Source: Candidatus Delongbacteria bacterium | GTDB taxonomy: Bacteria > UBA4055 | Assembly: GCA_036721445.1 (NCBI GenBank) | Contig: DAIMKZ010000001.1 | Coordinates: forward strand, 1,175 to 65,174 | Length of the DNA: 64,000 nucleotides | Direction of reading: 5' to 3' | Shown here: positions 1-64,000 of the stretch, one piece after another | Layout of the letters: each line of letters starts with the position of its first letter | Position numbering within the stretch: the first letter of the stretch is position 1 | Translations under genes and position numbers: made by a program | Notes under the pieces: model-generated | Databases searched by the model: none | The model's input: only the letters and a program-made list of their open reading frames with translations | What the model was told of the DNA's origin: nothing

Positions 1-405
1 GAATTCAGATACATGTTCAATGTGAATAAAATAGAGCCGGATGTGGATCTTATAAAACTATGCGCCGGAATCAGCAGAAAATTCATTGATTACTCTGTTT
101 CGACAGGGGTCAAAGGTATTGTTGTCGAAGCTTTCGGGCGCGGAAACGTGAACCCTGAAATGAAGGACGGAATACTTGACGCAATCAGCAGGAATATTCC
201 AGTAGTAATAACTTCACGAGTGCCTAACGGAAGGGTGCTGGGTATATACGGATACGAAGGCGGCGCGAAACAGCTTGAAGATAACGGTGCGATCATGGGT
301 TATGACCTTAACAGTGAAAAAGCCAGACTGAAACTGATGGTTCTGCTCGGAATGGGAAAATCTACAGCCGAAATAAGACAGATATTCAAAGATGACAGAG
401 GGTAA
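1..405 (+). CDS. L-asparaginase, C-terminal fragment (5' end lies outside the window)
   Basis: ORF is open to base 1. 'GIVVEAFGRGNV...ITSRVPNGRV' matches the C-terminal domain of type I asparaginase/glutaminase. Confidence 0.65.
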   Translation, partial: EFRYMFNVNKIEPDVDLIKLCAGISRKFIDYSVSTGVKGIVVEAFGRGNVNPEMKDGILDAISRNIPVVITSRVPNGRVLGIYGYEGGAKQLEDNGAIMGYDLNSEKARLKLMVLLGMGKSTAEIRQIFKDDRG

Positions 406-425
406 TTATAAGAGCATTATCGGAA

Positions 426-854
426 TTGATGAATAATAAAAAATTCATAAGCATATCTTTATTTGCGTATGCCTTTCTGATCATATTCATTTCTCATCTG
501 CAAATGAATGATTCCGGTCAGGGGTTTATTAAAATAAACGATAAAGTGCTCCACATGTCTGAATATTTTATTCTCGGTATCCTTTCTGTGAGATATATTA
601 TGGTGGTTCTGGGAAAAAAGCCTGCTCAATCTTATTTTCTGACATTCGTTTGCTGCGCATTATTCGCAGTAACGGATGAAATCCATCAGGGATTTGTAGG
701 ATATTTTGATTCAGGAATCTTCGGAGGTATCAGAAATCCTGATCTTTTTGATTTTTTTGCCGATTCATCAGGTATAGCAGTTTCATTATTTGTTATTTAT
801 TTTTACAGAAATTCAAGAAAAAATTCAAAATATATACGGGAACAAAATGACTGA
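426..854 (+). CDS. VanZ-like family membrane protein
   Basis: Four predicted TM segments and a 'TDEIHQGFVGYFDSGIFGG' motif typical of VanZ. Confidence 0.55.
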   Translation: MMNNKKFISISLFAYAFLIIFISHLQMNDSGQGFIKINDKVLHMSEYFILGILSVRYIMVVLGKKPAQSYFLTFVCCALFAVTDEIHQGFVGYFDSGIFGGIRNPDLFDFFADSSGIAVSLFVIYFYRNSRKNSKYIREQND

Positions 855-3819
855 AGAAAAGAAAATTACAAGAATAACCGGCGCATCTGTTTTTATCATC
901 TCAGCGATAATGTATATGATAACAGTAGCTTCTACTACTTCATTCTGGGATTGCGGAGAGTTCATTACTACTTCATATATTCTCGGGATACCCCATCCTC
1001 CCGGAGCGCCTTTTTACCTGATGCTGGGAAGAATATTCTCTATGATACCGATAGTTGGAGATATCGGACTAAGAGTGAATCTGATCTCTGTTTTTTCCAG
1101 CTCGTTTACAGTCCTTTTCCTCTACCTGATATCTGCAAGACTGATTAGAAACTGGCGCGGGAAGACCGAAGATGTTTATGACCTGCTGATAGTGCACGGC
1201 GGATCAGCTATAGGTGCGTTAACTTTCGCATTTACATACACTTTCTGGTTCAACGCTGTCGAAGCAGAGGTTTATGCACTCAGTATGTTCTTCACATCAA
1301 TAATAATATGGCTGACTCTCGTATGGACGGAAAAACATGAAGAAAGCGATTCCTCAAAATTCCTTCTGCTTATCATGCTTCTTGTTGGTCTCGGAACAGG
1401 AGTACATCTCCTAAACATCCTTACTCTACCCGTCAGCATTTTCATCATGTGGTCATATAACAGAAGAACAGCAGTTATTGTAGGAGCCGGGGTAGTCATA
1501 TCGGTAATGGTTCTTTTTGCATTCCCTCTTCACTGGAAAATCTATTCGCTTTTCATTTTCCTGGCGCTTACGCTTTTCTTCAGCAGACTGAAAGACAACG
1601 AAGATATTTCCCTTGCTTTCATTATGCCTCTTCTTCTTATTCTCGGTTATTCAACTTACCTTATGATATATATTAGAGCCGGTCTAAATCCACCTATAAA
1701 TGAGAATGATCCTTCGAACTGGACAAGAATGATGTCATATCTTAACAGGGAACAGTACGGTGATGAGGCCCAGCTTAAGAACGCAATAACTCTGTTCTTC
1801 GGACAACCCAACAGAAAATATCTTGAGTCTCTGGAAAAGATCGGGGCTGTAGCCGGATCTTCTTCTGACCCGTGGGGCGGTCACTGGGCTTTTTTCTGGA
1901 AATACCAGATCGTCGAGATGTATATCAGGTACTTCAACTGGCAGTTCGTCGGTGTGGCGGCGGAGAAATTCAGCAATACTGTTACTCTTAAAGGACTTTA
2001 CGCGATACCATTCCTCGCAGGATTGTGGGGTGCTCTCCACCATTTCTTCAAAGACTGGAAAAAAGCCCTTGCTCTGCTCTTCCTTTTTGTCATAATGAGC
2101 CTCGGTCTTGTAATATATCAGAATCAGGATTTCATGCAGCCCAGAGAGAGAGATTATTTTTATGTCGGGTCATTTTTCATCTTTTCAGTCTGGATAGGAA
2201 TGGGACTTGCCTCGGTACTCGAATCTCTGAAAGAAAAAAACCTCTATAAGCTGATAATCCCCGTTGCTATACTAGGTCTGATCATTCCCGTTTTAGAATT
2301 GAACGCCAATTATTTTCTCTCCAACAGATCGGGAAATTATGTCGCGTGGGACTATTCAAAGAATATCCTCGAAAGCTGCGACGAGAACGGAATTCTTTTT
2401 ACCAACGGCGATAACGATACCTTTCCTGTATGGTATCTTCAGGAAGTTGAAGGAATAAGAACAGATGTTCAGGTGATCAATCTTTCTCTGCTTAACACAG
2501 GCTGGTATATCAGACAGCTTAAGAAAAAGATGCCGGAATACATTAGGTATAGCGAAAAACAAATAGACGAATATTTCGACCAGCATCTCATGACGTCTGA
2601 CGGATTCATGCGCAGATACTGGCCCGAAAAAAAGAAACTTCAGTTGCCTTCTGTAAGCGGAAGCAGCATAGTCGAATGGGAGCTGGGTCCTACGATGCAT
2701 GTAAATATCGGCGGATCGCAGGAGGGTTTTATAAAAATACAGGACCAGATGGTGCTCGAGATAATTGCATATAATGCCCAGATGAACTGGAAAAGACCGG
2801 TATATTTTGCTGTTACTGTTGGAAGCTCGAACTTTATCGGTCTGGATGAGTGGATGAGAATGGACGGTCTCTGCTTCAGAGTAGTTGACTATAAAGCGAA
2901 CAAAGGTATCGATCCTGAAGTTGTTTACGAAAGAGTGCTGGGAAGGTATCTGACCGCATACAGGAATCTTAATAATCCGGATATTTATTACGACGATAAT
3001 ATCATGCGTCTGCTTCAGAATTACAGAAGCGCTTTCATGCAGCTCGCAATATACATAGATGAAAATGACACTCTGAATCATCAACCCGATAAAGAGGTTC
3101 AGGATCTCGTCGCAAATTATAGTTATGATGAATTTAAAAATTTTTCACTTAATGACAAAAAAAGGTATCTCCTTACAAAGATGGAATCGATAATTCCGTC
3201 TTCAGTAATACCTTATTCAAACGAAATGGTAGCTGCGGAGCTAGCGGGAATGTATGCAGATATAGGAGATGAAAAAACCGGAATGGAACTTATAAACAGC
3301 ATCGATCTCGCTTCATTGACCTATAAAAAGCAGACAAGGTTTTTACTGTATCTGATATCAAGGGGGTACGGAAAATCGGCATCCGGTTTACTGGAGAGAG
3401 TTATTGATAACATAGGAAAGCTTTCAGACAGCAAAAGTAAATTTGAACGCTATTTTGAGATCTATGCCGGACTAGTTAAACTTGAAGAAAAAGAATTGAA
3501 GAACACAGTTTCTAAAACCGCTCTGGGCAACATCGAAAAGATAACTGATACGAACTTGAGAAATTCCCTTTTTAAAGAGTTCGCGGTTCTCGCTTATCAG
3601 GGCGGTGATTCTGAATTCGCCGCGGAGGTAATGAACAGATTTATTAAAGAATATCCGGACGATAAAGAGGGGATAGACCTCCTTTACCAGATTTACTACC
3701 TTTCAGGTAATTATTTAAAAGCGCTCGAAACTGCAGATAAATATTTAACCGCTTATCCTGATGATAAGGATTATATTCAGCAGAAAGCCGAACTTGAAAA
3801 ACTTCTTAACAGGAACTGA
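847..3819 (+). CDS. DUF2723 / TMEM260-like GT-C fold membrane glycosyltransferase with C-terminal TPR repeats
   Basis: The likely start is the ATG at 847 (MTEEKK...), not the upstream ORF-track start. N-terminus 'FWDCGEFITTSYILGIPHPPGAPFYLMLGRIF' followed by about 11 TM segments. Soluble C-terminal half has TPR-like repeats (e.g. ...YLKALETADKYLTAYPDDKDY...). Confidence 0.6.
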   Translation: MTEEKKITRITGASVFIISAIMYMITVASTTSFWDCGEFITTSYILGIPHPPGAPFYLMLGRIFSMIPIVGDIGLRVNLISVFSSSFTVLFLYLISARLIRNWRGKTEDVYDLLIVHGGSAIGALTFAFTYTFWFNAVEAEVYALSMFFTSIIIWLTLVWTEKHEESDSSKFLLLIMLLVGLGTGVHLLNILTLPVSIFIMWSYNRRTAVIVGAGVVISVMVLFAFPLHWKIYSLFIFLALTLFFSRLKDNEDISLAFIMPLLLILGYSTYLMIYIRAGLNPPINENDPSNWTRMMSYLNREQYGDEAQLKNAITLFFGQPNRKYLESLEKIGAVAGSSSDPWGGHWAFFWKYQIVEMYIRYFNWQFVGVAAEKFSNTVTLKGLYAIPFLAGLWGALHHFFKDWKKALALLFLFVIMSLGLVIYQNQDFMQPRERDYFYVGSFFIFSVWIGMGLASVLESLKEKNLYKLIIPVAILGLIIPVLELNANYFLSNRSGNYVAWDYSKNILESCDENGILFTNGDNDTFPVWYLQEVEGIRTDVQVINLSLLNTGWYIRQLKKKMPEYIRYSEKQIDEYFDQHLMTSDGFMRRYWPEKKKLQLPSVSGSSIVEWELGPTMHVNIGGSQEGFIKIQDQMVLEIIAYNAQMNWKRPVYFAVTVGSSNFIGLDEWMRMDGLCFRVVDYKANKGIDPEVVYERVLGRYLTAYRNLNNPDIYYDDNIMRLLQNYRSAFMQLAIYIDENDTLNHQPDKEVQDLVANYSYDEFKNFSLNDKKRYLLTKMESIIPSSVIPYSNEMVAAELAGMYADIGDEKTGMELINSIDLASLTYKKQTRFLLYLISRGYGKSASGLLERVIDNIGKLSDSKSKFERYFEIYAGLVKLEEKELKNTVSKTALGNIEKITDTNLRNSLFKEFAVLAYQGGDSEFAAEVMNRFIKEYPDDKEGIDLLYQIYYLSGNYLKALETADKYLTAYPDDKDYIQQKAELEKLLNRN

Positions 3820-4772
3820 TGAGAAAGAATATTTCCAAATACCTGAGGATCGCAGTATCGTTCGTTCTCCTCATCTACCTGTTCTATTATCTTGTGGATT
3901 TTAAAAGCCTTACCGAGATAATTAGAGGATCAAGCCCCAAGTATCTTTTCACAGCAATATTATTTTTTATTTTATCAGTGTTCGCCGCGGCATTCAGATG
4001 GCAGTACGTAGTCACTCTGAAGAACAGTAAATTATCATTCCGATCGTCTCTCCGGGAATATTTTATAGGTATGTTCTTCAACAATTTCCTTCCGGGATCG
4101 GTCGGAGGAGACGTTGTAAGAATAATAGGAGCTGCTGAAGAGATCGGATCAAAAGAGATATCTGTTTCTTCTGTTATTGTTGAAAGACTGATTGGACTTA
4201 TCTCGCTTGTGGCCATAGGTTTGACTGGCATGATATTCTTGAATTTTGATTCGGGATCGGACTTCACGGGAATAAGCATTATTCTGCTCGGCACGCTCAC
4301 AATAATACTTTTCGTACTCATAAACAGGTCCCTTAACAATATTCTCTGCGAGATCATCGAAACATATATCCCGGACAAATTTTCTTCGAATCTTGTTTTA
4401 TACCTCAAGGATTTTTCAGGCTATTCAGAATCGCCCTTCAAATTATTCATAGTTTTTCTGATATCTTTCGCCTTCAAAATACTGGACGGATTTTTTCTTT
4501 ACTTTATATTCAAAAGCCTGGCAATTGATTTAACTTACCCTCACGCCATAGCAATGTTCTCTATAATAAACGTTATTAAAATGATACCTATCTCTCTGAA
4601 CGGCATAGGACTGAGCGCCATATCCTGGGTGATAATTCTTAAAAGCTTCAGCATAGATGAAAATCTTTCAGCTTCCGTCGATTTCCTTACGATAACTATC
4701 TCTCTGCTCGTCAGCGGTATCGGCGGATTACTTTATTTCGCGAAGAACGCCAAAAACCGAAGATCTTACTAG
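3819..4772 (+). CDS. UPF0104 / LPG-synthase-TM (flippase-like) integral membrane protein
   Basis: Eight TM segments with 'FFNNFLPGSVGGDVVR'. Start ATG overlaps the upstream stop (ATGA), suggesting translational coupling. Confidence 0.55.
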   Translation: MRKNISKYLRIAVSFVLLIYLFYYLVDFKSLTEIIRGSSPKYLFTAILFFILSVFAAAFRWQYVVTLKNSKLSFRSSLREYFIGMFFNNFLPGSVGGDVVRIIGAAEEIGSKEISVSSVIVERLIGLISLVAIGLTGMIFLNFDSGSDFTGISIILLGTLTIILFVLINRSLNNILCEIIETYIPDKFSSNLVLYLKDFSGYSESPFKLFIVFLISFAFKILDGFFLYFIFKSLAIDLTYPHAIAMFSIINVIKMIPISLNGIGLSAISWVIILKSFSIDENLSASVDFLTITISLLVSGIGGLLYFAKNAKNRRSY

Positions 4773-6184
4773 TCTATCTGTACTCCGGAAAGCATATTTT
4801 TATTTTGAAGAGCGTGTATTAGCTCATTTCTGTCAACGGCCTTGGACAATGCTTCGTCTATGGTTATCACCTCTTTATTGATCAGCTCTATAAATGAATC
4901 GTTCATCAATCTCTGTCCCTGAGATTTACCGACCTCCATTATTGAAGGTATCTGGAAATTTTTACTTTCCCTGATAAGGTTCGATACGGCTGAAGTAACA
5001 ATCAGTGTTTCATACACAGCAACCCTGCCGCCTTCCTGTTTTTTACAAAGCATCTGAGACAGAACGCCTACAAGAGAATCTGCCAGCATGGCCCTAATCT
5101 GGTTCTGCTGATTTGAAGGATACTGGTCGATTATCCTGTCTACAGTACCTACGGCAGTATTCGTATGGAGCGTACCGAAGACCAGATGTCCAGTTTCCGC
5201 CATTTCTATAGCTATCGATATAGTTTCAAGATCACGCATCTCACCTACAAGGATCACATCAGGGTCTTCTCTTAAGGCAGCCCTCAGAGCTCTTTTAAAG
5301 GACTGGGTGTGGACACCCACTTCCCTCTGATTCACCAGGCATGATTTATTCTGGTGAACGAACTCGACGGGATCTTCGATAGTTATTATATGTTTTTTTG
5401 TTGTCCTGTTCACATAATCAACAAGAGCGGCCAGAGTAGTTGATTTACCCGAACCGGTCGGTCCTGTCACAAGGATAAGTCCTTTTGGAAGAGAGCAAAG
5501 CTCGATAACGTGTTTAGGAATACCTAATACTTCAGGCGGCAGGATCTTAAAAGGTATCTGCCTGAAAACACCTCCTATACCTCTGTGGTCCCTGAATATG
5601 TTCGACCTGAAACGGCATAAACCTTCTATTTCATAGGCGTAATCAGAATCGTTTGTAGCCTTGAATTCTTCAATATTCTTCTGAGGTGTAATGTAATTTA
5701 TTATAGGCCACATGTCATCCTCTGTCATAACCGGAAAATCTTCAAGTTCGACCATCTCGCCGTCAAGTCTGAGCATCGGTCTCGCACCGCTGCTGATGTG
5801 AAGATCGGATGCTCCGTTCTCGATCATATACCTCAGCATATCATCTATCATTACATTTCCGCCTGACTGCTCACTTTGAGTCCTTGAAGTACCGGCCACC
5901 TCATTCTTATTGGATGATCCAGGCACATATATTTCAAAAACGATCGAACTGTCGGATCTTGCAACTTTGATCGATTTTCCGCCGAATTTGAAATTTCCGG
6001 CTTTACCGAAAAAATCATCGCATTCCGAATTCATGGCTTTCAGTTCCCCCGGACCGAATACTGTCTGCGAGAAAACTTTATTTTGCCCGCCTACTACCAT
6101 GTAAGGCGTTTCTCCGGACCTGATAACAGTGCTGTCTGCTCCCTTGGAGACCATCATGTTAAGTATTTTCTCTATATTGCTCAT
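4769..6184 (-). CDS. PilT-like type IV pilus retraction ATPase with extra degenerate N-terminal domain
   Basis: Walker A 'GPTGSGKSTT', 'DPVEF', 'REDPDVILVGEMRD', 'GHLVFGTLHT'. Canonical PilT N-domain 'GASDLHISSGARPMLRLDG' is preceded by about 115 aa carrying a degenerate copy ('GADSTVIRSGETPYMVVGG'). Confidence 0.75.
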   Translation of the reverse strand: MSNIEKILNMMVSKGADSTVIRSGETPYMVVGGQNKVFSQTVFGPGELKAMNSECDDFFGKAGNFKFGGKSIKVARSDSSIVFEIYVPGSSNKNEVAGTSRTQSEQSGGNVMIDDMLRYMIENGASDLHISSGARPMLRLDGEMVELEDFPVMTEDDMWPIINYITPQKNIEEFKATNDSDYAYEIEGLCRFRSNIFRDHRGIGGVFRQIPFKILPPEVLGIPKHVIELCSLPKGLILVTGPTGSGKSTTLAALVDYVNRTTKKHIITIEDPVEFVHQNKSCLVNQREVGVHTQSFKRALRAALREDPDVILVGEMRDLETISIAIEMAETGHLVFGTLHTNTAVGTVDRIIDQYPSNQQNQIRAMLADSLVGVLSQMLCKKQEGGRVAVYETLIVTSAVSNLIRESKNFQIPSIMEVGKSQGQRLMNDSFIELINKEVITIDEALSKAVDRNELIHALQNKNMLSGVQID

Positions 6185-6636
6185 ATAATCTCCACTTTGT
6201 TAATTTTATTCTTGTTGACATATACTTTTTTGCTGTCCTTCATAAAGGTCAGAAAATTCCTGTCTGTATTTAGAAAATCTATGGCTCTGGACCTGTTGCC
6301 CGGAAGTTCCTCGTGAACTGTAAAATTTATTTTCTCTCCCGTTATGAATTGTATGCACAGGCTTTCTTTATCCGGATTCTCCTCAACCTCTCCGATCTCC
6401 GATACATAGAATATCGAATCTATATTCAGGATAGCGAATTTCTGGTCTCCGTTCATGATCATCGCCGGAATGAACTGGGATGTGTCGTTCAATACCTCAA
6501 GAACTGTTTCCTCTCCCGTATGATGGGCTGAAAAACGGTTAAGGAATAGTATCATGTTCGTTTTCTTTATCAATCCTCCGTCCTTGAAGGCTATCTCGAC
6601 TTCCTTCTTCTGTTTTGGGATGTTAAGGTCTTCCAT
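6181..6636 (-). CDS. hypothetical protein, translationally coupled to PilT-like ATPase
   Basis: ATGA start/stop overlap with the downstream ATPase gene. No recognisable motifs and no canonical PilZ RxxxR/DxSxxG motif. Confidence 0.4.
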   Translation of the reverse strand: MEDLNIPKQKKEVEIAFKDGGLIKKTNMILFLNRFSAHHTGEETVLEVLNDTSQFIPAMIMNGDQKFAILNIDSIFYVSEIGEVEENPDKESLCIQFITGEKINFTVHEELPGNRSRAIDFLNTDRNFLTFMKDSKKVYVNKNKINKVEII

Positions 6637-6640
6637 TTAC

Positions 6641-7786
6641 TCACTCCGTTTTTGAATTGAAGTTCTCAAGTAATTTACTGAAATATAAGAATCCAGCCAT
6701 CATGGCTTTCTCATCCGGATTGTAAGACTGATGATGAAGACCGTAAGATGTATTTACGTCATTTCCGGCACCCAGCCATGCGATAGCTCCGGGTACTTTT
6801 CGGATCATGAACCCGAAATCTTCTCCTGTCATCTTCTTTTCACAATCCGTAACGGTGATCCCTTTTCCAAAATCAGTATTCTTTATTTTTTCAGCTATAC
6901 TCTTGTTATTTATTGCAGGAATATATTCGCTGTGTATGATCAGTTTTGCTTTTATTCCGAAAGCGATCGATACTGAATTACCAGCGTCTTTGAGTTTTTC
7001 TTTTATTTTTGCCAGATCATCTTCCGAATAAGACCTGGCAGTGCCTTTAATAAACGCCGATGACGGAAGAATATTAGCCGCTTCACCTGCCTGGATCATG
7101 CCTATAGAAATAACATTCTCTTTTACAGGATCAAGAAATCTCGGTTCGATTGTATTGATAAGATTCACCAGAAAAGTTGAGGCTGTGACGAGATCGTTAT
7201 TCTGATGAGGAACTGCGGCATGACCTCCTTTTCCGGAAAGATTGTATTCGAACTCAATCGTTCCGGCGAACATTTTGCCGTCGTTGAGAGCTACAGTTCC
7301 GACCGGGAAATCAACAGTGTTATGTACAGCATAAGCCTCAGATGTTCTGTATTTTTCGAACAGTCCCTCTTTTACCATCAGTTCCCCGCCTCCGAAACCT
7401 TCTTCAGCAGGCTGGAATATCAAAAGTATATTTTTATTAGGTTTTGAACTCTCAATAAACTCTGCGAGAGTAAGCATGATGCTCATGTGAAGATCGTGGC
7501 CGCAGGCATGCATAAAACCTTCATGAACGGAGGCGTAATCCAAGCCTGTTTCCTCTTTTATTTTCAATCCGTCAATATCTGTTCTGAAAGCGATAAAATC
7601 TTCCTGACCGCCATTTTCATATACGGCAATAAAACCTGTTCTTGCCATCTTTTCCAGTCTGAACGAGCTTAAACCTGAAAAAACTTCCCGTAAGTAATCT
7701 CCCGTCTTAAACTCGCTGAATGCCGTTTCAGGTATCTTATGAAGCTCTCTGCGGTGCTGAATAAGCCGGTCAAAAATATCTGTCAT
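6641..7786 (-). CDS. M20D family amidohydrolase (N-acyl-L-amino acid amidohydrolase / hippurate hydrolase-like)
   Basis: 'HACGHDLH', 'FQPAEEGFGG' and 'HNTVDFPVGT' metal-binding and catalytic motifs. Confidence 0.75.
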   Translation of the reverse strand: MTDIFDRLIQHRRELHKIPETAFSEFKTGDYLREVFSGLSSFRLEKMARTGFIAVYENGGQEDFIAFRTDIDGLKIKEETGLDYASVHEGFMHACGHDLHMSIMLTLAEFIESSKPNKNILLIFQPAEEGFGGGELMVKEGLFEKYRTSEAYAVHNTVDFPVGTVALNDGKMFAGTIEFEYNLSGKGGHAAVPHQNNDLVTASTFLVNLINTIEPRFLDPVKENVISIGMIQAGEAANILPSSAFIKGTARSYSEDDLAKIKEKLKDAGNSVSIAFGIKAKLIIHSEYIPAINNKSIAEKIKNTDFGKGITVTDCEKKMTGEDFGFMIRKVPGAIAWLGAGNDVNTSYGLHHQSYNPDEKAMMAGFLYFSKLLENFNSKTE

Positions 7787-7870
7787 AAATCACTTTCCTT
7801 TAAAAATTGGATCTTCACTGAATATAATTTCTACTTACTGCCAATTCAAGTTAAATCTATAAAATATTTC

Positions 7871-9139
7871 TCAGAAAAAACCAGTAACTGTAAGAGAGAC
7901 AGAATTGAATATCCCTCCGAATTCTGATCTTTCAGAACTCCCTGCAAATATATCAGTCCCCAGTTTAACAGAAATATTTTCATCGAAAGAATATTCGATC
8001 TCAGGCACGAAAACGGCAGAGCTGTCGTCAATATTACATACTGATACTATCGACAGAATATAATCATTCTTAATTGTGTAAGACATTGCAACTGCGGCGT
8101 AGTTTTGTGCCAGACCCGACATCTCTCCGCCTGTCAGCCTCAGAAAAGAACTGATATCGTAATCTGAACTTTGTCTTTCTCCCAGACCGTTATAATAATA
8201 TTCAGTAAGAAGGTAAAGACCGCTGCCGAAAGTATAATCGAATCCGGTAGTAAGCTGAATGTATGATGAATCAGCGTCCAAAGCCTCCATGCCGTGATAT
8301 CTGGGATTAATGAAAGCTCCTTCGAACCTGTATCCTATCTCATTAAATATCTCACCTGACAGATCCGCACCTATCTGGATCTTTTCGGGTACGCCCAAAA
8401 GCTCACCGTCGTCTGTTTTGTCCCGTATTCCGGAAAAAGAGTATTCAAATCTTCCAGCAGTAGATTTGATCCTGGCTCCGTACTTCCAGTGGTCGAAATC
8501 GCTTCCGGGTGATGTAATTATCTGAAGAGACGAATTATCTCCGAAGAAAAACGCAAGATTGACAGCGAGGACACCTATCTTTGACGCGTCAGGAGCGGTA
8601 GGGTCCTTGATGTTCCAGACATCCGTAGGATTAAAAGCGTATCCTGTTCCCCATGCTATCTGCTGCTTTCCGAATGTGATATCAAAAGAGCTGTAGAATA
8701 GTTTGATTAGGGCTCTGTCGAGCACTATCGTTTCTTTAGGATAAAAAGAGGAGTATGACAGATGATCGAAATATCCTGAAGAATATATCTCAAGCAGCCG
8801 GTCCGCAATGATCCTCTCTTCCATTTCGAGACCGTCATACATTTCCTGATAATACTTATTTATAATTTCCGAATAAATGCTCACATCCTTGAAGGTATGG
8901 AACGGGTCCAGAGGTTTCATATCATATCGGTACAGCAGATGTGATTCGATCTTTCCTCTGTTCTTAATATCGTAATTGCCTTCAAGCCTGAACAATGCGT
9001 TAGACGATGTCACTTCGTTCTTGCCGTCAAAGTAATTTATACTTGACTCGAGATAACCTCCCAGTCTGATTGTCTCATCTGCCTTAGAATGATTAAATAG
9101 AGCTAAGACCGATAATGCAAAGAATAATATTTTCATCAA
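7871..9139 (-). CDS. putative outer-membrane beta-barrel protein
   Basis: Signal peptide (MMKILFFALSVLALFNHSKA), alternating amphipathic beta-strand pattern, and C-terminal '...TGFF' aromatic beta-barrel signature. Confidence 0.5.
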   Translation of the reverse strand: MMKILFFALSVLALFNHSKADETIRLGGYLESSINYFDGKNEVTSSNALFRLEGNYDIKNRGKIESHLLYRYDMKPLDPFHTFKDVSIYSEIINKYYQEMYDGLEMEERIIADRLLEIYSSGYFDHLSYSSFYPKETIVLDRALIKLFYSSFDITFGKQQIAWGTGYAFNPTDVWNIKDPTAPDASKIGVLAVNLAFFFGDNSSLQIITSPGSDFDHWKYGARIKSTAGRFEYSFSGIRDKTDDGELLGVPEKIQIGADLSGEIFNEIGYRFEGAFINPRYHGMEALDADSSYIQLTTGFDYTFGSGLYLLTEYYYNGLGERQSSDYDISSFLRLTGGEMSGLAQNYAAVAMSYTIKNDYILSIVSVCNIDDSSAVFVPEIEYSFDENISVKLGTDIFAGSSERSEFGGIFNSVSLTVTGFF

Positions 9140-9154
9140 TGACTCCTAAGGATA

Positions 9155-9889
9155 TTATCTTTTTAGGTATCTCTCTGTGAACATATCTTCAGGAAGTTCG
9201 ATATCGTACTGAATATCTGAAGTTCGAATTACAGTTCTTGAGTCTTTCAGTATATCCTTCATCACAACTTCCCCGGCTGTCCAGTATCCCTGAACTTTTT
9301 TAATATCTTTTACTGTCAGACTCTTCCACAAATTATCATTTTCATCGTAAAACTCAGCCCCGGAGGCTAGGAAATTAATTTTATCTATCCACATGAAAAA
9401 TCTGCTGTAGCTCTGATCCTTTTCCTTTGCTTTAAATTCGATCTTATAGCAGTCTTTTCCGTCCCTCGCTTCTTCACCGTTCAGGCTATAGTCGTAATCT
9501 TTCCTGTTATCTGACATCGACATATCGTCATATGAGAAATCCGAATTGTTCGCAGACTGTTTCTTCTGATGTGAAGCGATCTTTCTGACCCTGTTGGTCC
9601 TGTTCGAATAGAACCAGATATCGTCACCGTCATTGAGCATAAGCACCTTCATTCCCTGTATCCTTTTCGGCTCGATATATTCCATCAGCATCATCTCATT
9701 ACCGTTCTTTGCATAAGCCTTCATAACAGATGTCCTGACGGTTCCGTCGGCACGGTACACTTCTTCAGTATTGACCGATACCATTGTTATAAAATTTTCA
9801 TTAGCCTCGCTTTTATCAAGGATTTCGTCAACTGTAATTGCCGCACAGCTGACAACAAATCCGCAGAGCATTAAAACATACGCTTTCAT
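9155..9889 (-). CDS. LolA-like outer membrane lipoprotein-sorting family protein
   Basis: Signal peptide, about 240 aa. The family typically sits directly downstream of MMPL/RND exporters, and the start overlaps the MMPL gene stop here. Confidence 0.5.
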   Translation of the reverse strand: MKAYVLMLCGFVVSCAAITVDEILDKSEANENFITMVSVNTEEVYRADGTVRTSVMKAYAKNGNEMMLMEYIEPKRIQGMKVLMLNDGDDIWFYSNRTNRVRKIASHQKKQSANNSDFSYDDMSMSDNRKDYDYSLNGEEARDGKDCYKIEFKAKEKDQSYSRFFMWIDKINFLASGAEFYDENDNLWKSLTVKDIKKVQGYWTAGEVVMKDILKDSRTVIRTSDIQYDIELPEDMFTERYLKR

Positions 9890-12669
9890 TTTTTTCCTCC
9901 GTTTATTCCGATCCTGTCTTTTAAAGAGATCATGGCCGGTAAAAGAAAAGCCGAGCTAATGAAACATGATCCAACACCCAGAACAAGAACTATACCCATG
10001 CTTGCTAGACCTCTATGAGTTGCTATTCCTATGGATCCGAAACTTATCATTGTCGTGAGTGATGTGAGAAGTATTGCCTTACCGGTGAATTTTGTGACTT
10101 TATCTATGGAATTTCTTCCCTCGATCATGTATCTGTGGAGCATGTGTACACCGTCGTCTATGCCTATTCCTATAATAATTGGCAAAGCCATGTAGTTATT
10201 GATATTGAGCTTCATTCCAAAAAGATACATCAGTCCGAGCATCCATACTGAACCGATCGCGAGTGGTACAAGAGCCATAAGAGTGTATTTGAAAGATCTG
10301 AAATCAAGCGTTAGCAGTATTATGATAACTATTGTTCCGAAAAGTATGGACATTGAACCTTTATCTTTCATTATGTCGATAAAGATCAGCATGAGTACGG
10401 GAAGACCGGTTATGTGCTCGTCTATTCTTGAAGTCTGCTCATGGAATCTATTGAGATTCCTCTCCTCCCAGATATTGTTTTTAGGGTAGATAGAAATGAG
10501 AAATCTTCCTGTGTTCTCATTGTAATATCTCTCTTTAATATTCGACGGAAAGGTTTCGAATGATACGATCGTCGTATCAGAGATGTTGTAGAGCAGCTCA
10601 CGGAGTCCGGGCGCATAAGCTTTCTGGAAGGCTGACAGCTTTTCAGCGGCGTCTTCGGTGTTCATGAGCCTGTCGCGGAATTTAAGGATCTTGCTGTCCC
10701 TGTCTTTTTTCCCTGCGATTTCATCGGTTTTAGTTACTATCTTGTTCGACTCTCCCCTGCTCATAACTGAAAGCTCGCCTATCTCAACAAAATTATAGTG
10801 CAGTCTTTCCAGCTCGTCAGCTATTTCTTCCATTTCTTCTGCGTCAACTTCAGGTCTGACCTCAATATTTTTAATTCTGTTTCTGTATTCGGCAAGGAAT
10901 TTCTGATTTTTTCGCTGCTCCTGTTCGGGCTGAAAGAATTCCGACACACATTCAACTCTGCCGATAAGACCTGTTCTGTCAGCAAGTTTTTTGATCTTTG
11001 CGACCTTTGACCTGGCGCTGTCAAGCCCTGTAACAGTGAACATTGCAAAATCAGGCGATATCTCGAATTTATCTATTATCTCGTCCTGGGCGATTATAGC
11101 CGGCATTCCTTCAGGTTCCAGCTTTGTCATATCATATTCATATTCCAGCTTATAAGCACCGTAAACTGAAAGAACTGTCAGGATCAGACTTGCTGTAATA
11201 ACGATAATGATATATGAAGTATGTTTGGATAGTTTTCCTATATTTTCCATAAAATGGAACTGCATGAATTCTGAAACGGCGCGAAATGGTTTAAGTGAAG
11301 CAATTTTGTTAACAGTCTCGTTAAGCGGTTTGATAAGAGGTTTTTTCCTGTTGTCTCTCACAATAAGAGCCGGAAGAAGTACGAACATGGCAGCAAGGGT
11401 CATCATGATTCCTGATCCCATGGCAAATCCCATCTCTCCAAATGCCCTGAAACCCAGGAATATCAGTATAAAAAAGACCATAGCTGTTGTAAGACCTCCC
11501 GTAAGTACTCCGTTGCCTACAGTCTGATACATAGTATCAATAGCCTCTTCGGGGTCTTTGCCGTGATCAAGGGCGTCCCTGTAGCCCGAGAGAAAATGGA
11601 TCGCGAAATCTATTCCGAGTCCGACAAGCATTACTCCGAATGCCGCGGACATAGTGTTCAGGTAGTGAAGGGTTACTGCGAGCAGTCCGGCGACCCAGAT
11701 AATGGAAACAGTAAGAGTTAATATTGAATAAAAGGGAGATTTCCATGACTTGAATGAGCTTATCACAATGAGCATTACGATAAAAAGCGCTGCTACTGTT
11801 GACCATCCGAAATCGTTTACTATCGCCTCCTGCTCCTCATAACCGATTATAGGTGTTCCCGCCAAAGCGAATTCAAGATCGGGAAAACGGTCTTTTATGC
11901 CTGCCATTTCTTCTATTATTATTTCGCACATTATAAGCAGGTTGTCAAAGTCGTCTGTGCTTACAGTAGGCACAATGCTCATAAGGAGCATTTCTCTGTC
12001 TGGTGAGAACATGTATTCATCACCTATAACAAGTTTCGTTGCGCTTTCTTCAGCTTTGACCGTATCCCTGTCAGTCAGGAAAGCGTCGAACGAACTGATG
12101 AAAGCGTAAATATTATTAAGACCGATTACGGCCTGAGCCTCTCCGTCTATTGAGCTCAGATTATCGCTGTCACCCACGAATTCAGATTCGAAATTGTCAT
12201 TTATGTTGGCAAGTATGCCTGCAAAATTCAGATCGGCGTACATTTTTATAAAATTCTTAAGATCTTTGTTTTTCTGGATTATAGCACCATGCTGTCTGAA
12301 AAAATCAACATCCAGTCTGGAATCAACTCTTTTTACAAAATTCACTGTATCGTTTTCAGATATTACTCGAGGTATGAACGCAAACTCTTCAGCGATGATT
12401 TCTGCAGCTTCTATCATCCTTTTCTTATCTTTCGCAGCGCTTTTGATAGTGATCATTATCTGAGCATCGGATGTAAAATCTTCGATTATTCTGTTAAATG
12501 ACTCTACTTGAGGAACATCTGAAGGCATCATATCAGCCAGCTGATTCTTTATTCCCAGGCGCATTGAAAGAAAAAGCTGGAGCACAGTAACACAAATGAT
12601 AAAAAGAATTACCTTCCCGTTATGCCTGATTATAAGTCCGGAAAGTTTTCTGTAGAGTTTCTCTCTCAT
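9886..12669 (-). CDS. MMPL / RND-superfamily exporter
   Basis: Two 5-6 TM bundles each followed by a large periplasmic domain, with 'GIGIDDGVHMLHRY'. The likely start is the ATG at 12669 (MREKLYRK...), 16 nt after the upstream ClC stop. The ORF-track GTG start at 12723 would overlap the ClC gene. Confidence 0.75.
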   Translation of the reverse strand: MREKLYRKLSGLIIRHNGKVILFIICVTVLQLFLSMRLGIKNQLADMMPSDVPQVESFNRIIEDFTSDAQIMITIKSAAKDKKRMIEAAEIIAEEFAFIPRVISENDTVNFVKRVDSRLDVDFFRQHGAIIQKNKDLKNFIKMYADLNFAGILANINDNFESEFVGDSDNLSSIDGEAQAVIGLNNIYAFISSFDAFLTDRDTVKAEESATKLVIGDEYMFSPDREMLLMSIVPTVSTDDFDNLLIMCEIIIEEMAGIKDRFPDLEFALAGTPIIGYEEQEAIVNDFGWSTVAALFIVMLIVISSFKSWKSPFYSILTLTVSIIWVAGLLAVTLHYLNTMSAAFGVMLVGLGIDFAIHFLSGYRDALDHGKDPEEAIDTMYQTVGNGVLTGGLTTAMVFFILIFLGFRAFGEMGFAMGSGIMMTLAAMFVLLPALIVRDNRKKPLIKPLNETVNKIASLKPFRAVSEFMQFHFMENIGKLSKHTSYIIIVITASLILTVLSVYGAYKLEYEYDMTKLEPEGMPAIIAQDEIIDKFEISPDFAMFTVTGLDSARSKVAKIKKLADRTGLIGRVECVSEFFQPEQEQRKNQKFLAEYRNRIKNIEVRPEVDAEEMEEIADELERLHYNFVEIGELSVMSRGESNKIVTKTDEIAGKKDRDSKILKFRDRLMNTEDAAEKLSAFQKAYAPGLRELLYNISDTTIVSFETFPSNIKERYYNENTGRFLISIYPKNNIWEERNLNRFHEQTSRIDEHITGLPVLMLIFIDIMKDKGSMSILFGTIVIIILLTLDFRSFKYTLMALVPLAIGSVWMLGLMYLFGMKLNINNYMALPIIIGIGIDDGVHMLHRYMIEGRNSIDKVTKFTGKAILLTSLTTMISFGSIGIATHRGLASMGIVLVLGVGSCFISSAFLLPAMISLKDRIGINGGKK

Positions 12670-12685
12670 TTTATCTGCCTGAAAT

Positions 12686-14410
12686 TTAAGATTGTACCGC
12701 GCTCTGAGCTCTGATAAGATCACGCAGAGTTACGATTCCTACGATCTTTTCTGACTGCCTGTCCAGAACCGTAAGAACATAAATGTCATATTCTATGAAC
12801 CTGTTGCCGATATCTTTAAGGCTTTCGTCTGAATAACATGTACCTGCCTTGTGTACGGGCGGCATTACTTTATCCTTCAAGGAATTCTGCATTTCTGTTC
12901 TGCCCATGATCCCTTCGAGTTTACCGTCAATTATAAACGGGAATGCTTTGTAAGGATACGATTCGAGGCTGTTCTCGACGGATGAAAGACTCAATTCCGG
13001 AACATAAGCGACTTTCGGATTCATGATTACCGATATCGGAAGATTCTGCCATCCCTGAAGATCTACGGGCGGTTTTATTTTGTGGAATTCGTGGCCGTCC
13101 TGAATAAGCAGAGCTTCATAGAAGTTCATTCCGGAGAATTTTTTCGCAACTGCCTGACTTATTATTATACCTATCATTAATGCGGGCACCAGCTCAAACT
13201 GGTGCGTCATTTCGAAAACTATGAGAACTGATGTCAGAGGCGCGTGAAGCAGACCTCCGAGATACGCGCTCATTCCGACCGCAGCAAGTACAATATGGTC
13301 GGCGGTGGTCAGAGGCAGCCAGATATCGGCAATACCCGCAATAAAGAATCCGCAGAAAGCTCCGATAAAAAGTGACGGAGCGAATATTCCTCCGCAGCCG
13401 CCGAAACTGTAGCTTCCCCATGTTGCGAGCAGTTTTCCCGCAAGCAGTATTCCGGCTATCTGCCAGCCTATCCTGTTGCTCATTGCCTCGGAAAGATCCT
13501 GATATCCTAGACCGAACACACCAATTTTATCAGTTGCCAAATACACCGTGATCCCAATCATCCATGTGATCAGACCTCCGAAAAGCGGGAGCAGCCATCC
13601 GGGTATTTTTTTCTGCTTTTTTAATTTGTAGCGGTATTGAAGAGTAAATTTCTGATACATTGACGCAAGATATGATGCGGCGGCGGCTACAAATGGTACT
13701 ACGGCATAATGGAACCAGCTTATATTCTTGATCGACGGCAGCGAAAATGAAGGCTGCCTTCCCAGGGTGGCAAAAACGACGAACGCACCGACGACCGAAG
13801 ACAGAACTACCCTGCCCAGATATCTGTTGTTAAGATCTCCGACTATCTCTTCGATCACAAAACTGATAGCGGCAAGAGGTGTATTGAAAGCAGCCGCAAG
13901 ACCTGCTGATGCGCCTACAAGATTTGCCGCCCTTTTATTCCTCGGTGAACCTCCGAGCAAACCATCCAGATTCGTCGCAATGCTGCTTCCGATGAAAACG
14001 GAAGGACCCTCCCTGCCGAGACTGTTGCCTCCGCCTATACTGAGAGCGCCTGCAATAAATTTGATTACAGCGGGTCTGATCTTAATATTCCCCATTTGTT
14101 TCCAGTATGAAGACTTAACCTGCGGTATCCCGCTTCCTGCCGCATCAGGGCTCAATACGAACAGTAAAAATCCAACGATAAGCGAGGTTACCGATATCAT
14201 AAGAAAGCTGGCAACGACAAAATATAATTTAGATTCCTCTGCGAAACGAAGGTAAGTAAGAGCGAATATCTTCTTAACCGTGAACATAAACACAACAGCC
14301 GAGAGAGCCGCAGTCATACTGAGTATAAGAGTAACTATTATCGGTCTGGTATTCTCAGGTATCCGCTGCAGGATAGAAGATATGAAATTCTTAAGTTTTC
14401 TATAAGGCAT
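12686..14410 (-). CDS. ClC family voltage-gated chloride channel / H+-Cl- antiporter with C-terminal CBS pair
   Basis: 'GNSLGREGPSVFIGSS' (GxEGP selectivity motif), a second 'GIFAPSLFIGA', and a C-terminal CBS-like domain. Confidence 0.8.
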   Translation of the reverse strand: MPYRKLKNFISSILQRIPENTRPIIVTLILSMTAALSAVVFMFTVKKIFALTYLRFAEESKLYFVVASFLMISVTSLIVGFLLFVLSPDAAGSGIPQVKSSYWKQMGNIKIRPAVIKFIAGALSIGGGNSLGREGPSVFIGSSIATNLDGLLGGSPRNKRAANLVGASAGLAAAFNTPLAAISFVIEEIVGDLNNRYLGRVVLSSVVGAFVVFATLGRQPSFSLPSIKNISWFHYAVVPFVAAAASYLASMYQKFTLQYRYKLKKQKKIPGWLLPLFGGLITWMIGITVYLATDKIGVFGLGYQDLSEAMSNRIGWQIAGILLAGKLLATWGSYSFGGCGGIFAPSLFIGAFCGFFIAGIADIWLPLTTADHIVLAAVGMSAYLGGLLHAPLTSVLIVFEMTHQFELVPALMIGIIISQAVAKKFSGMNFYEALLIQDGHEFHKIKPPVDLQGWQNLPISVIMNPKVAYVPELSLSSVENSLESYPYKAFPFIIDGKLEGIMGRTEMQNSLKDKVMPPVHKAGTCYSDESLKDIGNRFIEYDIYVLTVLDRQSEKIVGIVTLRDLIRAQSAVQS

Positions 14411-15149
14411 CGTCCGCCGCCCTTGATATTAAATCAGTAACCTCCCGCCAGCTGTTTGCCGTGAAATCGGCGGTTGTCAGTTCGCTGTCATCGTTACGGA
14501 ATCCCGTAAAAAGTATAGAGTGCATTCCTGACGATCTTGCTCCTATAATATCCTTATCCTCCCTGTCGCCAATGTGTACCATCTGTTCAGTCCTGCAGCC
14601 GGCTTTCTCGGAAGCGAGTTTGAAAGCTCTCTCGTCAGGTTTTGAAAAACCGGTCTCATCGGAGAAAACGCCGTAGCAGAACCTATCCAGCAGATCATTC
14701 TTCTCCAGAGCCTTTCTCAGCTCTCTTCCGGGCTCGAAGCCTGTATCAGATATTATTATCATTTTATACTTTTCCGATAATTTCCTGATCGAATCCGCTA
14801 TTTCAGGTCTAAGATCAAAATATTTCTTGGTAATTAGGCTTTCATTATAACTTACAAGTTCGGAGAAATCGTTTTCATCAAATTCTACACCAGTAAGTTT
14901 TTCGATATGCCTGAACATTTCGGGAGTAGTCGGTGTCCTTCTGTGATTGTGCCATATATCTTCAAAGTGATCGTAGATCGATCTCATCAGCTTTTCGGAA
15001 GTATCAAAGGTAATATCGTACTTCCCGAATATACGCGACGAATGCTCCACTCTTTCCTGAAATATCTCTTCAGTGAAAGGATAAGGCGCAATCGTGTCCC
15101 AGAAATCTACAGTTACAGCTTTGATTTTCAATGCGGTGATCCTCCTCAT
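14400..15149 (-). CDS. HAD-superfamily hydrolase (subfamily IA-like)
   Basis: Motif I 'VTVDFWDT' and motif IV 'HIGDREDKDIIGA'. Overlaps the ClC start by 11 nt. Confidence 0.6.
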   Translation of the reverse strand: MRRITALKIKAVTVDFWDTIAPYPFTEEIFQERVEHSSRIFGKYDITFDTSEKLMRSIYDHFEDIWHNHRRTPTTPEMFRHIEKLTGVEFDENDFSELVSYNESLITKKYFDLRPEIADSIRKLSEKYKMIIISDTGFEPGRELRKALEKNDLLDRFCYGVFSDETGFSKPDERAFKLASEKAGCRTEQMVHIGDREDKDIIGARSSGMHSILFTGFRNDDSELTTADFTANSWREVTDLISRAADDAL

Positions 15150-15261
15150 TACATACTGTCCCTAAATATATATAATTAATCTTAATCTATCAAGCATTAC
15201 AATTAACTTGCAGAAATAATTGTTTTTGGCTAAATTTGTTCAAAAAAACGGACGCAGTTAA

Positions 15262-16032
15262 ATGGCTTCAAAAATATTTCATGTCGGTATTGATCTTCAC
15301 GGAACTCTGATAACTAATAAAGAATTCCTTTCGGAAGGGTCTGAAAATGAGCTCAGAGAAGTAATTGAATCAAAACCTGACGACATAAAACTCTATTTAT
15401 GTACAGGGAATGACCTTCCGTTCGTAAAACGAAAGCTCGGGAGTCTTGCAGGGCTTTTTGACGGAGCTGTACTGGAAACAGGCTGTGTGATCTCCGAAGA
15501 TATGGAGAAGGAGGAAGTGATCGTTCCCGAGTCCATTGTTGATCAGATCAAAGCCCTCGAGAATACTCTGATAGACTGTGATTATCCCGAGATATATAAG
15601 TTCGCAAGAAGACTCTCTACAATAAGTATGTTCACGAAATATGAATTCAGCCTGGAAGATTTTTTTCAGAAGATAAGCAGTGAGCTTAAATTCATTGATT
15701 TCGCACGAGTTACCCGTTCGAGCGTTGCGGTAGATATTATACCTGCAAAGAGGGACAAATTCAACGGTATCGAATATTTCGGAAAGGGCAGCGGAGTGTT
15801 TGTTTCGGTGGCTGATTCTCTAAACGATCTTGAATGGCTTAAGAAATCCGATATTTCATACATGCCGGGAAACGCTGACCCTGTAACCGTCAGTTTGCTT
15901 GAAAAATCAAAAAAAAGAGTACCTCTCGGTTCTGAACTGGATAACAAAAGCCTGTACATAAGCGGCAGAACTGAAACTTTCGGAGTTATTGATATATTAA
16001 GAAATCTTTTTGATAATTACAGATCGTTCTGA
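15262..16032 (+). CDS. HAD-IIB (Cof/sucrose-phosphatase-like) hydrolase homolog with atypical motif I
   Basis: 'GIDLHGTL' corresponds to DxDGT with His replacing the second Asp. A cap-domain-sized insert and 'ADSLNDLEW' (GDSxND-like) are present. Confidence 0.45.
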   Translation: MASKIFHVGIDLHGTLITNKEFLSEGSENELREVIESKPDDIKLYLCTGNDLPFVKRKLGSLAGLFDGAVLETGCVISEDMEKEEVIVPESIVDQIKALENTLIDCDYPEIYKFARRLSTISMFTKYEFSLEDFFQKISSELKFIDFARVTRSSVAVDIIPAKRDKFNGIEYFGKGSGVFVSVADSLNDLEWLKKSDISYMPGNADPVTVSLLEKSKKRVPLGSELDNKSLYISGRTETFGVIDILRNLFDNYRSF

Positions 16033-16979
16033 TCAAGCATTGAACTGGCTGCTTCAAGATCGATTCTTTTGTCGCTGATATAAATGTTCATATCGTTAAT
16101 AAGTTCTTTTTTTATCAGATCAACCAGCTTTTCCTGTTTGAATACAGAACCGTGAAGAACTACGAAAGGAGCTTTCCTGTCTATATGTTCCGAACAGTTC
16201 CTGACAAGTTCGATAAGCTCCGAGGCTCCCCTCTCAATTATCTCTTCAGCGACTTTACATCCGTTTTCGGCAGCCGCAAAAACCAGTTCGGACGCGGAAG
16301 AAATTACTGACCTTGCATCTCCTTTGTAAATAACCTCGAATAACTCATCCGTTCTTTGAACACCAAAATGACTTTTTACCAAATCTTCAAGTAAAGACCC
16401 TTTTCCAAAATGATAATACGACCTGAAGGCTGCTTTGACCGCCTCTTTTCCGAACCAGAATCCGGAACCTGCATCATCTATCAGATATCCGAAACCACCT
16501 GTTCTGAAAAGGTCTCCGTTCTGATCTTTTCCATAGCATATACTTCCCGTTCCTGATATTAGCAGCAGCCCAGGTTTTTCGGCAAAATATACATTCAGTG
16601 CAAGAAGCGCGTCAGAATTAATGATCAGATGACCTATTGAAATATCATAACCCAGCGCAGCTTTTTTAAAAACATTTCTGAATCTTGTCTCATAATCGTC
16701 TGAAGATGTTCCGGCAAAACCGGCGGTGATATTTATCAGCGTTTTTATCCTCAACCTGTCTTTCAGGTTAATAAAAGCCTCTCTGAACATTGTCAGGACA
16801 TTTTCTTCGAATTCGTCTCCGTTAAGAAGGTTTGAAGGTCCGTAACTTCCGGAAAACGCAATTCTGCCCTCTTTATCAAGTATGGTGATATTTGTTTTTG
16901 TTCCGCCGCCGTCTATACCGGCATAAAGAACTGAAGGCCCGTAAACTTTATTCTCCTGACCGGATTGCAGATCAGTCAT
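16017..16979 (-). CDS. BadF/BadG/BcrA/BcrD-type ATPase (N-acetylglucosamine kinase-like)
   Basis: 'GIDGGGTKT' phosphate-1 motif, about 320 aa ASKHA fold. Confidence 0.65.
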   Translation of the reverse strand: MTDLQSGQENKVYGPSVLYAGIDGGGTKTNITILDKEGRIAFSGSYGPSNLLNGDEFEENVLTMFREAFINLKDRLRIKTLINITAGFAGTSSDDYETRFRNVFKKAALGYDISIGHLIINSDALLALNVYFAEKPGLLLISGTGSICYGKDQNGDLFRTGGFGYLIDDAGSGFWFGKEAVKAAFRSYYHFGKGSLLEDLVKSHFGVQRTDELFEVIYKGDARSVISSASELVFAAAENGCKVAEEIIERGASELIELVRNCSEHIDRKAPFVVLHGSVFKQEKLVDLIKKELINDMNIYISDKRIDLEAASSMLDQNDL

Positions 16980-17787
16980 TCAAATATCCGCTGATAAATT
17001 CAATCTTCTGCATTATTATCATTATCCCCCTTCTTTCAGGCAGCGTTCCCACGATATGATCAAGTTTCCTTATCGTATCATTAGCTTTTTCTGTAGGCAG
17101 AACGACGATCAGGATCTTATGGAATTTTGTGCTTTTATCCGACCATATTTTTCCGAAGAAAGCGCTTTCTTTCATGTACTTTCTTGCGTCTGTTCCCTCT
17201 ATTATAGAAATATCCCTGTCCTTAACTTCTGAAAGTATATCCATGATCTCATGGAATTTCTTTTCGGCCTGACAGAATATCCTCAGCATGGAATATTCTT
17301 CTTTCTGCTTTTTATCCTTACCGGCAGGCAACGCGTATTTCAGAAATTTCTCTCTTACGGCTACCGAGTTTAGCTGAGAACTTATATCGTCCATCGCACC
17401 CGGCTGTCTTAGAGTGCCTGAAACCTGAGACAGGAATCGGATATGCTGGTTCTTCTTCTTTTCGGGAGCTATTATGAAGACCAGAAATTTCACCGGTTTG
17501 CCGTCCATAGCCTCGAACTCTGCTCCGTCCGGATAAATTATTATGCCGATCACGAACTCGTCAATGTTGGGAAGCGCGCAATGCGGGATGGCGATGTTGT
17601 TGCCGAATCCTGTGCTGCCCAGCTCTTCCCTGTCTCTCAATTTTCTTAATACCTCGGTTTTTGAGTGAACTGCGGGACCGGTGCTTCTCAGCACGAGTTC
17701 GGCTATCTGGTTCAGCACTTCATCCTTCGTGTGATGTCCCGAAATAATTTCAATGAGTTCCGGCTTAATATAATCGGATATGTCCAT
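16972..17787 (-). CDS. PTS EIIA (fructose/mannitol/Ntr type, PtsN-like) fused to C-terminal domain of unknown function
   Basis: 'GFGNNIAIPHC' active-site His motif of PTS_EIIA_2 in the N-terminal about 150 aa. About 120 aa of extra C-terminal sequence is unassigned. Confidence 0.6.
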   Translation of the reverse strand: MDISDYIKPELIEIISGHHTKDEVLNQIAELVLRSTGPAVHSKTEVLRKLRDREELGSTGFGNNIAIPHCALPNIDEFVIGIIIYPDGAEFEAMDGKPVKFLVFIIAPEKKKNQHIRFLSQVSGTLRQPGAMDDISSQLNSVAVREKFLKYALPAGKDKKQKEEYSMLRIFCQAEKKFHEIMDILSEVKDRDISIIEGTDARKYMKESAFFGKIWSDKSTKFHKILIVVLPTEKANDTIRKLDHIVGTLPERRGIMIIMQKIEFISGYLND

Positions 17788-17933
17788 AGGATCTCCATTA
17801 ATTTTCCTTCATGAAATCTAAACAAATCAGGGCGGTTCTTCAAGTGGTTTAATCGATATTTTAGTAAAAAAACATTAGAGATTATGAGAATTTATGGTTA
17901 TAATTGGCTGTTAATAAAATGACGGATCGTAAA

Positions 17934-18530
17934 ATGAAAATACTGCTCGCTACACATAACAAAAACAAGATCGTAGAGATAACAAAAGCCCTTGAAGGCT
18001 GCGGATTTGAAATACTGTCTCTGAACGATAAGCCCGACCTTCCGGATGTTATAGAAGACGGAGACACTCTCGAGCACAATTCACTCAAGAAAGCTATGGA
18101 GATATACGAGCATTCCGGAATAATGACCCTTGCCGACGACACAGGACTCGAAGTCGAATACCTTAAAGGAGAACCCGGTGTATATTCCGCAAGATGGGCT
18201 GGTGAAGGGTGTACTTACGACGACAACAACCGGAAGATGCTGAAAGAACTCGACGGAGTACCTGAAGAGAAGAGAAACGCTGAGTTCAGGTGCGTAATCA
18301 CTCTATACGGAAGCGGCGTGCTTAAAACAGCGGACGGCGTGCTGAAGGGAAAGATTATAAAGGAGCCGAAAGGTGTAAAAGGCTTCGGTTACGACCCTAT
18401 ATTCATGCCTGACGGGTACGATATTACTCTTGCTGAGATGCCTCTTGAGGAAAAGAACCTGATCAGCCACAGAGGTCATGCCGTTGCTAAAATGGCGGAG
18501 ATAATAAAGGAAATGAAAAAGGCGGATTGA
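17934..18530 (+). CDS. rdgB: dITP/XTP pyrophosphatase (RdgB/Ham1)
   Basis: 'MKILLATHNKNK...ADDTGLEVEYLKGEPGVYSAR' is the canonical Ham1 motif set. The likely start is the internal ATG at 17934 (MKILLATHNK...) rather than the ORF-track start at 17904. Confidence 0.8.
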   Translation: MKILLATHNKNKIVEITKALEGCGFEILSLNDKPDLPDVIEDGDTLEHNSLKKAMEIYEHSGIMTLADDTGLEVEYLKGEPGVYSARWAGEGCTYDDNNRKMLKELDGVPEEKRNAEFRCVITLYGSGVLKTADGVLKGKIIKEPKGVKGFGYDPIFMPDGYDITLAEMPLEEKNLISHRGHAVAKMAEIIKEMKKAD

Positions 18531-18544
18531 ACCGCCTTTTTTTT
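18515..18544. terminator. bidirectional rho-independent terminator between convergent rdgB and carboxyltransferase genes
   Basis: A5-GGCGG-attgaa-CCGCC-T8. Both stop codons (TGA at 18528-18530 on plus, TAA complement at 18543-18545) fall inside the structure. Confidence 0.5.
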
Positions 18545-20201
18545 AGTACCAGCTTCCGCTGTATAAACGCTGATGATCTTCTTCGGTAAGTATCTTCGGT
18601 TTGATGATCCTTGCGGGTATCACGGGATTTGCAGCTTTCCATTCCGCTTCCCTTTTCTTTCTTAAGAACCCGTCTGCCACGTTCGGGAACAGTTCCATGA
18701 GAAGCTCTTCCTTATAATCTACCGCAAGCTTCACCCAGCCGAATTCCTTCAATATAGGATTCGGCTGTTTTTTATATTGGCTCGTGTCATAAGGAATTTC
18801 TTCCGGACTGCCGCATATCTCTTCTCTGAAATCGGGATCCACCGGGAACGGAGTAGTTCCGTACTGGCCCATCACGAGGTTGACGAACTGGTTGGTGAGA
18901 GTCGTATACTGAGGCTTGCCGTTCTGTTCGTCCAGAGCGAGATTGACCGCCTGGGTGCCTACTATCTGGCTGGTCGGTGTAACAAGCGGCGGGCATCCGG
19001 AATCGAGCCTGCACTTGGGCACGAGATGGAGCGCTCTGTCCATCAGATGGTCCAGTTTCAGCTGCTTGAGCTGCGCGACCATGTTCGTGTACATACCTCC
19101 CGGGATCTCCGCGTTCTTGACCTGCTCGTTGGGTTCCGGGAAGTTGAAATATTTTGTTATAGCCTGAGTATGAACAAGCAGTTCATCCACATTGCCGCTT
19201 TCAGCCGCTGCTATCGCCTTGTCGTAAAGAGCGTCAACCTCAGGGTCAAGTTTATAATCTGCTATATCGAATTCTCTCGGTATCAGCTTTGTTGTATCGA
19301 ACTGCTCAAGCTCTTTTCTTATCTTGGCAAGCTCTTTATCTATCATGCTCACCTGCTTCGCGTCAACTCCGGTATCGATCCCGAGCTTATCGCAGAATAT
19401 CCTTACAAGCTCATAAGCCGGAGCCGCCGGACCTCCAGCGAAGTTATAAAGAACGGTATCGACTATGTCTACACCGTTAACGATAGCTATAAAAACCGAT
19501 GCCAGCCCGTAACCGGGCGTATCGTGTGTGTGAAGGTCGATAGGAATGCTCACCGATTTCTTGAGTTCTCTGATCAGTTCGCCTGTCATTTTCGGGTGAA
19601 TTAATCCTGCCATATCTTTGATTGTAATTATGCCTGCGCCTTCTTTTTCGAGTTCTTTTGCTTTTTCAACAAAATACTGGACATTGAAAATATCACTCGG
19701 TAATTTTTTTCTTTTGAAGAAAGCTTTAACCTTATCTTTGAAAGTGAACCTCGGATCGACGGTGAAACATACTGCGCAGTCAGTTATCCCGCCGTATTTT
19801 TTTACGAACTTAATCGTCGAGGTCATATTGTTTATATCATTCAACGCATCGAATATTCTGACTATGCTGAGTCCTGATTTTAGAGTTTCTTTTGTGAAAC
19901 CCTCAATAACTTCGTCGGGATAAGGCGCGTAACCGAAAAGATTTCTTCCTCTGGAAAGACTTGTCAGTTTTGTGCTGTCACCGACCGCCACCTTTATCTT
20001 TTCCAGCCTGTCCCACGGATTCTCACCCAGATATCTCATGATCGAATCAGGTACAGCCCCCCCCCATACTTCGCAGGCGTAAAATCCGGCTTTCGCGTAG
20101 AACGGAAGAACTCTGTCTACCTGCGCCTGGCTCATTCTTGTTGCGAACTGCGACTGCTGTCCGTCTCTCAGTGTCAGATCTCTTATTTTCAGTTGTCTCA
20201 T
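18543..20201 (-). CDS. oxaloacetate decarboxylase alpha / pyruvate carboxylase 5S-type carboxyltransferase subunit (no biotinyl domain)
   Basis: 'LRDGQQS' and 'EVWGGAVPDS' HMGL-like TIM barrel with C-terminal dimerisation region. No 'AMKM' biotin attachment motif. Confidence 0.75.
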   Translation of the reverse strand: MRQLKIRDLTLRDGQQSQFATRMSQAQVDRVLPFYAKAGFYACEVWGGAVPDSIMRYLGENPWDRLEKIKVAVGDSTKLTSLSRGRNLFGYAPYPDEVIEGFTKETLKSGLSIVRIFDALNDINNMTSTIKFVKKYGGITDCAVCFTVDPRFTFKDKVKAFFKRKKLPSDIFNVQYFVEKAKELEKEGAGIITIKDMAGLIHPKMTGELIRELKKSVSIPIDLHTHDTPGYGLASVFIAIVNGVDIVDTVLYNFAGGPAAPAYELVRIFCDKLGIDTGVDAKQVSMIDKELAKIRKELEQFDTTKLIPREFDIADYKLDPEVDALYDKAIAAAESGNVDELLVHTQAITKYFNFPEPNEQVKNAEIPGGMYTNMVAQLKQLKLDHLMDRALHLVPKCRLDSGCPPLVTPTSQIVGTQAVNLALDEQNGKPQYTTLTNQFVNLVMGQYGTTPFPVDPDFREEICGSPEEIPYDTSQYKKQPNPILKEFGWVKLAVDYKEELLMELFPNVADGFLRKKREAEWKAANPVIPARIIKPKILTEEDHQRLYSGSWY

Positions 20202-20305
20202 GTGTTCCCTTTACTGATTTTTTTACCGAATTTATCTAAAAATATAAGTTTATGCAATAATTTATTATTGAAAAATTTTAATGTATATGTTGAAAATCAT
20301 CAGAT

Positions 20306-23300
20306 TTACTTTATCATTATCATTTTCTTGGTCTGAGCATCTTTCCCGACCCTTAAAGTATAATAATAAACGCCGCTCGTCAGCCTCGAACCGTCAAAAT
20401 CTATGCTGTGACTTCCAGCCTGTATCTTCCTGTTCTCCAACTCAGCCACTTTCCTTCCCGTAACATCATACACTGTAAGCGAAACATAACCATCTTCAGC
20501 CAGGTCGTACTCGATCTTAGTCACCGGATTGAACGGATTAGGATAGTTCTGATATAATTTTGATGATTGGGGAATACCATAGTGATCATCAATTCCTGCA
20601 GGGATACCGATAACAGACCTGAAATGATAATTATCATTAGTTTCCTGTGCCCAGTTCCAGTCAGATCCGTTCCATGTCCCCTTGTACGATCTTCCATAAG
20701 CCGTGGTACCTTCTTCATCCGCTGCTTCGAAAACTGAATAAACAGTACCGTAAGGAGCAGAAAAACCAACCCAGAAATCACCGACAACACGAACCCCGTA
20801 TGATGTGTCGATTCCCCTAAGATCAACTAAAGTATATTCCAGATTATTGGCAGGAGTAACATCGAAAGGAACGATCATCTCATCACCGGGCATTCCTCCT
20901 GCATCATCCCAGATATGGATCATCATATTTTCAGAAATGTGCGAAACATCAGAATAATTCCGTACGAGAAAATAAGGCATATAAAATATCAACTTACTTC
21001 CAGGTGTTGACATCCTTACCGCATAAGCATTATTGTCATCCGCTGTCATGTAATAGCTTCCGATTCCCGAGTCATAAATAAGATGATCCCCTGATATATA
21101 GTAATAATAGCCTGCTGAACTTTCCATTTTGTATATAGATGCATCCCTCGCCCATATCCAGTACTTTACAAATGATCCCACTGGCATTGGAGGTATTGAA
21201 AAATTCCATGTATTGCCTTCAACCTTTATCATTTCTGTTTCTTCTACAGGACCGTCGTTAACCTGATAGTAAACTCGTGTTGAATCAATTCCTGAAACAT
21301 CCCATATACTTGCAGAACTGTTGTAAGTTTGCTCATACGAAGGTCCCCGGTAATGAACCGGTCCAATATGATGAATATAAGGGGGGGCCGGTCTTTCTGA
21401 AGTATATAAATTGAGCGTAATATCATCAATATACATACCGTTGACCTCGTAACCTCCGTCAGATTCGAATAAAAATCTGAAAGCAACAGGGCTGTAAGAA
21501 CCGACAAAATTATCTAGATTAAACTTCACTTCATGCCAGCCGACTCCTTCTCCTGTCCATGTTTTCAGTCTGATCCAGGATGTACCTCCGTCATCTGATA
21601 TTTCAAAATGCATGTAATCGAAATCTTCCTCTATATCGTATTTGCACCAGAAGCTCAGATCTGCCCCTAAATATGACGACCAGTCCATAAGCTCAGCCCA
21701 CTGGGCGTAAGATGTATTGTCGGCAGTATAGACGCTGTCAGGACTTTCAGTTAAAGAATGTGTTGCCGAAGTATATGTTCCTTCTTCAAGCCCCCAGTTC
21801 CCTGTCAGTGTCCAGTTACCGGAACCTGATTCGAAATCTTCGAATATCTCAGTATGTCCTCCAAGCCATTGAACCATATAGCTGTCAGTATTTAAAATAT
21901 TTCCTGCCGAATCTCTTATCGTAAACTTTACTTCCCCGTCCAGAACAGCTTCACTCTCCGCAGGTATAATTCCCGAATAAGTATATTCATGGATCTTGGA
22001 AGGGGTCATCTCGAAATCATACTGAGTTACCCAACCGTCCTTGCTGTAGTGTCCGTTACATGAATCTATCGGAGATTCGTCATAAAAAGTCAGAGTCAGA
22101 TACATAGGTGTGTTAACGAAAGCTATTGTACCTTCCAGTTTGGGAGGAGGAGGTGGTGGATCATGATCTTCTTTGAACCAAATCTCATACGGAGCTGTCG
22201 TGGCTGAATTTCCTCCGATATCATACATATCGAACCAGATCTCACCGGCAGTTTCAGCTAACTCGGCAGGAATAGACAGAGTCCAGACATTTTCTCCGGC
22301 ATATACCATATCGGCATCAGCCGGCTCGAACCAGTAAGGGAACTGATAATGAGCTTTGACTGAATCAACTCCCGATTCGTCTGTAACAGTTAGCTCAAGC
22401 TCCATATCGTTGTTCAGATACGCTCCGATAATACCCTGAAGGAAAAGCCAGTCATTCCCTTTGAGCTGAAGCGGGACAGGCGGCAGATAGTCATAATATA
22501 CTTTAACATCGTCTATGAACCACTGGTCACAATAGTTGCCCTGATAATAGAATCCTATCTGAATATCCTGATCTGCGTATTCTTTTAGAGTGAACTTCTT
22601 CTGCTCCCACGGACTGAAGTCGGGCTCTTCTTCAGGAGGGAAACCCTCATAAAGAACATCGTACGTACTGCCGCCGTCAGTTGAAACGACCATTCTGTGC
22701 AGTTCGTAATATGAAGTCCAGTATGAGCTCTGCCAGAAAGAAACGGTACAGAAATTTGCTGCAGGTAGTGATATCACAGGTGACCATATCCAGTCTGCGT
22801 TGTTAACTTCAGTATCCCAGTGGCATAAAACGGCTCCGCCAGAATGAACAAGAGCACCGTCCATAGTTGTCGCTTTAACAAATCCTGAACCTGCAGTATC
22901 CTGAACCCATCCTGCAGGCGGAAAAGTATCTTCAAAGCCTTCGTTGAGCAGAGGCAGGTCTCTTGACCAATTAATCTCGTACTCGTCAGACCATTGAGCG
23001 TTTCCGTAATTGTCTTCCATATAGAATTTTACTAGACCTGTTGTTCCGTGAGGCTGCCCGGGTATTATTCCTGCAAATGTGTAGGTTCCCTTTGACTGAA
23101 CAAGATTAAAGTCAACCCAGCCTCCGCCAATATCATACTGTCCGAGCATAGGGGAAATAACAGTACTCTGTTCTTGAACTTTTAGTATAAGTTCTGCGTC
23201 TCTATCTTCAAAGTTTTCAAGACCGGCTATTTCTCTTAAAATAGGTGGAAATATTTCAGTAGTATTCTCATAATGTGAAAGTGCGAAATCTATAGCCCAT

Positions 23301-23824
23301 TCGAAATAATCTCCGCTGTCCTCAAATACACTCCAAGTTCCTGCGGAACCAGTATAGCTGTGCGTCAATGAAACTACATCAGATGACACCAGTCTTGGAT
23401 TCCCGCCGCTTAGAGGTTCTACGGATACCCAGAAATCATCAGTGAGAATAATATCCGAATCCGGATAAACAATATTGTAAAAGTCATCAGCCGCTGTTCC
23501 GGCTGCCGATTCCCAAAGTAAAGTTATTCCATCTTTGGCGTACACTCTGTATTTGAAGTCGAAACCCGGATCATACAGATAGGAATCTATGGCATGAAGC
23601 TGAACCGGATATTCAAGATCGAAATCATCACAGTTAACCTTTACGGCTCTCTCGGCTTCAACACCCCATACATAAGCATATCCGGGATAGTAGCCGTACC
23701 ACATTGTGTCTTTTGCCGCGATTTCAGGCCTGATATGAGATATTTTTTCTTTTGTACCGTACCATTCAAATGAATGAACGGCCGATAAGATCAATACCAA
23801 TAATAAAAACATCAGCCTTCTCAT
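20306..23824 (-). CDS. large secreted protein with T9SS (Por) C-terminal sorting domain
   Basis: Signal peptide, 1172 aa, internal poly-Pro linker 'DHDPPPPPPK'. C-terminus 'YQNYPNPFNPVTKIEYDL...GVYYYTLRVG' matches the T9SS CTD consensus. Confidence 0.7.
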   Translation of the reverse strand: MRRLMFLLLVLILSAVHSFEWYGTKEKISHIRPEIAAKDTMWYGYYPGYAYVWGVEAERAVKVNCDDFDLEYPVQLHAIDSYLYDPGFDFKYRVYAKDGITLLWESAAGTAADDFYNIVYPDSDIILTDDFWVSVEPLSGGNPRLVSSDVVSLTHSYTGSAGTWSVFEDSGDYFEWAIDFALSHYENTTEIFPPILREIAGLENFEDRDAELILKVQEQSTVISPMLGQYDIGGGWVDFNLVQSKGTYTFAGIIPGQPHGTTGLVKFYMEDNYGNAQWSDEYEINWSRDLPLLNEGFEDTFPPAGWVQDTAGSGFVKATTMDGALVHSGGAVLCHWDTEVNNADWIWSPVISLPAANFCTVSFWQSSYWTSYYELHRMVVSTDGGSTYDVLYEGFPPEEEPDFSPWEQKKFTLKEYADQDIQIGFYYQGNYCDQWFIDDVKVYYDYLPPVPLQLKGNDWLFLQGIIGAYLNNDMELELTVTDESGVDSVKAHYQFPYWFEPADADMVYAGENVWTLSIPAELAETAGEIWFDMYDIGGNSATTAPYEIWFKEDHDPPPPPPKLEGTIAFVNTPMYLTLTFYDESPIDSCNGHYSKDGWVTQYDFEMTPSKIHEYTYSGIIPAESEAVLDGEVKFTIRDSAGNILNTDSYMVQWLGGHTEIFEDFESGSGNWTLTGNWGLEEGTYTSATHSLTESPDSVYTADNTSYAQWAELMDWSSYLGADLSFWCKYDIEEDFDYMHFEISDDGGTSWIRLKTWTGEGVGWHEVKFNLDNFVGSYSPVAFRFLFESDGGYEVNGMYIDDITLNLYTSERPAPPYIHHIGPVHYRGPSYEQTYNSSASIWDVSGIDSTRVYYQVNDGPVEETEMIKVEGNTWNFSIPPMPVGSFVKYWIWARDASIYKMESSAGYYYYISGDHLIYDSGIGSYYMTADDNNAYAVRMSTPGSKLIFYMPYFLVRNYSDVSHISENMMIHIWDDAGGMPGDEMIVPFDVTPANNLEYTLVDLRGIDTSYGVRVVGDFWVGFSAPYGTVYSVFEAADEEGTTAYGRSYKGTWNGSDWNWAQETNDNYHFRSVIGIPAGIDDHYGIPQSSKLYQNYPNPFNPVTKIEYDLAEDGYVSLTVYDVTGRKVAELENRKIQAGSHSIDFDGSRLTSGVYYYTLRVGKDAQTKKMIMIK

Positions 23825-23960
23825 AACTCACCTCTGCCAATTAATTTTAACTATTTGGTTTCAATATAATACAGTTTAGCGTTTCCGCAAAGATAAAAAA
23901 AATATATTTTTATCGGCGATTTTTTTATTATCTTTAATCCTGTGTAAATTCAGGAACGAA

Positions 23961-24563
23961 ATGAAAATACTGCTGCTGGACAATTACGACTCTTTTACCT
24001 ACAATCTCAAGGCTCAGCTCGAACGGTGCTCTTATGGTTCCGAAGTGACGGTAAAAAGAAACAGAGATGCTTCGGTATTCGGTCAGGAACTAGACTGTCT
24101 TGTCGTATCTCCCGGACCGATGACGTGGAGAGAAACTGGTGTGCTGAAGGAACTTTTCGTAAAGCGTATCGTGCCTGAAAAGATCCCGTACCTGGGAATA
24201 TGCCTCGGAATGCAGTTTCTGGCTGGATATTACGGGCTCAAAGTTGACAGAATAAGTAATCCTGTTCACGGTTCGGCAGTTGAAATAATACACGACGGCG
24301 GCAGGCTTTTTAAGAACATTCCCGTTACTTTTACAGCCGCAAGATACAACTCACTGGGAATAGTCAGCATTGGGCCGGGAATAAAAGAAATGAACGGACT
24401 TGCTTTCACATCGTACGAGAAAAAGACAGGAAATGTAATGTCTCTTGAGCACAAAGAACTCCCTTTTGCCGGATTCCAGTTCCACACGGAAAGCTTTCTT
24501 ACGAATTCGGGAGACGGACTTATATCAAATTTCATGGAATTATACTGTGAAGATCGGTCTTAA
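23961..24563 (+). CDS. pabA: aminodeoxychorismate/anthranilate synthase glutamine amidotransferase component II
   Basis: GATase1 'GICLGMQ' Cys and 'FQFHTES' His-Glu. Followed by pabB and pabC. Confidence 0.75.
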   Translation: MKILLLDNYDSFTYNLKAQLERCSYGSEVTVKRNRDASVFGQELDCLVVSPGPMTWRETGVLKELFVKRIVPEKIPYLGICLGMQFLAGYYGLKVDRISNPVHGSAVEIIHDGGRLFKNIPVTFTAARYNSLGIVSIGPGIKEMNGLAFTSYEKKTGNVMSLEHKELPFAGFQFHTESFLTNSGDGLISNFMELYCEDRS

Positions 24564-25857
24564 TTCACATACTCAAAAGATCTCATGGGACTTCGAACTG
24601 CTTTTTACTCTCGTTGAAAAATACGACGGAGCCTGTCTCTTCACTTCCACAGATGACAGAAGTTACGGAAAGAATATCTTAGGCATCAACCCCGTAATGA
24701 CTTTCAATGATATATTTTCTCTAGATAGCTTCCTAAAAGAGAACATATCTAACTCTGAATTTCCTCTCGTGATCGGACACATAGCTTATGATCACAAAGA
24801 CCGGCTTGAAGAGAAAGGACTGTTCGGGAATGTGCACGAAGATCTGATGCCTGAGGTAGAATTCAGAGTCTTCGAATATTACATTATTGCCGACAATTCC
24901 GACCATTCTGTACTGAGAACCGTAAAACTGGATCTTCCGTTCAAATATATAGCCGTTGATCCGGATAAAATCTTTAATCATTCCGCTGAAGAATTAAAAG
25001 GCGGCAGCTCTAAATATCACAGTAGTTCATTAACTAGGTTCGAATTCGAAAAAAATGTGGAAAAGATCAGAGATTATATTCTTTCCGGTGATATATATCA
25101 GGCCAATCTGACCAGGAAGATCACGGCGGAGACCACATTTTCTCCGTTTGAACTGGCCCTGAGGCTGAAAGATTCCAATTCGATCGAATTCGGTGTCTTT
25201 GCAAAATCCGGCGAAAACTATGTGATATCTACAAGCCCGGAAAGATTCATGAAGATCGAAAACTCAATACTTACATCCTCACCTATAAAAGGAACCGCTC
25301 CGAGGTCAGATGATGCTGAAACTGACCTTTATAATCTGGAGACGCTTTTAAACTCAAAAAAAGAACTCGCCGAACTGGCAATGATAGTGGATCTTATCAG
25401 GAACGATATGAATAAGATATGCACTGAAGTTAAAGTTGAAAATTTTCCGATAGTTATGAGACTGAAAAATGTCTATCATCTTTATTCTGACATTTCGGGC
25501 AGGCTCCGCACCTCCAGTTTTTCTGAGATCACAAGGGCATTGTTCCCCGGAGGCTCTATCTCAGGCTGTCCTAAAATACGGGCATGTCAGATAATAGAGG
25601 AGCTTGAAAAGACCGGAAGAGGACTTTACACCGGAAATTTCGGTTATATCAGCTTTAACGGAAATATGGATTTCAATATAATGATACGCACGCTGTTCTA
25701 TAATAAAGGCAGCATTTCATTCAATGCCGGCGGCGGAATAACTCTTCTTTCTGATCCGGAAAGCGAGTTCATAGAGACCGTGCACAAGGCAAAAAACATC
25801 TGCAGCGCAATCGATCTGGAGGAAGTATGGGAAGAAAAATCCTTCTTGACGGAGTGA
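24547..25857 (+). CDS. pabB: aminodeoxychorismate synthase component I (chorismate-binding enzyme)
   Basis: 'GDIYQANLTRK', 'PGGSISGCPK' and 'GLYTGNFGYIS' chorismate-binding motifs. The ORF-track start (24445) overlaps pabA by 119 nt. The first in-frame candidate that couples to the pabA stop is the GTG at 24547, so the start is uncertain. Confidence 0.65.
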   Translation: MKIGLNSHTQKISWDFELLFTLVEKYDGACLFTSTDDRSYGKNILGINPVMTFNDIFSLDSFLKENISNSEFPLVIGHIAYDHKDRLEEKGLFGNVHEDLMPEVEFRVFEYYIIADNSDHSVLRTVKLDLPFKYIAVDPDKIFNHSAEELKGGSSKYHSSSLTRFEFEKNVEKIRDYILSGDIYQANLTRKITAETTFSPFELALRLKDSNSIEFGVFAKSGENYVISTSPERFMKIENSILTSSPIKGTAPRSDDAETDLYNLETLLNSKKELAELAMIVDLIRNDMNKICTEVKVENFPIVMRLKNVYHLYSDISGRLRTSSFSEITRALFPGGSISGCPKIRACQIIEELEKTGRGLYTGNFGYISFNGNMDFNIMIRTLFYNKGSISFNAGGGITLLSDPESEFIETVHKAKNICSAIDLEEVWEEKSFLTE

Positions 25858-26636
25858 TCAAATATAAAGACAGCGTAAATATACGACCCGACTCGCACGC
25901 CCTGAATTTCGGTACGGGACTGTTCGAAACCGTACTTTATGATAAAAACCGGCTGTTCTTTTTTAACGATCACATTGAAAGATTAAGATCATCTAGCGAA
26001 GAACTGCATCTGCCGCTTCCGCGCTTCGGCCATGTACCTGAAAATCATATAAAAGAACTTATCTCGCAAAATGGTATTACAGACAGTACCGCCCGTGTCA
26101 AGATACTGTATGCTCCTTTGTTCGACGAAGAAAAATGGAATCTGCTCGTCACGGTATCAGATTACGAAAGAACTGCCGTTCCTGTTACAGCGACCGTTGA
26201 TTTAAGAGTAAAGGAAAATTATTTAAGCCGATTCAAAACAATATCATATATGCAAAACAGGATATGTTCAAAGAACAGCACCGTAAATGAAGAAACGCTT
26301 TTCGTTAACGGATCCGGGCATATTACCGAGGGTTCAAGATCGAATCTGATCGGTGTAAAGAATAATGTCCTGTATTTTACCGGAACGGAAGAATATTACC
26401 TTCAGGGGATAATGCAGAAAAATATCATCAGAGATCACAAAAAAATCGGATTCATTGAAGCTATCGCCCTTAACGGCGGATTTTCTCCCGATAACCTCGG
26501 TTCGTACGATGAGATAATGATCACCAACAGTCTCATTATAGCTAAGCCCGTTGAAGCTGTCGAGTACGGAAATATAAAATATCCTTTCAGTTCTAGAAAA
26601 CACACGGATTATATCTTAGATTTCTACACAAAATAA
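25827..26636 (+). CDS. pabC: aminodeoxychorismate lyase / class IV aminotransferase fold
   Basis: Class IV PLP fold-sized at about 270 aa, directly downstream of pabAB with a 31-nt overlap. Confidence 0.6.
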   Translation: MGRKILLDGVIKYKDSVNIRPDSHALNFGTGLFETVLYDKNRLFFFNDHIERLRSSSEELHLPLPRFGHVPENHIKELISQNGITDSTARVKILYAPLFDEEKWNLLVTVSDYERTAVPVTATVDLRVKENYLSRFKTISYMQNRICSKNSTVNEETLFVNGSGHITEGSRSNLIGVKNNVLYFTGTEEYYLQGIMQKNIIRDHKKIGFIEAIALNGGFSPDNLGSYDEIMITNSLIIAKPVEAVEYGNIKYPFSSRKHTDYILDFYTK

Positions 26637-26641
26637 AAAAA

Positions 26642-26657
26642 GCCCGGATAACCGGGC
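26642..26657 (-). terminator. rho-independent terminator (oriented for the minus-strand lipoprotein gene)
   Basis: GCCCGG-ataa-CCGGGC, followed on the minus strand by T7-A-T4. On the plus strand it is followed by an A-rich rather than U-rich tract. Confidence 0.45.
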
Positions 26658-26667
26658 ATTAAAAAAG

Positions 26668-26895
26668 CTACTCACTTATCGCAGGCTCAACAGAACCCTG
26701 AACTATCTCCCTGATCATTTCATATTTGACCATGATAGAGTCTCTTTCCAAGATAACCTTCTTGATCTGCGTTTCAAGACCGGCCTTTTCGGCTCTTAGA
26801 TTTGCGTTTTCAAGTTTAAGCCTGTTCAGCTCCTCCTTAGAACAGCCTGCCAAAAATATAGATCCTGCGATGAGAACAAACAATATTTTTTTCAT
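26668..26895 (-). CDS. small lipoprotein with coiled-coil
   Basis: Signal peptide plus lipobox 'LAGC'. Heptad-like 'LNRLKLENANLRAEKAGLETQIKK'. Confidence 0.5.
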   Translation of the reverse strand: MKKILFVLIAGSIFLAGCSKEELNRLKLENANLRAEKAGLETQIKKVILERDSIMVKYEMIREIVQGSVEPAISE

Positions 26896-26964
26896 TAATT
26901 CCTCCGTCCCTCAAAATTATCAGTGTATTATACAACAATAAAATTAAATGTCAAGCTGAAAGTT

Positions 26965-28095
26965 CTATTCTGCGGTCACTTTATAATTCACTCCCCTCTC
27001 TTTAAGATACTTCATCATCGACCTGAAGCAGGCTTCGTCTTTTCCTAAATATTCAGCGGGGCTCAAACCTGTTTTTTTATACAAACCCTTCGCGAGAAGA
27101 TCCACTGCCGCCGTACATGAATATCCGGTCGTTCTGGCCATTGAGGATGTTTTTGTTTTTCTGCAGAACCTGTCATGAAGATCGTAAGTATATTTTACTT
27201 TTTTACCTTTCTCTTCACCTTCTACGATTACTCTCATTATCGTGAATTCATCCTCGAACCTGCCGAGTTTCCAGTTCGAGTCGGTAAAAAGAACTTTCTC
27301 GGTCATTTGAAGGGGCGAAACGGATGTGCCGTTTATGGTGACAGGCTCTTTTGAGAAAAATCCCGACTCTCTCAATATTCTTACTTTCTCAATATATCCG
27401 GGATATCTCATGGTTTTTTCTTTAAGATTCGGAATTTCAGGAAAATTCTTCAGGATCGATCTCAAGCCGTCCGAGTTCCATGCCTCGAGAGTGCCAACAT
27501 CTTCAAATTCCAGAAGTTCAGGATCGGAAAGCGCTTCTTTTGTTACAAGCACGCCGTACTCTTTGTATCTGGCAGGCCGCACATACTCCTCGATCACATC
27601 ACAAGGTGAGAACGGTGCCTTATACTCCCACGGCCAGGTCCTCTGAGCCGGAAGACCGCCGACAAGACAGAGATATGAAGATACTTTCATCCTTTCGTTA
27701 TGGTATCCCAGAATAACATTGCACATACCCGGAGCTACGCCAATGTCGGTAACGGCGGTAACGGTATGTTTCTTTGCAAGTTTATCCAGAGGAGAAGAGT
27801 CTTCCGGAAAAAATGCTATATCCACAACATTTTTCCCGCATTCGATCACGGTTCTGACTGTTTCATAACCCATGAATCCCGGCACAGCATCGACGACTAT
27901 ATCGGAGTCTGCTATAAGCTTGCTGAGTTCTGCTTTATCACGCAGATCAGCTACCGAGGTTTTTATGCCGTCCTCTTTTTTAAGTATATCAAGCGCCGGT
28001 CTATTAATGTCGGCCACTTTCACAACATATTTACCGTTCAGATCACGGGCTATAGCGCTGCCGACCATCCCGGCGCCCAGTACAGTTATTATCAT
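26965..28095 (-). CDS. saccharopine dehydrogenase family NAD(P)-binding protein
   Basis: N-terminal Rossmann 'VLGAGMVGSAIARDL', about 376 aa, typical of the saccharopine/carboxynorspermidine dehydrogenase family. Confidence 0.65.
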   Translation of the reverse strand: MIITVLGAGMVGSAIARDLNGKYVVKVADINRPALDILKKEDGIKTSVADLRDKAELSKLIADSDIVVDAVPGFMGYETVRTVIECGKNVVDIAFFPEDSSPLDKLAKKHTVTAVTDIGVAPGMCNVILGYHNERMKVSSYLCLVGGLPAQRTWPWEYKAPFSPCDVIEEYVRPARYKEYGVLVTKEALSDPELLEFEDVGTLEAWNSDGLRSILKNFPEIPNLKEKTMRYPGYIEKVRILRESGFFSKEPVTINGTSVSPLQMTEKVLFTDSNWKLGRFEDEFTIMRVIVEGEEKGKKVKYTYDLHDRFCRKTKTSSMARTTGYSCTAAVDLLAKGLYKKTGLSPAEYLGKDEACFRSMMKYLKERGVNYKVTAE

Positions 28096-28104
28096 TGAAC
28101 TCTC

Positions 28105-28641
28105 CTATTTGCTGAGTACAAATTTACTTGTTATAAGGTAACCGTTCTTAAGCGTGTCGGGATCTGAAGAAGCGCCCTGTTCATAAATATATCCTTCGAA
28201 TTTCGCTTCAATAATTTCTTCAGGCACAAGGCGGAGTACTTTTATAAAGGTCTGTCCGGCATTCCCGCTCGTATTCCATATATAATAATCCCCGTACTCA
28301 GCTGATTTCATTTCTATTTTGTTCACGGGATCGTCGCTGATGTAAACGATAGAGTCCTCATCTGTTCCGTCCCACCTGAATTTTACAGTCCATTTGTCTT
28401 CTGAAGTAGTCTCTGCCGAAAATGTATAAGTATTTCCATACTGATATAGACATTCCACATAACTTCTGGCAGTAAAACTCTTCACCGATTCTATTCCGTC
28501 AGGATTGTTAACCGGGTTTTGTGCCAGATCGATCATGAGTCCGTTCGTGAATTCAGGCGGGTCATTATTCTCTTCCTCGCATGAAGTAATAAACATTACG
28601 GCAATGATCCCGACTGCTGCCAGACTAATAATTTTTTTCAT
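28105..28641 (-). CDS. lipoprotein, function unknown
   Basis: Signal peptide plus lipobox 'ITSC'. Confidence 0.45.
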   Translation of the reverse strand: MKKIISLAAVGIIAVMFITSCEEENNDPPEFTNGLMIDLAQNPVNNPDGIESVKSFTARSYVECLYQYGNTYTFSAETTSEDKWTVKFRWDGTDEDSIVYISDDPVNKIEMKSAEYGDYYIWNTSGNAGQTFIKVLRLVPEEIIEAKFEGYIYEQGASSDPDTLKNGYLITSKFVLSK

Positions 28642-28659
28642 AACGGCCTCCGTTTGTAT

Positions 28660-30462
28660 TTAATCGTTCCTTCTGTCCATAAGATACCATTTATCGGATT
28701 CGGACAGCGTCTTTTCTTCAGTTCTCTCTTCTTTTTTTACAGGTTCGCCTTCGCTGATTAACTTTTTAGAAGCGAATCTTCCGTAGGTTGTCTGCGGATA
28801 TCTGTCCCTGATCTCTTCATAAATCCGGCCGGCCTTCCCGTAATTCTTCAGCAGTTTTTCTTCTATCATAGCTGCAGCCTGAAGTATCTGCGGAGAAAGA
28901 GGGCTGTCCTGATATTTTCTTGCAATTACAAGATATTCGTCCGCTGCTTCCTGATACAGCGAGTCAAGAAATTTCCCCGACGAAATGTTAAAAAAATATT
29001 TTGCGGAGTCTTCGATCACCTCAACAGGTTCAAGTCCCTCCCTTATCCTTATATAATTCGCGCCTGCAGTCTCAGGGTATTTTAACAGCACCGAATCAGA
29101 TAAATTAGAGTATCTTGCACTGTCGGCCATTATAAGCGAGATCATTGCCGCCGAAGCTTTATGAGGGTAGTTTCTTTCGGCAGACAGCTCTTCGAACAGT
29201 ACTAAAGCAGTATCCTGAAATCCCATTTCGAACATCGCAGATTCTGCGAGTGAATGTTTATCTTTTATATATGACGATTCAAGGCTTTTCTTCTGTTTAA
29301 TAAGCTCACTAGTTTTAGTTTCATCAACCGACCTTTCTATTTTTGCAGCAAGACTGTCATTTATTTCGGGGTACTCTTCCACTTTTTTCTTAAGCGAGCG
29401 GTAGTTCCTGATAAGATTTTTTCTTGCAACCGCCTTCTGATAAAAATCGTTCCTTCTGTCGTACCATCCGCTGGAGTCATACATATCTTCAGCCGAGTAT
29501 AGATCCTTCTTCAGATTGAAATAGTACTCGCCGAAATAATAAGCCGTTTCCGAAAGATCCGGCCCGTTCTTCTGATCCTTGGGATTTGTCCTTAATATCT
29601 CGTCAAGTTTATTATAAGCTTCTTTTTCCATAGCGTTCTGAACATAGAAGTCGGCTAATTTCACATCTCCCTTCAGCGAATATGCCGCATACTCCGGATC
29701 AGAAGTTATTCTCTCCAGTATGGAGACAGCCTCATCAGTATCTCCCAGATTTTTTAAAGCATCTGCGTAATTGAGTGTATATTGAAATATTTTCTCCCTT
29801 TCATTATGAAGATCTATCAGTTTTTTGTTTATTTCCGCGGATGTTTTATATTCTCCTAATTGGTCCGCGAGCACGGAACTGCTTTGAAGAACAGATATCC
29901 TGTCTATATCATTTTCAGCCTTTTCTGCGGATCTCAGCAGACCCTGCAGGGCTTTGACGCTGTCTCCCTGTGAAAGGCTCATTTCCGCGCCCAGTTTCAA
30001 AATTTTGTATGGCTCAATATTTATATTCTCGCTGCTTATTGTTTCCATGATCCTGCCTGCTTCGTCATAATTTTTCAAAGCTATCTCGACTTCAGCCAGA
30101 TATACTTTTGCCTGGTCCCGCAGATCAGAATCAGGGTAGTTAGTCAGAAGTTCGACGAATTTCTTTTGCGCTTTATAATTATCATCCTGTCTCATATAGC
30201 AGAGACCCATCATGAGAAGCGCGTCGTCCACCCACTTGCTGTCTGGATAGAACTCCAGTATCTTTGAAAGTTCTTTTATACTGTTCTCATACAGTGCTTT
30301 ATCGGTAATATTTTTCTCGATCCTTTTTTTTTCAGCTGAATTATAACTTTCCCTGGCGTTAAAATACATATTGTAATAAGCGCATCCCGAAATTATCAAC
30401 ATCCCGAAAAGCAGAAAATATGTACAAATTTTCTTTTTCAAGAATTCATCCTGTTCTTGCAC
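28660..30462 (-). CDS. tetratricopeptide-repeat protein with N-terminal membrane anchor
   Basis: Single N-terminal TM and multiple TPR-like helical repeats. Last gene of a long minus-strand operon. Confidence 0.55.
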   Translation of the reverse strand: MQEQDEFLKKKICTYFLLFGMLIISGCAYYNMYFNARESYNSAEKKRIEKNITDKALYENSIKELSKILEFYPDSKWVDDALLMMGLCYMRQDDNYKAQKKFVELLTNYPDSDLRDQAKVYLAEVEIALKNYDEAGRIMETISSENINIEPYKILKLGAEMSLSQGDSVKALQGLLRSAEKAENDIDRISVLQSSSVLADQLGEYKTSAEINKKLIDLHNEREKIFQYTLNYADALKNLGDTDEAVSILERITSDPEYAAYSLKGDVKLADFYVQNAMEKEAYNKLDEILRTNPKDQKNGPDLSETAYYFGEYYFNLKKDLYSAEDMYDSSGWYDRRNDFYQKAVARKNLIRNYRSLKKKVEEYPEINDSLAAKIERSVDETKTSELIKQKKSLESSYIKDKHSLAESAMFEMGFQDTALVLFEELSAERNYPHKASAAMISLIMADSARYSNLSDSVLLKYPETAGANYIRIREGLEPVEVIEDSAKYFFNISSGKFLDSLYQEAADEYLVIARKYQDSPLSPQILQAAAMIEEKLLKNYGKAGRIYEEIRDRYPQTTYGRFASKKLISEGEPVKKEERTEEKTLSESDKWYLMDRRND

Positions 30463-31943
30463 ATGTCCTCAACAGCTCTGAAATTCACTTTACCATTTCC
30501 CATCAGAGGCAGTTCGTCAAAATAAATGAATTTTTTTGGTATCGAGATCGGAGGAAGTTCGTTACCAAGATTTTTTTTCATTTCTGTATCGCTCACATCT
30601 TTTGTTACAGCCACGACAATATCCGCGCCTTTCGTTATATGAGGTATCTCTACTGCACAGCACTGATATTCTTCCCCTATGTATTTCTCGACCGCATTCT
30701 CCACAGCTGTCAGCGACATCATCTCCCCGCCTATCTTGACAAATCTTTTCAGCCTGCCTTTATGCCAGAGGTAACCATCATCGTCAATAAGCCCGATATC
30801 GCCGGTATCGTACCAGTTGTTGTGTATGTGAAGGGATGTCTCCTCCATATCACCGAAATAACCCTTCATTACAAGCCTTCCTTTTACATATATTTTTCCT
30901 TCCTGACCTCTTGGAAGTTCCTGTTCAGTGTCAATGTCTATTATTTTAACTTCAACATCCGGTAAGGGCTGGCCTATGCTGCCGAACTTGTTGTTCTCAA
31001 AAGTATTTACAGATATTACAGGGCTTGTTTCAGTCGTACCATAACCTTCGAGGACATCGACACCGTGCTTGGATTTATAGCTGTCTTTAATATTTCTGGT
31101 AAGCTTGTCGCCGCCGGCCATTATTATTCTCAATGTTTTAAAATCGCCGGGTTCTGATTTCTGGCAGTACCCTCTCAGAAAAGTCGGAGTTGCTGTAATT
31201 ATCGTATTGCTGTTCTTTTTTATTCCTTCAGCCACGAATTTATATTCAAGAGGATTCGCATAGGTATTGACAGCAGAACCTGAAATCAATGGTAAAAAAA
31301 ACGAGGTTGTTAAACCGTAAATGTGAAAAAGAGGAAGAACTCCGGTGAAAATATCTTCCCTGCCGAAATAGAAAAGTTTTCTTAACGCATCAATATTGGA
31401 CAAAATGCTGTCGTGTGTAAGCATTACGGCTTTCGGTTCTTTTTCGCTTCCAGTTGTGAACAAAAGTACCGCAATATCCCCGGGAGCTTTTTTTGCCGCG
31501 AAAGTAAAGGGTGAAAAGGATTTTACAAGAGCTTTCATCTTCTGGTAAAGACTGAGGGATGCGACTATATCTTCGGCGAATATCATGTTGTCATCCTCTT
31601 TCACTCCGAGTCTCTCGCACAATTTTCTTGAAGTAATCACGGTCTTGAATCCGCATCTTCTTCTGGCGTAAGCTATGTTATTCTCCGCACCTGTCGAATA
31701 ATTTATCATGACGGGAACTTTCCCCGATATCAGCACGGCCAGAAGGCTGATAAACGCCCCTCCGGACATGGGCATCATCAGTCCAACGAACTCGTCGTCA
31801 TAACCGTTGATCAGGTCGCTGAAAATGAACGAGGATATCAGCATTTTCTTGTATGAATAGTTTTTACCTGTGGCGCTGTCGATAATGGCTGTATGGCCTT
31901 TGAGATCCAGTGCTACTTTGATTATTTCTTCATGAAGACTCAT
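30438..31943 (-). CDS. AMP-dependent synthetase/ligase (acyl-CoA or acyl-ACP synthetase-like)
   Basis: 'LLFTTGSEKEPKAVMLTH' AMP-binding motif, 'EGYGTTETS' and 'YDTGDIG'. Confidence 0.7.
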   Translation of the reverse strand: MSLHEEIIKVALDLKGHTAIIDSATGKNYSYKKMLISSFIFSDLINGYDDEFVGLMMPMSGGAFISLLAVLISGKVPVMINYSTGAENNIAYARRRCGFKTVITSRKLCERLGVKEDDNMIFAEDIVASLSLYQKMKALVKSFSPFTFAAKKAPGDIAVLLFTTGSEKEPKAVMLTHDSILSNIDALRKLFYFGREDIFTGVLPLFHIYGLTTSFFLPLISGSAVNTYANPLEYKFVAEGIKKNSNTIITATPTFLRGYCQKSEPGDFKTLRIIMAGGDKLTRNIKDSYKSKHGVDVLEGYGTTETSPVISVNTFENNKFGSIGQPLPDVEVKIIDIDTEQELPRGQEGKIYVKGRLVMKGYFGDMEETSLHIHNNWYDTGDIGLIDDDGYLWHKGRLKRFVKIGGEMMSLTAVENAVEKYIGEEYQCCAVEIPHITKGADIVVAVTKDVSDTEMKKNLGNELPPISIPKKFIYFDELPLMGNGKVNFRAVEDMCKNRMNS

Positions 31944-32431
31944 GTAATATCCTGAATTTTTTTTAATGTTGAAGTTGTTGATCTGAAAGGAATTAGAGGG
32001 ATGACTGAAACTCTGCCCCCGTTCATCTTCACGATATCGGAACCGACAATATATTTCTTGCTGGAAGGATCTGTTTCATCAGGGTCATAATCGCCGCCTT
32101 TTATAAGAATGTCAGGAACGATGTTTTCAATAAGTCCCAGAGGCGTGTCCGTTCCGAATATGACAGTATAGTCAACCGCTTTCAGAGAATCGATCAAATA
32201 CGCTCTGTCCGACTCACAGTTAACAGGCCTGCCGTCACCTTTAAGTCTTTTTACAGACAGGTCGCTGTTCACACCTACAATGAGTATTTCCCCGAGCTTC
32301 TTCGCGCTGTTAAGATACTCTGCGTGACCTCTGTGAAGGATATCGAAAACCCCGTTCGTAAAAATTATACTTTTCCCGGACTTCCTGAGCTCCGGAACAG
32401 TTTTAAACAGCTCTTTTTCGGACAGTATCAT
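31940..32431 (-). CDS. hldC: D-glycero-beta-D-manno-heptose 1-phosphate adenylyltransferase (stand-alone HldE domain II-like)
   Basis: 'FTNGVFDILHRGH' cytidylyltransferase-fold HxGH motif of RfaE domain II, 163 aa. Confidence 0.7.
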   Translation of the reverse strand: MILSEKELFKTVPELRKSGKSIIFTNGVFDILHRGHAEYLNSAKKLGEILIVGVNSDLSVKRLKGDGRPVNCESDRAYLIDSLKAVDYTVIFGTDTPLGLIENIVPDILIKGGDYDPDETDPSSKKYIVGSDIVKMNGGRVSVIPLIPFRSTTSTLKKIQDIT

Positions 32432-33442
32432 TTATTTCCCTTTTATTATTACACCGGATTCTTCCAGTCTTATTTTCAGCTGAACAGGATCAACCGGTAT
32501 TATGCTGACATCTTCAACAACGATGGACGCGGCGAAGTTTGCTATCGTACAGGCTTCTTCAAAAGAAGAACCGGCGCACATGAAGGCCACAATCGACGAA
32601 ATCACTGTGTCCCCGGCTCCGGAAACATTTGCTATCTTAGCCGACTGTGCCGGAACGATCTTCATAATTGCGTTACTGTCGAAAACGGCCATTCCCCGTT
32701 CACTCAAAGTGATCACCAAATGTTTTAGTTCGAGCCTGTTCATAAGATCGATCCCGGCTTTCTCGATTTCACTTTCGGTCCTGATCTTTCTCTTAAGAAT
32801 ATCCTCGGCCTCTTTCAGGTTGGGCTTAAAAACATCTGCACCTTTGTAACTTAAGAAATTCTTCGATTTCGGATCGACAGCTGTCAGTATCTTTTGTTCA
32901 GCCGATATTTTCATGACGCTTTTTATAATATTAGGAGTCAGAACGCCTTTGTTGTAATCCTGAAATATAACGGCGTCCATCCTGCCGGATATACCTGCGA
33001 ACGACTCAATAAGCTTCTTTTCAATATTTCCCGAAATATAATCCGTGCTTTCTTTATCGAACCTGACTACATGCTGATTTAAGGCGAGTATCCTTGTTTT
33101 CACTGTGGTCGGTCTTTTTTTGTCGATCAGAATGTTTCCCGTATCCAGACCGTGCGTCCTGAAATTGTCGATAAAGGACGATCCGCTCATATCGCTTCCT
33201 ATGACGCCAAAAGAATGCGCTTTAGCTCCAAGAGACATCACATTAAGACTTACATTCGCAGCACCGCCGGGTTTGATCTCCTCTCCGGTAACATTTACAA
33301 CAGGCACGGGAGCTTCGGGGGATATTCTTTCTGTTCTTCCCCAATAATAGACATCGAGCATCACATCGCCTATTACGGCTATTTTCACACCCTTCATCGC
33401 CTTCAGAAAATTCTCATATTCTTTCTGTCTGATCTTTACCAT
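32432..33442 (-). CDS. hldA: D-glycero-beta-D-manno-heptose 7-phosphate kinase (stand-alone HldE domain I-like, PfkB family)
   Basis: 'IAVIGDVMLDVYYWG...RISPEAPVPVV' and C-terminal 'VSGAGDTV' PfkB motifs. Confidence 0.7.
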   Translation of the reverse strand: MVKIRQKEYENFLKAMKGVKIAVIGDVMLDVYYWGRTERISPEAPVPVVNVTGEEIKPGGAANVSLNVMSLGAKAHSFGVIGSDMSGSSFIDNFRTHGLDTGNILIDKKRPTTVKTRILALNQHVVRFDKESTDYISGNIEKKLIESFAGISGRMDAVIFQDYNKGVLTPNIIKSVMKISAEQKILTAVDPKSKNFLSYKGADVFKPNLKEAEDILKRKIRTESEIEKAGIDLMNRLELKHLVITLSERGMAVFDSNAIMKIVPAQSAKIANVSGAGDTVISSIVAFMCAGSSFEEACTIANFAASIVVEDVSIIPVDPVQLKIRLEESGVIIKGK

Positions 33443-34053
33443 GGTGTTTTTCCTTTTTTTACATTACCGGCTTTATCAACAAAATAAAACTCGGACGACA
33501 ATCTGAACATTTGCTCATCTCCCCTGGAATTTCCGAAACATATGATCCTGTACTCCGGATCATAGAACTCCGACTCTTTTATCCTGATTACTTTTTCGGA
33601 GTAATTGCAGTTCTTTCTTTTCAGCCTTCCTGTTAATATCCCGTGCTCTTTTTCTGTCTCGGTGCAGATGCAACCGTCAAAACCGCGTTTCTTTGAAACA
33701 TAATCCATATAAATATCGGGTGATGCCGTTACTACTATTATTTTACAGCCCAGTTTTCTAAAACTGTCTATTTTTGCTTTGACTTTGGGGAATATATGAA
33801 GCTGCCTGTTGAAACTTTCAAGTTTTTCACTGATTTCGCCTGTGCTCATACCCTTATAGATCAGTTCAAAACTTCTCTTTTTTGCTTCATCTCTCGTAAT
33901 GAATTTAAAATAATATTCTACCACGATGAAAATAAGGTCGGGTAGCGATTTGAAAAATTTCTTATAACCCGAGAAAAACAGCAGTGACCTGAAATAAGAA
34001 TCTCCCTTTATATAAGTACCGTCAAAATCTGTAAATACAATCCTGCCGCTCAA
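33436..34053 (-). CDS. HAD-IB family phosphatase (candidate GmhB-function analog)
   Basis: Motif I 'FTDFDGTY', 'VVTASP', C-terminal 'FGNSRGD'. Sits between the CDP-alcohol transferase and the heptose kinase. Confidence 0.5.
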   Translation of the reverse strand: MSGRIVFTDFDGTYIKGDSYFRSLLFFSGYKKFFKSLPDLIFIVVEYYFKFITRDEAKKRSFELIYKGMSTGEISEKLESFNRQLHIFPKVKAKIDSFRKLGCKIIVVTASPDIYMDYVSKKRGFDGCICTETEKEHGILTGRLKRKNCNYSEKVIRIKESEFYDPEYRIICFGNSRGDEQMFRLSSEFYFVDKAGNVKKGKTPW

Positions 34054-34067
34054 AACTTCGCTCCGTA

Positions 34068-35630
34068 TTATTTTACTTCAACAAATATCTTCTTACTCCT
34101 GCTTCCGTATGAAATTATATTTCCTTTTACTACACTAATTCCCTTAAGATCGCTGTCAGGAGCTGTTAATACCCTTTTTATCGCATTTTGGATACTTCCC
34201 TGGAAAACAGATTTCTCAATATCTACAGTATATATAAGATCCTTCCCTATTTTATTTGCTATCATAAAGATATTTCCGTTTTTTGAGGATAGGTTCTTAA
34301 TATAGAATTCGCTCTTGATCTTAAAACTGCTCTGAGAGAGAAGATCCGTTGTATTTTTGAGTTCCGCGACAGGACAGAAATAAAGATGTCCTGAATAAAT
34401 ATAATCGTTGATCAGAAGATATTTTACTGAATTGAATTCTGCCGCACCGAGAGTGGAAGAAGAGGATAATCCTGTTGAAAACTCGTTCGTAATATGAATT
34501 TTCTTTGACAGCATCAGGCTGTCCTTCTCTATCTCAATCACTTTATTTATGCTATCGTCGATAAGATAAATATGCTCTCCGATATTTTCGATATCCTTGA
34601 CATTGGTAATAGATTCCGGAAGATCGCAGTAGAATTGCACGGCTCGATCATTATCTATGCTGTTGTAGACGTATAATCTTGACAATCTGTTTTTTCTGGA
34701 TGCAGCTATTATTATCCTGTCATCAGTGCTTGTTATACCCGCTATTCTCAGATCGTCATTTTTCTCGATATTTATCAGATCATACGACTGCCATTTGATT
34801 GCTTCAGCATTGCTTTCAAATTTATTTTTTACAAGATCGAGAAAATATGGAGAGATCAGGAACATAAGCACTATCATGAATATACTGCTTATATAATTGT
34901 ATACTTTTCTGTGACCCGGAGCAAGGCTGAAGAGATAATCGATCAGGGAATAAAGAGTTACGCTGATAACAAGGAACGAAATAAGGAACGTTACCAGATA
35001 GCTTATTTTAAAATCGATGTAGTTCAAAGACAACATCATGGCAGAAAGTACAACCATAAGTCCTATAATGGTATAGAGGAGCCCTCCTTTTATTTTGAAA
35101 ATATAAACTACCAGAAGGTTCAGCGCAATGCCTGTCATTAGTGAGTAGATCAGAAAGCGTCCGGGTATAACCCCGCTGTCCTGGATTGTGTTTATCATCA
35201 GCGCGTACATAAGCAGGTACTGGCCTCCGAACTGAACTCCTCCCTTCAGCTTTCCCGAAAACCTGGCGCCCATCACAGTGCCTGAAAAAGAAGCGAATAT
35301 TCTTACATAGGCGACAACAATATCCCTGAAAAAAAAGAATACTATGAACCATATGGGGAAAAGTCCGTGATAAGCCAGCGCGAAAAAATAAAAGAATCTC
35401 GATATGGAATCCGAGAGAGGATCAAGTATCTTTCCCAGATCGGTAACCAGCTTGTCTCTTCTCGCAACATATCCGTCGATTATATCTGATACTTCGGAAA
35501 GGCTCATTATAACATAAGCAATGATAAGAAGTTTGATATTACCGCTGAATATCAGAAGAACTCCTATTATCGTGAGTATTATCCTTGATACGGTTATCGC
35601 GTTGACCTTATTATAGTACTTTGAATCCAA
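34068..35630 (-). CDS. CDP-alcohol phosphatidyltransferase family protein with about 270 aa C-terminal extramembrane domain
   Basis: Exact D-x2-DG-x2-AR-x8-G-x3-D-x3-D motif ('DIIDGYVARRDKLVTDLGKILDPLSD'), about 8 TMs, then a soluble C-terminal domain of unknown fold. Confidence 0.7.
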   Translation of the reverse strand: MDSKYYNKVNAITVSRIILTIIGVLLIFSGNIKLLIIAYVIMSLSEVSDIIDGYVARRDKLVTDLGKILDPLSDSISRFFYFFALAYHGLFPIWFIVFFFFRDIVVAYVRIFASFSGTVMGARFSGKLKGGVQFGGQYLLMYALMINTIQDSGVIPGRFLIYSLMTGIALNLLVVYIFKIKGGLLYTIIGLMVVLSAMMLSLNYIDFKISYLVTFLISFLVISVTLYSLIDYLFSLAPGHRKVYNYISSIFMIVLMFLISPYFLDLVKNKFESNAEAIKWQSYDLINIEKNDDLRIAGITSTDDRIIIAASRKNRLSRLYVYNSIDNDRAVQFYCDLPESITNVKDIENIGEHIYLIDDSINKVIEIEKDSLMLSKKIHITNEFSTGLSSSSTLGAAEFNSVKYLLINDYIYSGHLYFCPVAELKNTTDLLSQSSFKIKSEFYIKNLSSKNGNIFMIANKIGKDLIYTVDIEKSVFQGSIQNAIKRVLTAPDSDLKGISVVKGNIISYGSRSKKIFVEVK

Positions 35631-35705
35631 TTTTCCGCCGTTTATCTTTATATCAGATAAGAATATAATAAATTATAATTGTATTGTCATCATAAATGTT
35701 GAATC

Positions 35706-36830
35706 CTAGTCCGCAATTTTCACCAGTTCCTTCTCTATACTTTCCCAAACAAGTTCTGATTCAGCTTTTATACAATTGCTCTTATATGAATTGTATTTTC
35801 TATCATCATTAAGCAGACCGTTTATCTTTTCAGCTATAACATCTTCATTTTCCGGATCAGTAACTTCACCGACGTTGTAACCTTTAATATATCTCGACAT
35901 TTCAGGAAAATCGGATGCTATCTGCGGGATTTGAGCCTGTATCAGTTCGAACATTTTATTCGGTGCGGAATAGTAATAGCTTTTACCATAATTCTTTATC
36001 AGGCACAGACCGATATACGCGCAGACTGTGTAATTGATAAGTTCACTGTGCGGAAAAGGACCTGCAAAATATACCCGGTGACCTATGCGGAGCTTAGCTG
36101 CGAGATCTCTGAGCCTGTACTTTTCCGATCCGTCTCCGATAAGAACAAGAACGGCGCACTCATCAACCTTTACGAACGATCTGATAATTCCGTCCAAACC
36201 GTTGTTTACAAGAAAATGACCCTGATACAGAACGATCCTCTTGGCCTTATCGATACCTGCAGTATCGTGAAGAATATCCTTGTTTGCAGGGATATCTTTC
36301 TTTAACGGCAGGTTCGTAAAGACACGAACTTCCTTAATCCTGTATATACTTTCGAGCTCTTTCGCTATAGGTGCTGATACTGTGATGACACTTTTTGCGC
36401 CTTTAATAAAGGCCTTTTCATAACTGGTCCAGAATTTTTTAGCCGCGGGTCTGTCCTCGACCTGCGAATTTCCGTGCCAGAATTCATGAGCGTCGTAGAT
36501 ATAAGGTTTCCTTTTGAGTCTCGACGCAAAAAAAACAGGAAGCAGAGGAAAGATGTCGTGAGAATAGAGGACCGTGCATTTTTCGAAAATAAGAACCAAG
36601 AAAAGTTTTACCCAGAATATCATAATGTTAAGGACAAGCGGCAGAGTTTTAAAAAGTCTGATCCTCTCGTTTTCTATCCCTTCCCAGCCTTTAAGTTCAT
36701 CATTATCATACCTGATACCTATTACTTTGACCTCATAGCCGTTTTTCAAAAAGCTACGCGCGACCTTGTACCCCCTATACTCATGGTGAAGCGTGTCAAA
36801 AACAGCGAATATTATCTTTTTTCTGATCAA
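35706..36830 (-). CDS. glycosyltransferase family 4-like (GT-B)
   Basis: 374 aa GT-B architecture. C-terminal half has an EX7E-like region ('GEVTDPENEDVIAEKI'). Confidence 0.55.
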   Translation of the reverse strand: MIRKKIIFAVFDTLHHEYRGYKVARSFLKNGYEVKVIGIRYDNDELKGWEGIENERIRLFKTLPLVLNIMIFWVKLFLVLIFEKCTVLYSHDIFPLLPVFFASRLKRKPYIYDAHEFWHGNSQVEDRPAAKKFWTSYEKAFIKGAKSVITVSAPIAKELESIYRIKEVRVFTNLPLKKDIPANKDILHDTAGIDKAKRIVLYQGHFLVNNGLDGIIRSFVKVDECAVLVLIGDGSEKYRLRDLAAKLRIGHRVYFAGPFPHSELINYTVCAYIGLCLIKNYGKSYYYSAPNKMFELIQAQIPQIASDFPEMSRYIKGYNVGEVTDPENEDVIAEKINGLLNDDRKYNSYKSNCIKAESELVWESIEKELVKIAD

Positions 36831-37615
36831 TTAAGTATATCTTTATTTAATCTGTAGAATCCCTTAAAATTTTCAGGTTTAAGCCAGTAATAGCTCAATC
36901 CCTGCGTGTCTGATTTAACTACTTTATTTTTTGATTCCGACGCGTAAATAACATTAAAACTGTCTGGGGATGAAACATCCGTTATCATTCCGAACATTCC
37001 GTCATTCAATACTACCAGATCTCCGTTCCTGATATCGTTTTTCTTTAACTTTGATGAATTTTTTAGTATTTCTTTTGAATCCATGTAACCTTTGAACTTC
37101 ATCTTGTTCTCTGCAGCGGAATTTCTCCATATAGCACATATAAGATGTGAATTGTCCGCAGCTCTGTCTTTATCCGGATCGGCACCGAGCCTGAATTTCA
37201 GGCCCTCATATTTTGACGCCCACTTATTGACCGAAACCGCGAAATTTAGAGGTACGGATACGGTCGGATCTGCGCTTTTCTGTTCGAAATTTGAGGCGAA
37301 TTCATCTTCGAACTGTGCGGTCATTTCATCCTCTCCGTCAAAATACTCGCCGTCAATTCTGTTCTGTTCGGCATCGTCCGCCGCCGGATCGAATTTCTGT
37401 TCTTTTTCCGAGGCAGCAGACGCTTTTTTATCTTTAAGATTTTCAATTTTTTCACCGGTCCTGACATTTTTATCATGGTCATAGAACATAAAATACCAAA
37501 CAGCAGCTGCTGCAATTACAAGAATAATCAGTGCCGTGAAAATATCGAAAATGCGGGCAAAGAAACCTCCTTTGCTTTTCTTACTGCTTTTTTTCATTCT
37601 GCTTTTTTTTGCCAT
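36827..37615 (-). CDS. membrane-anchored hypothetical protein
   Basis: Basic N-terminus, one TM, acidic low-complexity linker, about 130 aa C-terminal globular region. ATGA-coupled to the GT4 gene. Confidence 0.4.
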   Translation of the reverse strand: MAKKSRMKKSSKKSKGGFFARIFDIFTALIILVIAAAAVWYFMFYDHDKNVRTGEKIENLKDKKASAASEKEQKFDPAADDAEQNRIDGEYFDGEDEMTAQFEDEFASNFEQKSADPTVSVPLNFAVSVNKWASKYEGLKFRLGADPDKDRAADNSHLICAIWRNSAAENKMKFKGYMDSKEILKNSSKLKKNDIRNGDLVVLNDGMFGMITDVSSPDSFNVIYASESKNKVVKSDTQGLSYYWLKPENFKGFYRLNKDILN

Positions 37616-37642
37616 AATCTTTCATCCCTGTTTTTACATAAT

Positions 37643-38221
37643 TCATATCAGATATACAAAGAGCTGAAAACATCCTATTATGAACCCGAGCACTCCGCCG
37701 AAATAAGTTACATATGCAAGCTGTGTTCTCGTTACGCTCAGGATTATCTCTTCAAGCCTTTCAAGTGAAAATTCTCTTACTTTTGTTTTTACCGTCTCCC
37801 TGATGTCAAGTTCTTCTAGTACTGCGGGAAGCTCTTTATCCATCATTTCGATCACTTTATCAGAGATCATCTTTTTAATATCGGATGTTATGAAGGACGA
37901 GAGAATTCCGAACTGACCGTACATATTTTCGAGAGCATCGTATATCTTTCTTCTTACAGATTCTTTTCTGAATAGTTCATGAAGCGAATCGTTCGTCAGA
38001 AGGTGATCCCCGACAGTGTTCCCAATTTTCTCGGCAAGATTATCGTGCTCTTTGGGTATTACCCCCGGAGTAAAAGGAATCCTGAGCCCGAAGATGATCA
38101 CAGGATTGAACGGCCTGAAAAGCATCTTTATTGCGAGATAGTTGGTAAGCAACCCGATCAGCGCACCTATCAGCGGTGGCAGTATATACTTCAGAATTTC
38201 AATACTCAATTCACACCTCAT
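37643..38221 (-). CDS. small membrane protein (possibly DUF445-like)
   Basis: N-terminal TM 'LPPLIGALIGLLTNYLAIKMLFRPF' and C-terminal TM. Weak resemblance only. Confidence 0.3.
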   Translation of the reverse strand: MRCELSIEILKYILPPLIGALIGLLTNYLAIKMLFRPFNPVIIFGLRIPFTPGVIPKEHDNLAEKIGNTVGDHLLTNDSLHELFRKESVRRKIYDALENMYGQFGILSSFITSDIKKMISDKVIEMMDKELPAVLEELDIRETVKTKVREFSLERLEEIILSVTRTQLAYVTYFGGVLGFIIGCFQLFVYLI

Positions 38222-38948
38222 TTGTTTTTACAGCTACTGCCTGATACCTGTCAAGTTTCTTGTTCCGCGTCTGCTTTCTGCTCAGGAAAGGAAGCAGTTT
38301 TACTAATTTAAATCCGTTTTGTTTTAGAAGCTCTTTTATCTCTGTTGGTGAATAGCCTCTTTCATAATGAGTTTCCTCAAAAGTGACGAACCTTCCGTCC
38401 TTTTCCTTTATAAAGAACTTCATCCTGCATTCCAGAATAAGAGTGTCCATATCGAATTCGGAATCATAGGAAATAAAAAAATCTTCAGTCTCCTCGATCT
38501 TAACCCCTTCCCATTCATTTACAAGACCGTAGATCGAATTAAAATCGAACAGGAGAAGACCGTCTTCATTTAAAACTTTATTACAGCCTCTGAAAAACGA
38601 TAACAGATCTTTGGTTTTTTTAAGGTAATTCACAGTATCGAAAACTGATATCAGATTATCATATTTTTTGTCCGATCTGAAATTTTTCATATCGCCGACG
38701 GCAAATTCGCTTCCGGGCAATTTTTTCCTGGAAATATTCACCATTTCACGGCTGATGTCGAAACCTGACACTTTGTAACCAAGCTGCCTGAAGTAGACAA
38801 GCTCCTCGGAAGTACCGCAGCCGGCATCCAGTATATTTGTCCTTTTTCCTCCTGACGACAAGATAAGATCATCTAGACAGTCAACGAGCTCCTGATAATC
38901 AAAAGGGCTCATTATAAGATCGTAATACTTCGCAATTCTGTCAAACAT
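38211..38948 (-). CDS. class I SAM-dependent methyltransferase
   Basis: 'ILDAGCGTSE' motif I and 'FDIS' motif II. Confidence 0.65.
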   Translation of the reverse strand: MFDRIAKYYDLIMSPFDYQELVDCLDDLILSSGGKRTNILDAGCGTSEELVYFRQLGYKVSGFDISREMVNISRKKLPGSEFAVGDMKNFRSDKKYDNLISVFDTVNYLKKTKDLLSFFRGCNKVLNEDGLLLFDFNSIYGLVNEWEGVKIEETEDFFISYDSEFDMDTLILECRMKFFIKEKDGRFVTFEETHYERGYSPTEIKELLKQNGFKLVKLLPFLSRKQTRNKKLDRYQAVAVKTNEV

Positions 38949-39739
38949 TACTGCTCATCCTTTAAGTGTTTATTTATTATTCTGAACATATCCCCGAAAA
39001 CGGCCGGTTGCGCGCATATAATGCACCCGTTGTTTAGAAAACCGCCTTCTCCCCTAAAGTCACTTACAGCTGCTCCCGCTTCCTTCGCGATTACAACTCC
39101 TGCGGCCATATCCCAAGGTGACAGCCACCCTTCAAAGAATCCGTCGAACCTTCCCGCAGCAACATAGGCAAGATCAAGTGCCGCACTTCCCATTCTGCGT
39201 ATTCCTGAAGATGAAGCTAGTATTTCCGACAGACAGGTAAAATATTTATCTCTCTTACAGGGTCTTCTGAATGGCATACCGGTGGCTATCAGACATTGAC
39301 TTATTACTTTAGGGGACGATACCTGAATTTTACTTCCGTTCAAAAACGATCCTCCTCCCTTAAAGGCATGGAAAAATTCATCTGAGTAAGGGTCATATAT
39401 TACACCTGCCTGAATATCGCCTTCCGTATAAAAACCTATTGAAACGGCGCTGTGCTTCAGTCCGTGTATAAAATTGGTCGTTCCGTCTAGAGGGTCGATT
39501 ATCCACAGATCGTTTTTGGGCTCAAAGCTGCCGCCGTCCTCCTCGGCCAGAAAGTTATGGTCCGGAAATTCCTGCAGGATGATATTTTTTATCATATCCT
39601 GACATTTGACATCTGTTTCTGTTATGTAATCCGAAGGTGATTTTATTGTAATTCCGGAAGGCTCGGATTCTCTGATCACTTCTCCTGCTGCGCGTGCCGC
39701 CTTAACTGATATCTGAATTATTTTCGAAAGAGCTACCAT
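38948..39739 (-). CDS. suhB: inositol monophosphatase family protein
   Basis: 'WIIDPLDGTTNF' and 'DPYSDE' metal-binding motifs. Confidence 0.8.
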   Translation of the reverse strand: MVALSKIIQISVKAARAAGEVIRESEPSGITIKSPSDYITETDVKCQDMIKNIILQEFPDHNFLAEEDGGSFEPKNDLWIIDPLDGTTNFIHGLKHSAVSIGFYTEGDIQAGVIYDPYSDEFFHAFKGGGSFLNGSKIQVSSPKVISQCLIATGMPFRRPCKRDKYFTCLSEILASSSGIRRMGSAALDLAYVAAGRFDGFFEGWLSPWDMAAGVVIAKEAGAAVSDFRGEGGFLNNGCIICAQPAVFGDMFRIINKHLKDEQ

Positions 39740-40455
39740 TTTACTTTTTTCCTGTTCAGATAATGCTGAGCTTCTTTATGTCCCAGCCTTGCAGCTTTCT
39801 TTGTGTAGAAAAGATTTTTATCTCTCTGTTTCATTGTTTCATAAACGATCCCGATATTGTAATATGCATCTGCGTGATTTTTATCAAGCTCTATCGCTTT
39901 CATATAATGATTCAACGCCATTTCCATGAAACCTTTAGCATATAAAGACGCTCCGATATTGTTATTGATGTCGGCGGAATTCGGGTCGAGTTCAAGAGCT
40001 TTCCTGTAATACGCAAGAGCCTCATCGTAATCTTTCAGAACATGATATACACCTCCGAGTCCTTTATATGCCGCCGGCGAACCGGGATTTAGTTCCGCGA
40101 CCTTCAGATAGGATTCAACTGCATGGTTATAGTAACCTTTTTTACGGTATGCTATGGCTTTGTTAAGATAAGCCTCGTGATAATCCTTATTGACGGCAAT
40201 AGCCTGATTGTAATAAATGATCGCCTTATCATAATCACCCAGCTTCACATGGCAGACGCCGAGATTATAATACCCCTCCGCAAATCCGGGATTTTTTTTC
40301 ACTGATTTCTCAAAATGAGATATAGCCTGAATTACCATACCTTTCTGATAGGCTTCAATTCCGTCTGCGAAGAAATTATCAGCTTTTACTTCGGCAGCTG
40401 ACAGCATCAGTATCAAAAATAAATATTTAAGCATTGTCTCTCCGTTTAATTTCAA
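39733..40455 (-). CDS. secreted TPR-repeat protein
   Basis: Signal peptide and about 6 canonical TPRs (e.g. 'AEGYYNLGVCHVKLGDYDKAIIYYNQAIAVN'). Confidence 0.6.
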   Translation of the reverse strand: MKLNGETMLKYLFLILMLSAAEVKADNFFADGIEAYQKGMVIQAISHFEKSVKKNPGFAEGYYNLGVCHVKLGDYDKAIIYYNQAIAVNKDYHEAYLNKAIAYRKKGYYNHAVESYLKVAELNPGSPAAYKGLGGVYHVLKDYDEALAYYRKALELDPNSADINNNIGASLYAKGFMEMALNHYMKAIELDKNHADAYYNIGIVYETMKQRDKNLFYTKKAARLGHKEAQHYLNRKKVKW

Positions 40456-42130
40456 TACAGTGATAGAAATTTTTCAGTTCCTCGATTTTTCTTTCATACT
40501 TCAGAAAATCTTTTTTTGAAGGTTTGCCAAGTTTCTCTGCTGTCTCCTTCGCGATACTCATATAGTCTTTTCTGAATTTTTCAATATCATTAAGAGATAT
40601 TTTTTCTGTATCGAAATCGTCGTTTATACTGAATTCTCTGAAACTGCTTTTATGCCCGATATACCTCCATTCTGAAGTGACTGGATCAAAACCGTACAAT
40701 TTAAGGAACCTTTCACCATATTCTGCTATGAATTCTATTGCATCAATTATGTACCTTACGTCATTTTCTGTGAATATCCAGTGAAGATTTACTCTTACCC
40801 ATCCGGGTTTTACGCCGGAGATACCTTCACCAACGACAATTTCCCTGTATTTCAAAGACATTTCATTTGAAATATGGAGAAGTCTGTGACCGTAGGGTCC
40901 CGCACATGAACAGCCGGCCCTTGACTGAATCCCGAAAAGGTCGCTTAAAAGCCTTGTTACCAATCTTGGATGAAGGTATTTGTCGAGATGCCTAATATTG
41001 AAAGACACAATCGCAATTCTCTTATGCGGATTTTTATTCCCCATTATCTCAACTTTACCGCTGTTCCTGAAATGACCGAAGAAAAGCTTCTTATTTCTAT
41101 CCTCCAGTTTTTCGATCTCTTTGGTACCTATCCTGCTTTTCAACTCCATTGCAAAAGCTGTTTTTATTGTCTGAAGAATGGGAGGAGTGCCTGCCTTTTC
41201 TCTTGTTTCAATGTCCTTGGAATAATCCTGATCCGTAAAACCTACGAAGTCGACTGTTCCTCCGCCTGCAGTTGTAGGAGGAAGATCCGAACGGTACAGT
41301 TCTTTTCTGAAGATGAGCACTCCGGCGCTTCCCGGACCTCCGAGAAACTTATGCGGCGAGAAAAAAACCGCATCAAAATAACTTGTTTCATTTTTTCTCA
41401 CATTAATATCGGTATAAGGTGCGACTGCTGCAAAATCAAAGAAAATATATGCGCCGTTACTATGAGCTATTTTCGCAAGTTCATATGTATCTGTTATAAT
41501 ACCTGTAATATTTGATCCGGCCGAGAAAGAACAGTATTTCACTTTATCTTTGTACTTATCTTTTTTCAGCTCAAGATCAAGCATTTCCTTGTCAATTTCA
41601 CCTTCATCGTCAAGTTCAATAACCACTATATCCGCGAAAGACTCTCTCCACATAACTTCATTTGTGTGGTGTTCATAAGGACCTATGAAAACGACCGGCC
41701 TGTCGATCTTTATCTTTTCAAGGATGCTGCAGGATTCACAGCCCAGACTCTTTATTGAAGAAAACATCCTGTCTTTTGTGTGGGGAGGTATGTATATACC
41801 TAGTATCTCCTGAAGCCTCTTCAGAGCGCCTGTCGATCCTGATCCGACCGAGATTATCTTGTAATTTTCATCCGTATTTACAAGCTCTTTTATTTTTTTT
41901 TCTGCCCCGTGAAGAAGTGTTGTCAGGTATTCTCCGGAGTAATCGTCAGTAGTATGTGTATTTGCGTAAGATTTTTCAATATTCTGAAGTTTTTCTTCAA
42001 TGAATTTCAGGTTCCTTCCCGAAGCAGTGTAGTCGGCATAGAAAAGGTTCCTTTTCCCGAACGGGGTTTCGAACACTGAGTCGATGCCTATTATCTGATC
42101 CCTTACAAAATCTGCGCTTATCTTTTTCAT
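40427..42130 (-). CDS. aminotransferase class V fold PLP-dependent enzyme (cysteine desulfurase-like), extended 567 aa form
   Basis: 'SPHKFLGGPGSAGVLIF' PLP-lysine motif and 'AGCSCAGPYGH'. Extra N- and C-terminal regions. Confidence 0.6.
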   Translation of the reverse strand: MKKISADFVRDQIIGIDSVFETPFGKRNLFYADYTASGRNLKFIEEKLQNIEKSYANTHTTDDYSGEYLTTLLHGAEKKIKELVNTDENYKIISVGSGSTGALKRLQEILGIYIPPHTKDRMFSSIKSLGCESCSILEKIKIDRPVVFIGPYEHHTNEVMWRESFADIVVIELDDEGEIDKEMLDLELKKDKYKDKVKYCSFSAGSNITGIITDTYELAKIAHSNGAYIFFDFAAVAPYTDINVRKNETSYFDAVFFSPHKFLGGPGSAGVLIFRKELYRSDLPPTTAGGGTVDFVGFTDQDYSKDIETREKAGTPPILQTIKTAFAMELKSRIGTKEIEKLEDRNKKLFFGHFRNSGKVEIMGNKNPHKRIAIVSFNIRHLDKYLHPRLVTRLLSDLFGIQSRAGCSCAGPYGHRLLHISNEMSLKYREIVVGEGISGVKPGWVRVNLHWIFTENDVRYIIDAIEFIAEYGERFLKLYGFDPVTSEWRYIGHKSSFREFSINDDFDTEKISLNDIEKFRKDYMSIAKETAEKLGKPSKKDFLKYERKIEELKNFYHCIEIKRRDNA

Positions 42131-42212
42131 AATTATTTATCCCTGCTTTAGATCCGAGCCATAAATATAAATAATATCAACATCGATTTCTATACAAAAA
42201 GTAAAAGAATTT

Positions 42213-44060
42213 TTACTGATTATCCGGCACACAGATTTTCATAACACATTTCTTACAATCGAATTCAAGGATGTACTTACGGTCATTGAGAACAAGACAA
42301 AGCGGCTCGCTCATCTTTGCCGTTCCTCCGTATTTTGAGCATGAACCGAGATGATATTTCAGACAATGTCTGGATGTCATAAGGACTTTTATCTGTTTTC
42401 TCTCCGATATCTCATAAGCATTTTCGACAATTTCAGCACCGCAAGACTTGTAATATTCGCGGGATAATTGATTTGATACATTGTAAGACCGGTCAATTTT
42501 AGCTACGGGAGAATAAATCTTTCTTTTAGGCTGAAGCTTTGGCGGGCGAATGTAGTTCTTTAGCCTTATTTCCAATAATATCTTCAGCATTTCTCTTCTC
42601 CATCCGTTTATAACAGATACGGGAATAAAAATATCCTGTCCCGATGCTATCCCGATTTTGATAACACTGAATATCGTACTCCCTGTTTTGGACATCTGCT
42701 TTCTGATATTTTCTTCAGAGACCGAAGCATCTTTAGCTTTTGTTCCTTGGTGCGGGAATTGCGATTCCGCCTTATTTCCGTCCTCATCAGACGCTATAAT
42801 GGTGAAAATTCCTTCTGATTCCGAAATGTCTATTACTGCGCCCACACGCCTTTCGGCACCAGATAATACAGCCTTTTCGAATGAAGGATTTTCGTTCCTG
42901 AAAATATCAGTTCCGATGAATTGAGGCATTTTTTTGAACGGTGATATTTTCTCACCGTCAACAGAATTAATATTTACTCCGTCGACTTCCCCGTTCCTGC
43001 CGGTCCAGCAGATACCGTCACCGTTTTTTAGATCGTGTCCACGATCAAGGATGAAATGATTTCTTTCTATATTCCTGACCTTACCTATAAATTCTCCAAG
43101 TGAACTCTGACCTTTATCTGATATAACTGATCCTTTCCTACCATAGTAAAAATATTGTGTAAAACCTCTGTTGAAGGATTTATCGGGGTCCGGACTGTAG
43201 CTTAAATTCACTTTGCCTGATGATGCTCTGCAGTATTTTCCATTGCTCTCTGCAACGATCCTGTCAAGTTCCTGCGAATATTTTGCGGTCACATTGCCGA
43301 TATAAGGAGCGTCTTTCAGCCTTCCTTCTATCTTGAAAGAAGTCACACCTGCATCGATCATATCCTGCAAATGCCCTGACATGGAAAGATCGTTTGTCGA
43401 GAGCAGATATTTATTCTCTGCTATCACATTTCCTTTTTCGTCGGTAAGATCGAAAGGAAGTCTGCAGACCTGCATGCACTCTCCCCTGTTCGAGCTCCTT
43501 CCGGAGAGAAACTGCGAGAAATAACACTTTCCCGAGTATGAAACGCACAATGCACCGTGAACGAACGCTTCGAGCTCAATATCTGGGACTTCCTTATGTA
43601 TCTTCCGTATCTCTTCCAGGCTAAGCTCACGGGCTAGGATCACACGCGAAAAACCGGAATCCCGCAAAAACCTTATGCGTCCGGCATCTTCATTGCCGCA
43701 TTGGGTCGAAGCAATGATTTCAATGGGCGGAAGATCGAGCTTCAGTATTCCCATATCCTGAATTATAACAGCGTCAGCACCTGATCGATAAGCTTTGTTC
43801 AGTGAACCCTGAACTTGATTTTCTTCTCCGTCATAGAATATCGTATTTATCGCGACATATACTCTTGCATAGTACTGACGGGCGAATGAACAAAGTTTTC
43901 CGATATCGTCCCAGGAATTTCCGGCAGCTTTACGGGCCGAGAAACCTGGTCCTCCGATATAAACAGCGTCAGCTCCTGACATTACGGCCAGCATACCTGA
44001 CTGCAGATCTTTAGCAGGCGACAGCAGCTCGAGACGTATTTTATCCGGTTTTCTCATCAT
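42213..44060 (-). CDS. U32 family enzyme (RlhA/YdcP-length; formerly peptidase U32)
   Basis: 'ELLSPAKDL...GADAVYIGG' N-terminus, 'ALCVSYSGKCYFSQF...GECMQVCR' Cys cluster, plus a C-terminal extension with additional CxxC/Cx4C motifs. Confidence 0.7.
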   Translation of the reverse strand: MMRKPDKIRLELLSPAKDLQSGMLAVMSGADAVYIGGPGFSARKAAGNSWDDIGKLCSFARQYYARVYVAINTIFYDGEENQVQGSLNKAYRSGADAVIIQDMGILKLDLPPIEIIASTQCGNEDAGRIRFLRDSGFSRVILARELSLEEIRKIHKEVPDIELEAFVHGALCVSYSGKCYFSQFLSGRSSNRGECMQVCRLPFDLTDEKGNVIAENKYLLSTNDLSMSGHLQDMIDAGVTSFKIEGRLKDAPYIGNVTAKYSQELDRIVAESNGKYCRASSGKVNLSYSPDPDKSFNRGFTQYFYYGRKGSVISDKGQSSLGEFIGKVRNIERNHFILDRGHDLKNGDGICWTGRNGEVDGVNINSVDGEKISPFKKMPQFIGTDIFRNENPSFEKAVLSGAERRVGAVIDISESEGIFTIIASDEDGNKAESQFPHQGTKAKDASVSEENIRKQMSKTGSTIFSVIKIGIASGQDIFIPVSVINGWRREMLKILLEIRLKNYIRPPKLQPKRKIYSPVAKIDRSYNVSNQLSREYYKSCGAEIVENAYEISERKQIKVLMTSRHCLKYHLGSCSKYGGTAKMSEPLCLVLNDRKYILEFDCKKCVMKICVPDNQ

Positions 44061-44169
44061 GACTGAATTGTAATCCTATAATAAGGAAAAAGCAATTTCT
44101 AAATATAAAGTTTGATAAAAACGAATTAATAAAATAAATTACAGGATAATTTGAAAGACGGGAGTGCCG

Positions 44170-45267
44170 ATGAAAATACCTTTTGTTGATCTTAAAGCTA
44201 ATTATCTTTCAATAAAAGACGAGATCGATAACGCTATAAGCAGCGTAATTAACCGGACGGCTTTTATAAAAGGAGAGGAGCTGGAGCAATTCGAGAAGAA
44301 CTGGGCAGAAATGTGCGGTGCGGCTTTTTGCGCCGGAACATCGAACGGAACAGCTTCACTTGAGCTTATACTGAGATCTTTAAATATTGGTCCCGGAGAC
44401 GAAGTTATATGTCCGTCGCATACATTCATAGCGACCGCTGAAGCCATAGTGAACTGCGGTGCGAAACCGGTATTCGCCGACTGTCACGACAGTACGGCGC
44501 TGATAGACGCGAACGAGGTCAGAAAAGCTTTGACAGATCGAACGAAAGCTGTCATAATTGTCGATCTTTACGGTCAGCCGGCAGATCATGATGCTGTAGT
44601 AGAAGTAGTGGCTGATAAGGAAATTACAGTTATTCAGGATGCTGCCCAGTCGCATCTTGCGGAATACAAGAAAAAACCCGTCGGCAGCTACGCAAAAGTG
44701 ACGTCTTTCAGTTTCTACCCAGGCAAAAACATGGGAGCTTTCGGGGATGCGGGAGCAGCCGTTACGAACGACGAAGAACTTTTTAAAAAAATAAAAATGC
44801 TTTCTGACCACGGAAGAACAACAAAATACGAACATCAGTTCCCCGGTACGAATGCAAGAATGGATAATCTGCAGGCCGCGATCCTCAAAGTAAAAATGAA
44901 ACACCTTTCAGAATGGAATGAAAAAAGACGAAAGATAGTAAAAAAATACAAGAACGCTCTGGAAGACCGTATCGCTTTTATTGACGAGGAATCTTTTGCA
45001 CGATCGGTCTATCATCTGTGCGCGGTAAGAACACCGTACAGAAAAGATCTGATCAAATTCCTTGAAGAACATGAAGTTTCAACCGGAATACATTATCCGA
45101 TACCTCTTCACATGCAGCCCGCTTTCAAAGAGCTCGGATACAATGCGGGAGATCTTCCAAGATCTGAGAAAATATCTGAAGAGGTCATGTCGCTTCCTGT
45201 ATTCCCTGAAATGACAGACGAACAGACGGATTTTGTAATTGATCAGGTAAAAGAGTATTTCAGATAA
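44170..45267 (+). CDS. DegT/DnrJ/EryC1/StrS-family sugar aminotransferase (ArnB/perosamine-synthase-like)
   Basis: 'SFSFYPGKNMGAFGDAGAAVTND' PLP-lysine motif. GGGAG sits 7 nt upstream of the ATG at 44170. Confidence 0.8.
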   Translation: MKIPFVDLKANYLSIKDEIDNAISSVINRTAFIKGEELEQFEKNWAEMCGAAFCAGTSNGTASLELILRSLNIGPGDEVICPSHTFIATAEAIVNCGAKPVFADCHDSTALIDANEVRKALTDRTKAVIIVDLYGQPADHDAVVEVVADKEITVIQDAAQSHLAEYKKKPVGSYAKVTSFSFYPGKNMGAFGDAGAAVTNDEELFKKIKMLSDHGRTTKYEHQFPGTNARMDNLQAAILKVKMKHLSEWNEKRRKIVKKYKNALEDRIAFIDEESFARSVYHLCAVRTPYRKDLIKFLEEHEVSTGIHYPIPLHMQPAFKELGYNAGDLPRSEKISEEVMSLPVFPEMTDEQTDFVIDQVKEYFR

Positions 45268-45277
45268 TGAGGCTGTT

Positions 45278-46159
45278 ATGATTTCAAAACCAGTATCACT
45301 AGTACTTCCGGCTTATAACGAGGAAAAAGCTATAGCTGCTTCTCTGGACAGGATCATCTCTTTCATGAGAGATCATTTTGAAGACTTTGAAGTTATTGTC
45401 GTGAATGATGCTTCGACAGATAACACAGCCGGTGAAGTTTCAAAATTCTCTGAAGTAACACTTGTGTCTCACCCCTATAACAAGGGAAACGGATCAGCTG
45501 TGAGAACAGGTATCAGGAATGCTAAGAAAGAATTCGTTGTTATGATGGACGCCGACGGACAGCATGAAATAGCTGACATAGAAAAGATCGCTGAGCTGCT
45601 GGGCGTTTATGACTGTGTTGTCGGAGCCAGAACTGCGTCTTCAGAAGGCTCTTTTCACAGGAATATCGCAAATGTTTTTTATAACTGGCTTGCAAGCTAT
45701 GTTACAAATGTCAGGATCGAAGATCTGACAAGCGGTTACAGGGGATTCAAAACCTCTGTGATCAAAAAATTCCTTTATATGTTCCCAAACGGATTTTCTT
45801 ACCCGACCACTTCCACTCTGGCAATAATTAAAGCCGGGTATAATCTCAAGTACTGCCCGATACATACAAAAAAGAGGATAGGCAAAAGCAAGATCAGGAT
45901 ATTCAGGGACGGCTTCAGATTTCTTCTGATCATAATTAAGATCACCATGCTTTTCTCTCCTCTAAAAGTTTTTCTACCCGTCAGCCTTATTTTTGTACTT
46001 GGAGGTCTGGCTCATATGTTCTATAAAATAATCCTTCTTGGAGCAAGGTACACGCAGTTCTCTATCTTTCTGATAAGCGTGGGCGTAATAATCTTTCTGA
46101 TAGGGCTGCTTTCTGAGCAGATATCCACACTGCGTTACGATAAAGTCGAAGAGGACTGA
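45278..46159 (+). CDS. GT2 polyprenol-phosphate glycosyltransferase (DPM1/ArnC-like) with C-terminal TM hairpin
   Basis: 'VLPAYNEE', 'VVNDASTDNT', 'DADGQH' (DXD) and two C-terminal TMs. Confidence 0.75.
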   Translation: MISKPVSLVLPAYNEEKAIAASLDRIISFMRDHFEDFEVIVVNDASTDNTAGEVSKFSEVTLVSHPYNKGNGSAVRTGIRNAKKEFVVMMDADGQHEIADIEKIAELLGVYDCVVGARTASSEGSFHRNIANVFYNWLASYVTNVRIEDLTSGYRGFKTSVIKKFLYMFPNGFSYPTTSTLAIIKAGYNLKYCPIHTKKRIGKSKIRIFRDGFRFLLIIIKITMLFSPLKVFLPVSLIFVLGGLAHMFYKIILLGARYTQFSIFLISVGVIIFLIGLLSEQISTLRYDKVEED

Positions 46160-46164
46160 TAAAA

Positions 46165-47247
46165 ATGATCCACATCGTTATCGGAACAAAAGCTCAGCTT
46201 ATCAAAATGGCCCCTGTCATGAAGGAATTGAGCCTGAGAGGGACAGACTACAATTACATCTCGACCGGTCAGCATAAAGAAACTATCGAAGACATTCTGG
46301 ATAATTTCAAGATCAAAAAACCTGACATTCAGCTTTATTCCGGAAAAGACATCACTTCAGTTCTGTCTATGATAATCTGGTCTATGAGAATACTTACCCG
46401 ATCGCTTTTTAGAAGAAAAATGATTTTCCGGAATGATAAAAAAGGAATAGTTCTTGTTCACGGGGATACCCTCAGCACGGTTATCGGTGCTCTGATGGGA
46501 AAATTTTCCGGGCTTAAGGTCGGTCATGTCGAATCAGGCTTAAGGTCATTTAATATTTTTCAGCCTTTCCCGGAAGAAATTTTCAGAAAGATCACTTTTA
46601 GGCTCTCAGACATGATGTTCTGCCCCGGAGAATGGGCTGTTAATAATCTCAGGAAATATCGCGGCATGAAGATCAATACGCATTTGAACACTCTTTACGA
46701 TTCTCTGAATTATGCCGCTCCCGCGATAGGACTCATCAATGATGTGCAGATACCTCGTGACGAATTTGCCGTTGTCACTCTTCACAGATTCGAGAATGTA
46801 AAGAACAAAGAAATGCTTGAAAAAATAATTGATCTTCTCGTTTTAGTCTCGAAAAAGATCAGGCTTTTATTCATTCTTCATAATATTACAGAGAAAAAAC
46901 TGATACGGTACGGCCTGATTGAAAAGCTTCGGAACGATCCTTCAATTGAGCTCAGAAAAAGATATGACTATTTCAGATTCATCAAGCTGATAAAAAATGC
47001 CGAGTTCGTAATATCCGACGGGGGAAGCAATCAGGAGGAATGTTCCTATCTTAAAAAACCCGTCCTTCTGTTCCGCAATGTCACTGAAAGAAATGAAGGC
47101 CTGGGTCAGAATGCAGTGATCTCAAAATTCGATCAGAACATCATCATGCATTTTGTTGAAAACTACAAAGAACTTAAAGGACCGGAAACAGATGAAAGTA
47201 TAAAACCCTCGGCGATCATAATAAACAATTGCATTGACTTTATCTGA
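46165..47247 (+). CDS. UDP-N-acetylglucosamine 2-epimerase-like protein
   Basis: 'VIGTKAQLIKMAPV', 'VHGDTLST', 'HVESGLRS' and 'SDGGSNQEE' correspond to WecB/Epimerase_2 motifs. Confidence 0.65.
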   Translation: MIHIVIGTKAQLIKMAPVMKELSLRGTDYNYISTGQHKETIEDILDNFKIKKPDIQLYSGKDITSVLSMIIWSMRILTRSLFRRKMIFRNDKKGIVLVHGDTLSTVIGALMGKFSGLKVGHVESGLRSFNIFQPFPEEIFRKITFRLSDMMFCPGEWAVNNLRKYRGMKINTHLNTLYDSLNYAAPAIGLINDVQIPRDEFAVVTLHRFENVKNKEMLEKIIDLLVLVSKKIRLLFILHNITEKKLIRYGLIEKLRNDPSIELRKRYDYFRFIKLIKNAEFVISDGGSNQEECSYLKKPVLLFRNVTERNEGLGQNAVISKFDQNIIMHFVENYKELKGPETDESIKPSAIIINNCIDFI

Positions 47248-47286
47248 GGGGTTATATATCATTGGCCGAATATAAAAACGGATAAG

Positions 47287-48510
47287 ATGAAAACACTAGT
47301 TCAGCTATATTTGAAAGACCTGTTGAGAAATAAAATGCTCGGCCTTATGGTTCTACTTGTTCCGATAATATTTTATCCCCTTATTTACTGGGGAATAAAC
47401 CAGTTCCTTATGGTCAAAACCGGTTTTTCGGACAGCAGGAAACTTACACTTTCCTATACTATTGAACAGGACGAGTTTTTACAGCTGGAAGATTCTCTGA
47501 TGGCAGTAAAGAACCTGATACTTGAAAGAACCGATAATTCAGACACAGGTAAAGATAGGATGCAGCTGATCGTTTCCAATAAAGGAGGACTGCCTCTTTA
47601 CTCCGTAATTATGGACAGCTCAAATTCGAATCACAAAGAGTTTTATCCCAGGATCGAGAATAAGCTTATCGGTTTTTATGAAACGAAAAAAAAAGAGTTA
47701 ATAGAAAATAAAGGATTCGAGAATGAATATTTTGACGTATTTCAAATTGAAACCAGAAATTCGGAAGGAGAGCATGAGATCATAAGAAAAATGCTCTCGC
47801 TCCTTATACCTCTGTTATCCGTTATCTCAATAATATCAGCTGCCGCCGCCGCGTCTGTTGAAATTACATCCGGCCAGTCGGAAGACAGAACGGCAGAGAC
47901 ATCACTGACACTTCCTCTGAAAAGGGAGAGCGTTATTATTTCGAAACTGCTGACCGTTAATATTTACGCATTGCTTGCAGGAACTGTCAATTTTGTTTTC
48001 CTTGTAGTTTTCATAATTACCATCTTCAGTTCCCTGATAACAGGAGTCTCGGAAGATATGACCGGGTTCAGCTGGAGTGAAATTTTCAGTCTGAATATTA
48101 TTATTATCGCACTGGTCTCGCTTCTTCTGACTTCCTTCTTCGTAAGCGTTATTTTTATTACAGCTTCAGGCTTTGCTTCTAAAAGAAAAGAGGGAGGTGT
48201 CATGATATCGCCTTTTACGGCTTTTCTGACATATCTTCCTCTTGTCCTTGTCATACCTGCGGTAGATCCCAATATTTTCATAGCTGCGACGCCTGTTCTG
48301 AACATATCCTTCTGTCTGAAACTGCTGATCGAGAACAATACCGACTTGATTTTCATGGCCGAAACAGCTCTATTTTCGATCCTGTGGCTTGTGATAATAT
48401 ATAAACTTTTCTTCCCGTTCCTCGTTGAAGAGGAAGTGCTTCTGGGTTATTCAGGCTCATCCATAACAAAAAAAATAAAAACAAAGTGGTCAAGATGGAA
48501 GAAACGATAA
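47287..48510 (+). CDS. ABC-2 type exporter permease
   Basis: N-terminal TM, large extracytoplasmic loop, then 5 TMs. Immediately upstream of an ABC ATPase. Confidence 0.55.
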   Translation: MKTLVQLYLKDLLRNKMLGLMVLLVPIIFYPLIYWGINQFLMVKTGFSDSRKLTLSYTIEQDEFLQLEDSLMAVKNLILERTDNSDTGKDRMQLIVSNKGGLPLYSVIMDSSNSNHKEFYPRIENKLIGFYETKKKELIENKGFENEYFDVFQIETRNSEGEHEIIRKMLSLLIPLLSVISIISAAAAASVEITSGQSEDRTAETSLTLPLKRESVIISKLLTVNIYALLAGTVNFVFLVVFIITIFSSLITGVSEDMTGFSWSEIFSLNIIIIALVSLLLTSFFVSVIFITASGFASKRKEGGVMISPFTAFLTYLPLVLVIPAVDPNIFIAATPVLNISFCLKLLIENNTDLIFMAETALFSILWLVIIYKLFFPFLVEEEVLLGYSGSSITKKIKTKWSRWKKR

Positions 48511-49256
48511 CTATAAAAGAACTGAACAAGGAATTTTATGATCCTCAGAGAGGAACTGTAAAGGCTGTGAACAATATAAGTTTTACCGCCTATAAAGGCG
48601 AAGTGTTCGGACTTTTGGGACCGAACGGCGCGGGAAAGACTACGACTTTAAGAATGATGGCTACTCTGATGCAGCCGGATTCAGGTTATATCAGCATCGC
48701 GGGATTCAGCACCTCGGAAAACCCTGAGGATGTCAGAAGGTCTATCGGGTACATGTCTTCGAATACAGCTTTATATCCAAGGCTGTCGCCAAGAGAGATC
48801 ATAAGATATTTTGCCGAGCTTAACGATTATCCTGAGAGCGAGATAACTTTAAGGGTCGAACAGCTCATAAGCTATTTTGGTATAGGTGAATATGCTGACA
48901 CTTATTCTGAAAAACTTTCAACAGGTATGAAGCAGATAACTTCTATCGCAAGAACGATCGTTCACGATCCAGCGGTTCTTATCCTTGATGAACCCAGTTC
49001 CGGACTTGATGTAATCGTTTCTCAGAAGATACACAGCTACATAAAAGACCTTAGAGATCAGGGCAAAACTATTATATTCTCTTCCCATAATATGGGGGAA
49101 GTGGAAAAGATCTGCGACAGAATAGGGATCATTAACAACGGAAAACTGCTTGCGGTAGGAACAATAGAAAACCTTCGCGAGCAGACAGGAGAATATTACA
49201 TGGAGAATATTTTCATCAAAGTAGTAAACGAATTTGAAAAAAAGACGGTTTTATGA
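48495..49256 (+). CDS. ABC transporter ATP-binding protein
   Basis: Walker A 'GPNGAGKTT', signature 'LSTGMKQ', Walker B 'ILDEPSSGLD' and H-loop. Confidence 0.85.
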   Translation: MEETITIKELNKEFYDPQRGTVKAVNNISFTAYKGEVFGLLGPNGAGKTTTLRMMATLMQPDSGYISIAGFSTSENPEDVRRSIGYMSSNTALYPRLSPREIIRYFAELNDYPESEITLRVEQLISYFGIGEYADTYSEKLSTGMKQITSIARTIVHDPAVLILDEPSSGLDVIVSQKIHSYIKDLRDQGKTIIFSSHNMGEVEKICDRIGIINNGKLLAVGTIENLREQTGEYYMENIFIKVVNEFEKKTVL

Positions 49257-49441
49257 AGATAAAGAGCAGAAATAAAACAACAATGCTGAAAGAGGATACA
49301 TCCCCGCTTTCATTTATTAAAGGAACTCCTGTACTCCCTGCTCTATCAAAGAAGAATGTGGACGAAATAATCGATCTGCTTGAAGAACTTGACGCGGAAA
49401 GCAGATTTTACAACGAGGAAGACAGTACTGAAACTGAATAA
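49253..49441 (+). CDS. small acidic hypothetical protein (62 aa)
   Basis: ATGA-coupled to the ABC ATPase stop. Acidic C-terminus. No homology is recognisable by eye. Confidence 0.3.
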   Translation: MKIKSRNKTTMLKEDTSPLSFIKGTPVLPALSKKNVDEIIDLLEELDAESRFYNEEDSTETE

Positions 49442-49453
49442 AGGACGAAAATA

Positions 49454-50191
49454 ATGAGACTCGAAAATTTTACACATATAATAGACCTGGAAAAAGTGGA
49501 TTCTACAAATTCATATCTGAAAAAAAATTCCGATGACCTGAATACTGGTACAGTTCTTTTCGCAAAAGATCAGACAGGAGGTAAGGGCAGGCTCGGCAGA
49601 AGCTGGTACGGCGAACCGGGTAAAAGCATTTTCTGTTCATTCCTGATCAAAAATATTTACGAGAGTTCAGACGCCATAAGGCTGTCATTCCTGTTTTCAC
49701 TGGCAGTAAAAATGATGCTCACAAAATACATCGACTCCGGCAGAATAGTTCTGAAATGGCCCAACGATGTGACGGTATCAGGAAAAAAGATATGCGGAAT
49801 ATTATCCGAATATTCAAAAGAATGCGTAATAATCGGAATCGGAATAAACATTATGGATTTCATACCTAAGGGAAATATCTCTTATCCTTACACTTCAGTC
49901 GAATCAGAAGCAGTTGATCCGCCTGATATTGAAATAATTAAAAATGAGCTCGTCGAATCTGTTAACATGGTGTACAGAAGGTACTGTACGAATACAGCGA
50001 GCGATATACCTCTGATATGGTTCAGGGAAGCTGATATAAAAGGAAGGCCTGTTACTGTCAGCATTGAAGGAAAAGCTACAAGCGGTGTTATAGATTCAAT
50101 AGACGACCTGGGATGTCTGATAATTAATAACGGTCACGGGTTAAAGGAGAGAATTTTTTACGGGGATGTGATATACAATGATCAATTTTGA
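49454..50191 (+). CDS. birA: biotin--[acetyl-CoA-carboxylase] ligase (catalytic domain only, no HTH)
   Basis: 'GGKGRLGRSW' (GRGRxGRxW) and 'KWPNDV' motifs. Confidence 0.75.
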   Translation: MRLENFTHIIDLEKVDSTNSYLKKNSDDLNTGTVLFAKDQTGGKGRLGRSWYGEPGKSIFCSFLIKNIYESSDAIRLSFLFSLAVKMMLTKYIDSGRIVLKWPNDVTVSGKKICGILSEYSKECVIIGIGINIMDFIPKGNISYPYTSVESEAVDPPDIEIIKNELVESVNMVYRRYCTNTASDIPLIWFREADIKGRPVTVSIEGKATSGVIDSIDDLGCLIINNGHGLKERIFYGDVIYNDQF

Positions 50192-50819
50192 TTTTGCCAG
50201 AAAAGAAATGATCTCTAATCAGCTAAAAAAAAGAGGTATAGCTGATAAAAGAGTTCTAAAAGCCTTCCAGGAAATTCCCAGACATATCTTTGTTCCCGAG
50301 GACAATATTGAGCACTCATACGACGATTCCGCTCTGCCGATAGGATACGGACAGACTATATCTCAGCCTTATATTACTGCCCTCATGACACAGATGTTGA
50401 GACCTCTTGAAGATGAAGTCATTCTTGAGATAGGTACAGGTTCCGGATTCCAGTCCGCGTTACTTTCAAAACTCTGTAAATATGTAGTATCTGTCGAAAG
50501 GATCCCCGAACTTGTCGGGTTTTCCAGAAACAATCTTCAAAAACTGAAAATAGAAAACATACAGGTCTTTGTAGGAGACGGAACTCTGGGTTGGAAATCT
50601 GAAGCGCCTTATGACGGAATAATTGTTTCTGCCGGAGCAAAAGAAATTCCTCAGTCACTTATAAATCAGCTTAAACCGGGAGGAAAGCTGATAATACCTC
50701 TTGAGCACGAGAATTACCATAAGCTGTTCAGAATAAAAAAAGAGGAAACCGGCTTTATTAAAGAGGAGATAATCGACTGCATGTTCGTACCTCTGATAGG
50801 GAGAGGGTATGATGAATAA
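50178..50819 (+). CDS. pcm: protein-L-isoaspartate O-methyltransferase
   Basis: 'GYGQTISQPY' and 'LEIGTGSGFQSALL' motifs. Confidence 0.85.
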   Translation: MINFDFARKEMISNQLKKRGIADKRVLKAFQEIPRHIFVPEDNIEHSYDDSALPIGYGQTISQPYITALMTQMLRPLEDEVILEIGTGSGFQSALLSKLCKYVVSVERIPELVGFSRNNLQKLKIENIQVFVGDGTLGWKSEAPYDGIIVSAGAKEIPQSLINQLKPGGKLIIPLEHENYHKLFRIKKEETGFIKEEIIDCMFVPLIGRGYDE

Positions 50820-51717
50820 ATATTTTATTTTATTCTTAAAAGGGATCGGTGTCGGTATCGCAAATATTATTCCCGGTGTTTCAGGCGGAACGATAGCATT
50901 GATCACGGGAATATTTGAAACTCTTTTAAATTCTATAAAATCTTTTGACATTAAGGCTGTAAAACTCATTTTCAGCGGAAAATTTAAAGATTTTACAGAA
51001 CACACGAACCTTTACTTTCTGATCTCGGTATTCGGAGGAGCAGGTACGGGAGTTTTCGCACTGTCCTTTCTACTGGGTTCACTTTTCGAGAATTATCCGA
51101 AATACGTATGGTCTTTTTTCTTCGGGCTGATCCTGGCATCTGTGTATTTTGTCGCGAAAAAGATCAGTAAATGGAATGCGGGCGTAGTATTATCTCTAAT
51201 ACTCGGAACCTTAATAGCCTTACTCATCATTAATGTATTTGATCCGGCATCGGAAAATTCATCCTATCTATATTTATTCATCTGCGGTATCGTGGCTACA
51301 TGCAGTATGATACTGCCGGGTCTCTCGGGGTCGTTCGTGCTGATCCTTCTGGGTAATTACGAGCTTGTAATGATCCAGTCGGTCAAAACAGTGAACTTAC
51401 ATGTTCTTATACCTGTTTTCCTTGGTGCTGCAGCCGGAATAATTGCTTTTTCTCATGTCCTTTCATGGGTATTTAAAAAATTCAGGGATCTTACTATAGC
51501 CCTTCTTTCAGGATTCATTTTGGGTTCTTTAACTTTATTGTGGCCTTGGAAGGATGCTGTCACAAAAGTATTCGAGAACGGAAAAGAAAAAGTGATAGGC
51601 TACAATTATTTTTTACCAGAATCGTTTTCATTGGAAGTGATTCTCGCAGTATCATTGATGATTGCCGGGGTTATTATAATATGGATATTGGAGAAATATT
51701 CTATTGATAAAAACTAG
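50809..51717 (+). CDS. DUF368 family membrane protein (PopT-type undecaprenyl-phosphate translocase family)
   Basis: Internal repeat with 'IPGVSGG' and 'LPGLSGS' motifs, about 8 TMs. Confidence 0.65.
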   Translation: MMNKYFILFLKGIGVGIANIIPGVSGGTIALITGIFETLLNSIKSFDIKAVKLIFSGKFKDFTEHTNLYFLISVFGGAGTGVFALSFLLGSLFENYPKYVWSFFFGLILASVYFVAKKISKWNAGVVLSLILGTLIALLIINVFDPASENSSYLYLFICGIVATCSMILPGLSGSFVLILLGNYELVMIQSVKTVNLHVLIPVFLGAAAGIIAFSHVLSWVFKKFRDLTIALLSGFILGSLTLLWPWKDAVTKVFENGKEKVIGYNYFLPESFSLEVILAVSLMIAGVIIIWILEKYSIDKN

Positions 51718-52877
51718 ATGTTCTTCAGAATCTTAGAAAATGCAGAAATAAATAATTCTATTTCCCCTTCATTAATAATAAGTGGAGGAAGCAGTCTCAG
51801 GATGTTTCCCTGCGTCATGTTCACGAATATTTTTTCTTTTTGAAACAATTCTGAAATTTTATTCTCGTTTCTCAGTATTTCTATTCCGATCATCAATCCT
51901 AAACCGGATATTCTACCGATAAGTTCCGGATGTTTATTCCTTAATTCCACTGCTTCATCAACAAGCATGCCGCCTTTTTTACTGACATTTTCCAGGAAAG
52001 TCTTGCGGTTTATCGTTTTTATAGTTTCGAGCCCGGCGGCGCAGGAGACCGGATTGCCGCCGAATGTAGAACCGTGCTCGCCGTAACCCAGAATGTCGCA
52101 GTGCTCCCTGCCTGCCATCAGAACTCCGAGAGGCAGGCCCCCGCCTATAGCTTTGGCAGTTACGGCGATGTCGGGAACTATCCCGAAATGTTCAAAGCTG
52201 AACAATTTACCCGTCCTTCCCATTCCGGACTGTATCTCGTCAGCCATAAGAACAGCTTTGAACTTCGCGGTTCTCTCGCTGAGTTTGCGCGCAAACTCAC
52301 CGTCCGCGACATTAACACCGCCCTGACCCTGAATAAATTCAACGAAAACACCGGCTGTATCTCCGTTGATCTTGTCGAGATCACCTGTATCGTTGAATTT
52401 GAGAGTCATTACATTTGGAACGCCTCCGGGGAAATTATACGGTGATGAGTTGTCAGGGGCGGTCACTGACGCGGCGGCCAAAGTCCTTCCGTGGAAGGCC
52501 TGTGAAAAAGTAATGATAGTGTTTTTCCCGTTTGCCTTTCCATACTTACGGATAAGTTTCATTCCTGCTTCTATGGCCTCTGTACCGGAATTTGTGAAGA
52601 ATACTTTTTCCGCAAAGGTATTATTAACCAGATATTCAGCCAGTTTCCCGACAGGTTCAGCCTCAAAATAATTTGACAGATGACTGAATCTTTCAAGCTG
52701 AGCTTCTATCGCGTTATTTACATTAGATACATTATACCCGAGTGCATTTACTCCGAGCCCGCCGAACATATCGAGATATTTCCCGTCTTCTGTGATCAGG
52801 TAACATCCTTTGGATCCGGTAATCCTTTTTTCTATTCTTTTGTACACGGGTATAAAATATTTTTCGAACTCAGTCAT
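51714..52877 (-). CDS. argD: class III aminotransferase (acetylornithine/ornithine aminotransferase-like)
   Basis: 'FTNSGTEA', 'DEIQSGMGRTGK' and 'TAKAIGGGLP' motifs. Confidence 0.7.
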   Translation of the reverse strand: MTEFEKYFIPVYKRIEKRITGSKGCYLITEDGKYLDMFGGLGVNALGYNVSNVNNAIEAQLERFSHLSNYFEAEPVGKLAEYLVNNTFAEKVFFTNSGTEAIEAGMKLIRKYGKANGKNTIITFSQAFHGRTLAAASVTAPDNSSPYNFPGGVPNVMTLKFNDTGDLDKINGDTAGVFVEFIQGQGGVNVADGEFARKLSERTAKFKAVLMADEIQSGMGRTGKLFSFEHFGIVPDIAVTAKAIGGGLPLGVLMAGREHCDILGYGEHGSTFGGNPVSCAAGLETIKTINRKTFLENVSKKGGMLVDEAVELRNKHPELIGRISGLGLMIGIEILRNENKISELFQKEKIFVNMTQGNILRLLPPLIINEGEIELFISAFSKILKNI

Positions 52878-53001
52878 TTAATCTCCGAATGATTTTAACT
52901 GAAAAATAAGAATAATCCGTCCTTTTTTCAAAACATTTAAAATAAATCTGTTGCAGATGCGTTCACTGTACCAAAAGGCAAACAAAAAAAAGGAGATCAA
53001 A

Positions 53002-53553
53002 ATGAAAAAACTATTAACGACGCTGATACTGGCAGGAGCACTTCTGATCGCAGCTTCGGCACAGGAAACTTCCACTCCTCCGGCAACTTCAAAACCGGGT
53101 ATGGGACCGGGATTCAATATGGAAAACTGTACTGGAAACGGACCCGGTGTAATGGGTCATAAAATGGGTAATGACCATAACAGCCGTTTTAAAAAAGGCG
53201 GAATGGGAAGAGAAAACTGCGGACCGGCAATGATGGAACAGCTCGGTCTTTCAAAAGATCAGTCCGAGAAAATTCACCAGATCAAAATGAAATACGAGAA
53301 GAACGAGATCGGAATGGAAGCTGATCTTAAGAAACTTAAGATAGATAAACATGAAGCAATGAGGAATATGAATTTTGAAGAAGCTAAGAAGATCGTAAAG
53401 CAGATGTCGGAGATCAGATCAAAAAAGAATCTTTCAAAGATCGATGAAATGGCAGAGATCACAAAAGTACTGAGTAAAGAACAGCTTGAAAAATTCAAAG
53501 AACTTCACAGCGGACAGGGATTTATGAAACATAACATGAAAATGAAGAAATAA
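53002..53553 (+). CDS. periplasmic Spy/CpxP/ZraP-like protein with Met/Gly/His/Cys-rich N-terminal region
   Basis: Signal peptide; the likely start is the ATG at 53002 with AAAGGAG upstream. 'LGLSKDQSEKIHQI' LTxxQ-like motif and K/E-rich helices. Confidence 0.5.
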   Translation: MKKLLTTLILAGALLIAASAQETSTPPATSKPGMGPGFNMENCTGNGPGVMGHKMGNDHNSRFKKGGMGRENCGPAMMEQLGLSKDQSEKIHQIKMKYEKNEIGMEADLKKLKIDKHEAMRNMNFEEAKKIVKQMSEIRSKKNLSKIDEMAEITKVLSKEQLEKFKELHSGQGFMKHNMKMKK

Positions 53554-53570
53554 ACATAATATCTATCTAT

Positions 53571-53600
53571 CGGGGCAGTTTTTTTGACTGCCCTTTTTTA
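53571..53600 (+). terminator. rho-independent terminator
   Basis: GGGCAGT-ttttttg-ACTGCCC followed by T6. Confidence 0.6.
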
Positions 53601-53891
53601 TTTCAGGTGATATAAAAGAACACCGGTCAGGATCAGCAGGTATCTGTAATCAGGCTTTTCGTATAATTTGGTTTTCAGAAACTTCTTAGCTGTAAGAAGC
53701 AGTAAAAGAGAAGAAAGCGATATAAAACCTGTAAGGCTGACACCTGTCACGAAATAATAACAGGATAAAACGACTGAGGCCGCTATCAGCGGGGTGGTTA
53801 TGATAGTGAACAGGCCGGCTCGAAAGACGACATAGATAACTTCAAAGGACAGTACGATCATCAGCAATGTAAGAATAATTCTTTCAGGCAT
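53598..53891 (-). CDS. small 3-TM membrane protein, coupled to heptosyltransferase gene
   Basis: 97 aa, three hydrophobic helices. Overlaps the upstream GT9 gene stop by 8 nt. Confidence 0.35.
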   Translation of the reverse strand: MPERIILTLLMIVLSFEVIYVVFRAGLFTIITTPLIAASVVLSCYYFVTGVSLTGFISLSSLLLLLTAKKFLKTKLYEKPDYRYLLILTGVLLYHLK

Positions 53892-54888
53892 TCAACATTC
53901 CACATATTTTTTCGTAAACATTATCCGGCGAAATCTCCATCATGCAGCGGAAATGTTTTTTCGGACATTTTTTTCGTCCGAAGTGAGTGCATGGTCTGCA
54001 CTTGAGATGATCCGTCTGAAGCACCTGATAGTTCACTGAGTAAGGGAAGAAACCGAATTCTTCAGTTGTGCTTCCGAAAATGGCAAGTATCTTTTTGTCA
54101 AAACATTCCGCAAGATGCATCGGGCCGTTATCGTTGGTAACTACGAGATCGGCGAATTTGAGTACTGCTGCAGTCTGCTGAAGATCGAGCTTCCCTGTAA
54201 GATCTTCACATTCCGACCTGTTCTCATCTGAAATATACTCCCCTATCATTTCTTCTTCGCTGCCCTTACCGAGTATAAATATCTTCCTTCTCACAGTTTT
54301 TGAGAGGGTGATCTTTCTTACAAGTTCTCTGAAATATTCCTTGGGCCACATTTTTGTGTAATAACTTGCTCCCGGTATAAGAGCTATATAATTCGTATTA
54401 TGAAGATCGAACCTGCGAACTGTTTCGAGTTCTGTTTCCTTGTCTATCCCGAACTTCAGTTTCCATTTAGCCGGTGTCTTGATCCCTGCTTTCTCAAGCG
54501 CAGCGAAATACATTCTTGTGGCGGGAATTATTTCCTTGTATCCTCTCTTAAAACACACCAGAAGGAACCTCTCGATAACGCGTTTGTTATATGAAAAAAC
54601 ATTTTTTTTGAATCTTGTCAAGTACCTCGTTTTTGAATTCTTATGAAGGTCAAAAATAAAATCATAATGTGTCCTGGATATATCTTTTCTGATCTTTTTA
54701 AGCCCGGCTCTGTCTTTAAACACCATAAGCCTGTTGACCAGAGGGTTAGTATTGAGAGCATCGGAGTATTTCTTTGAAATAACCCAGTCAATCTGCGAAT
54801 CGGGAAATTCTTTTTTAAGAACATCAAGCACCGGAGTAGCCAGCAGGATGTCTCCCATCGATGAAAATCTGAGTATCAGTATCTTCAT
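53884..54888 (-). CDS. GT9 ADP-heptose:LPS heptosyltransferase
   Basis: 'ILILRFSSMGDILLATPV' N-terminus and 'NDNGPMHLA' C-terminal motif. Confidence 0.75.
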   Translation of the reverse strand: MKILILRFSSMGDILLATPVLDVLKKEFPDSQIDWVISKKYSDALNTNPLVNRLMVFKDRAGLKKIRKDISRTHYDFIFDLHKNSKTRYLTRFKKNVFSYNKRVIERFLLVCFKRGYKEIIPATRMYFAALEKAGIKTPAKWKLKFGIDKETELETVRRFDLHNTNYIALIPGASYYTKMWPKEYFRELVRKITLSKTVRRKIFILGKGSEEEMIGEYISDENRSECEDLTGKLDLQQTAAVLKFADLVVTNDNGPMHLAECFDKKILAIFGSTTEEFGFFPYSVNYQVLQTDHLKCRPCTHFGRKKCPKKHFRCMMEISPDNVYEKICGMLNA

Positions 54889-54955
54889 GTTGTTTCTCCT
54901 TTTAAAAAAAATGCGACGGGTTCCGTCGCATTTGTACTATATTCGATGATTCGAT

Positions 54956-55165
54956 CTATATAGTTTTTACGTCTTGAGCTTGTGGACCCTTGTCGTTCTC
55001 GATCACTTCGAATTCTACTTTTTGTCCGTCCTGAAGAGTTTTGAATCCTTCATTCTTGATCGCAGAATAGTGAACGAATATGTCTCTTCCGCCGTCGGTT
55101 GTTATGAATCCGTATCCTTTTGAAGAATCGAACCATTTTACAGAACCAGTTTCGCGCTCTGCCAT
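54956..55165 (-). CDS. cold-shock protein (CspA family)
   Basis: '[15 protein letters not shown]' RNP1 and 'DIFVHYSAI' RNP2. An intergenic region of about 265 nt upstream is consistent with a long regulatory 5' UTR. Confidence 0.9.
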
Positions 55166-55429
55166 CTTTGCTACCTCCTAATTAAAATTTGTTTAAGAGC
55201 AGGTCTCAGTCTTAAATCAGTCCGACTGTAAAACCTCTCTGCTCATGGATCTTACCACGGCGAATAAATTTAATACATTATTTTCTCATTGGCAAGATAA
55301 ATATTCGGATAGTCAAAAAAATAGTTGTTAATAATTAAGTTGATTTTTATGTTTTTTTTCGCTAATTTATATAACGGCTCGGGAGAACATCCCCCTGCTG
55401 TTTATACTAAAATAAAGCGGGAGAGCATC

Positions 55430-56842
55430 ATGAGAAGATCGGTCCAATTGTTTTTTGTACTTATTATTTCAGTACTGTTGCATTCACAGGAATCAGAACT
55501 GGAAAAATATAAGAAAATGCAGCAGCAGGATATTGACCAGTGGAAGCAGGAAAGGGATGCCGAGCTTGATGCTTACAAAGCAAGAGTAGAGAAAGAAAGA
55601 AAAGAGTGGGCAGAGTATGTGAAGGGTGTAAGGCAGAAGTGGGGTGAATTTTCAGATACAACACCTAAAGTATGGTCGAATTATGGTAATGATCTGAACT
55701 CTCTGGGCCGGGTGGATTTTGATAATAACAAGGTAGAGATCGCAGCTTTGGTCGAAGGAGACGATCCTGCCGCTGCTGAAATACTGATAGAAAAACAGCT
55801 TGAAATACTGCTGAACGAGAAAGAAGAGGGTACCGACAACAAATTCATGGAAGGCCAGATCGCTTTTGAAAAGTCAGACGATGAGAATCAGAAAAAACTT
55901 CTGGAAATGGAAAAGAAATTCGAAGAGCAGAGAGCAGAAATAGAAAGAAAGAACATGGCTCAGAAAGAAGCGCTGGAAAAAAGAAAAAGGGAACTTGAGA
56001 TACAGGCGATGGAGAAAAAGCTTGCTGAAGAAAAGAAAGCTGCCGAAATGAAAAAAATCGAGGAAGAACAGGAAAAAATAAGAAAAAAAGAACAGGAAGA
56101 AAAAAGAAAGCTGGCAGAAGAAAAAGCAAAGCAGGAAAAAAAGATAGTTAAAACTGTCGACTCCTCAAACAGTAAAGACTTCGTTAAGGAAAAAGTAAAG
56201 CATCAGGTAAAAAAAGAAGTTGTTGTCGGTGAAGACGGCAAGGCAAGAACAAAATACTCCGTCAGTCTTGAGATGGTACCTAACAGTATTCAGAAAAGAG
56301 CGGAGAATTACATAGATCTAATAAAGAGCTACAGTGAAAAAAATGATGTGGAAGCAGCCCTTGTTATGGCTCTGATACATACCGAATCAGCTTTCAACCC
56401 CAAGGCTTTCTCAAGAAGACCCGACGGAACGCCTATGGCTTGCGGACTGATGCAGATAATCCCATCTCAGGCAGGAAGAGATGCACACAAAGCTCTTTTC
56501 GGGACAGACAAGATCGTTGAATCAGAATACCTGTTCGACCCTGAAAATAATCTTAGAATGGGTACTTGGTATGTAAAATGGCTTTCTAAATGGTGGACCA
56601 ACTACGAAAATAAAAATTTCAAACGAACAAGCAGCAAACTGAAAAACGAATATTACGCTATCTCGTCATATAATCAGGGTATGGGAACTATTCTAAACAA
56701 GGCATATAAAACCCATAAACTCATCGATAAATCTGAACAGGAAACTTATACTATTCTTACTACCGAGAAAAATGTTCCGAAAGAAGGCAGGGATTATCTG
56801 GAAAGAGTCACGAAAAGGAAGGAGCTTTACAAGAGCAACTGA
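55430..56842 (+). CDS. membrane-bound lytic murein transglycosylase (MltC/SLT-domain) with long K/E-rich coiled-coil region
   Basis: Signal/anchor 'MRRSVQLFFVLIISVLL'. SLT motif 'HTESAFNP...GLMQI...YNQG'. The start is taken at the ATG at 55430, since the longer ORF-track start lacks coding character. Confidence 0.7.
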   Translation: MRRSVQLFFVLIISVLLHSQESELEKYKKMQQQDIDQWKQERDAELDAYKARVEKERKEWAEYVKGVRQKWGEFSDTTPKVWSNYGNDLNSLGRVDFDNNKVEIAALVEGDDPAAAEILIEKQLEILLNEKEEGTDNKFMEGQIAFEKSDDENQKKLLEMEKKFEEQRAEIERKNMAQKEALEKRKRELEIQAMEKKLAEEKKAAEMKKIEEEQEKIRKKEQEEKRKLAEEKAKQEKKIVKTVDSSNSKDFVKEKVKHQVKKEVVVGEDGKARTKYSVSLEMVPNSIQKRAENYIDLIKSYSEKNDVEAALVMALIHTESAFNPKAFSRRPDGTPMACGLMQIIPSQAGRDAHKALFGTDKIVESEYLFDPENNLRMGTWYVKWLSKWWTNYENKNFKRTSSKLKNEYYAISSYNQGMGTILNKAYKTHKLIDKSEQETYTILTTEKNVPKEGRDYLERVTKRKELYKSN

Positions 56843-56901
56843 CTATAAGAGTGATCATCAATTAAAATAAAATTTTAAGAATTAACCGGACGGAATATCT
56901 T

Positions 56902-57372
56902 ATGAATTACCTGACTGAAGAAGGGATGAAAAAAATTGTTGAAAAACTATACAACCTCAAACATGTTGAAAGATCTTCTATATTGAAAAGAGTTACAGAC
57001 GCGAGAAAACTCGGGGACCTGAGGGAGAACGGAGATTACAAAGCGGCAAGAGAAGACCTGACCAACATTGACATCAGGATCAATGAACTTGAAAAATATA
57101 TAGCTGAAAGCCAGATAATCAAGAGGGGTAAATCAAATAACAAAGTTGTCAGAATTCTAAATACCGTAAAGATAAAAGACCATACCAGAAATAAAGAGCT
57201 GGTCTACACTCTTGTATCACAGGCTGAGGCCGATCCTGTGGAAGGTAAGATTTCTGCGGACTCTCCAATAGGAAAAGGTCTGCTCGGTAAAAAGGCAGGT
57301 GAAAGATTTATCATAAATATACCTGCCGGCGAACTGGATGTTGAGGTCATTGAAATAACTTCAGAAGAATAA
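56902..57372 (+). CDS. greA: transcription elongation factor GreA
   Basis: 'LTEEGMKKI...GDLRENGDY...SPIGKGLLGKK' motifs. Confidence 0.85.
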   Translation: MNYLTEEGMKKIVEKLYNLKHVERSSILKRVTDARKLGDLRENGDYKAAREDLTNIDIRINELEKYIAESQIIKRGKSNNKVVRILNTVKIKDHTRNKELVYTLVSQAEADPVEGKISADSPIGKGLLGKKAGERFIINIPAGELDVEVIEITSEE

Positions 57373-57388
57373 ATATAACGGAGTATAT

Positions 57389-58135
57389 ATGTCAGGTCAT
57401 TCCAAATGGGCTACGATAAGAAGAAAGAAAGAAAAGATCGATGCGGCGAGAGGCAAGATTTTCACTAAATATCTGAAAGAAGTGATGACGGCTGCAAAAC
57501 TTGGCGGAAGTAATGAAAGCGCAAACCCAAGGCTTAAAACTGCGATAATGAAAGCCAAATCAGCGAATGTTCCCCTGGAAAGCATTACTAAGGCAAAGCT
57601 GAAAGGTGCCGGAGAGCTTCCGGGTATCCACTATGAGGACATCAATTATGAAGGTTACGGCCCGGGAGGAGTTGCGGTTATCGTTGAAACTATGACTGAC
57701 AATAAAGTAAGAACCGTAGGTGAAGTACGCCACCTCTTTACAAGGTTCGGAGGAAATCTGGGCGAGAACGGATCCGTCGGCTGGATGTTTAAAAAAATCG
57801 GACAGATAATAATCAGCGCTGAAGGAAAAGACGAGGATGCTGTACTTGAGGACGCTCTGGAAGCCGGAGCTGAAGATATGGTGAGAGAAGATGATAAATT
57901 CGTTATAACGACAGCCTTCGAGGATTATCTATCGGTATGCGACAAGCTCGAGAAGAAATATGAATTCGAATCGAACGAAGTAACCATGATCGCAGATAAC
58001 GAGGTTAAAGTACCTTCAGATAAAGTCAAAAACCTGATCAGCCTCCTTGAAGCGCTGGAGGATCTGGACGATGTTAACGATGTTTACAACAATGCCGATA
58101 TAGACGATGCCGATGTTGAAGCGATGGATAAATAA
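57389..58135 (+). CDS. yebC: YebC/PmpR family DNA-binding transcriptional regulator
   Basis: 'MSGHSKWATIRRKK' N-terminus. Conserved position upstream of ruvC-ruvA. Confidence 0.9.
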   Translation: MSGHSKWATIRRKKEKIDAARGKIFTKYLKEVMTAAKLGGSNESANPRLKTAIMKAKSANVPLESITKAKLKGAGELPGIHYEDINYEGYGPGGVAVIVETMTDNKVRTVGEVRHLFTRFGGNLGENGSVGWMFKKIGQIIISAEGKDEDAVLEDALEAGAEDMVREDDKFVITTAFEDYLSVCDKLEKKYEFESNEVTMIADNEVKVPSDKVKNLISLLEALEDLDDVNDVYNNADIDDADVEAMDK

Positions 58136-58635
58136 TGAGAATACTTGGAATAGACCCGGGAATTTCGTGCACCGGTTATGCCGTGCTTGATCAGGGCGAT
58201 GACGGGGCGGTTTCTCTTGTTGAGCTCGGCGTCATCAAAACATCTCCTTCAGAAACCATATCTCAGAGGCTTAAAACGATCTTTGAAGGTGTAGAGGAAG
58301 TGATTGTTTCTCTTGAGCCTGAACACCTCGCCATAGAAACAGTGTTCGTCGGTCGGAACGTTCAATCGGCATTAAAGCTCGGTCAGGCCCGCGGTGTGTC
58401 TATTGTCGCAGCGGCGAAAGCCGGTCTCGATGTAATGGAATTTTCTCCCAGAGAGGTAAAGCAGAATATCACGGGCAACGGAAATGCAACGAAAGAGCAG
58501 GTACAGTTCATGGTAACTTCGATCTTAAAACTGACCAAAGTTCCCAAACCGAACGATGCGGCGGACGCCGTCGCAATTGCACTTTCATTTATTCAGACCT
58601 ACAAATACAGATCGCAGATCAACAAACTGAGATAG
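58135..58635 (+). CDS. ruvC: crossover junction endodeoxyribonuclease RuvC
   Basis: 'ILGIDPGISCTGYAVL' with catalytic Asp and RNase-H fold length. Confidence 0.9.
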   Translation: MRILGIDPGISCTGYAVLDQGDDGAVSLVELGVIKTSPSETISQRLKTIFEGVEEVIVSLEPEHLAIETVFVGRNVQSALKLGQARGVSIVAAAKAGLDVMEFSPREVKQNITGNGNATKEQVQFMVTSILKLTKVPKPNDAADAVAIALSFIQTYKYRSQINKLR

Positions 58636-58639
58636 AATT

Positions 58640-59239
58640 ATGATAGAAATGCTTACAGGTGAATTAATTCAAAAAGAACCGTCCAGGATAATTATCAGCT
58701 GCGGAGGAGTGGGATTTGGAGTTATCATTTCATCGCACACATATTCTTCTCTTGGAGACATTGGATCTGTCCAGACACTTCACACATTCTTCAAGGTGAG
58801 AGAAGATGATATGTCACTTTATGGATTTTCGGATAAAAAAGAAAAGGAACTTTTTCTGCACCTGAGCTCGGTATCGGGAATAGGGCCGCGAACAGCGATC
58901 CAGGTACTTTCAGAGATCAAATATGACCGGCTTTTTTCTGCGATCACATCCGCCGATGTTACGCTCATATCTCAGGCGCACGGTGTAGGTAAGAAAACCG
59001 CACAGAAAATAGTATTCGAATTAAAAGACAAGATCGGCAGCATCGACGGTATATCCGCTTTGGGAGCTGTAATGGGAGCTTCGTCTGAAAATTCTGAGGC
59101 AGTTACTGCACTTGTCAGACTCGGATACAAAAATGCAGATGCGAACATTGCCGTAGCCCGGATAATTAAAGAAAAAGGTAAAGATGTTTCTACTCAGGAG
59201 ATAGTTAAGACCGCTCTGATGGAAAGAATGAAGAATTAG
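58640..59239 (+). CDS. ruvA: Holliday junction branch-migration protein RuvA
   Basis: 'MIEMLTGEL...' OB domain, HhH 'SVSGIGPRTAIQV' and C-terminal RuvB-binding domain. Confidence 0.9.
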   Translation: MIEMLTGELIQKEPSRIIISCGGVGFGVIISSHTYSSLGDIGSVQTLHTFFKVREDDMSLYGFSDKKEKELFLHLSSVSGIGPRTAIQVLSEIKYDRLFSAITSADVTLISQAHGVGKKTAQKIVFELKDKIGSIDGISALGAVMGASSENSEAVTALVRLGYKNADANIAVARIIKEKGKDVSTQEIVKTALMERMKN

Positions 59240-59306
59240 AACATTTATCATATCATCAAAGTCCTTTTCATTGTTATATTGCATTTAAGGAAAAAGGACG
59301 GACAAA

Positions 59307-59546
59307 TTGAAAAAGCACATTAATATAGATATAAAGGGAATGCACTGCGCCAGCTGCTCATCGCTTGTTACCCTGTCGCTGAAGAACCGAAAGGGTATCG
59401 AGGATGTTTCAGTGAATCTTCTTATGAACAGTGCCGCTTTGATTATAGATGACCGGGAAATCGGTGTTCCTGACATTATTGAAATAATAAACGATCTGGG
59501 TTACAAGGCTTCTTTGGCAGAGGAAGGCGTAAAAAAAAAGCCCTGA
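59307..59546 (+). CDS. copZ: heavy-metal-associated (HMA) domain ORF; probably the N-terminal metal-binding domain of CopA separated from the ATPase body by a frameshift
   Basis: 'GMHCASC' MxCxxC motif. TTG start. Stop TGA at 59544 lies immediately after the A9 run 59531-59539. Confidence 0.6.
59531..59539 (+). other. A9 homopolymer at the junction of the HMA ORF and the CopA core reading frame (candidate slippage / frameshift site)
   Basis: Nine consecutive A's. Deleting one A fuses the two reading frames. Confidence 0.6.
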
Positions 59547-59620
59547 ATGATGAAAGTTTAAAGTTCAGAAAGCTGTTTTTTCTCTCCCTAATATTCGCCT
59601 TCCCTGCCTTTATTCTGGGG

Positions 59621-61468
59621 ATGTTTTTTATGGAACATCCCCTTTTTTATTATCAGAATTACATACTCTGGTTCCTGGCCACTCCCGTCCAGTTCTATGC
59701 CGCGAAAGATATGTATATAAGCGCTTTTAAAGCTTTAAAGAACCGGAGTGCGAATATGGACTCTCTTGTAGTCCTAGGTACAAGTTCAGCATATTTTTAC
59801 AGCGTTTTTCTGGTTCTTTCACACGATCATCATAACTATTTCGAGGCCAGTGCCGTTCTGATCACGGTCGTCATACTCGGAAGATACCTTGAGGCAGTCG
59901 CTAAAAGAAAGACCGGTCAGGCAATAGAAAGTCTGATGAAGCTCTCCCCTTCCAATGCAACGGTGATCCGTGACGGCAATGAAATACTTATAAGCATCGA
60001 TGATATCAAGATCGGAGATATTGTGATCGTAAGACCGGGAGAAAAGATACCTGTTGACGGAACTGTCACCGAAGGAAGTTCAAAAGTTGATGAAAGCATG
60101 ATAACGGGAGAATCGGTCCCGGTTTCAAAAAAAGAAGGTACAAAAGTCATTGGAGCCACAGTTAATCAGTTCGGAGTTTTTAAGTTCCGTGCAGAAAAGA
60201 TCGGATCTGATACTGTTCTTTCCAGAATTATTAAGCTTGTCGAAGATGCACAGAGTAAAAAGGCTCAGATCCAGAGGTACGCAGACCTTATATCCTCGTA
60301 TTTTGTTCCGGCCGTACTTGGAATTGCATTTCTTACATTCGTCATCTGGCTTACGCTGGGGTATGAATTCAATTTCGCGATAATGACGGCCGTCTCTGTC
60401 CTTGTCGTCTCTTGCCCGTGCGCTCTCGGACTTGCTACACCCACTGCCATCATGGTAGGATCCGGGATCGGAGCAAAATACGGTATTCTCTTCAAGGGCG
60501 GAGATTCTCTTGAAACTGCGCACAGGCTGAAGAACATCGTTTTTGATAAAACAGGCACCCTTACGATAGGCCGACCGGTCGTAACGGATATGATCGATGT
60601 TGAAGATAACAAGAACATGATACTCCTTGCAGCCTCTATGGAAAAACAAAGCGAACACAGTCTTGCAAAAGCAATACTTGAAAAAACCAGCGGAGAGATA
60701 CTTTACGCTGCAAAAGATGTTCAGGCGGTATCAGGTCACGGAATTACGGGTGTGATCGAAGGCACTCCGTATTTTCTTGGAAATGAGGCGTTAATGCAGA
60801 AAAACGGAATTGATATAAGCACGCAAGTGGAAACGATAAAAAAGCTCGAAAAAGAAGGAAAGACCGTAGTAATTTTAGCTTCAAAGGACGGAGTTCAAGG
60901 CATCATCGGAATCGCGGATGATGTCAAGGAAACCGCAGCTGAGGCCGTTGCAGATCTGAAAAAGGCGGGGCACAAGATATTCATGATAACAGGTGATAAC
61001 GAAACTGCCGCTCAGAATATAGGAAAAATACTCGGGATCGATCAGGTCTATGCCCGGACTCTGCCGGAAAATAAATCTGAAATAGTCAAAAAGATAAAAG
61101 AAACAGGCCCGACAGCTATGATCGGCGACGGCATTAATGATTCTCCCGCACTTGCCGAAGCAGATATAGGTATCGCGATGGGATCAGGAACAGATGTAGC
61201 GATTGAGACCGGTAATATAGTTCTTATGCGTAACGACCTTGAAGATATTTCAAAAGCTATCAGACTCAGCAGACTCACGATGAACAGGATCAGACTCAAC
61301 ATGTTCTGGGCCCTGTTTTATAATGTATTGGGTATACCGGTCGCCGCGGGAGTATTCTATGCCTGGACAGGCTGGCTCTTAAGCCCGATGATAGCCGGAA
61401 CAGCAATGGCGCTAAGTTCAGTCAGCGTCGTTACCAGTTCGCTTTTGCTCAGGTATAAAAAACTGTGA
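59621..61468 (+). CDS. copA: copper-translocating P1B-type ATPase core (CopA); frame is open upstream to 59522 without a start codon
   Basis: '[10 protein letters not shown]', 'DKTGTLT', '[10 protein letters not shown]', actuator motif 'TGES' and 8 TMs. The frame-2 translation upstream of the first ATG reads '[33 protein letters not shown]', a typical CopA linker plus the first TM helix (TM-A). Confidence 0.8.
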
Positions 61469-61474
61469 TCTGAT

Positions 61475-61783
61475 CTACTTTCTCATCCTGCAGCCTGTAG
61501 AACCTCCCCCTCCGCCGAAAGTCGCGGCAACACCCAGCAGAAATCCAAAGTTATACCAGGTTCCGTTGTTGTGAACTTCATATATTCCGATATTATCATT
61601 GAACAGTGAAATTACAAATGTGATCGGAGAGATCGTCCCGTGCCAAATCCCGTACCAGAAACCGGCAGGTTCTTTCGTGAATTCAGTAAAAGTGATCGCA
61701 TTATTCGGTCCAGCCGTGCAGCCTGCGATTACAAGAAGTGCAATTACGCATGAAACAACTAATACTTTTTTTTTATTTTTTAT
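61475..61783 (-). CDS. putative small lipoprotein with Gly5 C-terminal tail; no canonical start codon
   Basis: Minus-strand frame is open for about 102 codons: '(I)KNKKKVLVVSCVIALLVIAGC|TAGPNN...WYNFGFLLGVAATFGGGGGSTGCRMRK*'. Lipobox 'IAGC'. AAGAGGA sits about 5 nt upstream of an ATA codon at 61783-61781. Missed by the ORF track because no ATG/GTG/TTG is in frame. Confidence 0.35.
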   Translation of the reverse strand: MKNKKKVLVVSCVIALLVIAGCTAGPNNAITFTEFTKEPAGFWYGIWHGTISPITFVISLFNDNIGIYEVHNNGTWYNFGFLLGVAATFGGGGGSTGCRMRK

Positions 61784-61792
61784 CCTCTTTTT

Positions 61793-62116
61793 TTATCTCT
61801 TGTTCTTTTTCGGTTTAGGCAGCGGAAGTTCTTTCTCTGTAACTTTGACAAGCTCGGAAAGCCAGTCGGGGTCATCGAGATTGTCTATTAGAAAATAATT
61901 CTTTGCGCCTGTGTAAGGCGGAGCTTCTTCGGGTTCGCCTATGTATTTTCTGCCTGCTTCAGTAGGCTTGATAAAAAGCTGGTTGTCAGCCAGAATTGCA
62001 GTCATTTTCCCGTTGAGAAATATTCCGTACTCACCGAACATTTTCTTTGCTGTCACTTCGCCTGCGCCTTCAAGCTGCTCGAGTATATAATCCGCGAAAT
62101 CTTTGTCTGTAGCCAT
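61793..62116 (-). CDS. TfoX N-terminal domain-containing protein
   Basis: 'KKMFGEYGIFLNGKMTAILADNQLFIK' resembles the TfoX_N family. Confidence 0.55.
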   Translation of the reverse strand: MATDKDFADYILEQLEGAGEVTAKKMFGEYGIFLNGKMTAILADNQLFIKPTEAGRKYIGEPEEAPPYTGAKNYFLIDNLDDPDWLSELVKVTEKELPLPKPKKNKR

Positions 62117-62135
62117 AACTCCCCCGCTGATCTGA

Positions 62136-64000
62136 TTATTGAAAGTCCATTAAAGATTCATCTATTCCTTTTCTGATCTCGAACCAGAAGTTTAAGGCAG
62201 CCTCATGCTTATCGTTATCGAACTGCTCAATCCAGTATTTCAGATCTTCCCTGCTCTCGCCGTCAACATCCCGCTTCCTTTTGAGGAAAGCGTGAATAAA
62301 ATCAATATTTCTTTCCGATTCGAGAAATACTGTTGCGTTGCGGGAATTTATCCTGCTTGCTGTGAATGAAACGGCCGAATTGAATTTTTCCTTCATTCCG
62401 TATATATATCCGATTATCTCAGGCATCATTTCCTCTGCCCATGCTCTGTGGAACCTGCATATTCCCATGTTGTCGAGGACGAGTTCCTGTTTCAGTCTTT
62501 CGGCACAGAATCTTCCCAGATCTCTCGGAGGTACAAAATCGTTCCCGTAATACATGTAGTATTTGCCCATGATAGCCATCGGTGCAAGAACTCCGGGTGT
62601 CCAGTACTGGTTCGGCGCCATCCAGCCTCTTCTTCCGTTTGATATAAAAACAAAGCTGTTAATGATCTTTTTGCCTGTCATTTTGTGTATCTTTCTTGCC
62701 CATTTTCTCACTCCTTCCGACAGATCAATATCGCCTTTCCCTTCAAGTATCGAATCAATAAGCTCAATCCCGAGTTCAGCGTTGTGCATCGAATCTTTTA
62801 CTACATCGAATTTTTCGATCGAGAATTTTGGAAGTTTTGATACGCCGAGCTGATCTTTTGAGAGTATTCCTTCATTTAACAGTTCCATGAACCACGAAAG
62901 AACGCACCCGCAGTTTATAGCGTCGAGCCCAATTGTGTCGCAGTAGTGATTAAGCATTTCCGCAGCTCTCTGGTCGAATATCCCGCACTGAGGTCCCAGG
63001 GTCTGATAAGGTTCATAATCTTTCTTATATTCCCCGTTCATTTTTTTGCACACAGCCGCGCACGGTTCCCCGCATGTGGACTGCTGTTTTTTCTCGATCG
63101 TCTCCTCGTTGAACTGCTTCAGATAGTGTGAGGAAATGTATTTCTCATTCAGATCGAGCCTTTCAACTTCGGTCATGTATATCGATTTATAATTGAAAGC
63201 TATTATTCTGCCTTTGAGAGTAGCATAATTCACTCCAAAAGTTCCGCCCGTGCCGAATTTGGGATCGAAACGGTATTTCGTGGTGCTTTCAAAATCCTTT
63301 GCCGCAAGCTTCTGCTCATACTTCTGCCTGAACCATTCGTCAGCAACATTCCTGTCCCTGAAATCCTCATCAACTTTAGTTCCGCCGTAAATTATCGAGG
63401 CTATACCGTGATCCTGATACAATTTGGAACCGAATCCTCCCCTGCCTGCCCATGTATCAACATAAGTCAGCTTACCTTTGACAATCGGGACTGAACAAAT
63501 GCCTCCGAAATCGGTCTGCTTCGAACCCGGTCCTGTGGCAAGTATTCTCGGATCTTTCTCGTATCTTGAGCCGAACTGTTTATAAGTATGGTCCATGAGA
63601 GAATATATCCCTTTTCTGCCGCTTTTCCAGACGCTTTCTATATCTGCCGGCACGATCTCAACTTCGATCTCATCTCCGTGATTCCTGTTCAGGTAGAGTA
63701 TTGATTTTGAAGCGGCTTTTCCCACAATACTGACCATATTGATCCCGAGATTGTCAAAGACCAGCCCTGCCCCGCCCATTGAAGATATGTAAAAACCTCT
63801 CCAGCACGGAGAATATCCTGTAAAAATAAGCCTGTTCGATCCTGGAAAAATTGAGCCTGCAAAGAGTCCCGTACCGATGTTGAGCGACCTGTAATTATCA
63901 GACATGTGTATCCCGAGATCGACCGGACCGAAATAATCTCCGACCTTGTAACGCCTGACTTTGTAAAACCCGTTCGAGGCGTCAACGAGTAAAACTTTTA
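62136..64000 (-). CDS. aldehyde:ferredoxin oxidoreductase family (tungsten/molybdopterin), N-terminus truncated by window edge
   Basis: The frame remains open upstream of the ORF-track ATG to the window end ('KVLLVDASNGFYKVRRYKVGDYFGPVDLGI-MSDNYRSL...'), matching the AOR N-terminal 'ILRVDL..G' region. 'CGEPCAAVC' Fe-S Cys cluster and 'CDTIGLDAINCG' motifs. Confidence 0.7.
   Translation of the reverse strand, partial: KVLLVDASNGFYKVRRYKVGDYFGPVDLGIHMSDNYRSLNIGTGLFAGSIFPGSNRLIFTGYSPCWRGFYISSMGGAGLVFDNLGINMVSIVGKAASKSILYLNRNHGDEIEVEIVPADIESVWKSGRKGIYSLMDHTYKQFGSRYEKDPRILATGPGSKQTDFGGICSVPIVKGKLTYVDTWAGRGGFGSKLYQDHGIASIIYGGTKVDEDFRDRNVADEWFRQKYEQKLAAKDFESTTKYRFDPKFGTGGTFGVNYATLKGRIIAFNYKSIYMTEVERLDLNEKYISSHYLKQFNEETIEKKQQSTCGEPCAAVCKKMNGEYKKDYEPYQTLGPQCGIFDQRAAEMLNHYCDTIGLDAINCGCVLSWFMELLNEGILSKDQLGVSKLPKFSIEKFDVVKDSMHNAELGIELIDSILEGKGDIDLSEGVRKWARKIHKMTGKKIINSFVFISNGRRGWMAPNQYWTPGVLAPMAIMGKYYMYYGNDFVPPRDLGRFCAERLKQELVLDNMGICRFHRAWAEEMMPEIIGYIYGMKEKFNSAVSFTASRINSRNATVFLESERNIDFIHAFLKRKRDVDGESREDLKYWIEQFDNDKHEAALNFWFEIRKGIDESLMDFQ

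Follow-up and report, generated by a model that had tools for sequence, protein, structure and literature searches.

A TMEM260-like glycosyltransferase in a conserved three-gene membrane operon of Candidatus Delongbacteria, a candidate periplasmic protein glycosylation system

Introduction

The human protein TMEM260 (CAZy GT117; PDB 9RQL/9RQM/9RQN) is an O-mannosyltransferase of the ER that acts on the IPT domains of proteins, and its catalytic arrangement has been described as a ‘split active site’. Activity is abolished by the D52A mutation and by substitutions of H67, while D441, which lies beside the acceptor threonine, is the catalytic base, and the D441A variant is inactive (bioRxiv 10.64898/2026.03.17.711096). 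No characterised bacterial GT117 member is described in the literature searched, in agreement with an earlier note on the DNA considered here, which was made from the sequence alone.

Bacterial three-component glycosylation systems, namely GtrA/GtrB/Gtr*, CsbB/GtcA/YfhO and ArnC/ArnEF/ArnT, follow a shared logic wherein a cytoplasmic GT2 enzyme charges polyprenyl phosphate with a sugar, the product is flipped by a small membrane protein, and a periplasmic-facing GT-C enzyme transfers the sugar. Their acceptors are O-antigen, teichoic acids or lipid A. In archaea, a gene neighbourhood has been described that comprises arCOG00563 (a PMT/STT3-like GT-C), arCOG00899 (UPF0104) and an AglD-like GT2, with the UPF0104 protein assigned, by prediction only, the role of flippase in a glycosylation pathway (Makarova et al. 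2015, PMC5898192). The cargoes characterised or predicted for UPF0104 proteins are modified phospholipids and glycolipids (Lys-PG, with GlcN-PG predicted), and no member of the family is known to flip polyprenyl-phosphate sugars.

Results

The window is the whole 64,000-nucleotide stretch of contig DAIMKZ010000001.1 that was analysed; the features given below with their coordinates lie on its forward (+) strand. Downstream of the 3′ part of an L-asparaginase gene (13..405; PF17763, E 1.7e-35), and separated from it by a 20 nt gap, is a gene for a small VanZ-like membrane protein of 141-142 amino acids (426..854), the first of a conserved triad. This protein scores exactly at the cut-off against Pfam VanZ (30.1 bits) and well above it against NCBIfam vanZ_1 (48.1 bits, cut-off 20). 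The second gene encodes a TMEM260/DUF2723 (GT117) GT-C glycosyltransferase (847..3819; 990 amino acids from ATG847, a length backed by homologues of 988-992 amino acids), and the third encodes a UPF0104/LPG_synthase_TM protein (PplT, COG0392; 3819..4772; 317 amino acids). Their homologues number in the thousands, and they are genuine genes rather than chance open reading frames. The VanZ-like gene does precede the GT-C gene as the earlier note had it, and its stop codon (852-854) lies past ATG847, giving an 8-nt overlap. The note had also described translational coupling of the GT-C and UPF0104 genes through ATGA. An overlap is indeed present, but the junction reads TGATG, with one nucleotide common to the stop codon TGA (3817-3819) and the start codon ATG (3819-3821).

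The GT-C protein matches Pfam PF11028 (TMEM260-like) with E 2.7e-60 (203.6 bits, cut-off 24.2). It also matches the human TMEM260 chain 9RQL in a region that takes in the sugar-recognition motif as well as the beginning of the luminal domain (single sequence, E 2.8e-18; profile, E 4.4e-27). No match was found to the PMT, PMT_2 or ArnT-type Pfam models. The family is very large and already catalogued, with about 4,000 clusters at 50% identity for E<=1e-30. Hydropathy and an AlphaFold model together give a membrane core of around 11 helices (residues 1-492), and the model then shows a periplasmic α/β Rossmann-like domain (about residues 499-710) and a tail of TPR-like helical repeats (2995..3813, residues 717-989). 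Pfam TPR_14 and TPR_6 match the single sequence weakly (E about 1e-3). The tail is clear in the family profile, where positions from about 800 to 980 match consensus TPR proteins with E down to 1e-39 and the TPR domains of OGT and SPINDLY, LapB and BcsC are also matched, and in the AlphaFold model, with 12 helices from 793 to 989. The family, the number of TM helices and the TPR tail are thus all as the earlier note had read them. A Foldseek search with the full model, in libraries without the solved TMEM260 structure, gave PglB and AglB as best matches, with low TM-scores to PglB (0.27/0.38).

Residue conservation was counted over 91 full-length GT-C relatives from about 90 loci. The first periplasmic loop carries the motif W-D35-C-G-E38-F...H50-P-P-G (949..1005), which corresponds to the sugar-recognition motif of TMEM260 (D52, H67); it belongs to the FWDCGEF..GIPHPPGAPFY segment located at residues 33-57. 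D35 is found in 91/91 relatives, and E38 and H50 in 90/91 each. A second motif, N-G-D522-N-D-T-F-P (2404..2427), lies at the start of the α/β domain, and G521, D522, N523, D524 and T525 are each conserved in 91/91. Residue-by-residue alignment to 9RQL pairs D35 with D52, H50 with H67, E141 with E144 and D522 with D441, and these four residues of the bacterial protein are conserved in 85-91 of the 91 relatives. A TM region with its end near residue 279 is followed by a loop of about 130 residues, many of them invariant, including the segment Y298-L-N-R301-E-Q-Y304-G305 (1738..1761), wherein R301, Q303 and Y304 are each present in 90/91 and G305 in 91/91. This segment may correspond to the donor-loading loop of TMEM260 (R264-x-x-Y267), an assignment that stays tentative because the region gave no sequence alignment to 9RQL. 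R277 (1675..1677; 90/91) is an alternative candidate. The same alignment mapped no counterpart of TMEM260 R264, Y267 or R355.

The third protein matches PF03706 (LPG_synthase_TM; E 5.4e-40) and TIGR00374 ‘flippase-like domain’ (76.5 bits, cut-off 43.2), and has 8 TM helices by hydropathy and model. Its AlphaFold2 model (pLDDT 91.6) was searched against the PDB with Foldseek; the six best matches were all MprF, with TM-scores of 0.59-0.66 over the whole query, and beyond these the probability was 0.2 or less. These data uphold its description as a flippase-like UPF0104 partner. MprF was not detected in the PDB using the single sequence or a homologue profile. Membership of the HpnL subfamily was ruled out (28.6 bits vs 195.65).

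We see that the VanZ-GT-C-UPF0104 order is kept in 6/6 distinct Delongbacteria-clade loci (the window, L002/L003, L004, L089, L090 and L091), where GT-C identity is 51-77%. The VanZ-like gene is directly upstream of the GT-C gene in every locus of the clade examined, and an asparaginase gene stands upstream of the triad in all six. The downstream flank has been swapped four times across these loci, and the GT-C/UPF0104 adjacency persists. UPF0104 and/or GT2 genes also follow the GT-C gene in KSB1, Calditrichota and Marinimicrobia relatives. In the super-clade of 34 GT-Cs from Delongbacteria/KSB1/Calditrichota/Marinimicrobia in an NJ tree, UPF0104 is found within two genes of 14/34 and GT2 of 18/34, with both at three loci; the clusters also encode a 238-aa AglJ/PpgS/ArnC-like GT2. 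For most family members (Bacteroidota, Chlorobi, Ignavibacteria, Rhodothermales) neither a UPF0104 nor a GT2 neighbour is present, and the pairing is clade-specific. The earlier note was prepared to drop its proposal if the pair were not co-conserved or if catalytic DE/DD residues were absent on alignment. The pair is co-conserved across the Delongbacteria clade and recurs in related phyla, and the D-x-x-E motif (D35, E38) is present with further TMEM260 catalytic residues, so the proposal stands on both points. Sequence divergence is uneven, as the window and L004 share 54% identity for GT-C and 33% for UPF0104, which diverges much faster. UPF0104 proteins beside GT-Cs of other phyla are 23-26% identical to that of the window; unrelated members from Bacillus or Chloroflexi are at least as close to it.

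The window encodes a single suitable GT2 (45278..46159; 293 amino acids; PF00535, E 7e-29). It has the GtrB/ArnC/DPMS-type build of a cytoplasmic GT-A domain and two C-terminal TM helices (about 215-249 and 261-279), and its best NCBIfam matches (AglJ, PpgS, Dol-P-hexose transferase, PgfS and ArnC) are all polyprenyl or dolichyl-phosphate glycosyltransferases, all under their cut-offs. The gene lies 41 kb downstream of the operon; its neighbours encode a DegT aminotransferase and a WecB-like epimerase, the DegT/WecB/ABC cluster around it looks unrelated, and no link to the operon was found in the window. The complete donor-flippase-transferase unit that had been suggested is not supported by this arrangement. 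Other envelope genes of the window include a GT9 heptosyltransferase, HldE-like enzymes and a CDP-alcohol phosphatidyltransferase/GT4 cluster. The human IPT-type sequon occurs in no protein encoded within the window.

Discussion

We propose the three-gene membrane operon as a candidate periplasmic protein glycosylation system, in which a TMEM260-like split-site GT-C would glycosylate an exported protein and the UPF0104 protein would act in the same pathway; we see the prospects of this reading as evenly balanced. The core of the GT-C would bind a polyprenyl-phosphate-linked monosaccharide at the periplasmic face via D35 and H50, the TPR repeats, presumed to be acceptor-recruiting ‘fingers’, and the α/β domain would grip an extended exported polypeptide, and D522 would deprotonate a Ser/Thr hydroxyl that attacks the sugar with inversion. 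The UPF0104 protein would most likely bring the lipid-linked donor across from the cytoplasmic leaflet to the periplasmic one, after its synthesis by a GtrB/ArnC-type GT2 such as that at 45278..46159, and the VanZ-like protein may be a third, clade-specific membrane partner. The data establish the family, the conserved catalytic residues, the fold, the order of domains and the linkage of the genes, and from these we infer the monosaccharide donor, the protein acceptor, the UPF0104 cargo and any physical complex. Mannose as donor and protein as acceptor are pure extrapolation from a human enzyme of about 20% identity, because the literature searched holds no characterised bacterial relative.

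The bacterial GT-C shares with TMEM260 its PF11028 domain, the order of GT-C core, α/β domain and TPR, and the D52/H67/E144/D441 equivalents. It differs in being longer (990 vs 707 amino acids), with an extended TPR tail and the loop of about 130 residues, in that its lipid carrier would be of the undecaprenyl type, not dolichyl, and in belonging to an operon that also includes UPF0104 and VanZ-like genes and is without a eukaryotic counterpart. Unlike TMTC1-4 (GT105) and the fungal/bacterial PMTs (GT39), it lacks a PMT or PMT_2 sequence match, and its catalytic base would sit in a separate α/β domain, a TMEM260-specific feature. As in the archaeal neighbourhood, the GT-C is genomically tied to UPF0104, with AglJ/AglD-like GT2s added in related bacterial clusters; there, however, the GT-C is PMT/STT3-like and the host belongs to another domain of life, and AglD combines the UPF0104 module and the GT2 in one fused protein. 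The UPF0104 protein resembles the MprF flippase domain and stand-alone members (PplT/YbhN, GpgF, HpnL) in Pfam family and predicted fold, but lacks the aminoacyl-PG synthase domain of MprF. The proposed logic would be that of the three-component systems, from which the locus differs in having an MprF-type rather than GtrA or SMR flippase candidate, a GT2 outside the operon, and peptide-binding-type domains on the GT-C.

Those domains bear on an ArnT-like reading, in which the GT-C would glycosylate lipid A, LPS core, a membrane glycolipid or an envelope glycan instead of protein, with UPF0104 flipping the lipid donor or lipid acceptor. The lipid cargoes of UPF0104 proteins point this way, as do lpxA, which adjoins the GT-C gene in Chlorobi, the LPS-core and other envelope genes of the window, and the action of VanZ proteins at the membrane surface (PMC7146870). 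We nonetheless find it rather unlikely, given that D522, the catalytic-base equivalent, is invariant in a soluble α/β domain followed by the TPR tail, that these elements grip peptide in TMEM260, and that ArnT-type, PMT and PMT_2 matches are lacking. En bloc transfer to proteins of a glycan already assembled on undecaprenyl-diphosphate, as by PglB/PglL, would make the GT-C the missing transferase of FCB-type general O-glycosylation, and the Bacteroidetes O-oligosaccharyltransferase was stated to be unknown in 2022 (PMC8729774). PglB and AglB are the best structural matches, and GT-C genes of KSB1, Ignavibacteria and Chitinophagaceae have genes for cytoplasmic glycan-building enzymes beside them (GT4, a 345-aa MftF/rhamnosyltransferase-like GT2, SAM methyltransferases and an RmlD-like reductase). 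However, the PglB TM-scores are low, the closest characterised homologue takes a monophosphate-linked single mannose and its modification is unextended, and no Wzx-type flippase or initiating phosphoglycosyltransferase adjoins the GT-C in the window, which leaves this reading very doubtful.

It is also conceivable that the GT-C is a glycosyltransferase to which UPF0104 and the VanZ-like protein are linked by synteny alone, serving general membrane-lipid homeostasis. UPF0104 proteins are near-ubiquitous and mostly stand-alone, and a role as general lipid translocases has been proposed for them; that of the window diverges faster than its GT-C and is as near to generic members as to other GT-C-linked ones, and the asparaginase is kept in the same block without an obvious functional link. 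Set against this are the adjacency that outlasts four replacements of the downstream flank, the overlapping stop and start codons, the recurrence of UPF0104 and polyprenyl-phosphate-sugar-synthase-like GT2 genes beside GT-Cs in other phyla, and the same GT-C/UPF0104/GT2 neighbourhood in archaea, and we judge a lack of cooperation quite improbable.

The combination of a UPF0104 flippase with a PMT/STT3-like GT-C and a GT2 is not a new idea, having been predicted for archaea in 2015 (PMC5898192). In the periplasmic protein glycosylation proposed here, the Delongbacteria operon and a GT2 would together constitute a three-component glycosylation system in which UPF0104 replaces GtrA or ArnE/F.

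Gene arrangement

The window opens with four co-directional genes that together take up its first 4.8 kb. An L-asparaginase gene, of which the 3' part is present (13..405), is followed by genes for a VanZ-like membrane protein (426..854), for the 990-aa candidate glycosyltransferase, here called the GT-C (847..3819), and for a flippase-like UPF0104 protein of 317 aa (3819..4772). The stop of the VanZ-like gene overlaps the GT-C start codon (ATG847) by 8 nt. As the TGA of the GT-C gene (3817-3819) ends at the base where the UPF0104 ATG begins, these two genes overlap by one base and the junction reads TGATG, not ATGA as the earlier note had it. The next gene, encoding a PilT-like ATPase, is convergent with the UPF0104 gene and has its stop codon (4769..4771) inside the last four UPF0104 bases. 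The best-named homologues come from MAGs of Candidatus Delongbacteria, in which the GT-C counterpart is 87% identical. Scanning for promoters and terminators produced no more hits than shuffled controls did, and no tRNA or Rfam features were found.

Family assignment and candidate active site of the GT-C

The GT-C matches the Pfam model PF11028 (TMEM260-like) over residues 35-204 with 203.6 bits against a cut-off of 24.2 (E 2.7e-60), and PF28495 (TMEM260_2) is likewise given as a precomputed annotation for the identical protein. Human TMEM260 is the founding member of CAZy family GT117, and its authors mention 'distant homologs in bacteria' (PMC10214176). Cryo-EM divides the human protein into a GT-C 'wrist' with 11 TM helices, a Rossmann-like 'palm' in the lumen and 'fingers' made of TPRs (2026 preprint, 10.64898/2026.03.17.711096). 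Its donor-binding residues are D52 and H67 in the sugar-recognition motif, R264 and Y267 in the donor-loading loop, and R355, while the palm contributes D441, the catalytic base beside the acceptor threonine (10.64898/2026.03.17.711096).

Direct sequence comparison matched the window GT-C to the human TMEM260 chain 9RQL with E 2.8e-18, and a 56-sequence family profile gave E 4.4e-27. In the HMMER alignments, D35, H50, E141 and D522 correspond to D52, H67, E144 and D441 of 9RQL, respectively. D35 and H50 thus correspond to the sugar-recognition Asp/His pair of the first extracytoplasmic loop, and D522, found in an NGDNDTFP motif, aligns with the base in the soluble Rossmann-like domain, which in the human protein sits in the sequence RGD441. 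Conservation was counted over 91 full-length relatives from about 90 loci: D35 and D522 are retained in 91/91, E38 and H50 in 90/91 each, and E141 in 85/91. The stretch of TMEM260 containing R264, Y267 and R355 was not aligned to the GT-C by phmmer or by profile searching of the PDB, even when a sub-region served as the query. Within the unaligned region there are invariant candidates for R264/Y267 (R277, or R301-x-x-Y304) and for R355 (R435 in a PRERDY motif); because this region fails to align with 9RQL, we do not assert that any specific residues are equivalent.

An AlphaFold2 model built from a 56-sequence alignment was confident (pLDDT 86.6, pTM 0.83). In this model the membrane helices extend to residue ~492, residues 499-710 form a mixed alpha/beta domain, and residues 717-989 fold into helical repeats. 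Profile positions ~800-980 match consensus TPR proteins as well as TPR domains from OGT, SPINDLY, LapB and BcsC. Hydropathy and the basic N-terminus are compatible with an N-in, C-out topology, and these sequence features would fit a periplasmic location for the D35/H50 loop and the entire 500-residue tail. The predicted architecture is that of human TMEM260, with a core of about 11 TM helices, an alpha/beta domain and a TPR region, all extracytoplasmic beyond the last TM helix.

We also see that GT-C homologues from Bacteroidia (P0241-P0360; loci L080-L087) carry a different precomputed C-terminal domain, PF28497, and are given no TPR model, which points to another kind of acceptor-recognition module in these members.

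The UPF0104 and VanZ-like partners

The downstream partner had been described earlier as a putative flippase of the LPG-synthase-TM type, and this description holds up well. It matches PF03706 with 138.2 bits against 33.4 (E 5.4e-40, model positions 3-295 of 302) and TIGR00374 ('flippase-like domain') with 76.5 bits against 43.2. The score for TIGR03476, the model for the hopanoid-associated UPF0104 subfamily HpnL, was 28.6 bits, below its cut-off of 195.65. In a Foldseek search with the AlphaFold model (pLDDT 91.6), ranks 1-6 were all MprF structures (7duw, 6lvf, 7f47, 9j8q, 9j8s and 9goe), with TM-scores of 0.59-0.66 normalised to the whole query; probability collapses past rank 6. MprF entries in the PDB were missed by the single sequence and by a homologue sequence profile alike. 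On the strength of the model, the protein is assigned as a predicted stand-alone MprF-type flippase-like domain (UPF0104, PplT, COG0392). A cargo is established for MprF alone in this family (Lys-/Ala-PG), and for other members there is prediction only. The upstream VanZ-like protein scores 48.1 bits against 20 for NCBIfam NF037970 and is borderline for Pfam PF04892 (30.1 bits against 30.1).

Conservation of the gene block

Six distinct Delongbacteria-clade loci were compared (the window, L002/L003, L004, L089, L090 and L091), among which GT-C identity to the window is 51-77%. The order asparaginase-VanZ-GT-C-UPF0104 is found in all six, with one extra gene after the asparaginase in three of them, and the downstream flank varies between PilT-like, ParA-like, unknown and methyltransferase genes. 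A block encoding a porin-like protein, a LolA-like/DUF1329 protein and a 945-aa MMPL/RND transporter (7871..12723, minus strand) is also kept in the relative L002.

A scan of species-representative genomes added 80 further GT-C loci across the FCB group, for which neighbours were classed with iterated HMMs and a neighbour-joining (NJ) tree of the GT-Cs was calculated. In a super-clade comprising Delongbacteria, KSB1, Calditrichota, Marinimicrobia, LCP-89 and relatives, a partner gene nearly always lies directly downstream of the GT-C: UPF0104 at 14 of the 34 tips and a 345-aa GT2 at 18, with both present in L010, L012 and L021. Neither UPF0104 nor GT2 was found beside the GT-C in the loci scanned from the Bacteroidota, Chlorobi, Ignavibacteria, Rhodothermales and Balneolales branches, where the GT-C lies among housekeeping genes or beside genes for a methyltransferase and a GT4. 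The GT-C/UPF0104 pairing is therefore real and recurrent, yet clade-specific; the co-conservation that the earlier note had raised as a check holds in all six Delongbacteria-clade loci compared but does not extend to the Bacteroidota, Chlorobi and Ignavibacteria branches.

In Chlorobi, Chitinophagaceae and Ignavibacteria the GT-C is preceded by a 375-aa gene that was considered as a GT4 partner but is actually a HemW/HemN-like radical SAM housekeeping gene; a GT4 immediately upstream was found in five KSB1-type loci only. KSB1-type clusters usually also hold genes for a DUF4837 lipoprotein, purE, an RmlD-like reductase and a 238-aa GT2. The DUF4837 gene directly follows the GT-C partner gene (L007:9636-10748 and L006:10845-11894), with equivalents in L005, L008-L011, L013, L014, L016 and L019-L021 and none in the window. 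As their signal peptide is followed by a Cys, the products are predicted lipoproteins, and might serve the glycosyltransferase either as accessory factor or as acceptor. Paralogous GT-C copies, in tandem or nearby, were seen in L010 (551, 3279), L011 (4254, 6980), L019 (4256, 7001), L069 and L005 (2438, 5971), and in these pairs the UPF0104 or GT2 gene comes after the downstream copy only.

Donor-synthase candidates

No polyprenyl-phosphate GT2 is encoded within the GT-C operon, and neither gene adjacent to the GT-C (UPF0104 downstream, VanZ-like upstream) matches a small flippase of the GtrA or ArnE/F type. The sole GT2 of the right architecture in the window (45278..46159) has a GT-A domain and two C-terminal TM helices, and its top NCBIfam matches are all polyprenyl- or dolichyl-phosphate sugar synthases, every one under cut-off. 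It lies 41 kb from the operon amid genes for a DegT-type aminotransferase, a WecB-like epimerase and an ABC-2 transporter, and nothing was found to link it to the GT-C operon. Of the complete glycosylation unit suggested in the earlier note, the polyprenol-phosphate-synthase-like GT2 is present in the window, but nothing ties this distant gene to the other components. The consecutive genes at 44164..49256 (plus strand), for a DegT/PseC-like aminotransferase, this GtrB/ArnC-type GT2, a WecB-like UDP-GlcNAc 2-epimerase and an ABC-2 permease and ATPase, look like an amino-sugar lipid-carrier and export cluster of their own.

In KSB1-type relatives, the 238-aa GT2 is encoded 4-5 genes downstream of the GT-C, and its best NCBIfam matches are the polyprenyl-phosphate glycosyltransferases AglJ, PpgS, PgfS and ArnC. 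The 345-aa GT2 was rejected as a GtrB-like donor synthase, being nearest to MftF, rhamnosyltransferase and GlfT1-type GT2s (NCBIfam) and having no clear C-terminal TM helices. Judging by these matches, the 238-aa GT2, not the 345-aa one, is the candidate donor synthase of KSB1-type clusters.

Proposed mechanism and alternatives

The reading best supported by our analysis, which we hold at about even confidence, is that the window GT-C has a split active site like that of TMEM260. A polyprenyl-phosphate sugar would dock in the membrane core, the TPR and alpha/beta domains would grip an extended peptide, and D522 would serve as base, with the flipped donor provided by UPF0104. Here the donor and acceptor of the GT-C and the lipid flipped by UPF0104 are all three inferred. 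Three-component systems (Gtr, YfhO and Arn) follow the same logic as the proposed GT2/flippase/GT-C scheme. A matching logic is also seen in the archaeal neighbourhood of UPF0104, a PMT/STT3-like GT-C and an AglD-like GT2 that was predicted in 2015 (PMC5898192).

The GT-C could instead be ArnT-like and act on a lipid or glycan acceptor, which we regard as unlikely. Its resemblance to ArnT (GT83), as to PMT (GT39), is confined to the fold level, and in Pfam at E<=0.01 only PF11028 and weak TPR models were matched, with no match to other GT-C models including PMT, PMT_2 and the ArnT type. Transfer of an oligosaccharide en bloc by the GT-C is very unlikely. It is also unlikely that the association of the GT-C with its UPF0104 and VanZ-like neighbours reflects synteny alone. 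The gene order recurs across the Delongbacteria clade; the GT-C-adjacent UPF0104 proteins of other phyla share 23-26% identity with that of the window and are no nearer to it than generic Bacillus or Chloroflexi members, so cross-phylum orthology of the GT-C-linked UPF0104 proteins is unsupported and a shared origin of the pair is not demonstrable.

Other envelope genes in the window

A gene at 50809..51717 (plus strand) encodes a DUF368/VCA0040-like protein (Pfam 'undecaprenyl phosphate translocase-like', E 2.5e-82), a candidate for the carrier-recycling flippase needed downstream of any periplasmic GT-C reaction. An envelope/lipid run at 31940..39739 (minus strand) includes a cytidylyltransferase-like gene and a PfkB kinase (split HldE-like), a HAD phosphatase, an unusually long CDP-alcohol phosphatidyltransferase of 520 aa, a GT4, a 262-aa protein without a Pfam match, DUF445, a SAM methyltransferase and an inositol monophosphatase, and may be an inositol-phospholipid or glycolipid cluster. 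Together with a GT9 heptosyltransferase (53884..54888, minus strand), the HldE-like genes indicate a heptose-containing LPS core in the source organism. A 1172-aa protein (20306..23824, minus strand) combines an InhA-like MAM domain with a T9SS C-terminal sorting domain, from which it follows that the organism uses type IX secretion. The cargo of type IX secretion comprises typical FCB surface glycoproteins.

Family distribution and significance

At E<=1e-30, the GT117 family comprises 4,040 clusters at 50% identity and spans Bacteroidota, Chlorobiota, Ignavibacteria, KSB1, Calditrichota, Marinimicrobia and Delongbacteria. The bacterial family is already labelled TMEM260-like in databases, so that what is new in the window is one clade-specific operon variant, VanZ-GT-C-UPF0104, and not a new kind of system. 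No experimentally characterised bacterial GT117/DUF2723 member is described in the literature searched. A Bacteroidia-profile search for members from cultured Bacteroides, Porphyromonas and Tannerella gave MAG proteins only among the best 120 matches listed. The species-representative scan did find GT-C homologues in cultured Chlorobaculum sp. 24CR, Prosthecochloris ethylica and Rufibacter roseolus, which makes the window operon a reasonable experimental entry point.

A far broader proposal, which we consider very unlikely, is that bacterial GT117 proteins across the FCB group are dedicated periplasmic protein O-glycosyltransferases, with MprF-type UPF0104 proteins as an unrecognised class of polyprenyl-phosphate-sugar flippases. 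The GT117 proteins would then be either the missing initiating/transferring enzyme of FCB-type general O-glycosylation or enzymes that glycosylate a conserved A/B-strand sequon of bacterial IPT/TIG-like surface domains, as prokaryotic ancestors of the metazoan TMEM260-plexin/MET pathway. The human IPT-type sequon had no match among the window ORFs, a 64-kb sample that is uninformative on this point.

The window operon itself raises the specific idea that some UPF0104 proteins flip lipid-linked sugars. If GT117 enzymes do glycosylate exported proteins, they would represent a widespread bacterial route of O-glycosylation, and would also offer an evolutionary origin for the human disease gene TMEM260 (SHDRA syndrome).

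Follow-up and report, generated by a model that had tools for sequence, protein, structure and literature searches.

A glycosyltransferase and epimerase gene pair of Candidatus Delongbacteria as a probable donor arm of periplasmic glycosylation

Two neighbouring genes within a 64,000-nucleotide stretch of a Candidatus Delongbacteria chromosome (the window), which encode a membrane-anchored GT2 glycosyltransferase and a WecB-like epimerase (45278-47247), probably form, perhaps together with a DegT-family aminotransferase, the cytoplasmic donor arm of a three-component periplasmic glycosylation system; the genes that follow, from an ABC-2 transporter to a DUF368 protein, are on this reading bystanders that synteny has preserved within Delongbacteria and that have no dedicated part in the system. 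A preliminary description of this DNA had proposed that a lipid-linked sugar is made inside the cell and used outside it. That general idea agrees with the GT-C and PF03706 genes that lie beside the pair in relatives, but the transporter and DUF368 genes that were drawn into it show no linkage outside the phylum, and the DUF2723 gene none in any locus compared. All genes named in that description are present at the coordinates it gives, including its five consecutive plus-strand genes (Table 1).

Table 1. Features of the window discussed in the text.
Feature	Coordinates	Strand	Match or other evidence
DegT-family PLP sugar aminotransferase, C-3 clade (QdtB/DesV/WbpE-like)	44170..45267	+	PF01041 375.6 bits
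Membrane-anchored GT2, predicted undecaprenyl-phosphate glycosyltransferase	45278..46159	+	PF00535 101 bits
WecB/MnaA-like non-hydrolysing UDP-HexNAc 2-epimerase	46165..47247	+	Epimerase_2/PF02350 184 bits
ABC-2 family permease, large loop after TM1	47287..48510	+	PF12679 45.5 bits
ABC ATPase, partner of permease, bare nucleotide-binding domain	48486..49256	+	PF00005
62-aa ORF, acidic tail, overlapping ATPase stop	49253..49441	+	also called as gene in two relatives' contigs (L001 and L004)
Biotin protein ligase BirA, no repressor domain; housekeeping	49454..50191	+	TIGR00121 133.7 bits (cut-off 83.1)
Protein-L-isoaspartate O-methyltransferase (PCMT); housekeeping	50178..50819	+	NF001453 248.6 bits (cut-off 188)
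DUF368/VCA0040-like polyprenyl-phosphate translocase family protein	50809..51717	+	PF04018 276.6 bits
TMEM260-like/DUF2723 GT-C glycosyltransferase, C-terminal TPR region	847..3819	+	PF11028 203.6 bits
PF03706/UPF0104 protein (MprF flippase-domain family)	3819..4772	+	PF03706 138 bits

Three ORFs missing from the preliminary description, namely the 62-aa ORF, birA and the PCMT gene, lie between the ATPase and DUF368 genes, so that the span is an array of nine co-directional genes (44170-51717). Intergenic gaps are 39 nt or less throughout, with 10 nt between DegT and GT2 and 5 nt between the GT2 stop and the epimerase start, and no terminator-like site was found between the genes on the plus strand. 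The 62-aa ORF and the genes for the ABC-2 transporter, BirA, PCMT and DUF368 are probably co-transcribed neighbours of the sugar genes. Within Delongbacteria the order of the array is retained even where the epimerases share only 68% identity. Genes for GT4 and GT9 glycosyltransferases and for a heptose pathway are present elsewhere in the window. Neither a flippase candidate nor a GT-C gene is found within or adjoining the array, so that the downstream steps proposed below are drawn by analogy from relatives.

The GT2 protein has three hydrophobic segments (residues 213-275) and aligns over its full length, membrane region included, with both ArnC (9hwj, residues 4-273) and GtrB (5ekp, residues 6-283), its D91-A-D93 motif falling on the DAD motif of ArnC. 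Its top NCBIfam match is AglJ (112 bits, below cut-off), and the ArnC equivalog model scores far below its own cut-off. It is predicted from sequence to be a membrane-anchored polyprenol-phosphate glycosyltransferase of the ArnC/GtrB/DPMS type, much as originally described (a DPM1/ArnC-like enzyme with a C-terminal TM hairpin), and would make the lipid-linked monosaccharide donor as a core component of the system. The WecB-like assignment of the epimerase likewise stands. The protein scores 199.1 against TIGR00236 (cut-off 210.15) and matches solved WecB/MnaA structures at E=1e-38, and all of the WecB catalytic motifs are kept: HGD, HVESG, PFPEE, HRFEN and QEE are invariant among 25 homologues drawn from many phyla (52-73% identity). 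To judge by these features, it is a member of a distinct and widely spread WecB-like subfamily, the nucleotide-sugar supplier and second core component.

Which genes belong together was judged from 80 epimerase loci, 69 of which lie outside the syntenic Delongbacteria block. Across those 69, only the GT2 stays with the epimerase: 27 loci have an orthologue no more than 10 kb away, 15 of them at a distance of at most 300 bp, and the two genes adjoin or overlap each other in Cloacimonadota, Methylophilaceae, Methylococcaceae, Syntrophales, Desulforhabdus and Thiobacillus. Neighbourhood conservation, which the preliminary description had put forward as a check on its module, thus upholds the pair but not the ABC genes, DUF368 or an orthologous DegT, each of which is kept in none of the 69 loci. 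With partner families named by Pfam (PMT_2, PF03706, Pilin/N_methyl and GtrA), the same loci carry GT-C glycosyltransferases in 29 cases, PF03706 flippase-like genes within 10 kb in 13 and type IV pilin genes in 14; where a GT2 orthologue is present (27 loci), 18 have a multi-TM GT-C-like gene, 19 a GT-C or PF03706 gene and 11 a type IV pilin. One cluster (c2) resembles TfpW in size, in a conserved DD motif and in carrying a TPR region at the C terminus, and several loci place its gene immediately downstream of pilA; type IV pilin is likely often the acceptor in relatives. In a divergent Delongbacteria MAG (L049), the neighbours of the pair are a PF03706 gene, additional GT2 genes and genes for a PMT_2-like GT-C and a pilin-like protein, and no adjacent ABC pair, BirA, PCMT, DUF368 or DegT is found at that locus. 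Since 42 of the 69 loci, among them some in Halieaceae with TagF-like and TagD-like genes, have no GT2 orthologue, the epimerase subfamily is not exclusive to such glycosylation systems.

The start of the aminotransferase gene is placed at ATG 44170 in preference to GTG 44164, matching 365-aa gene calls in relatives, and the PLP lysine within FSFYPGKN of its product is invariant. Against solved structures the protein scores 354 bits with 7b0d (about 50% identity), 333 with QdtB (3frk, about 47%), 304 with DesV and 247 with WbpE, as compared to 127-147 for ArnB and 103 for PglE. By sequence the enzyme is a C-3 aminotransferase of the QdtB/WbpE-like kind. It is not of the ArnB type, the ArnB equivalog model too being far under its cut-off, and with both the ArnB and ArnC models failing the Arn-like label of the locus is not supported.

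Whether this enzyme works with the pair is a separate matter. It may be a lineage-specific addition to the GT2 and epimerase core, or it may be unrelated to them and kept by synteny only, serving some other route to a C-3 amino sugar (WbpB/E/D-like or FdtA/QdtB/QdtC-like, or else GnnB-like as for the GlcN3N of lipid A) with partner genes elsewhere in the genome; the latter, which would leave the main explanation for the pair intact, we hold to be possible but the less likely course. In its favour, an orthologue adjoins the pair only in Delongbacteria loci (L013-L020), any DegT within 10 kb of the epimerase being found in only six of the 69 outside loci and scoring at most 265 bits, as against 552-778 for orthologues. 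It is also in keeping with the company of DegT relatives at 41-50% identity, which across 80 loci lie beside hexapeptide acetyltransferases (34), Gfo/Idh/MocA oxidoreductases (29) and FdtA isomerases (10), with GT2 matches of at most 78 bits and epimerase matches of at most 105; none of these partner genes, and no 3-oxidase or isomerase such as DegT needs, is found in the window. Opposed to a separate pathway are the 10-nt gap to GT2, an adjacency maintained in all syntenic Delongbacteria loci, and an archaeal locus (L055) in which DegT, GT2 and epimerase genes follow in the same order with an STT3 gene alongside. WbpE-type aminotransferases and WbpI-type 2-epimerases, moreover, share one pathway, the synthesis of UDP-ManNAc3NAcA, which makes a common pathway for DegT and the epimerase chemically plausible.

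Another reading is the original proposal that the array is one dedicated system, in which the ABC-2 transporter exports or flips an undecaprenyl-phosphate-linked amino sugar made by DegT, GT2 and the epimerase, DUF368 recycles the carrier, and the DUF2723 protein transfers the sugar to lipid A or protein. The close packing of nine co-directional genes without intervening terminator-like sites, the order retained within the phylum, the overlap of the permease gene with the epimerase stop in two loci (L015 and L016) and the lack of any other flippase candidate in the array all speak for it, and the transporter may on some of these grounds (packing, overlap and order) have a lineage-specific role. 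Its involvement in the sugar system is nevertheless not supported. The permease has no match to PF01061, the Wzm/TagG family, meets NF041647 in its N-terminal part only (151 bits, cut-off 435) and has no solved structural relative that could be found; the 256-aa ATPase lacks the C-terminal domain of Wzt and resembles DrrA or GldA, its best NCBIfam models (DrrA, RbbA, GldA and NodI) all being under cut-off. Together with the absent linkage outside Delongbacteria, these features speak against the Wzm/Wzt- or TagGH-like exporter that had been proposed. The DUF368 gene does begin where described, 1.55 kb past the ATPase stop, overlapping the PCMT stop, but a functional tie to the module is not supported: linkage is confined to Delongbacteria, the gene is missing from its slot in L015 and L016, and housekeeping birA and PCMT genes intervene. 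Its product (285.7 against NF052564, cut-off 400) is probably a general undecaprenyl-phosphate recycler. With L049 carrying the pair without ABC genes or DUF368, and none of five DUF2723 neighbourhoods containing an Epimerase_2 gene or demonstrably orthologous GT2, a single dedicated system is improbable, the least favoured of the alternatives. Slightly better placed, though still unlikely, is the view that the pair feeds a cytoplasmic ManNAc polymer (O-antigen, capsule or teichoic-acid-like), with GT2 an ordinary glycosyltransferase acting on an Und-PP oligosaccharide. In 12 Halieaceae loci the epimerase subfamily does have TagF-like and TagD-like genes as neighbours, and it is also present in other mixed glycan loci; distant GT2 homologues (about 50% identity) are found together with Wzx-type and GT4 genes in polysaccharide loci, and the GT4, GT9 and heptose-pathway genes of the window fit such a role. 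But the end-to-end match of GT2 with ArnC and GtrB takes in the membrane segments characteristic of polyprenol-phosphate synthases, loci with GT2 orthologues commonly have GT-C, PF03706 and pilin genes as neighbours, and near the array there is no initiating phosphotransferase or WecG/TagA gene, nor, on its flanks within the window, Wzx, Wzy, Wzz or a glycosyltransferase cluster, which sets the locus apart from standard O-antigen and capsule loci.

For the periplasmic side, the window itself offers one pair of candidates. The DUF2723 protein is the sole GT-C family member among window membrane proteins with at least four predicted TM segments, and the start codon of the PF03706 gene overlaps its stop codon by one base; PF03706 proteins are predicted to be flippases in glycosylation pathways (PMC5898192). 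By analogy, these proteins are the only candidate periplasmic transferase in the window and a candidate flippase, and their functional pairing with GT2 and the epimerase is possible. Both genes are present as the preliminary description had it, but the physical linkage it looked for, to DUF368 or DUF2723, is not conserved: DUF368 is linked in none of the 69 outside loci, and no TMEM260-like match occurs in the 80 epimerase loci.

Under the favoured reading, that of a donor arm, the epimerase would, by homology and its conserved catalytic residues, turn UDP-GlcNAc or a 3-amino derivative into a manno-configured UDP-HexNAc. DegT, if involved, would aminate C-3 of a nucleotide 3-keto sugar, which an oxidoreductase or isomerase with its gene beyond the window would have to provide. 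GT2, as its architecture and its end-to-end resemblance to ArnC and GtrB suggest, would then load the UDP-bound sugar onto undecaprenyl phosphate at the cytoplasmic face. The lipid-linked monosaccharide would finally be flipped and used by a periplasmic GT-C, in analogy to relatives in which TfpW-like or PMT_2-like GT-C enzymes and PF03706 or GtrA-type flippase candidates adjoin the pair. Such a donor system is of a known type and the locus is mostly unremarkable; two or three of its genes probably load a sugar onto a lipid carrier for decoration outside the cell.

The nine plus-strand genes that run from a DegT-family aminotransferase to a DUF368 protein, hereafter the array, are separated by no more than 39 nt or overlap, and their terminus abuts a convergent argD-like gene. 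A promoter and terminator scan found no plus-strand intergenic terminator-like site within the array; its counts did not exceed those of shuffled sequence, and it is informative solely on these missing terminators. Genes for a U32 peptidase, a class V aminotransferase, a TPR protein and an IMPase lie upstream of the array, and those for ArgD, an LTXXQ-like protein, one GT9, an SLT-domain protein and GreA lie downstream. The preliminary description listed its genes and their coordinates correctly, including the DUF2723 GT-C and PF03706 genes near the start of the window, but did not mention three genes between the transporter and DUF368, namely a 62-aa ORF, BirA and PCMT. The 62-aa ORF has no family assignment, and the same gene call is present in the related contigs L001 and L004.

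Genes of the array and of the DUF2723 region, with positions in the window
Feature	Position	Strand	Remark
DegT aminotransferase	44170-45267 (alternative start 44164)	+	family assignment
GT2	45278-46159	+	family assignment
Epimerase_2	46165-47247	+	family assignment
ABC-2 family permease (PF12679)	47287-48510	+	family assignment
ABC ATPase	48486-49256	+	family assignment
62-aa ORF, acidic C-terminal tail	49253-49441	+	4 nt overlap with ABC ATPase stop codon
BirA	49454-50191	+	family assignment
PCMT	50178-50819	+	family assignment
DUF368/PF04018	50809-51717	+	family assignment
DUF2723/TMEM260-like GT-C	847-3819		family assignment
PF03706 protein	3819-4772		family assignment; directly after DUF2723 GT-C gene
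T2SSE-family, PilT-like ATPase	4769-6184	opposite to VanZ/DUF2723/PF03706 trio	

The window has a GC content of about 41% and no RNA genes by Rfam or tRNA scans; positions 28660-30462 were annotated by Pfam. It is chromosomal DNA of an uncultured Candidatus Delongbacteria bacterium, and the GT2 protein of the array has 100% identity to an NCBI MAG protein under that name. A minus-strand run at 31940-39739 includes cytidylyltransferase and PfkB kinase genes that form a split RfaE-like pair, along with genes for a HAD phosphatase, a 520-aa CDP-alcohol phosphatidyltransferase, a GT4, a protein without a Pfam match, DUF445, a methyltransferase and an inositol monophosphatase, which together may serve heptose and inositol-phosphate lipid or glycolipid synthesis. 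Also on the minus strand (20306-23824) is a gene for a 1172-aa protein that is marked as type IX secretion cargo by its InhA-like MAM and Por_Secre_tail domains, and because it carries these domains the source organism has a T9SS.

The GT2 protein could be aligned end to end, C-terminal membrane region included, with the structures of ArnC (9hwj, residues 4-273) and GtrB (5ekp, residues 6-283), ArnC being its best solved match at only 59 bits. Its D91-A-D93 motif aligned with the DAD motif of ArnC, and hydropathy places hydrophobic segments in residues 213-275. Because of these full-length alignments and hydrophobic segments, the GT2 is predicted, by architecture, to be a membrane-anchored polyprenol-phosphate glycosyltransferase. 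Its best NCBIfam match, again end to end, is AglJ (112 bits versus a cut-off of 325), and scores against the PpgS model (71 bits versus 370) and the ArnC equivalog NF007986 (65.5 bits versus 529) likewise leave it short of every equivalog cut-off compared.

The epimerase passes the PF02350 cut-off of 30.6 with 184 bits and falls narrowly below that of the TIGR00236 equivalog (199.1 versus 210.15) because its C-terminus is divergent. It matches solved WecB/MnaA structures with E=1e-38 and is closer to them (136 bits) than to the solved WbpI-type homologues (105 bits). The residues D101 (HGDT), E123 (HVESG), E137/E138 (PFPEE), H207 (HRFEN) and Q290-E292 (QEE) are invariant in 25 homologues from many phyla, and the catalytic Asp, Glu, Glu and His and the UDP-binding QEE motif align with those of 5enz and 4neq. 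The subfamily is unusually well conserved, with 52-60% identity among Delongbacteria, Gammaproteobacteria, Bdellovibrionota, CPR bacteria and archaea.

From the epimerase subfamily alignment, 80 loci were fetched from one-genome-per-species contigs, their six-frame ORFs were searched with the window proteins, and neighbours were clustered de novo. The entire array is syntenic only in the Delongbacteria loci L013-L020, where argD and a GT9 gene follow it. Linkage was counted in the 69 loci outside this block, with at least 190 bits taken as the threshold for a GT2 orthologue. Such an orthologue lies within 10 kb of the epimerase in 27 of the 69 and within 300 bp in 15. A multi-TM GT-C-like protein lies within 10 kb in 29 loci and, with the same TM filter, within 3 kb in 24; the initial jackhmmer count of 32 was inflated by TPR-only proteins, as was exposed when the profile matched a TPR protein of the window itself (39733-40455), and fell to 29 once TM number and length were filtered. 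Within the same 10 kb are found a type IV pilin (14/69), a PF03706 protein (13/69), a TagF-like glycerophosphotransferase (12/69) and a DegT protein of any kind (6/69, none orthologous), while the ABC permease, the ABC ATPase and DUF368 each score 0/69. Where the GT2 orthologue is present (n=27), a GT-C-like protein accompanies it in 18 loci, a GT-C or PF03706 protein in 19 and a pilin gene in 11. The bare pair, GT2 followed by epimerase, occurs in Cloacimonadota.

The context of the pair is not fixed even within the phylum, as follows from the layout of L049 (3354-16983), from a divergent Delongbacteria MAG, in which a pilin-like gene lies between two glycosylation sets that look complete. 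In one set, GtrA and a PMT_2-like GT-C occur together with a short GT2, a canonical WecB and an SDR; the second comprises a methyltransferase, a member of the epimerase subfamily, PF03706, two GT2 genes, one of them the orthologue, and further multi-TM proteins. The ABC pair, BirA, PCMT, DUF368 and DegT are all missing from this locus. A separate arrangement is seen in Halieaceae and Cellvibrionales (L065:8047-12400, L072, L075, L078 and L083), where a gene of the epimerase subfamily lies between dxs and a TagF-like CDP-glycerol glycerophosphotransferase gene, with a TagD-like cytidylyltransferase nearby, which suggests a teichoic-acid-like glycerol-phosphate glycan in these marine Gammaproteobacteria.

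The transporter had been described as an exporter of the Wzm/Wzt or TagGH type, with which it shares a two-gene organization of an ABC-2-type permease and a separate ATPase. That description is not supported: the permease belongs to a different family, and outside the phylum the transporter is not seen linked to genes of glycan synthesis (0/69 loci). The permease matches only PF12679 (45.5 bits) and, as its best NCBIfam match, the permease half of a model for an ABC permease/CPBP protease fusion; it does not match the Wzm/TagG family PF01061 (ABC2_membrane), has a large loop after TM1 and has no solved structural relatives. At 256 aa the ATPase is no more than a bare domain; the models nearest to it are DrrA, RbbA and GldA, and the Wzt C-terminal domain is missing. 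The transporter may have a lineage-specific role, given its translational coupling to the epimerase in two loci. The DUF368 protein is a member of PF04018, the family of PopT-type polyprenyl-phosphate translocases (276.6 bits, cut-off 26), and not an assigned equivalog of NF052564 (285.7 versus 400); its gene is missing from its slot in two of the syntenic loci (L015 and L016) despite synteny of the array, and its function is most likely general carrier recycling. For the ABC transporter, BirA, PCMT and DUF368, the best explanation is that they are neighbours by synteny and probably co-transcribed.

The DegT aminotransferase shares about 50% identity with PDB entry 7b0d, for which a literature search found no paper, and about 47% with the dTDP-3-keto-6-deoxyglucose 3-aminotransferase QdtB. 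Among solved structures these two rank first, followed by DesV, WlaRG and WbpE, with ArnB, PglE and PseC far weaker; in bits, the C-3 aminotransferases QdtB and 7b0d score 333-354 versus 127-147 for ArnB structures. Together with a score of 197.8 bits versus a cut-off of 631 for the ArnB equivalog NF008658, this ranking places the enzyme as a predicted C-3 sugar aminotransferase outside the C-4 ArnB clade, and the ArnB-type label it had been given is withdrawn. Among the matches listed from a metagenome scan, 80 DegT relatives (41-50% identity) have as neighbours hexapeptide acetyltransferases (34 loci), Gfo/Idh/MocA oxidoreductases (29), SDR enzymes (15) and FdtA isomerases (10), so that their cassettes are WbpB/E/D-like and FdtA/QdtB/QdtC-like; no Delongbacteria orthologue is among the matches listed, and the counts describe the DegT clade rather than the DegT orthologue. 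The corresponding pathways are the WbpA/B/E/D/I route to UDP-ManNAc3NAcA and the FdtA/QdtB/QdtC routes, which the locus resembles in the relationship of its DegT to QdtB, DesV and WbpE and in the neighbours of the listed relatives. It differs from them in that the epimerase is nearer WecB/MnaA than WbpI-type enzymes and in that the partner enzymes are missing: genes for Gfo/Idh/MocA proteins, SDR dehydratases, cupin isomerases and hexapeptide acetyltransferases are absent from the whole 64-kb window, as are a 3-oxidase, an isomerase, an N-acetyltransferase and a 6-dehydrogenase. The order DegT, GT2, epimerase recurs outside Delongbacteria only in an archaeal MAG (L055:182-11074), downstream of an STT3/AglB-type oligosaccharyltransferase; its DegT (200 bits) and GT2 (87 bits) are not orthologous.

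These assignments bear directly on the interpretation of the array as an Arn-like module. The Arn pathway (ArnA, B, C, D, E/F and T) modifies lipid A with L-Ara4N; like the locus, it has an aminotransferase of the DegT family alongside an ArnC-like Und-P glycosyltransferase. Beyond this likeness the interpretation fails, since the equivalog scores are far under cut-off (198 versus 631 for ArnB, 65.5 versus 529 for ArnC), the DegT is of the wrong clade, an epimerase stands in the locus instead, and Pfam annotation of the ORFs finds no ArnA, ArnD, ArnE/F or ArnT in the window. Nor is this a standard O-antigen or capsule locus, the outcome that the preliminary description had set against its own proposal, as the flanks of the array hold no Wzx, Wzy or Wzz, no initiating phosphotransferase and no GT cluster. 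A closer parallel is three-component periplasmic glycosylation (GtrA/GtrB/Gtr-type; CsbB/YfhO; GacI/GacL), a mechanism described in review as widespread (see also PMC11127046). The likeness lies in a membrane-anchored GT2 that is predicted to be a polyprenol-phosphate monosaccharide synthase and, in relatives, in the position of the pair beside PF03706 or GtrA flippase candidates and GT-C transferases. Unlike Gtr-type systems, the locus has a dedicated WecB-like 2-epimerase and the lineage's C-3 aminotransferase in its donor arm and no flippase or GT-C gene within the array, and the usual flippase candidate of relatives is PF03706 rather than GtrA. PF03706/UPF0104 proteins are predicted flippases in glycosylation pathways, form the C-terminal domain of AglD and neighbour PMT/STT3-like enzymes (PMC5898192). 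The archaeal dolichol-phosphate hexose synthases AglD and AglJ offer a further comparison, AglJ being the best NCBIfam match and PF03706 accompanying the pair in 13 loci; unlike in AglD, the GT2 and PF03706 are here separate genes about 40 kb apart. By analogy, the locus probably functions as the donor arm does in three-component systems of the Gtr type. This logic is already well established, and the window holds the donor arm only.

For many relatives, a type IV pilin is the probable acceptor. The TPR-bearing GT-C proteins found beside the pair form one family (cluster c2) of about 650 aa with multiple TM segments, a C-terminal TPR region and, near the N-terminus, a DD motif conserved in 24-25 of 27 members. 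The gene order is pilA, GT-C with TPR, GT2, epimerase in Methylobacillus, and the same with one small extra ORF after pilA in Methylococcaceae; in Syntrophales it is GT2, epimerase, PF03706, GT-C with TPR, after which pilA, one more ORF, pilC and pilB lie on the opposite strand. TfpW, the arabinosyltransferase that glycosylates type IV pilins of Pseudomonas aeruginosa Pa5196/PA7, takes as its donor polyprenyl-phosphate D-arabinofuranose from DprE1/E2-type genes (bioRxiv 10.1101/2020.04.19.049825). Size, motif, TPR tail and a frequent site near or directly downstream of pilA, with the pair following, match the published description of TfpW, a likeness by description only. Unlike in the TfpW system, the donor genes are here GT2 and a WecB-like epimerase, and the window encodes neither a pilin nor a TfpW-like protein, the arrangement of pilin and TfpW-like GT-C being confined to relatives. 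A pilin acceptor encoded in the window was rejected, as a regex search of six frames found no relevant class III signal peptide motif.

Loci of Methylophilaceae, Methylococcaceae and Syntrophales that combine a pilin gene, a c2-type GT-C, the GT2 orthologue and the WecB-like epimerase (L031:6489-11095, L045:6117-11086 and L071:3361-12011; also L037, L039 and L058), sometimes with PF03706, pilB and pilC, look like an undescribed pilin glycosylation cassette using a HexNAc-type lipid-linked donor. A literature search found no description of the GT2/WecB-like cassette and no paper linking TfpW-like proteins with it.

The window's own DUF2723 protein had been proposed as the matching periplasmic transferase, and this pairing is a reasonable hypothesis by analogy. 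The DUF2723 protein, encoded about 40 kb from the array, is the sole GT-C among window membrane proteins with at least four predicted TM segments, the PF03706 protein that directly follows it is the only candidate flippase of the family neighbouring the pair in relatives, and their adjacency mirrors the partners found next to the pair there. A VanZ-like gene precedes them, and the resulting trio (426-4772) is conserved in Cloacimonadota (L094), in a MAG that also holds the GT2/epimerase pair on a different contig (L048). No association has been demonstrated, however: the 80 epimerase loci contain no TMEM260-like match, and physical linkage of DUF2723 to the pair was never seen in these loci or in five DUF2723 neighbourhoods. 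The Cloacimonadota neighbourhood has VanZ and PF03706 flanks alone. The other four, from four other lineages (L095:10001-19079, L096:10001-19024, L097:9077-18130 and L098:8090-16834), carry a GT2 of about 345 aa or PF03706, then DUF4837, PurE, an SDR epimerase and a GT2 of about 238 aa, often with a methyltransferase added, and it may be these neighbours that provide the actual donor for bacterial DUF2723 enzymes. Two proposed identities were also rejected. In LCP-89 and Calditrichaeota, the GT2 next to DUF2723 is not an orthologue of the window GT2, with similarity in the N-terminal GT-A region only (25-26% identity over about 90 aa), and cluster c2 and the window DUF2723 protein belong to different GT-C families, with BLASTP similarity in the TPR region alone.

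A joint reading would have the cassette make an Und-P-linked ManNAc-type sugar, 3-aminated by DegT in Delongbacteria, the VanZ/DUF2723/PF03706 trio of Delongbacteria and Cloacimonadota use this sugar to O-glycosylate envelope proteins, and the same cassette serve as the donor arm of widespread, uncharacterised TfpW-like pilin glycosylation in Proteobacteria and Syntrophales. We regard this combination as improbable; if true, it would provide the first function for bacterial DUF2723, a function that no paper among the literature hits listed addresses. We know of no described Und-P-linked ManNAc-type (3-aminated) donor.

For the GT2/epimerase cassette itself as a donor module, the following sequence of steps is proposed. 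The epimerase would supply a manno-configured UDP-HexNAc. A 3-amino group may come from DegT, a step requiring a 3-keto sugar from an enzyme encoded elsewhere. The GT2 would then make an undecaprenyl-phosphate-linked monosaccharide at the cytoplasmic face, and a flippase and a GT-C encoded elsewhere would use the lipid-linked sugar in the periplasm.

The value of the window is mainly corrective, in that an apparent eight-part 'Arn-like system' resolves into a two- or three-gene module and its syntenic neighbours. If the reading as a donor module is right, the GT2/epimerase cassette would be a portable donor module for periplasmic glycosylation that has spread over many bacterial phyla, candidate-phyla-radiation (CPR) bacteria and archaea. 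Cultured carriers in which its sugar and acceptor could be found include Novimethylophilus, Zhongshania, Stagnimonas and Desulforhabdus, with a type IV pilin the probable acceptor in some.

Follow-up and report, generated by a model that had tools for sequence, protein, structure and literature searches.

A single copper-homeostasis locus in Candidatus Delongbacteria is probably decoded in two ways at a conserved run of nine or ten A's, a reading to which we give a probability of about 0.8. Judging from the sequence, programmed recoding would take place in the linker that leads from the metal-binding domain of a P1B-1 Cu+ ATPase to its first membrane helix, through slippage of RNA polymerase, a −1 frameshift on A_AAA_AAG, or both. 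With standard decoding, a stop two codons past the run would release a free 79-aa HMA (CopZ-like) protein, and a fraction of decoding events would shift to the −1 frame and give the full 720-aa HMA-CopA pump. The locus lies in the window that we analyzed, by which we mean the whole 64-kb stretch of DNA (64,000 nucleotides), and all coordinates refer to that window.

Organization of the copA locus

The short reading frame and its junction with the pump have the following features.

59295-59302, + strand: Shine-Dalgarno-like AGGACGGA, 4-8 nt 5' of the TTG start of the HMA ORF, read directly in the sequence
59307-59546, + strand: HMA ORF in the 0 frame, TTG start, 79 aa, ending in ...EEGVKKKP and stop, CopZ-like; predicted product of standard decoding
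59337-59357, + strand: GMHCASC metal-binding motif of the HMA domain, read in the sequence
59531-59539, + strand: A9 run, the putative recoding (slip) site
59534-59540, + strand: A_AAA_AAG heptamer in the 0 frame, candidate −1 ribosomal frameshift motif
59544-59546, + strand: 0-frame stop TGA, two codons past the last Lys codon

The junction reads GTA AAA AAA AAG CCC TGA in the 0 frame. The first-pass annotation of this DNA had reported an A9 run at this place, three bases before the TGA that closes a 79-aa HMA ORF with GMHCASC. The run, the ORF and its stop were all confirmed, and the spacing was corrected to four bases (GCCC). The 79-aa protein scored 46.8 bits against Pfam HMA (cut-off 24.8), and an identical protein was found in three other assemblies. 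The ORF starts with ATG at the same position in lineages L006, L008 and L009, versus TTG in the window, and GMHCASC is invariant in all aligned lineages. CopZ-type chaperones are expected to be stand-alone HMA proteins near 70 aa in length that carry MxCxxC, and the 79-aa ORF product fits this description. It stayed below the curated NCBIfam CopZ cut-offs, with 42.9 bits for NF033794 (cut-off 95) and 36.7 bits for NF033795 (cut-off 91), and it resembles the N-terminal metal-binding domain of a pump more closely than the curated CopZ families. The short product may act as a chaperone.

The pump itself is encoded in the −1 frame, with the following features.

59540-61468, + strand: pump coding sequence in the −1 frame (linker and 8-TM P1B-1 ATPase body), stop at 61466-61468
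59573-59632, + strand: first transmembrane helix in the pump frame, for which translation must begin upstream of ATG 59621
59621-59623, + strand: ATG taken as the pump start by gene callers (612-615-aa annotations), at the C-terminal end of the first TM helix
60410-60430, + strand: SCPCALG with the CPC ion-translocation motif, read in the sequence
60545-60565, + strand: DKTGTLT phosphorylation motif, read in the sequence
61124-61153, + strand: hinge motif, read in the sequence
61298-61438, + strand: N-x6-YN-x4-P and M-x2-SS-x5-S, the P1B-1 (Cu+) selectivity signatures

The codons of the pump frame start at positions congruent to 59306, so that the frame is −1 (equivalently +2) relative to the HMA frame. 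It had been described as open back through the A-run, and we found it open upstream as far as 59483. The earliest canonical start in this frame is ATG 59621, which falls within the first hydrophobic helix (fusion residues 90-109), and contiguous archaeal homologues have this helix in a collinear position. Both the frame and the collinearity bear out the earlier view that ATG 59621 is not a natural N-terminus of the pump. An exact look-up of the 615-aa pump ORF returned no match, because gene callers had taken a later start (612 aa).

No contiguous ORF covers the HMA domain, the MA/MB helices and the core, since the HMA and pump frames differ and are joined only after the addition of one A. When 59307-59539 was joined to the pump frame, as after a +1 A slip or a −1 shift, a 720-aa CopA was obtained. 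Residues 7-716 of this conceptual fusion aligned end to end with Archaeoglobus fulgidus CopA 3J09 (E = 2.4e-187), and the fusion scored 636.7 bits against TIGR01511 (cut-off 397) and 642.4 bits against TIGR01525 (cut-off 346). The motifs TGE, CPC, DKTGT, GDGxND, N-x6-YN-x4-P and M-x2-SS-x5-[NS] are all present in the −1 frame, the last two of which we take to denote Cu+ selectivity in the P1B classification.

The direction of the slip differs from the one first proposed, which was that removing one A would yield a CopA of about 720 aa. The length of the product holds, but shortening the run from A9 to A8 makes the sequence read ...VKKSPE and then two stops, with no fusion. Fusion requires a run of A10 (+1 A) or A7 (−2 A), or else that the ribosome shifts by −1. 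Transcripts with A8 and A11 both stop within 2-4 codons, and therefore every non-fusion transcript still encodes the CopZ-like protein. Because A8 is not in frame, the proposal that reads showing A8 would refute programmed slippage was mis-specified, and the in-frame allele is A10 or A7.

Conservation of the A-run and of the out-of-frame layout

A comparison with related genomes had been suggested by the first-pass annotation, and it revealed the run and the out-of-frame layout in 15 distinct Delongbacteria lineages, whose CopA proteins are about 68-100% identical and whose synonymous sites are saturated. The pump frame was checked by tblastn for six loci and by the reading frames at each junction for the lineages. 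The run is an uninterrupted A9 or A10 in 15 of the 15 lineages, and the pump is in the −1 frame in every one of them; the lineages with A10 are likewise out of frame, in the same direction. An arrangement that recurs in 15 lineages exceeds what chance would give. The heptamer A_AAA_AAG is present in 14 of the 15, and L087 has A_AAA_AAA followed by C. The position of the 0-frame stop (TGA, TAA or TAG) is kept in all 15 lineages through five different codon contexts, and only 30% of the Leu codons in these genes create such an off-frame stop. Adding one A produced an uninterrupted CopA of 718-724 aa in each of the 13 lineages computed. The gene order ruvC-ruvA-HMA-pump is also kept, in a clade across which RuvA is only about 70% identical.

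An in-frame allele was found neither in four assemblies of the strain, nor in the 15 lineages, nor among the approximately 26 closest protein clusters (68-100% identity), all of which lack the HMA domain. In-frame versions occur only at 58% identity or less, in DPANN archaea. One protein considered as an in-frame counter-example, P0023 (648 aa), was rejected: its unrelated N-terminus joins at PVQFY, the contig begins 21 nt upstream, and the protein is probably chimeric.

The run is also constrained as a nucleotide sequence. In 13 of 13 lineages the junction uses AAA for every Lys; of the 14 other invariant Lys columns, 13 contain both AAA and AAG. The codon that precedes the run varies in its amino acid (Val, Gly or Glu) and always has A as its third base; the usage of these A-ending codons is 21% (GTA), 41% (GGA) and 72% (GAA). 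Differences in run length among lineages come only from flanking substitutions (GTA, GGA, GAA; AAG to ACG) and never from indels; in the one lineage with AAG to ACG, an upstream GAA preserves A9. The linkers of contiguous archaeal homologues mostly carry A-runs of 5-8, and runs of at least 9 are found in only 3 of 73. By these patterns, the length of the run is conserved in the nucleotides to a degree that the protein sequence does not require. Synonymous-site conservation is highest at codons 67-91 (0.72-0.82, versus a mean of 0.46).

Start codons upstream of the first TM helix

The same locus could be read as a pair of ordinary neighbouring genes, the first copZ-like and the second a copA that lacks the HMA domain and has an independent start (by reinitiation or at a non-AUG codon), with the A-run as no more than the Lys-rich tail or linker of an AT-rich genome. 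CopA truncated of its N-terminal metal-binding domain retains activity. The solved structure 3J08 is such a CopA construct, and Lys-rich linkers with A-runs are common in contiguous homologues. In addition, a pump-frame TTG overlaps the 0-frame stop (TTGA) in seven lineages (L007, L085, L092, L093, L087, L008 and L084), and gene callers used this TTG as the start of P0014. An HMA-less pump could thus be started by termination-reinitiation in the TTGA lineages, and recoding may not be the sole route there.

The other eight lineages fit this reading poorly. The Leu-codon position is occupied by CTG in the window, L004, L010 and L006, by TTA in L009 and L091, and by ATA in L094 and L096; these codons are unusable as a start, yet the first TM helix is conserved in the pump frame. 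No ATG, GTG or TTG occurs in the pump frame before the methionine of GMFFM in the window, L004, L006, L009 or L091, and the sole SD-like sequence lies 15-16 nt 5' of the Leu codon, which is too distant. Two separate genes would also leave unexplained why the run is never interrupted or shorter than nine A's despite changing flanking amino acids, and why the pump is constantly in the −1 frame, open across the entire run. We consider this explanation unlikely.

Homopolymer indels and assemblies of the same strain

Slipped-strand mispairing at the DNA level could instead generate subpopulations with the pump ON (A10 or A7) and OFF (A9). Poly-A tracts are classic contingency loci (PMC3711429), and homopolymer indels do occur in this strain: the sole indel relative to the NCBI metagenome-assembled genome GCA_035593625.1 is an intergenic T9/T10 at 61766. 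Phase variation is nevertheless very improbable. The assemblies, lineages and protein clusters searched yielded no ON allele, although consensus assemblies could hide minority alleles. The run changes its length through substitutions that keep the frame, and a copper pump of free-living, mostly sediment or bioreactor bacteria is atypical compared with a phase-variable surface function.

The A9 run is identical in four independent assemblies of the strain, namely the window and three others made with different assemblers (MEGAHIT, SPAdes and NCBI/JGI assemblies were compared). The window contains five A9/T9 runs, which are not depleted, so that the organism may slip less on nine A's than E. coli does. 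Two other candidates were set aside. L002, taken as a "1.3% divergent strain", is identical across the junction, with its 25 mismatches all confined to the final 106 nt of the contig. At 24445-24563, an overlap of ORFs considered as a second frameshift was traced to a pair of ordinary genes; one encodes a glutamine amidotransferase, and the other, with an over-extended TTG ORF, a chorismate-binding enzyme.

Purifying selection on both halves

The first-pass annotation had listed three options, a sequencing error, an inactivating frameshift and programmed slippage with reversed polarity, and had leaned to the last. The comparative data support that leaning, though not its slip direction, and speak against the other two.

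An inactivating frameshift would make the locus a copA pseudogene remnant with a functional HMA fragment or nothing functional at all, and a literal reading does leave the pump with no start codon that covers the first TM helix. The selection analysis contradicts it. Between lineages, pS is about 0.7-0.9 (saturated) and pN is 0.03-0.38 in the HMA domain (0 frame), the linker with the first TM helix (−1 frame) and the pump. The dN/dS values are about 0.1-0.2 for the HMA ORF, 0.05-0.3 for the first TM helix segment in the −1 frame, and about 0.06-0.10 for the pump at saturated synonymous divergence. Purifying selection thus acts on all three segments. Together with the layout shared by 15 lineages, a pump ORF of about 640 codons that in 13 of 13 lineages is free of further stops and indels, and the retention of all catalytic and Cu+-selectivity motifs, these values make a pseudogene hardly credible.

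A single-base frame difference at a 9-nt homopolymer might also bring to mind a contiguous copA of the ordinary kind in which the homopolymer was misread or misassembled. Such an error can be dismissed in practice, given the same A9 in independent MEGAHIT, SPAdes and NCBI/JGI assemblies, A10 lineages that are out of frame in the same direction, and three other 9-nt homopolymers of the window that sit in intact, undisrupted genes; the split of copA is real and no sequencing artefact.

Possible routes to the −1 frame

Programmed recoding could proceed by two routes. RNA polymerase may insert one non-templated A (or omit two) at the run, that is, programmed transcriptional realignment, or the ribosome may move −1 on A_AAA_AAG. 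Both routes would lead to the same protein and may operate together. The embedded heptamer, and with it the ribosomal route, had been absent from the earlier reading of the locus. Sequence cannot tell ribosomal frameshifting on the heptamer from polymerase slippage. Polymerase slippage seems somewhat more likely as the main route, because every lineage holds at least nine A's, whereas the heptamer needs six A's plus G. The occurrence and efficiency of slippage, the two products and a "tunable ratio" between them are what we infer from these comparisons.

RNA structures around the run

The following elements were predicted in the RNA around the run.

59516-59529, + strand: 5' arm GGCAGAGGAAGGCG of a 13-bp long-range helix, ending 1 nt short of the A-run
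59520-59527, + strand: SD-like GAGGAAGG within the 5' arm
59596-59608, + strand: 3' arm CGCCUUCCCUGCC of the long-range helix, duplex −24.1 kcal/mol
59617-59648, + strand: terminator-like element in the pump frame (11-bp hairpin 59617-59642, U6 59643-59648), containing ATG 59621

The long-range helix was predicted by both single-sequence and alignment folds. In the alignment, 86% of its cells were paired, compared with 45-55% in slid controls, and 8 cells were compensatory. Among candidate duplex partners, the 3' arm ranked first in 13 of 15 lineages, with energies from −18 to −26 kcal/mol. This arm lies 57 nt downstream, and the helix fits no standard stimulator model for either mechanism. 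No conserved stimulatory hairpin or pseudoknot was found 5-9 nt 3' of the heptamer, and in the window a weak AU-rich stem begins 3 nt downstream. GAGG ends 10 nt 5' of the heptamer, and an SD-like sequence is present in most lineages, not in L009 and partly in L091; its bases double as the 5' arm of the helix, and pairing within the helix may be another reason why they are conserved.

The terminator-like hairpin (−15.7 to −16.9 kcal/mol) ranked second among 145 hairpin-plus-T-run candidates in the 64-kb window, above gene-end terminators. By the same criteria, an element of this kind was found 75-76 nt past the run in 9 of 13 lineages, and its covariation was no better than that of shuffles. 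The sub-clade of L009 and L091 has neither the long-range helix nor the terminator-like hairpin. An antiterminator pairing of the 3' helix arm with the hairpin was considered and not predicted, as the hairpin forms in every context. An Rfam scan of 59100-59800 gave no match, and a tRNA scan of the 64-kb window gave no tRNA.

More tentatively, and in our view with rather low probability, the A-run, the covarying helix and the terminator may form a three-part cassette in which the choice of reading frame gates completion of the transcript. On an unslipped transcript, the lead ribosome would halt at UGA 59544-59546, the RNA beyond it would be bare, the terminator would form, and a short, structured copZ-only mRNA would be released. 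On a slipped or frameshifted one, the ribosome would trail the polymerase through the hairpin and suppress termination, so that only productive transcripts would extend into the 1.9-kb pump. If true, such a cassette would work as an attenuator whose input is a slippage event instead of a metabolite, and it would set the chaperone-to-pump ratio at two levels.

Comparison with known systems

In separate copZ-copA operons such as those of Enterococcus hirae and Bacillus subtilis, copA keeps its own start codon and its N-terminal HMA domain(s). The Delongbacteria locus resembles these operons in that a free HMA chaperone and a pump would come from adjacent coding sequences; it differs in that several lineages lack a start for the first TM helix and that a 1-nt shift joins the pump frame and the HMA ORF without a break.

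A close likeness is to E. coli copA/CopA(Z) (Meydan et al. 2017; Drees et al. 2017), for which we relied on secondary descriptions (PMC5009743, PMC9548414, PMC7558416). According to these, −1 frameshifting just past the first metal-binding domain of E. coli copA gives a chaperone. As there described, both loci would share the production of a free HMA-domain protein of about 70-80 aa together with a full Cu+ pump, and a recoding site directly past the first metal-binding domain with a shift to the −1 frame. A short transcript form is reported in these accounts for E. coli copA, and the Delongbacteria locus has a terminator-like hairpin past the site. Compared with the E. coli gene as the descriptions present it, the polarity is reversed, in that the small protein would be the standard product and the pump would need the shift, and the slip sequence is A9/A10 (A_AAA_AAG) instead of C_CCA_AAG with a pseudoknot. 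The Delongbacteria locus also differs in having RNA-polymerase slippage as a serious candidate, in its single HMA domain and in its unrelated clade. It is an analogue, not a member, of the E. coli-type copA/CopA(Z) recoding.

Runs of this length are known slip sites. In E. coli reporters, 10%, 40% and 63% frame change was measured for A7, A9 and A11 (PMC3711429), and dnaX of Thermus thermophilus uses transcriptional slippage at A9 (PMC1088944). The tau/gamma products of E. coli dnaX depend on −1 frameshifting at A_AAA_AAG with an upstream SD-like element, and Chlorobi dnaX has a two-ORF form with A10 (PMC1088944; PMC3711429). The Delongbacteria locus has slip sequences identical to those of dnaX (A_AAA_AAG; A9-A10) and, as in E. 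coli dnaX, an SD-like GAGG about 10 nt 5' of the heptamer; as in the two-ORF dnaX of Chlorobi, the long product would need slippage. The "long by default" and "short by default" forms of dnaX among taxa parallel E. coli copA and the Delongbacteria locus. The gene family is different, however, and a long-range helix encloses the site instead of a hairpin 5-9 nt downstream.

In Shigella flexneri mxiE, two overlapping ORFs are fused by transcriptional slippage at a T-run (PMC1088944). The Delongbacteria locus likewise consists of two annotated ORFs that one non-templated nucleotide would join into a functional long protein; the short mxiE product has no known independent role, whereas the short product here comprises an entire metal-binding domain that is conserved. 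The Mg-chelatase-like and IS-element −1 clusters (A7-A11; Antonov et al. 2013, PMC3711429) further resemble the Delongbacteria locus in having a conserved poly-A where the frame changes by −1. The words copper, ATPase and metal do not occur in the main text of that recoding survey (PMC3711429), and our literature search for slippage in copper ATPases gave the E. coli case only.

Implications

If programmed recoding at the A-run is true, the Delongbacteria locus would add a second example, of independent evolutionary origin, of a single copA gene that gives both chaperone and pump, with the opposite polarity and a different slip signal. A second independent case would argue that selection favours the very co-production of pump and free metal-binding domain. 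It would also parallel dnaX, in which slippage of the ribosome or of the polymerase leads to one and the same result and the default may be the long form or the short one. The long-range helix and the terminator-like hairpin would offer a compact cassette of about 180 nt for the interplay of slippage, translation and termination. Dozens of public Delongbacteria annotations, each a 612-648-aa "copper-translocating ATPase" with a small HMA protein, would then be the mis-annotated halves of one recoded gene.

Structure of the split copA locus

The copA locus was laid out as the first-pass annotation had described it, with a 79-aa HMA ORF, an A9 run, and a pump in the +2 frame that is open through the run and has its first start at ATG 59621. 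The features were as follows.

59307-59546, + strand: HMA ORF, 79 aa, TTG start, GMHCASC motif, Pfam HMA
59531-59539, + strand: A9 run; the frame of the HMA ORF (0 frame) reads ...GAG GAA GGC GTA AAA AAA AAG CCC TGA
59534-59540, + strand: dnaX-type heptamer A_AAA_AAG in 0-frame codons
59544-59546, + strand: 0-frame stop TGA
ending at 61468, + strand: ATPase body, in the frame one base behind the HMA ORF (-1, equal to +2; the pump frame)

The pump frame is open from 59483, with ATG 59621 as its first canonical start, and a GAGG ends 10 nt 5' of the heptamer. Adding one A to the run gave a 720-aa product (the fusion) with HMA, E1-E2 ATPase and HAD domains, which scored 636.7 bits against the Cu+-ATPase subfamily model (cut-off 397) and aligned over residues 7-716 with Archaeoglobus fulgidus CopA (PDB 3J09). 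It carried the catalytic motifs TGE, CPC, DKTGT and GDGxND, and both Cu+-selectivity signatures of the P1B classification. The earlier statement that removing one A gives CopA was wrong: the A8 variant reads ...VKKSPE followed by two stops, and joining HMA to pump needs A10 (+1 A), A7 (-2 A) or a -1 ribosomal shift. By direct translation, the A8 and A11 slip products both stop within a few codons, so they would still be CopZ-like proteins.

Directly 3' of the 0-frame stop lies a small 0-frame ORF (59547-59561, ATG ATG AAA GTT TAA). Most lineages share its ATG AAA GTT TAA core at the nucleotide level, which may simply be a by-product of the pump-frame D-E-S-L-K codons.

Conservation of the arrangement in Delongbacteria

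A protein search with the fusion returned as close relatives ~26 clusters (68-100% identity, 549-648 aa), all without an HMA domain and, where named, from Candidatus Delongbacteria. Full-length homologues with HMA appeared only at <=58% identity, in archaea of the DPANN group (Woesearchaeota, Nanoarchaeota). We then compared the DNA of 15 distinct lineages, seven loci being GTDB species representatives; RuvA identity is only ~70% across the clade. The results showed in 15/15 lineages an HMA ORF (77-92 aa as called) directly 5' of the pump and after ruvC-ruvA, a pump in the -1 frame, a frame transition at an unbroken A9 or A10, and a 0-frame stop two codons 3' of the last Lys codon. The A-run with an out-of-frame pump, which the first-pass annotation had proposed looking for in relatives, is present in all 15. 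In the 13 lineages computed, one added A gave an intact CopA of 718-724 aa.

One 648-aa 'CopA' (L090, protein cluster P0023, JGI 3300027796) was set aside: its pump sequence begins at PVQFY after ~60 unrelated residues, and since the contig starts 21 nt upstream, a chimeric assembly or a rearranged copy is probable. The nearest contiguous CopA homologues (clusters P0026-P0120; loci L011-L083) were almost all from DPANN archaea, at 53-58% identity. Since these share even helix sequence with the Delongbacteria pump (GMFFM and FAxPxFILG), the comparison suggests inter-domain transfer of the pump lineage.

Constraint on the run, the stop and both frames

AAA makes up 72% of the Lys codons in these genes. 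Elsewhere in the alignment, 13 of 14 invariant Lys columns mixed AAA and AAG, but the two at the junction were AAA in 13/13 lineages. The codon 5' of the run encodes Val, Gly or Glu by lineage, yet always ends in A (GTA, GGA, GAA; usage 21%, 41%, 72%). One lineage with its last Lys codon changed to ACG has GAA upstream, so that A9 is still kept. Among DPANN homologues, taken as a control, 72/73 were contiguous, and A-runs in their Lys-rich linkers were mostly 5-8, reaching >=9 in only 3/73. The 0-frame stop was likewise kept although the overlapping pump-frame codon varies (CTG-A, TTG-A, TTA-A, TTA-G and ATA-G, giving TGA, TGA, TAA, TAG and TAG, respectively); an off-frame stop of that kind arises at just 30% of the Leu codons of these genes. 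Synonymous-site conservation averaged 0.46 but peaked at 0.72-0.82 at codons 67-91, with a further peak at codons 107-119, and nucleotide identity to three relatives (L010, L006, L007) was at or near its maximum in the 150-nt windows that cover or immediately follow the junction.

These data bear on the possibility that an HMA-less pump starts independently at the Leu codon that overlaps the stop. Such a start is possible in the seven lineages with TTG there, but does not work with CTG, TTA or ATA and leaves the run constraint unexplained. No ATG, GTG or TTG occurred in the pump frame before the methionine that ends the first membrane helix in the window or in lineages L004, L006, L009 and L091. 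DNA-level phase variation at the A-run would predict in-frame alleles, but none was found in the strain assemblies, the ~26 protein clusters or the lineages compared. Run length among close relatives varied by flanking substitutions only (GGA giving A9, GAA giving A10), with no indel-based difference between them.

Between the main lineages synonymous sites were saturated (pS ~0.7-0.9), while non-synonymous differences were low in the HMA ORF (0 frame), dN/dS was ~0.06-0.10 in the pump, and the 27 codons from the run to ATG 59621 gave 0.05-0.3 in the -1 frame. Purifying selection on all three segments, at saturated pS, excludes a decaying pseudogene and contradicts the inactivating frameshift that had been offered as one explanation. 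By this substitution pattern, the low dN/dS of the 27 codons shows that the pump frame is the one in which the first-membrane-helix segment is translated. This helix can be matched residue by residue to the first TM helix of contiguous archaeal homologues.

A homopolymer sequencing error, another of the options offered, is contradicted by comparison of independent assemblies: the exact 79-aa protein lies on three further public contigs from different assemblers (NCBI GCA_035593625.1, one MEGAHIT, one SPAdes), all with A9, and over 6.1 kb GCA_035593625.1 differs from the window by a single indel, the intergenic T9/T10 at 61766; the comparison can therefore pick up differences in homopolymer length, and copA has none. 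The MEGAHIT contig (L002, ERZ27257410) is 100% identical to the window over 1.77 kb, junction included; its 25 mismatches all fall in the last 106 nt at the contig end (window 59812-59917), where either strains have recombined within copA or the contig end is chimeric. Three other 9-nt A/T runs of the window sit in intact, ordinary genes.

Other 9-nt A/T homopolymers inside intact genes of the window
47686-47694: ABC-2 permease
30324-30332: TPR protein
41893-41901: class-V aminotransferase

The genome shows no depletion of long runs, which bears on the slippage-proneness of its polymerase. The window's sole C9 run (20057-20065) is near the 5' end of a minus-strand ORF (18543-20201). The 119-nt overlap of the glutamine-amidotransferase and chorismate-binding-enzyme ORFs (23961-25857) was rejected as a frameshift, the second ORF appearing over-extended upstream to a TTG. 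The T9 at 61766-61774 (T10 in GCA_035593625.1) follows closely after the stop codon of TfoX_N, a minus-strand gene (61793-62116). The ~325 nt between copA and that gene (61469-61792) hold no minus-strand ORF >=40 aa; L091 has a 100-aa gene at the equivalent position. In a pattern similar to that of L002, pS between the window and L010 was 0.05-0.15 in the HMA and linker regions and 0.48 in the pump.

RNA features around the proposed slip site

No conserved hairpin was found 5-9 nt downstream of the heptamer, and Rfam gave no match in the junction region. Two elements were predicted.

59516-59529 (GGCAGAGGAAGGCG) with 59596-59608 (CGCCUUCCCUGCC), + strand: long-range helix, 13 bp, -24 kcal/mol, predicted fold
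59617-59642, element to 59648, + strand: terminator-like hairpin, 11 bp, then U6, inside the pump frame

The 5' arm of the helix (14 nt) ends one base before the A-run, so that run and 0-frame stop are enclosed. Pairing held in 86% of cells across 15 lineages, vs 45-55% with the partner slid; eight cells had both-sided changes, which 0/500 shuffles reached, and one pair occurs as A-U, G-C, C-G and U-G. In 13/15 lineages no other segment within 400 nt came close to the downstream arm as a duplex partner. In L008 both arms differ, including non-synonymous changes, and GCCGGUGAGGA pairs with UCCUUACCGGC; L009 and L091 lack the helix. The covariation is good but not conclusive evidence of a real structure, because related sequences can beat shuffles without one. 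The helix fits no standard frameshift-stimulator geometry.

The hairpin lies 75 nt 3' of the run and embeds ATG 59621. It ranked second of 145 hairpin-plus-T-run candidates on both strands of the window, above the terminators at gene ends, and equivalents with U-tails were present in 9/13 lineages. Covariation gave it no support, and no competing antiterminator pairing was predicted.

Proposed mechanism and relation to known systems

Recoding of copA is the most likely explanation of the locus. Standard decoding would give a free HMA protein, and a fraction of events would shift to the -1 frame at the run and give HMA-CopA, either by RNA polymerase slipping and adding one A or by a -1 ribosomal shift, which would make the same protein. 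Polymerase slippage is favoured by a run that is never <9 A, longer than the six A's plus G that suffice for the heptamer, and is supported by precedents at the A9 of T. thermophilus dnaX and in Shigella mxiE (PMC1088944, PMC3711429) and by E. coli reporters with a frame change of 40% at A9 vs 10% at A7 (PMC3711429). The near-universal A_AAA_AAG, a candidate SD-like element at dnaX-like spacing and the predicted conserved RNA structure around the site support -1 frameshifting. We weight the routes roughly equally, with a slight preference for slippage; the programmed slippage first proposed gains comparative support as recoding, and the two routes are inseparable in silico.

A further layer may be imagined in which ribosomes halted at the UGA would leave the terminator-like hairpin free and pump-frame ribosomes would cover it. 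The hairpin (59617-59648) might then yield a short copZ-only transcript; such frame-dependent termination is speculative, and we consider it unlikely.

Among known systems E. coli copA comes nearest: a -1 frameshift immediately behind its first metal-binding domain gives the CopA(Z) chaperone, and standard decoding gives the pump (PMC5009743, PMC9548414, PMC7558416). In Delongbacteria the signal is a poly-A run and, as the first-pass annotation had read it, the polarity appears reversed: standard decoding would end after the HMA ORF and the pump would need the shift. The pair resembles E. coli dnaX and the two-ORF, A10-containing dnaX of Chlorobi (PMC3711429). Three archaeal loci (L051, L047 and one other) have an in-frame A9-A10 at the same linker position of a contiguous copA; slippage at such runs would yield truncated HMA-only products, an E. 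coli-like polarity, and they offer a hint of the route by which the Delongbacteria arrangement could have evolved. The E. coli case was the only copper-ATPase recoding found in the literature searched, including the main text of the main genome-wide frameshift survey. Recoding of copA is known from E. coli; the reversed-polarity, poly-A version would be new, and comparison among lineages supports it well.
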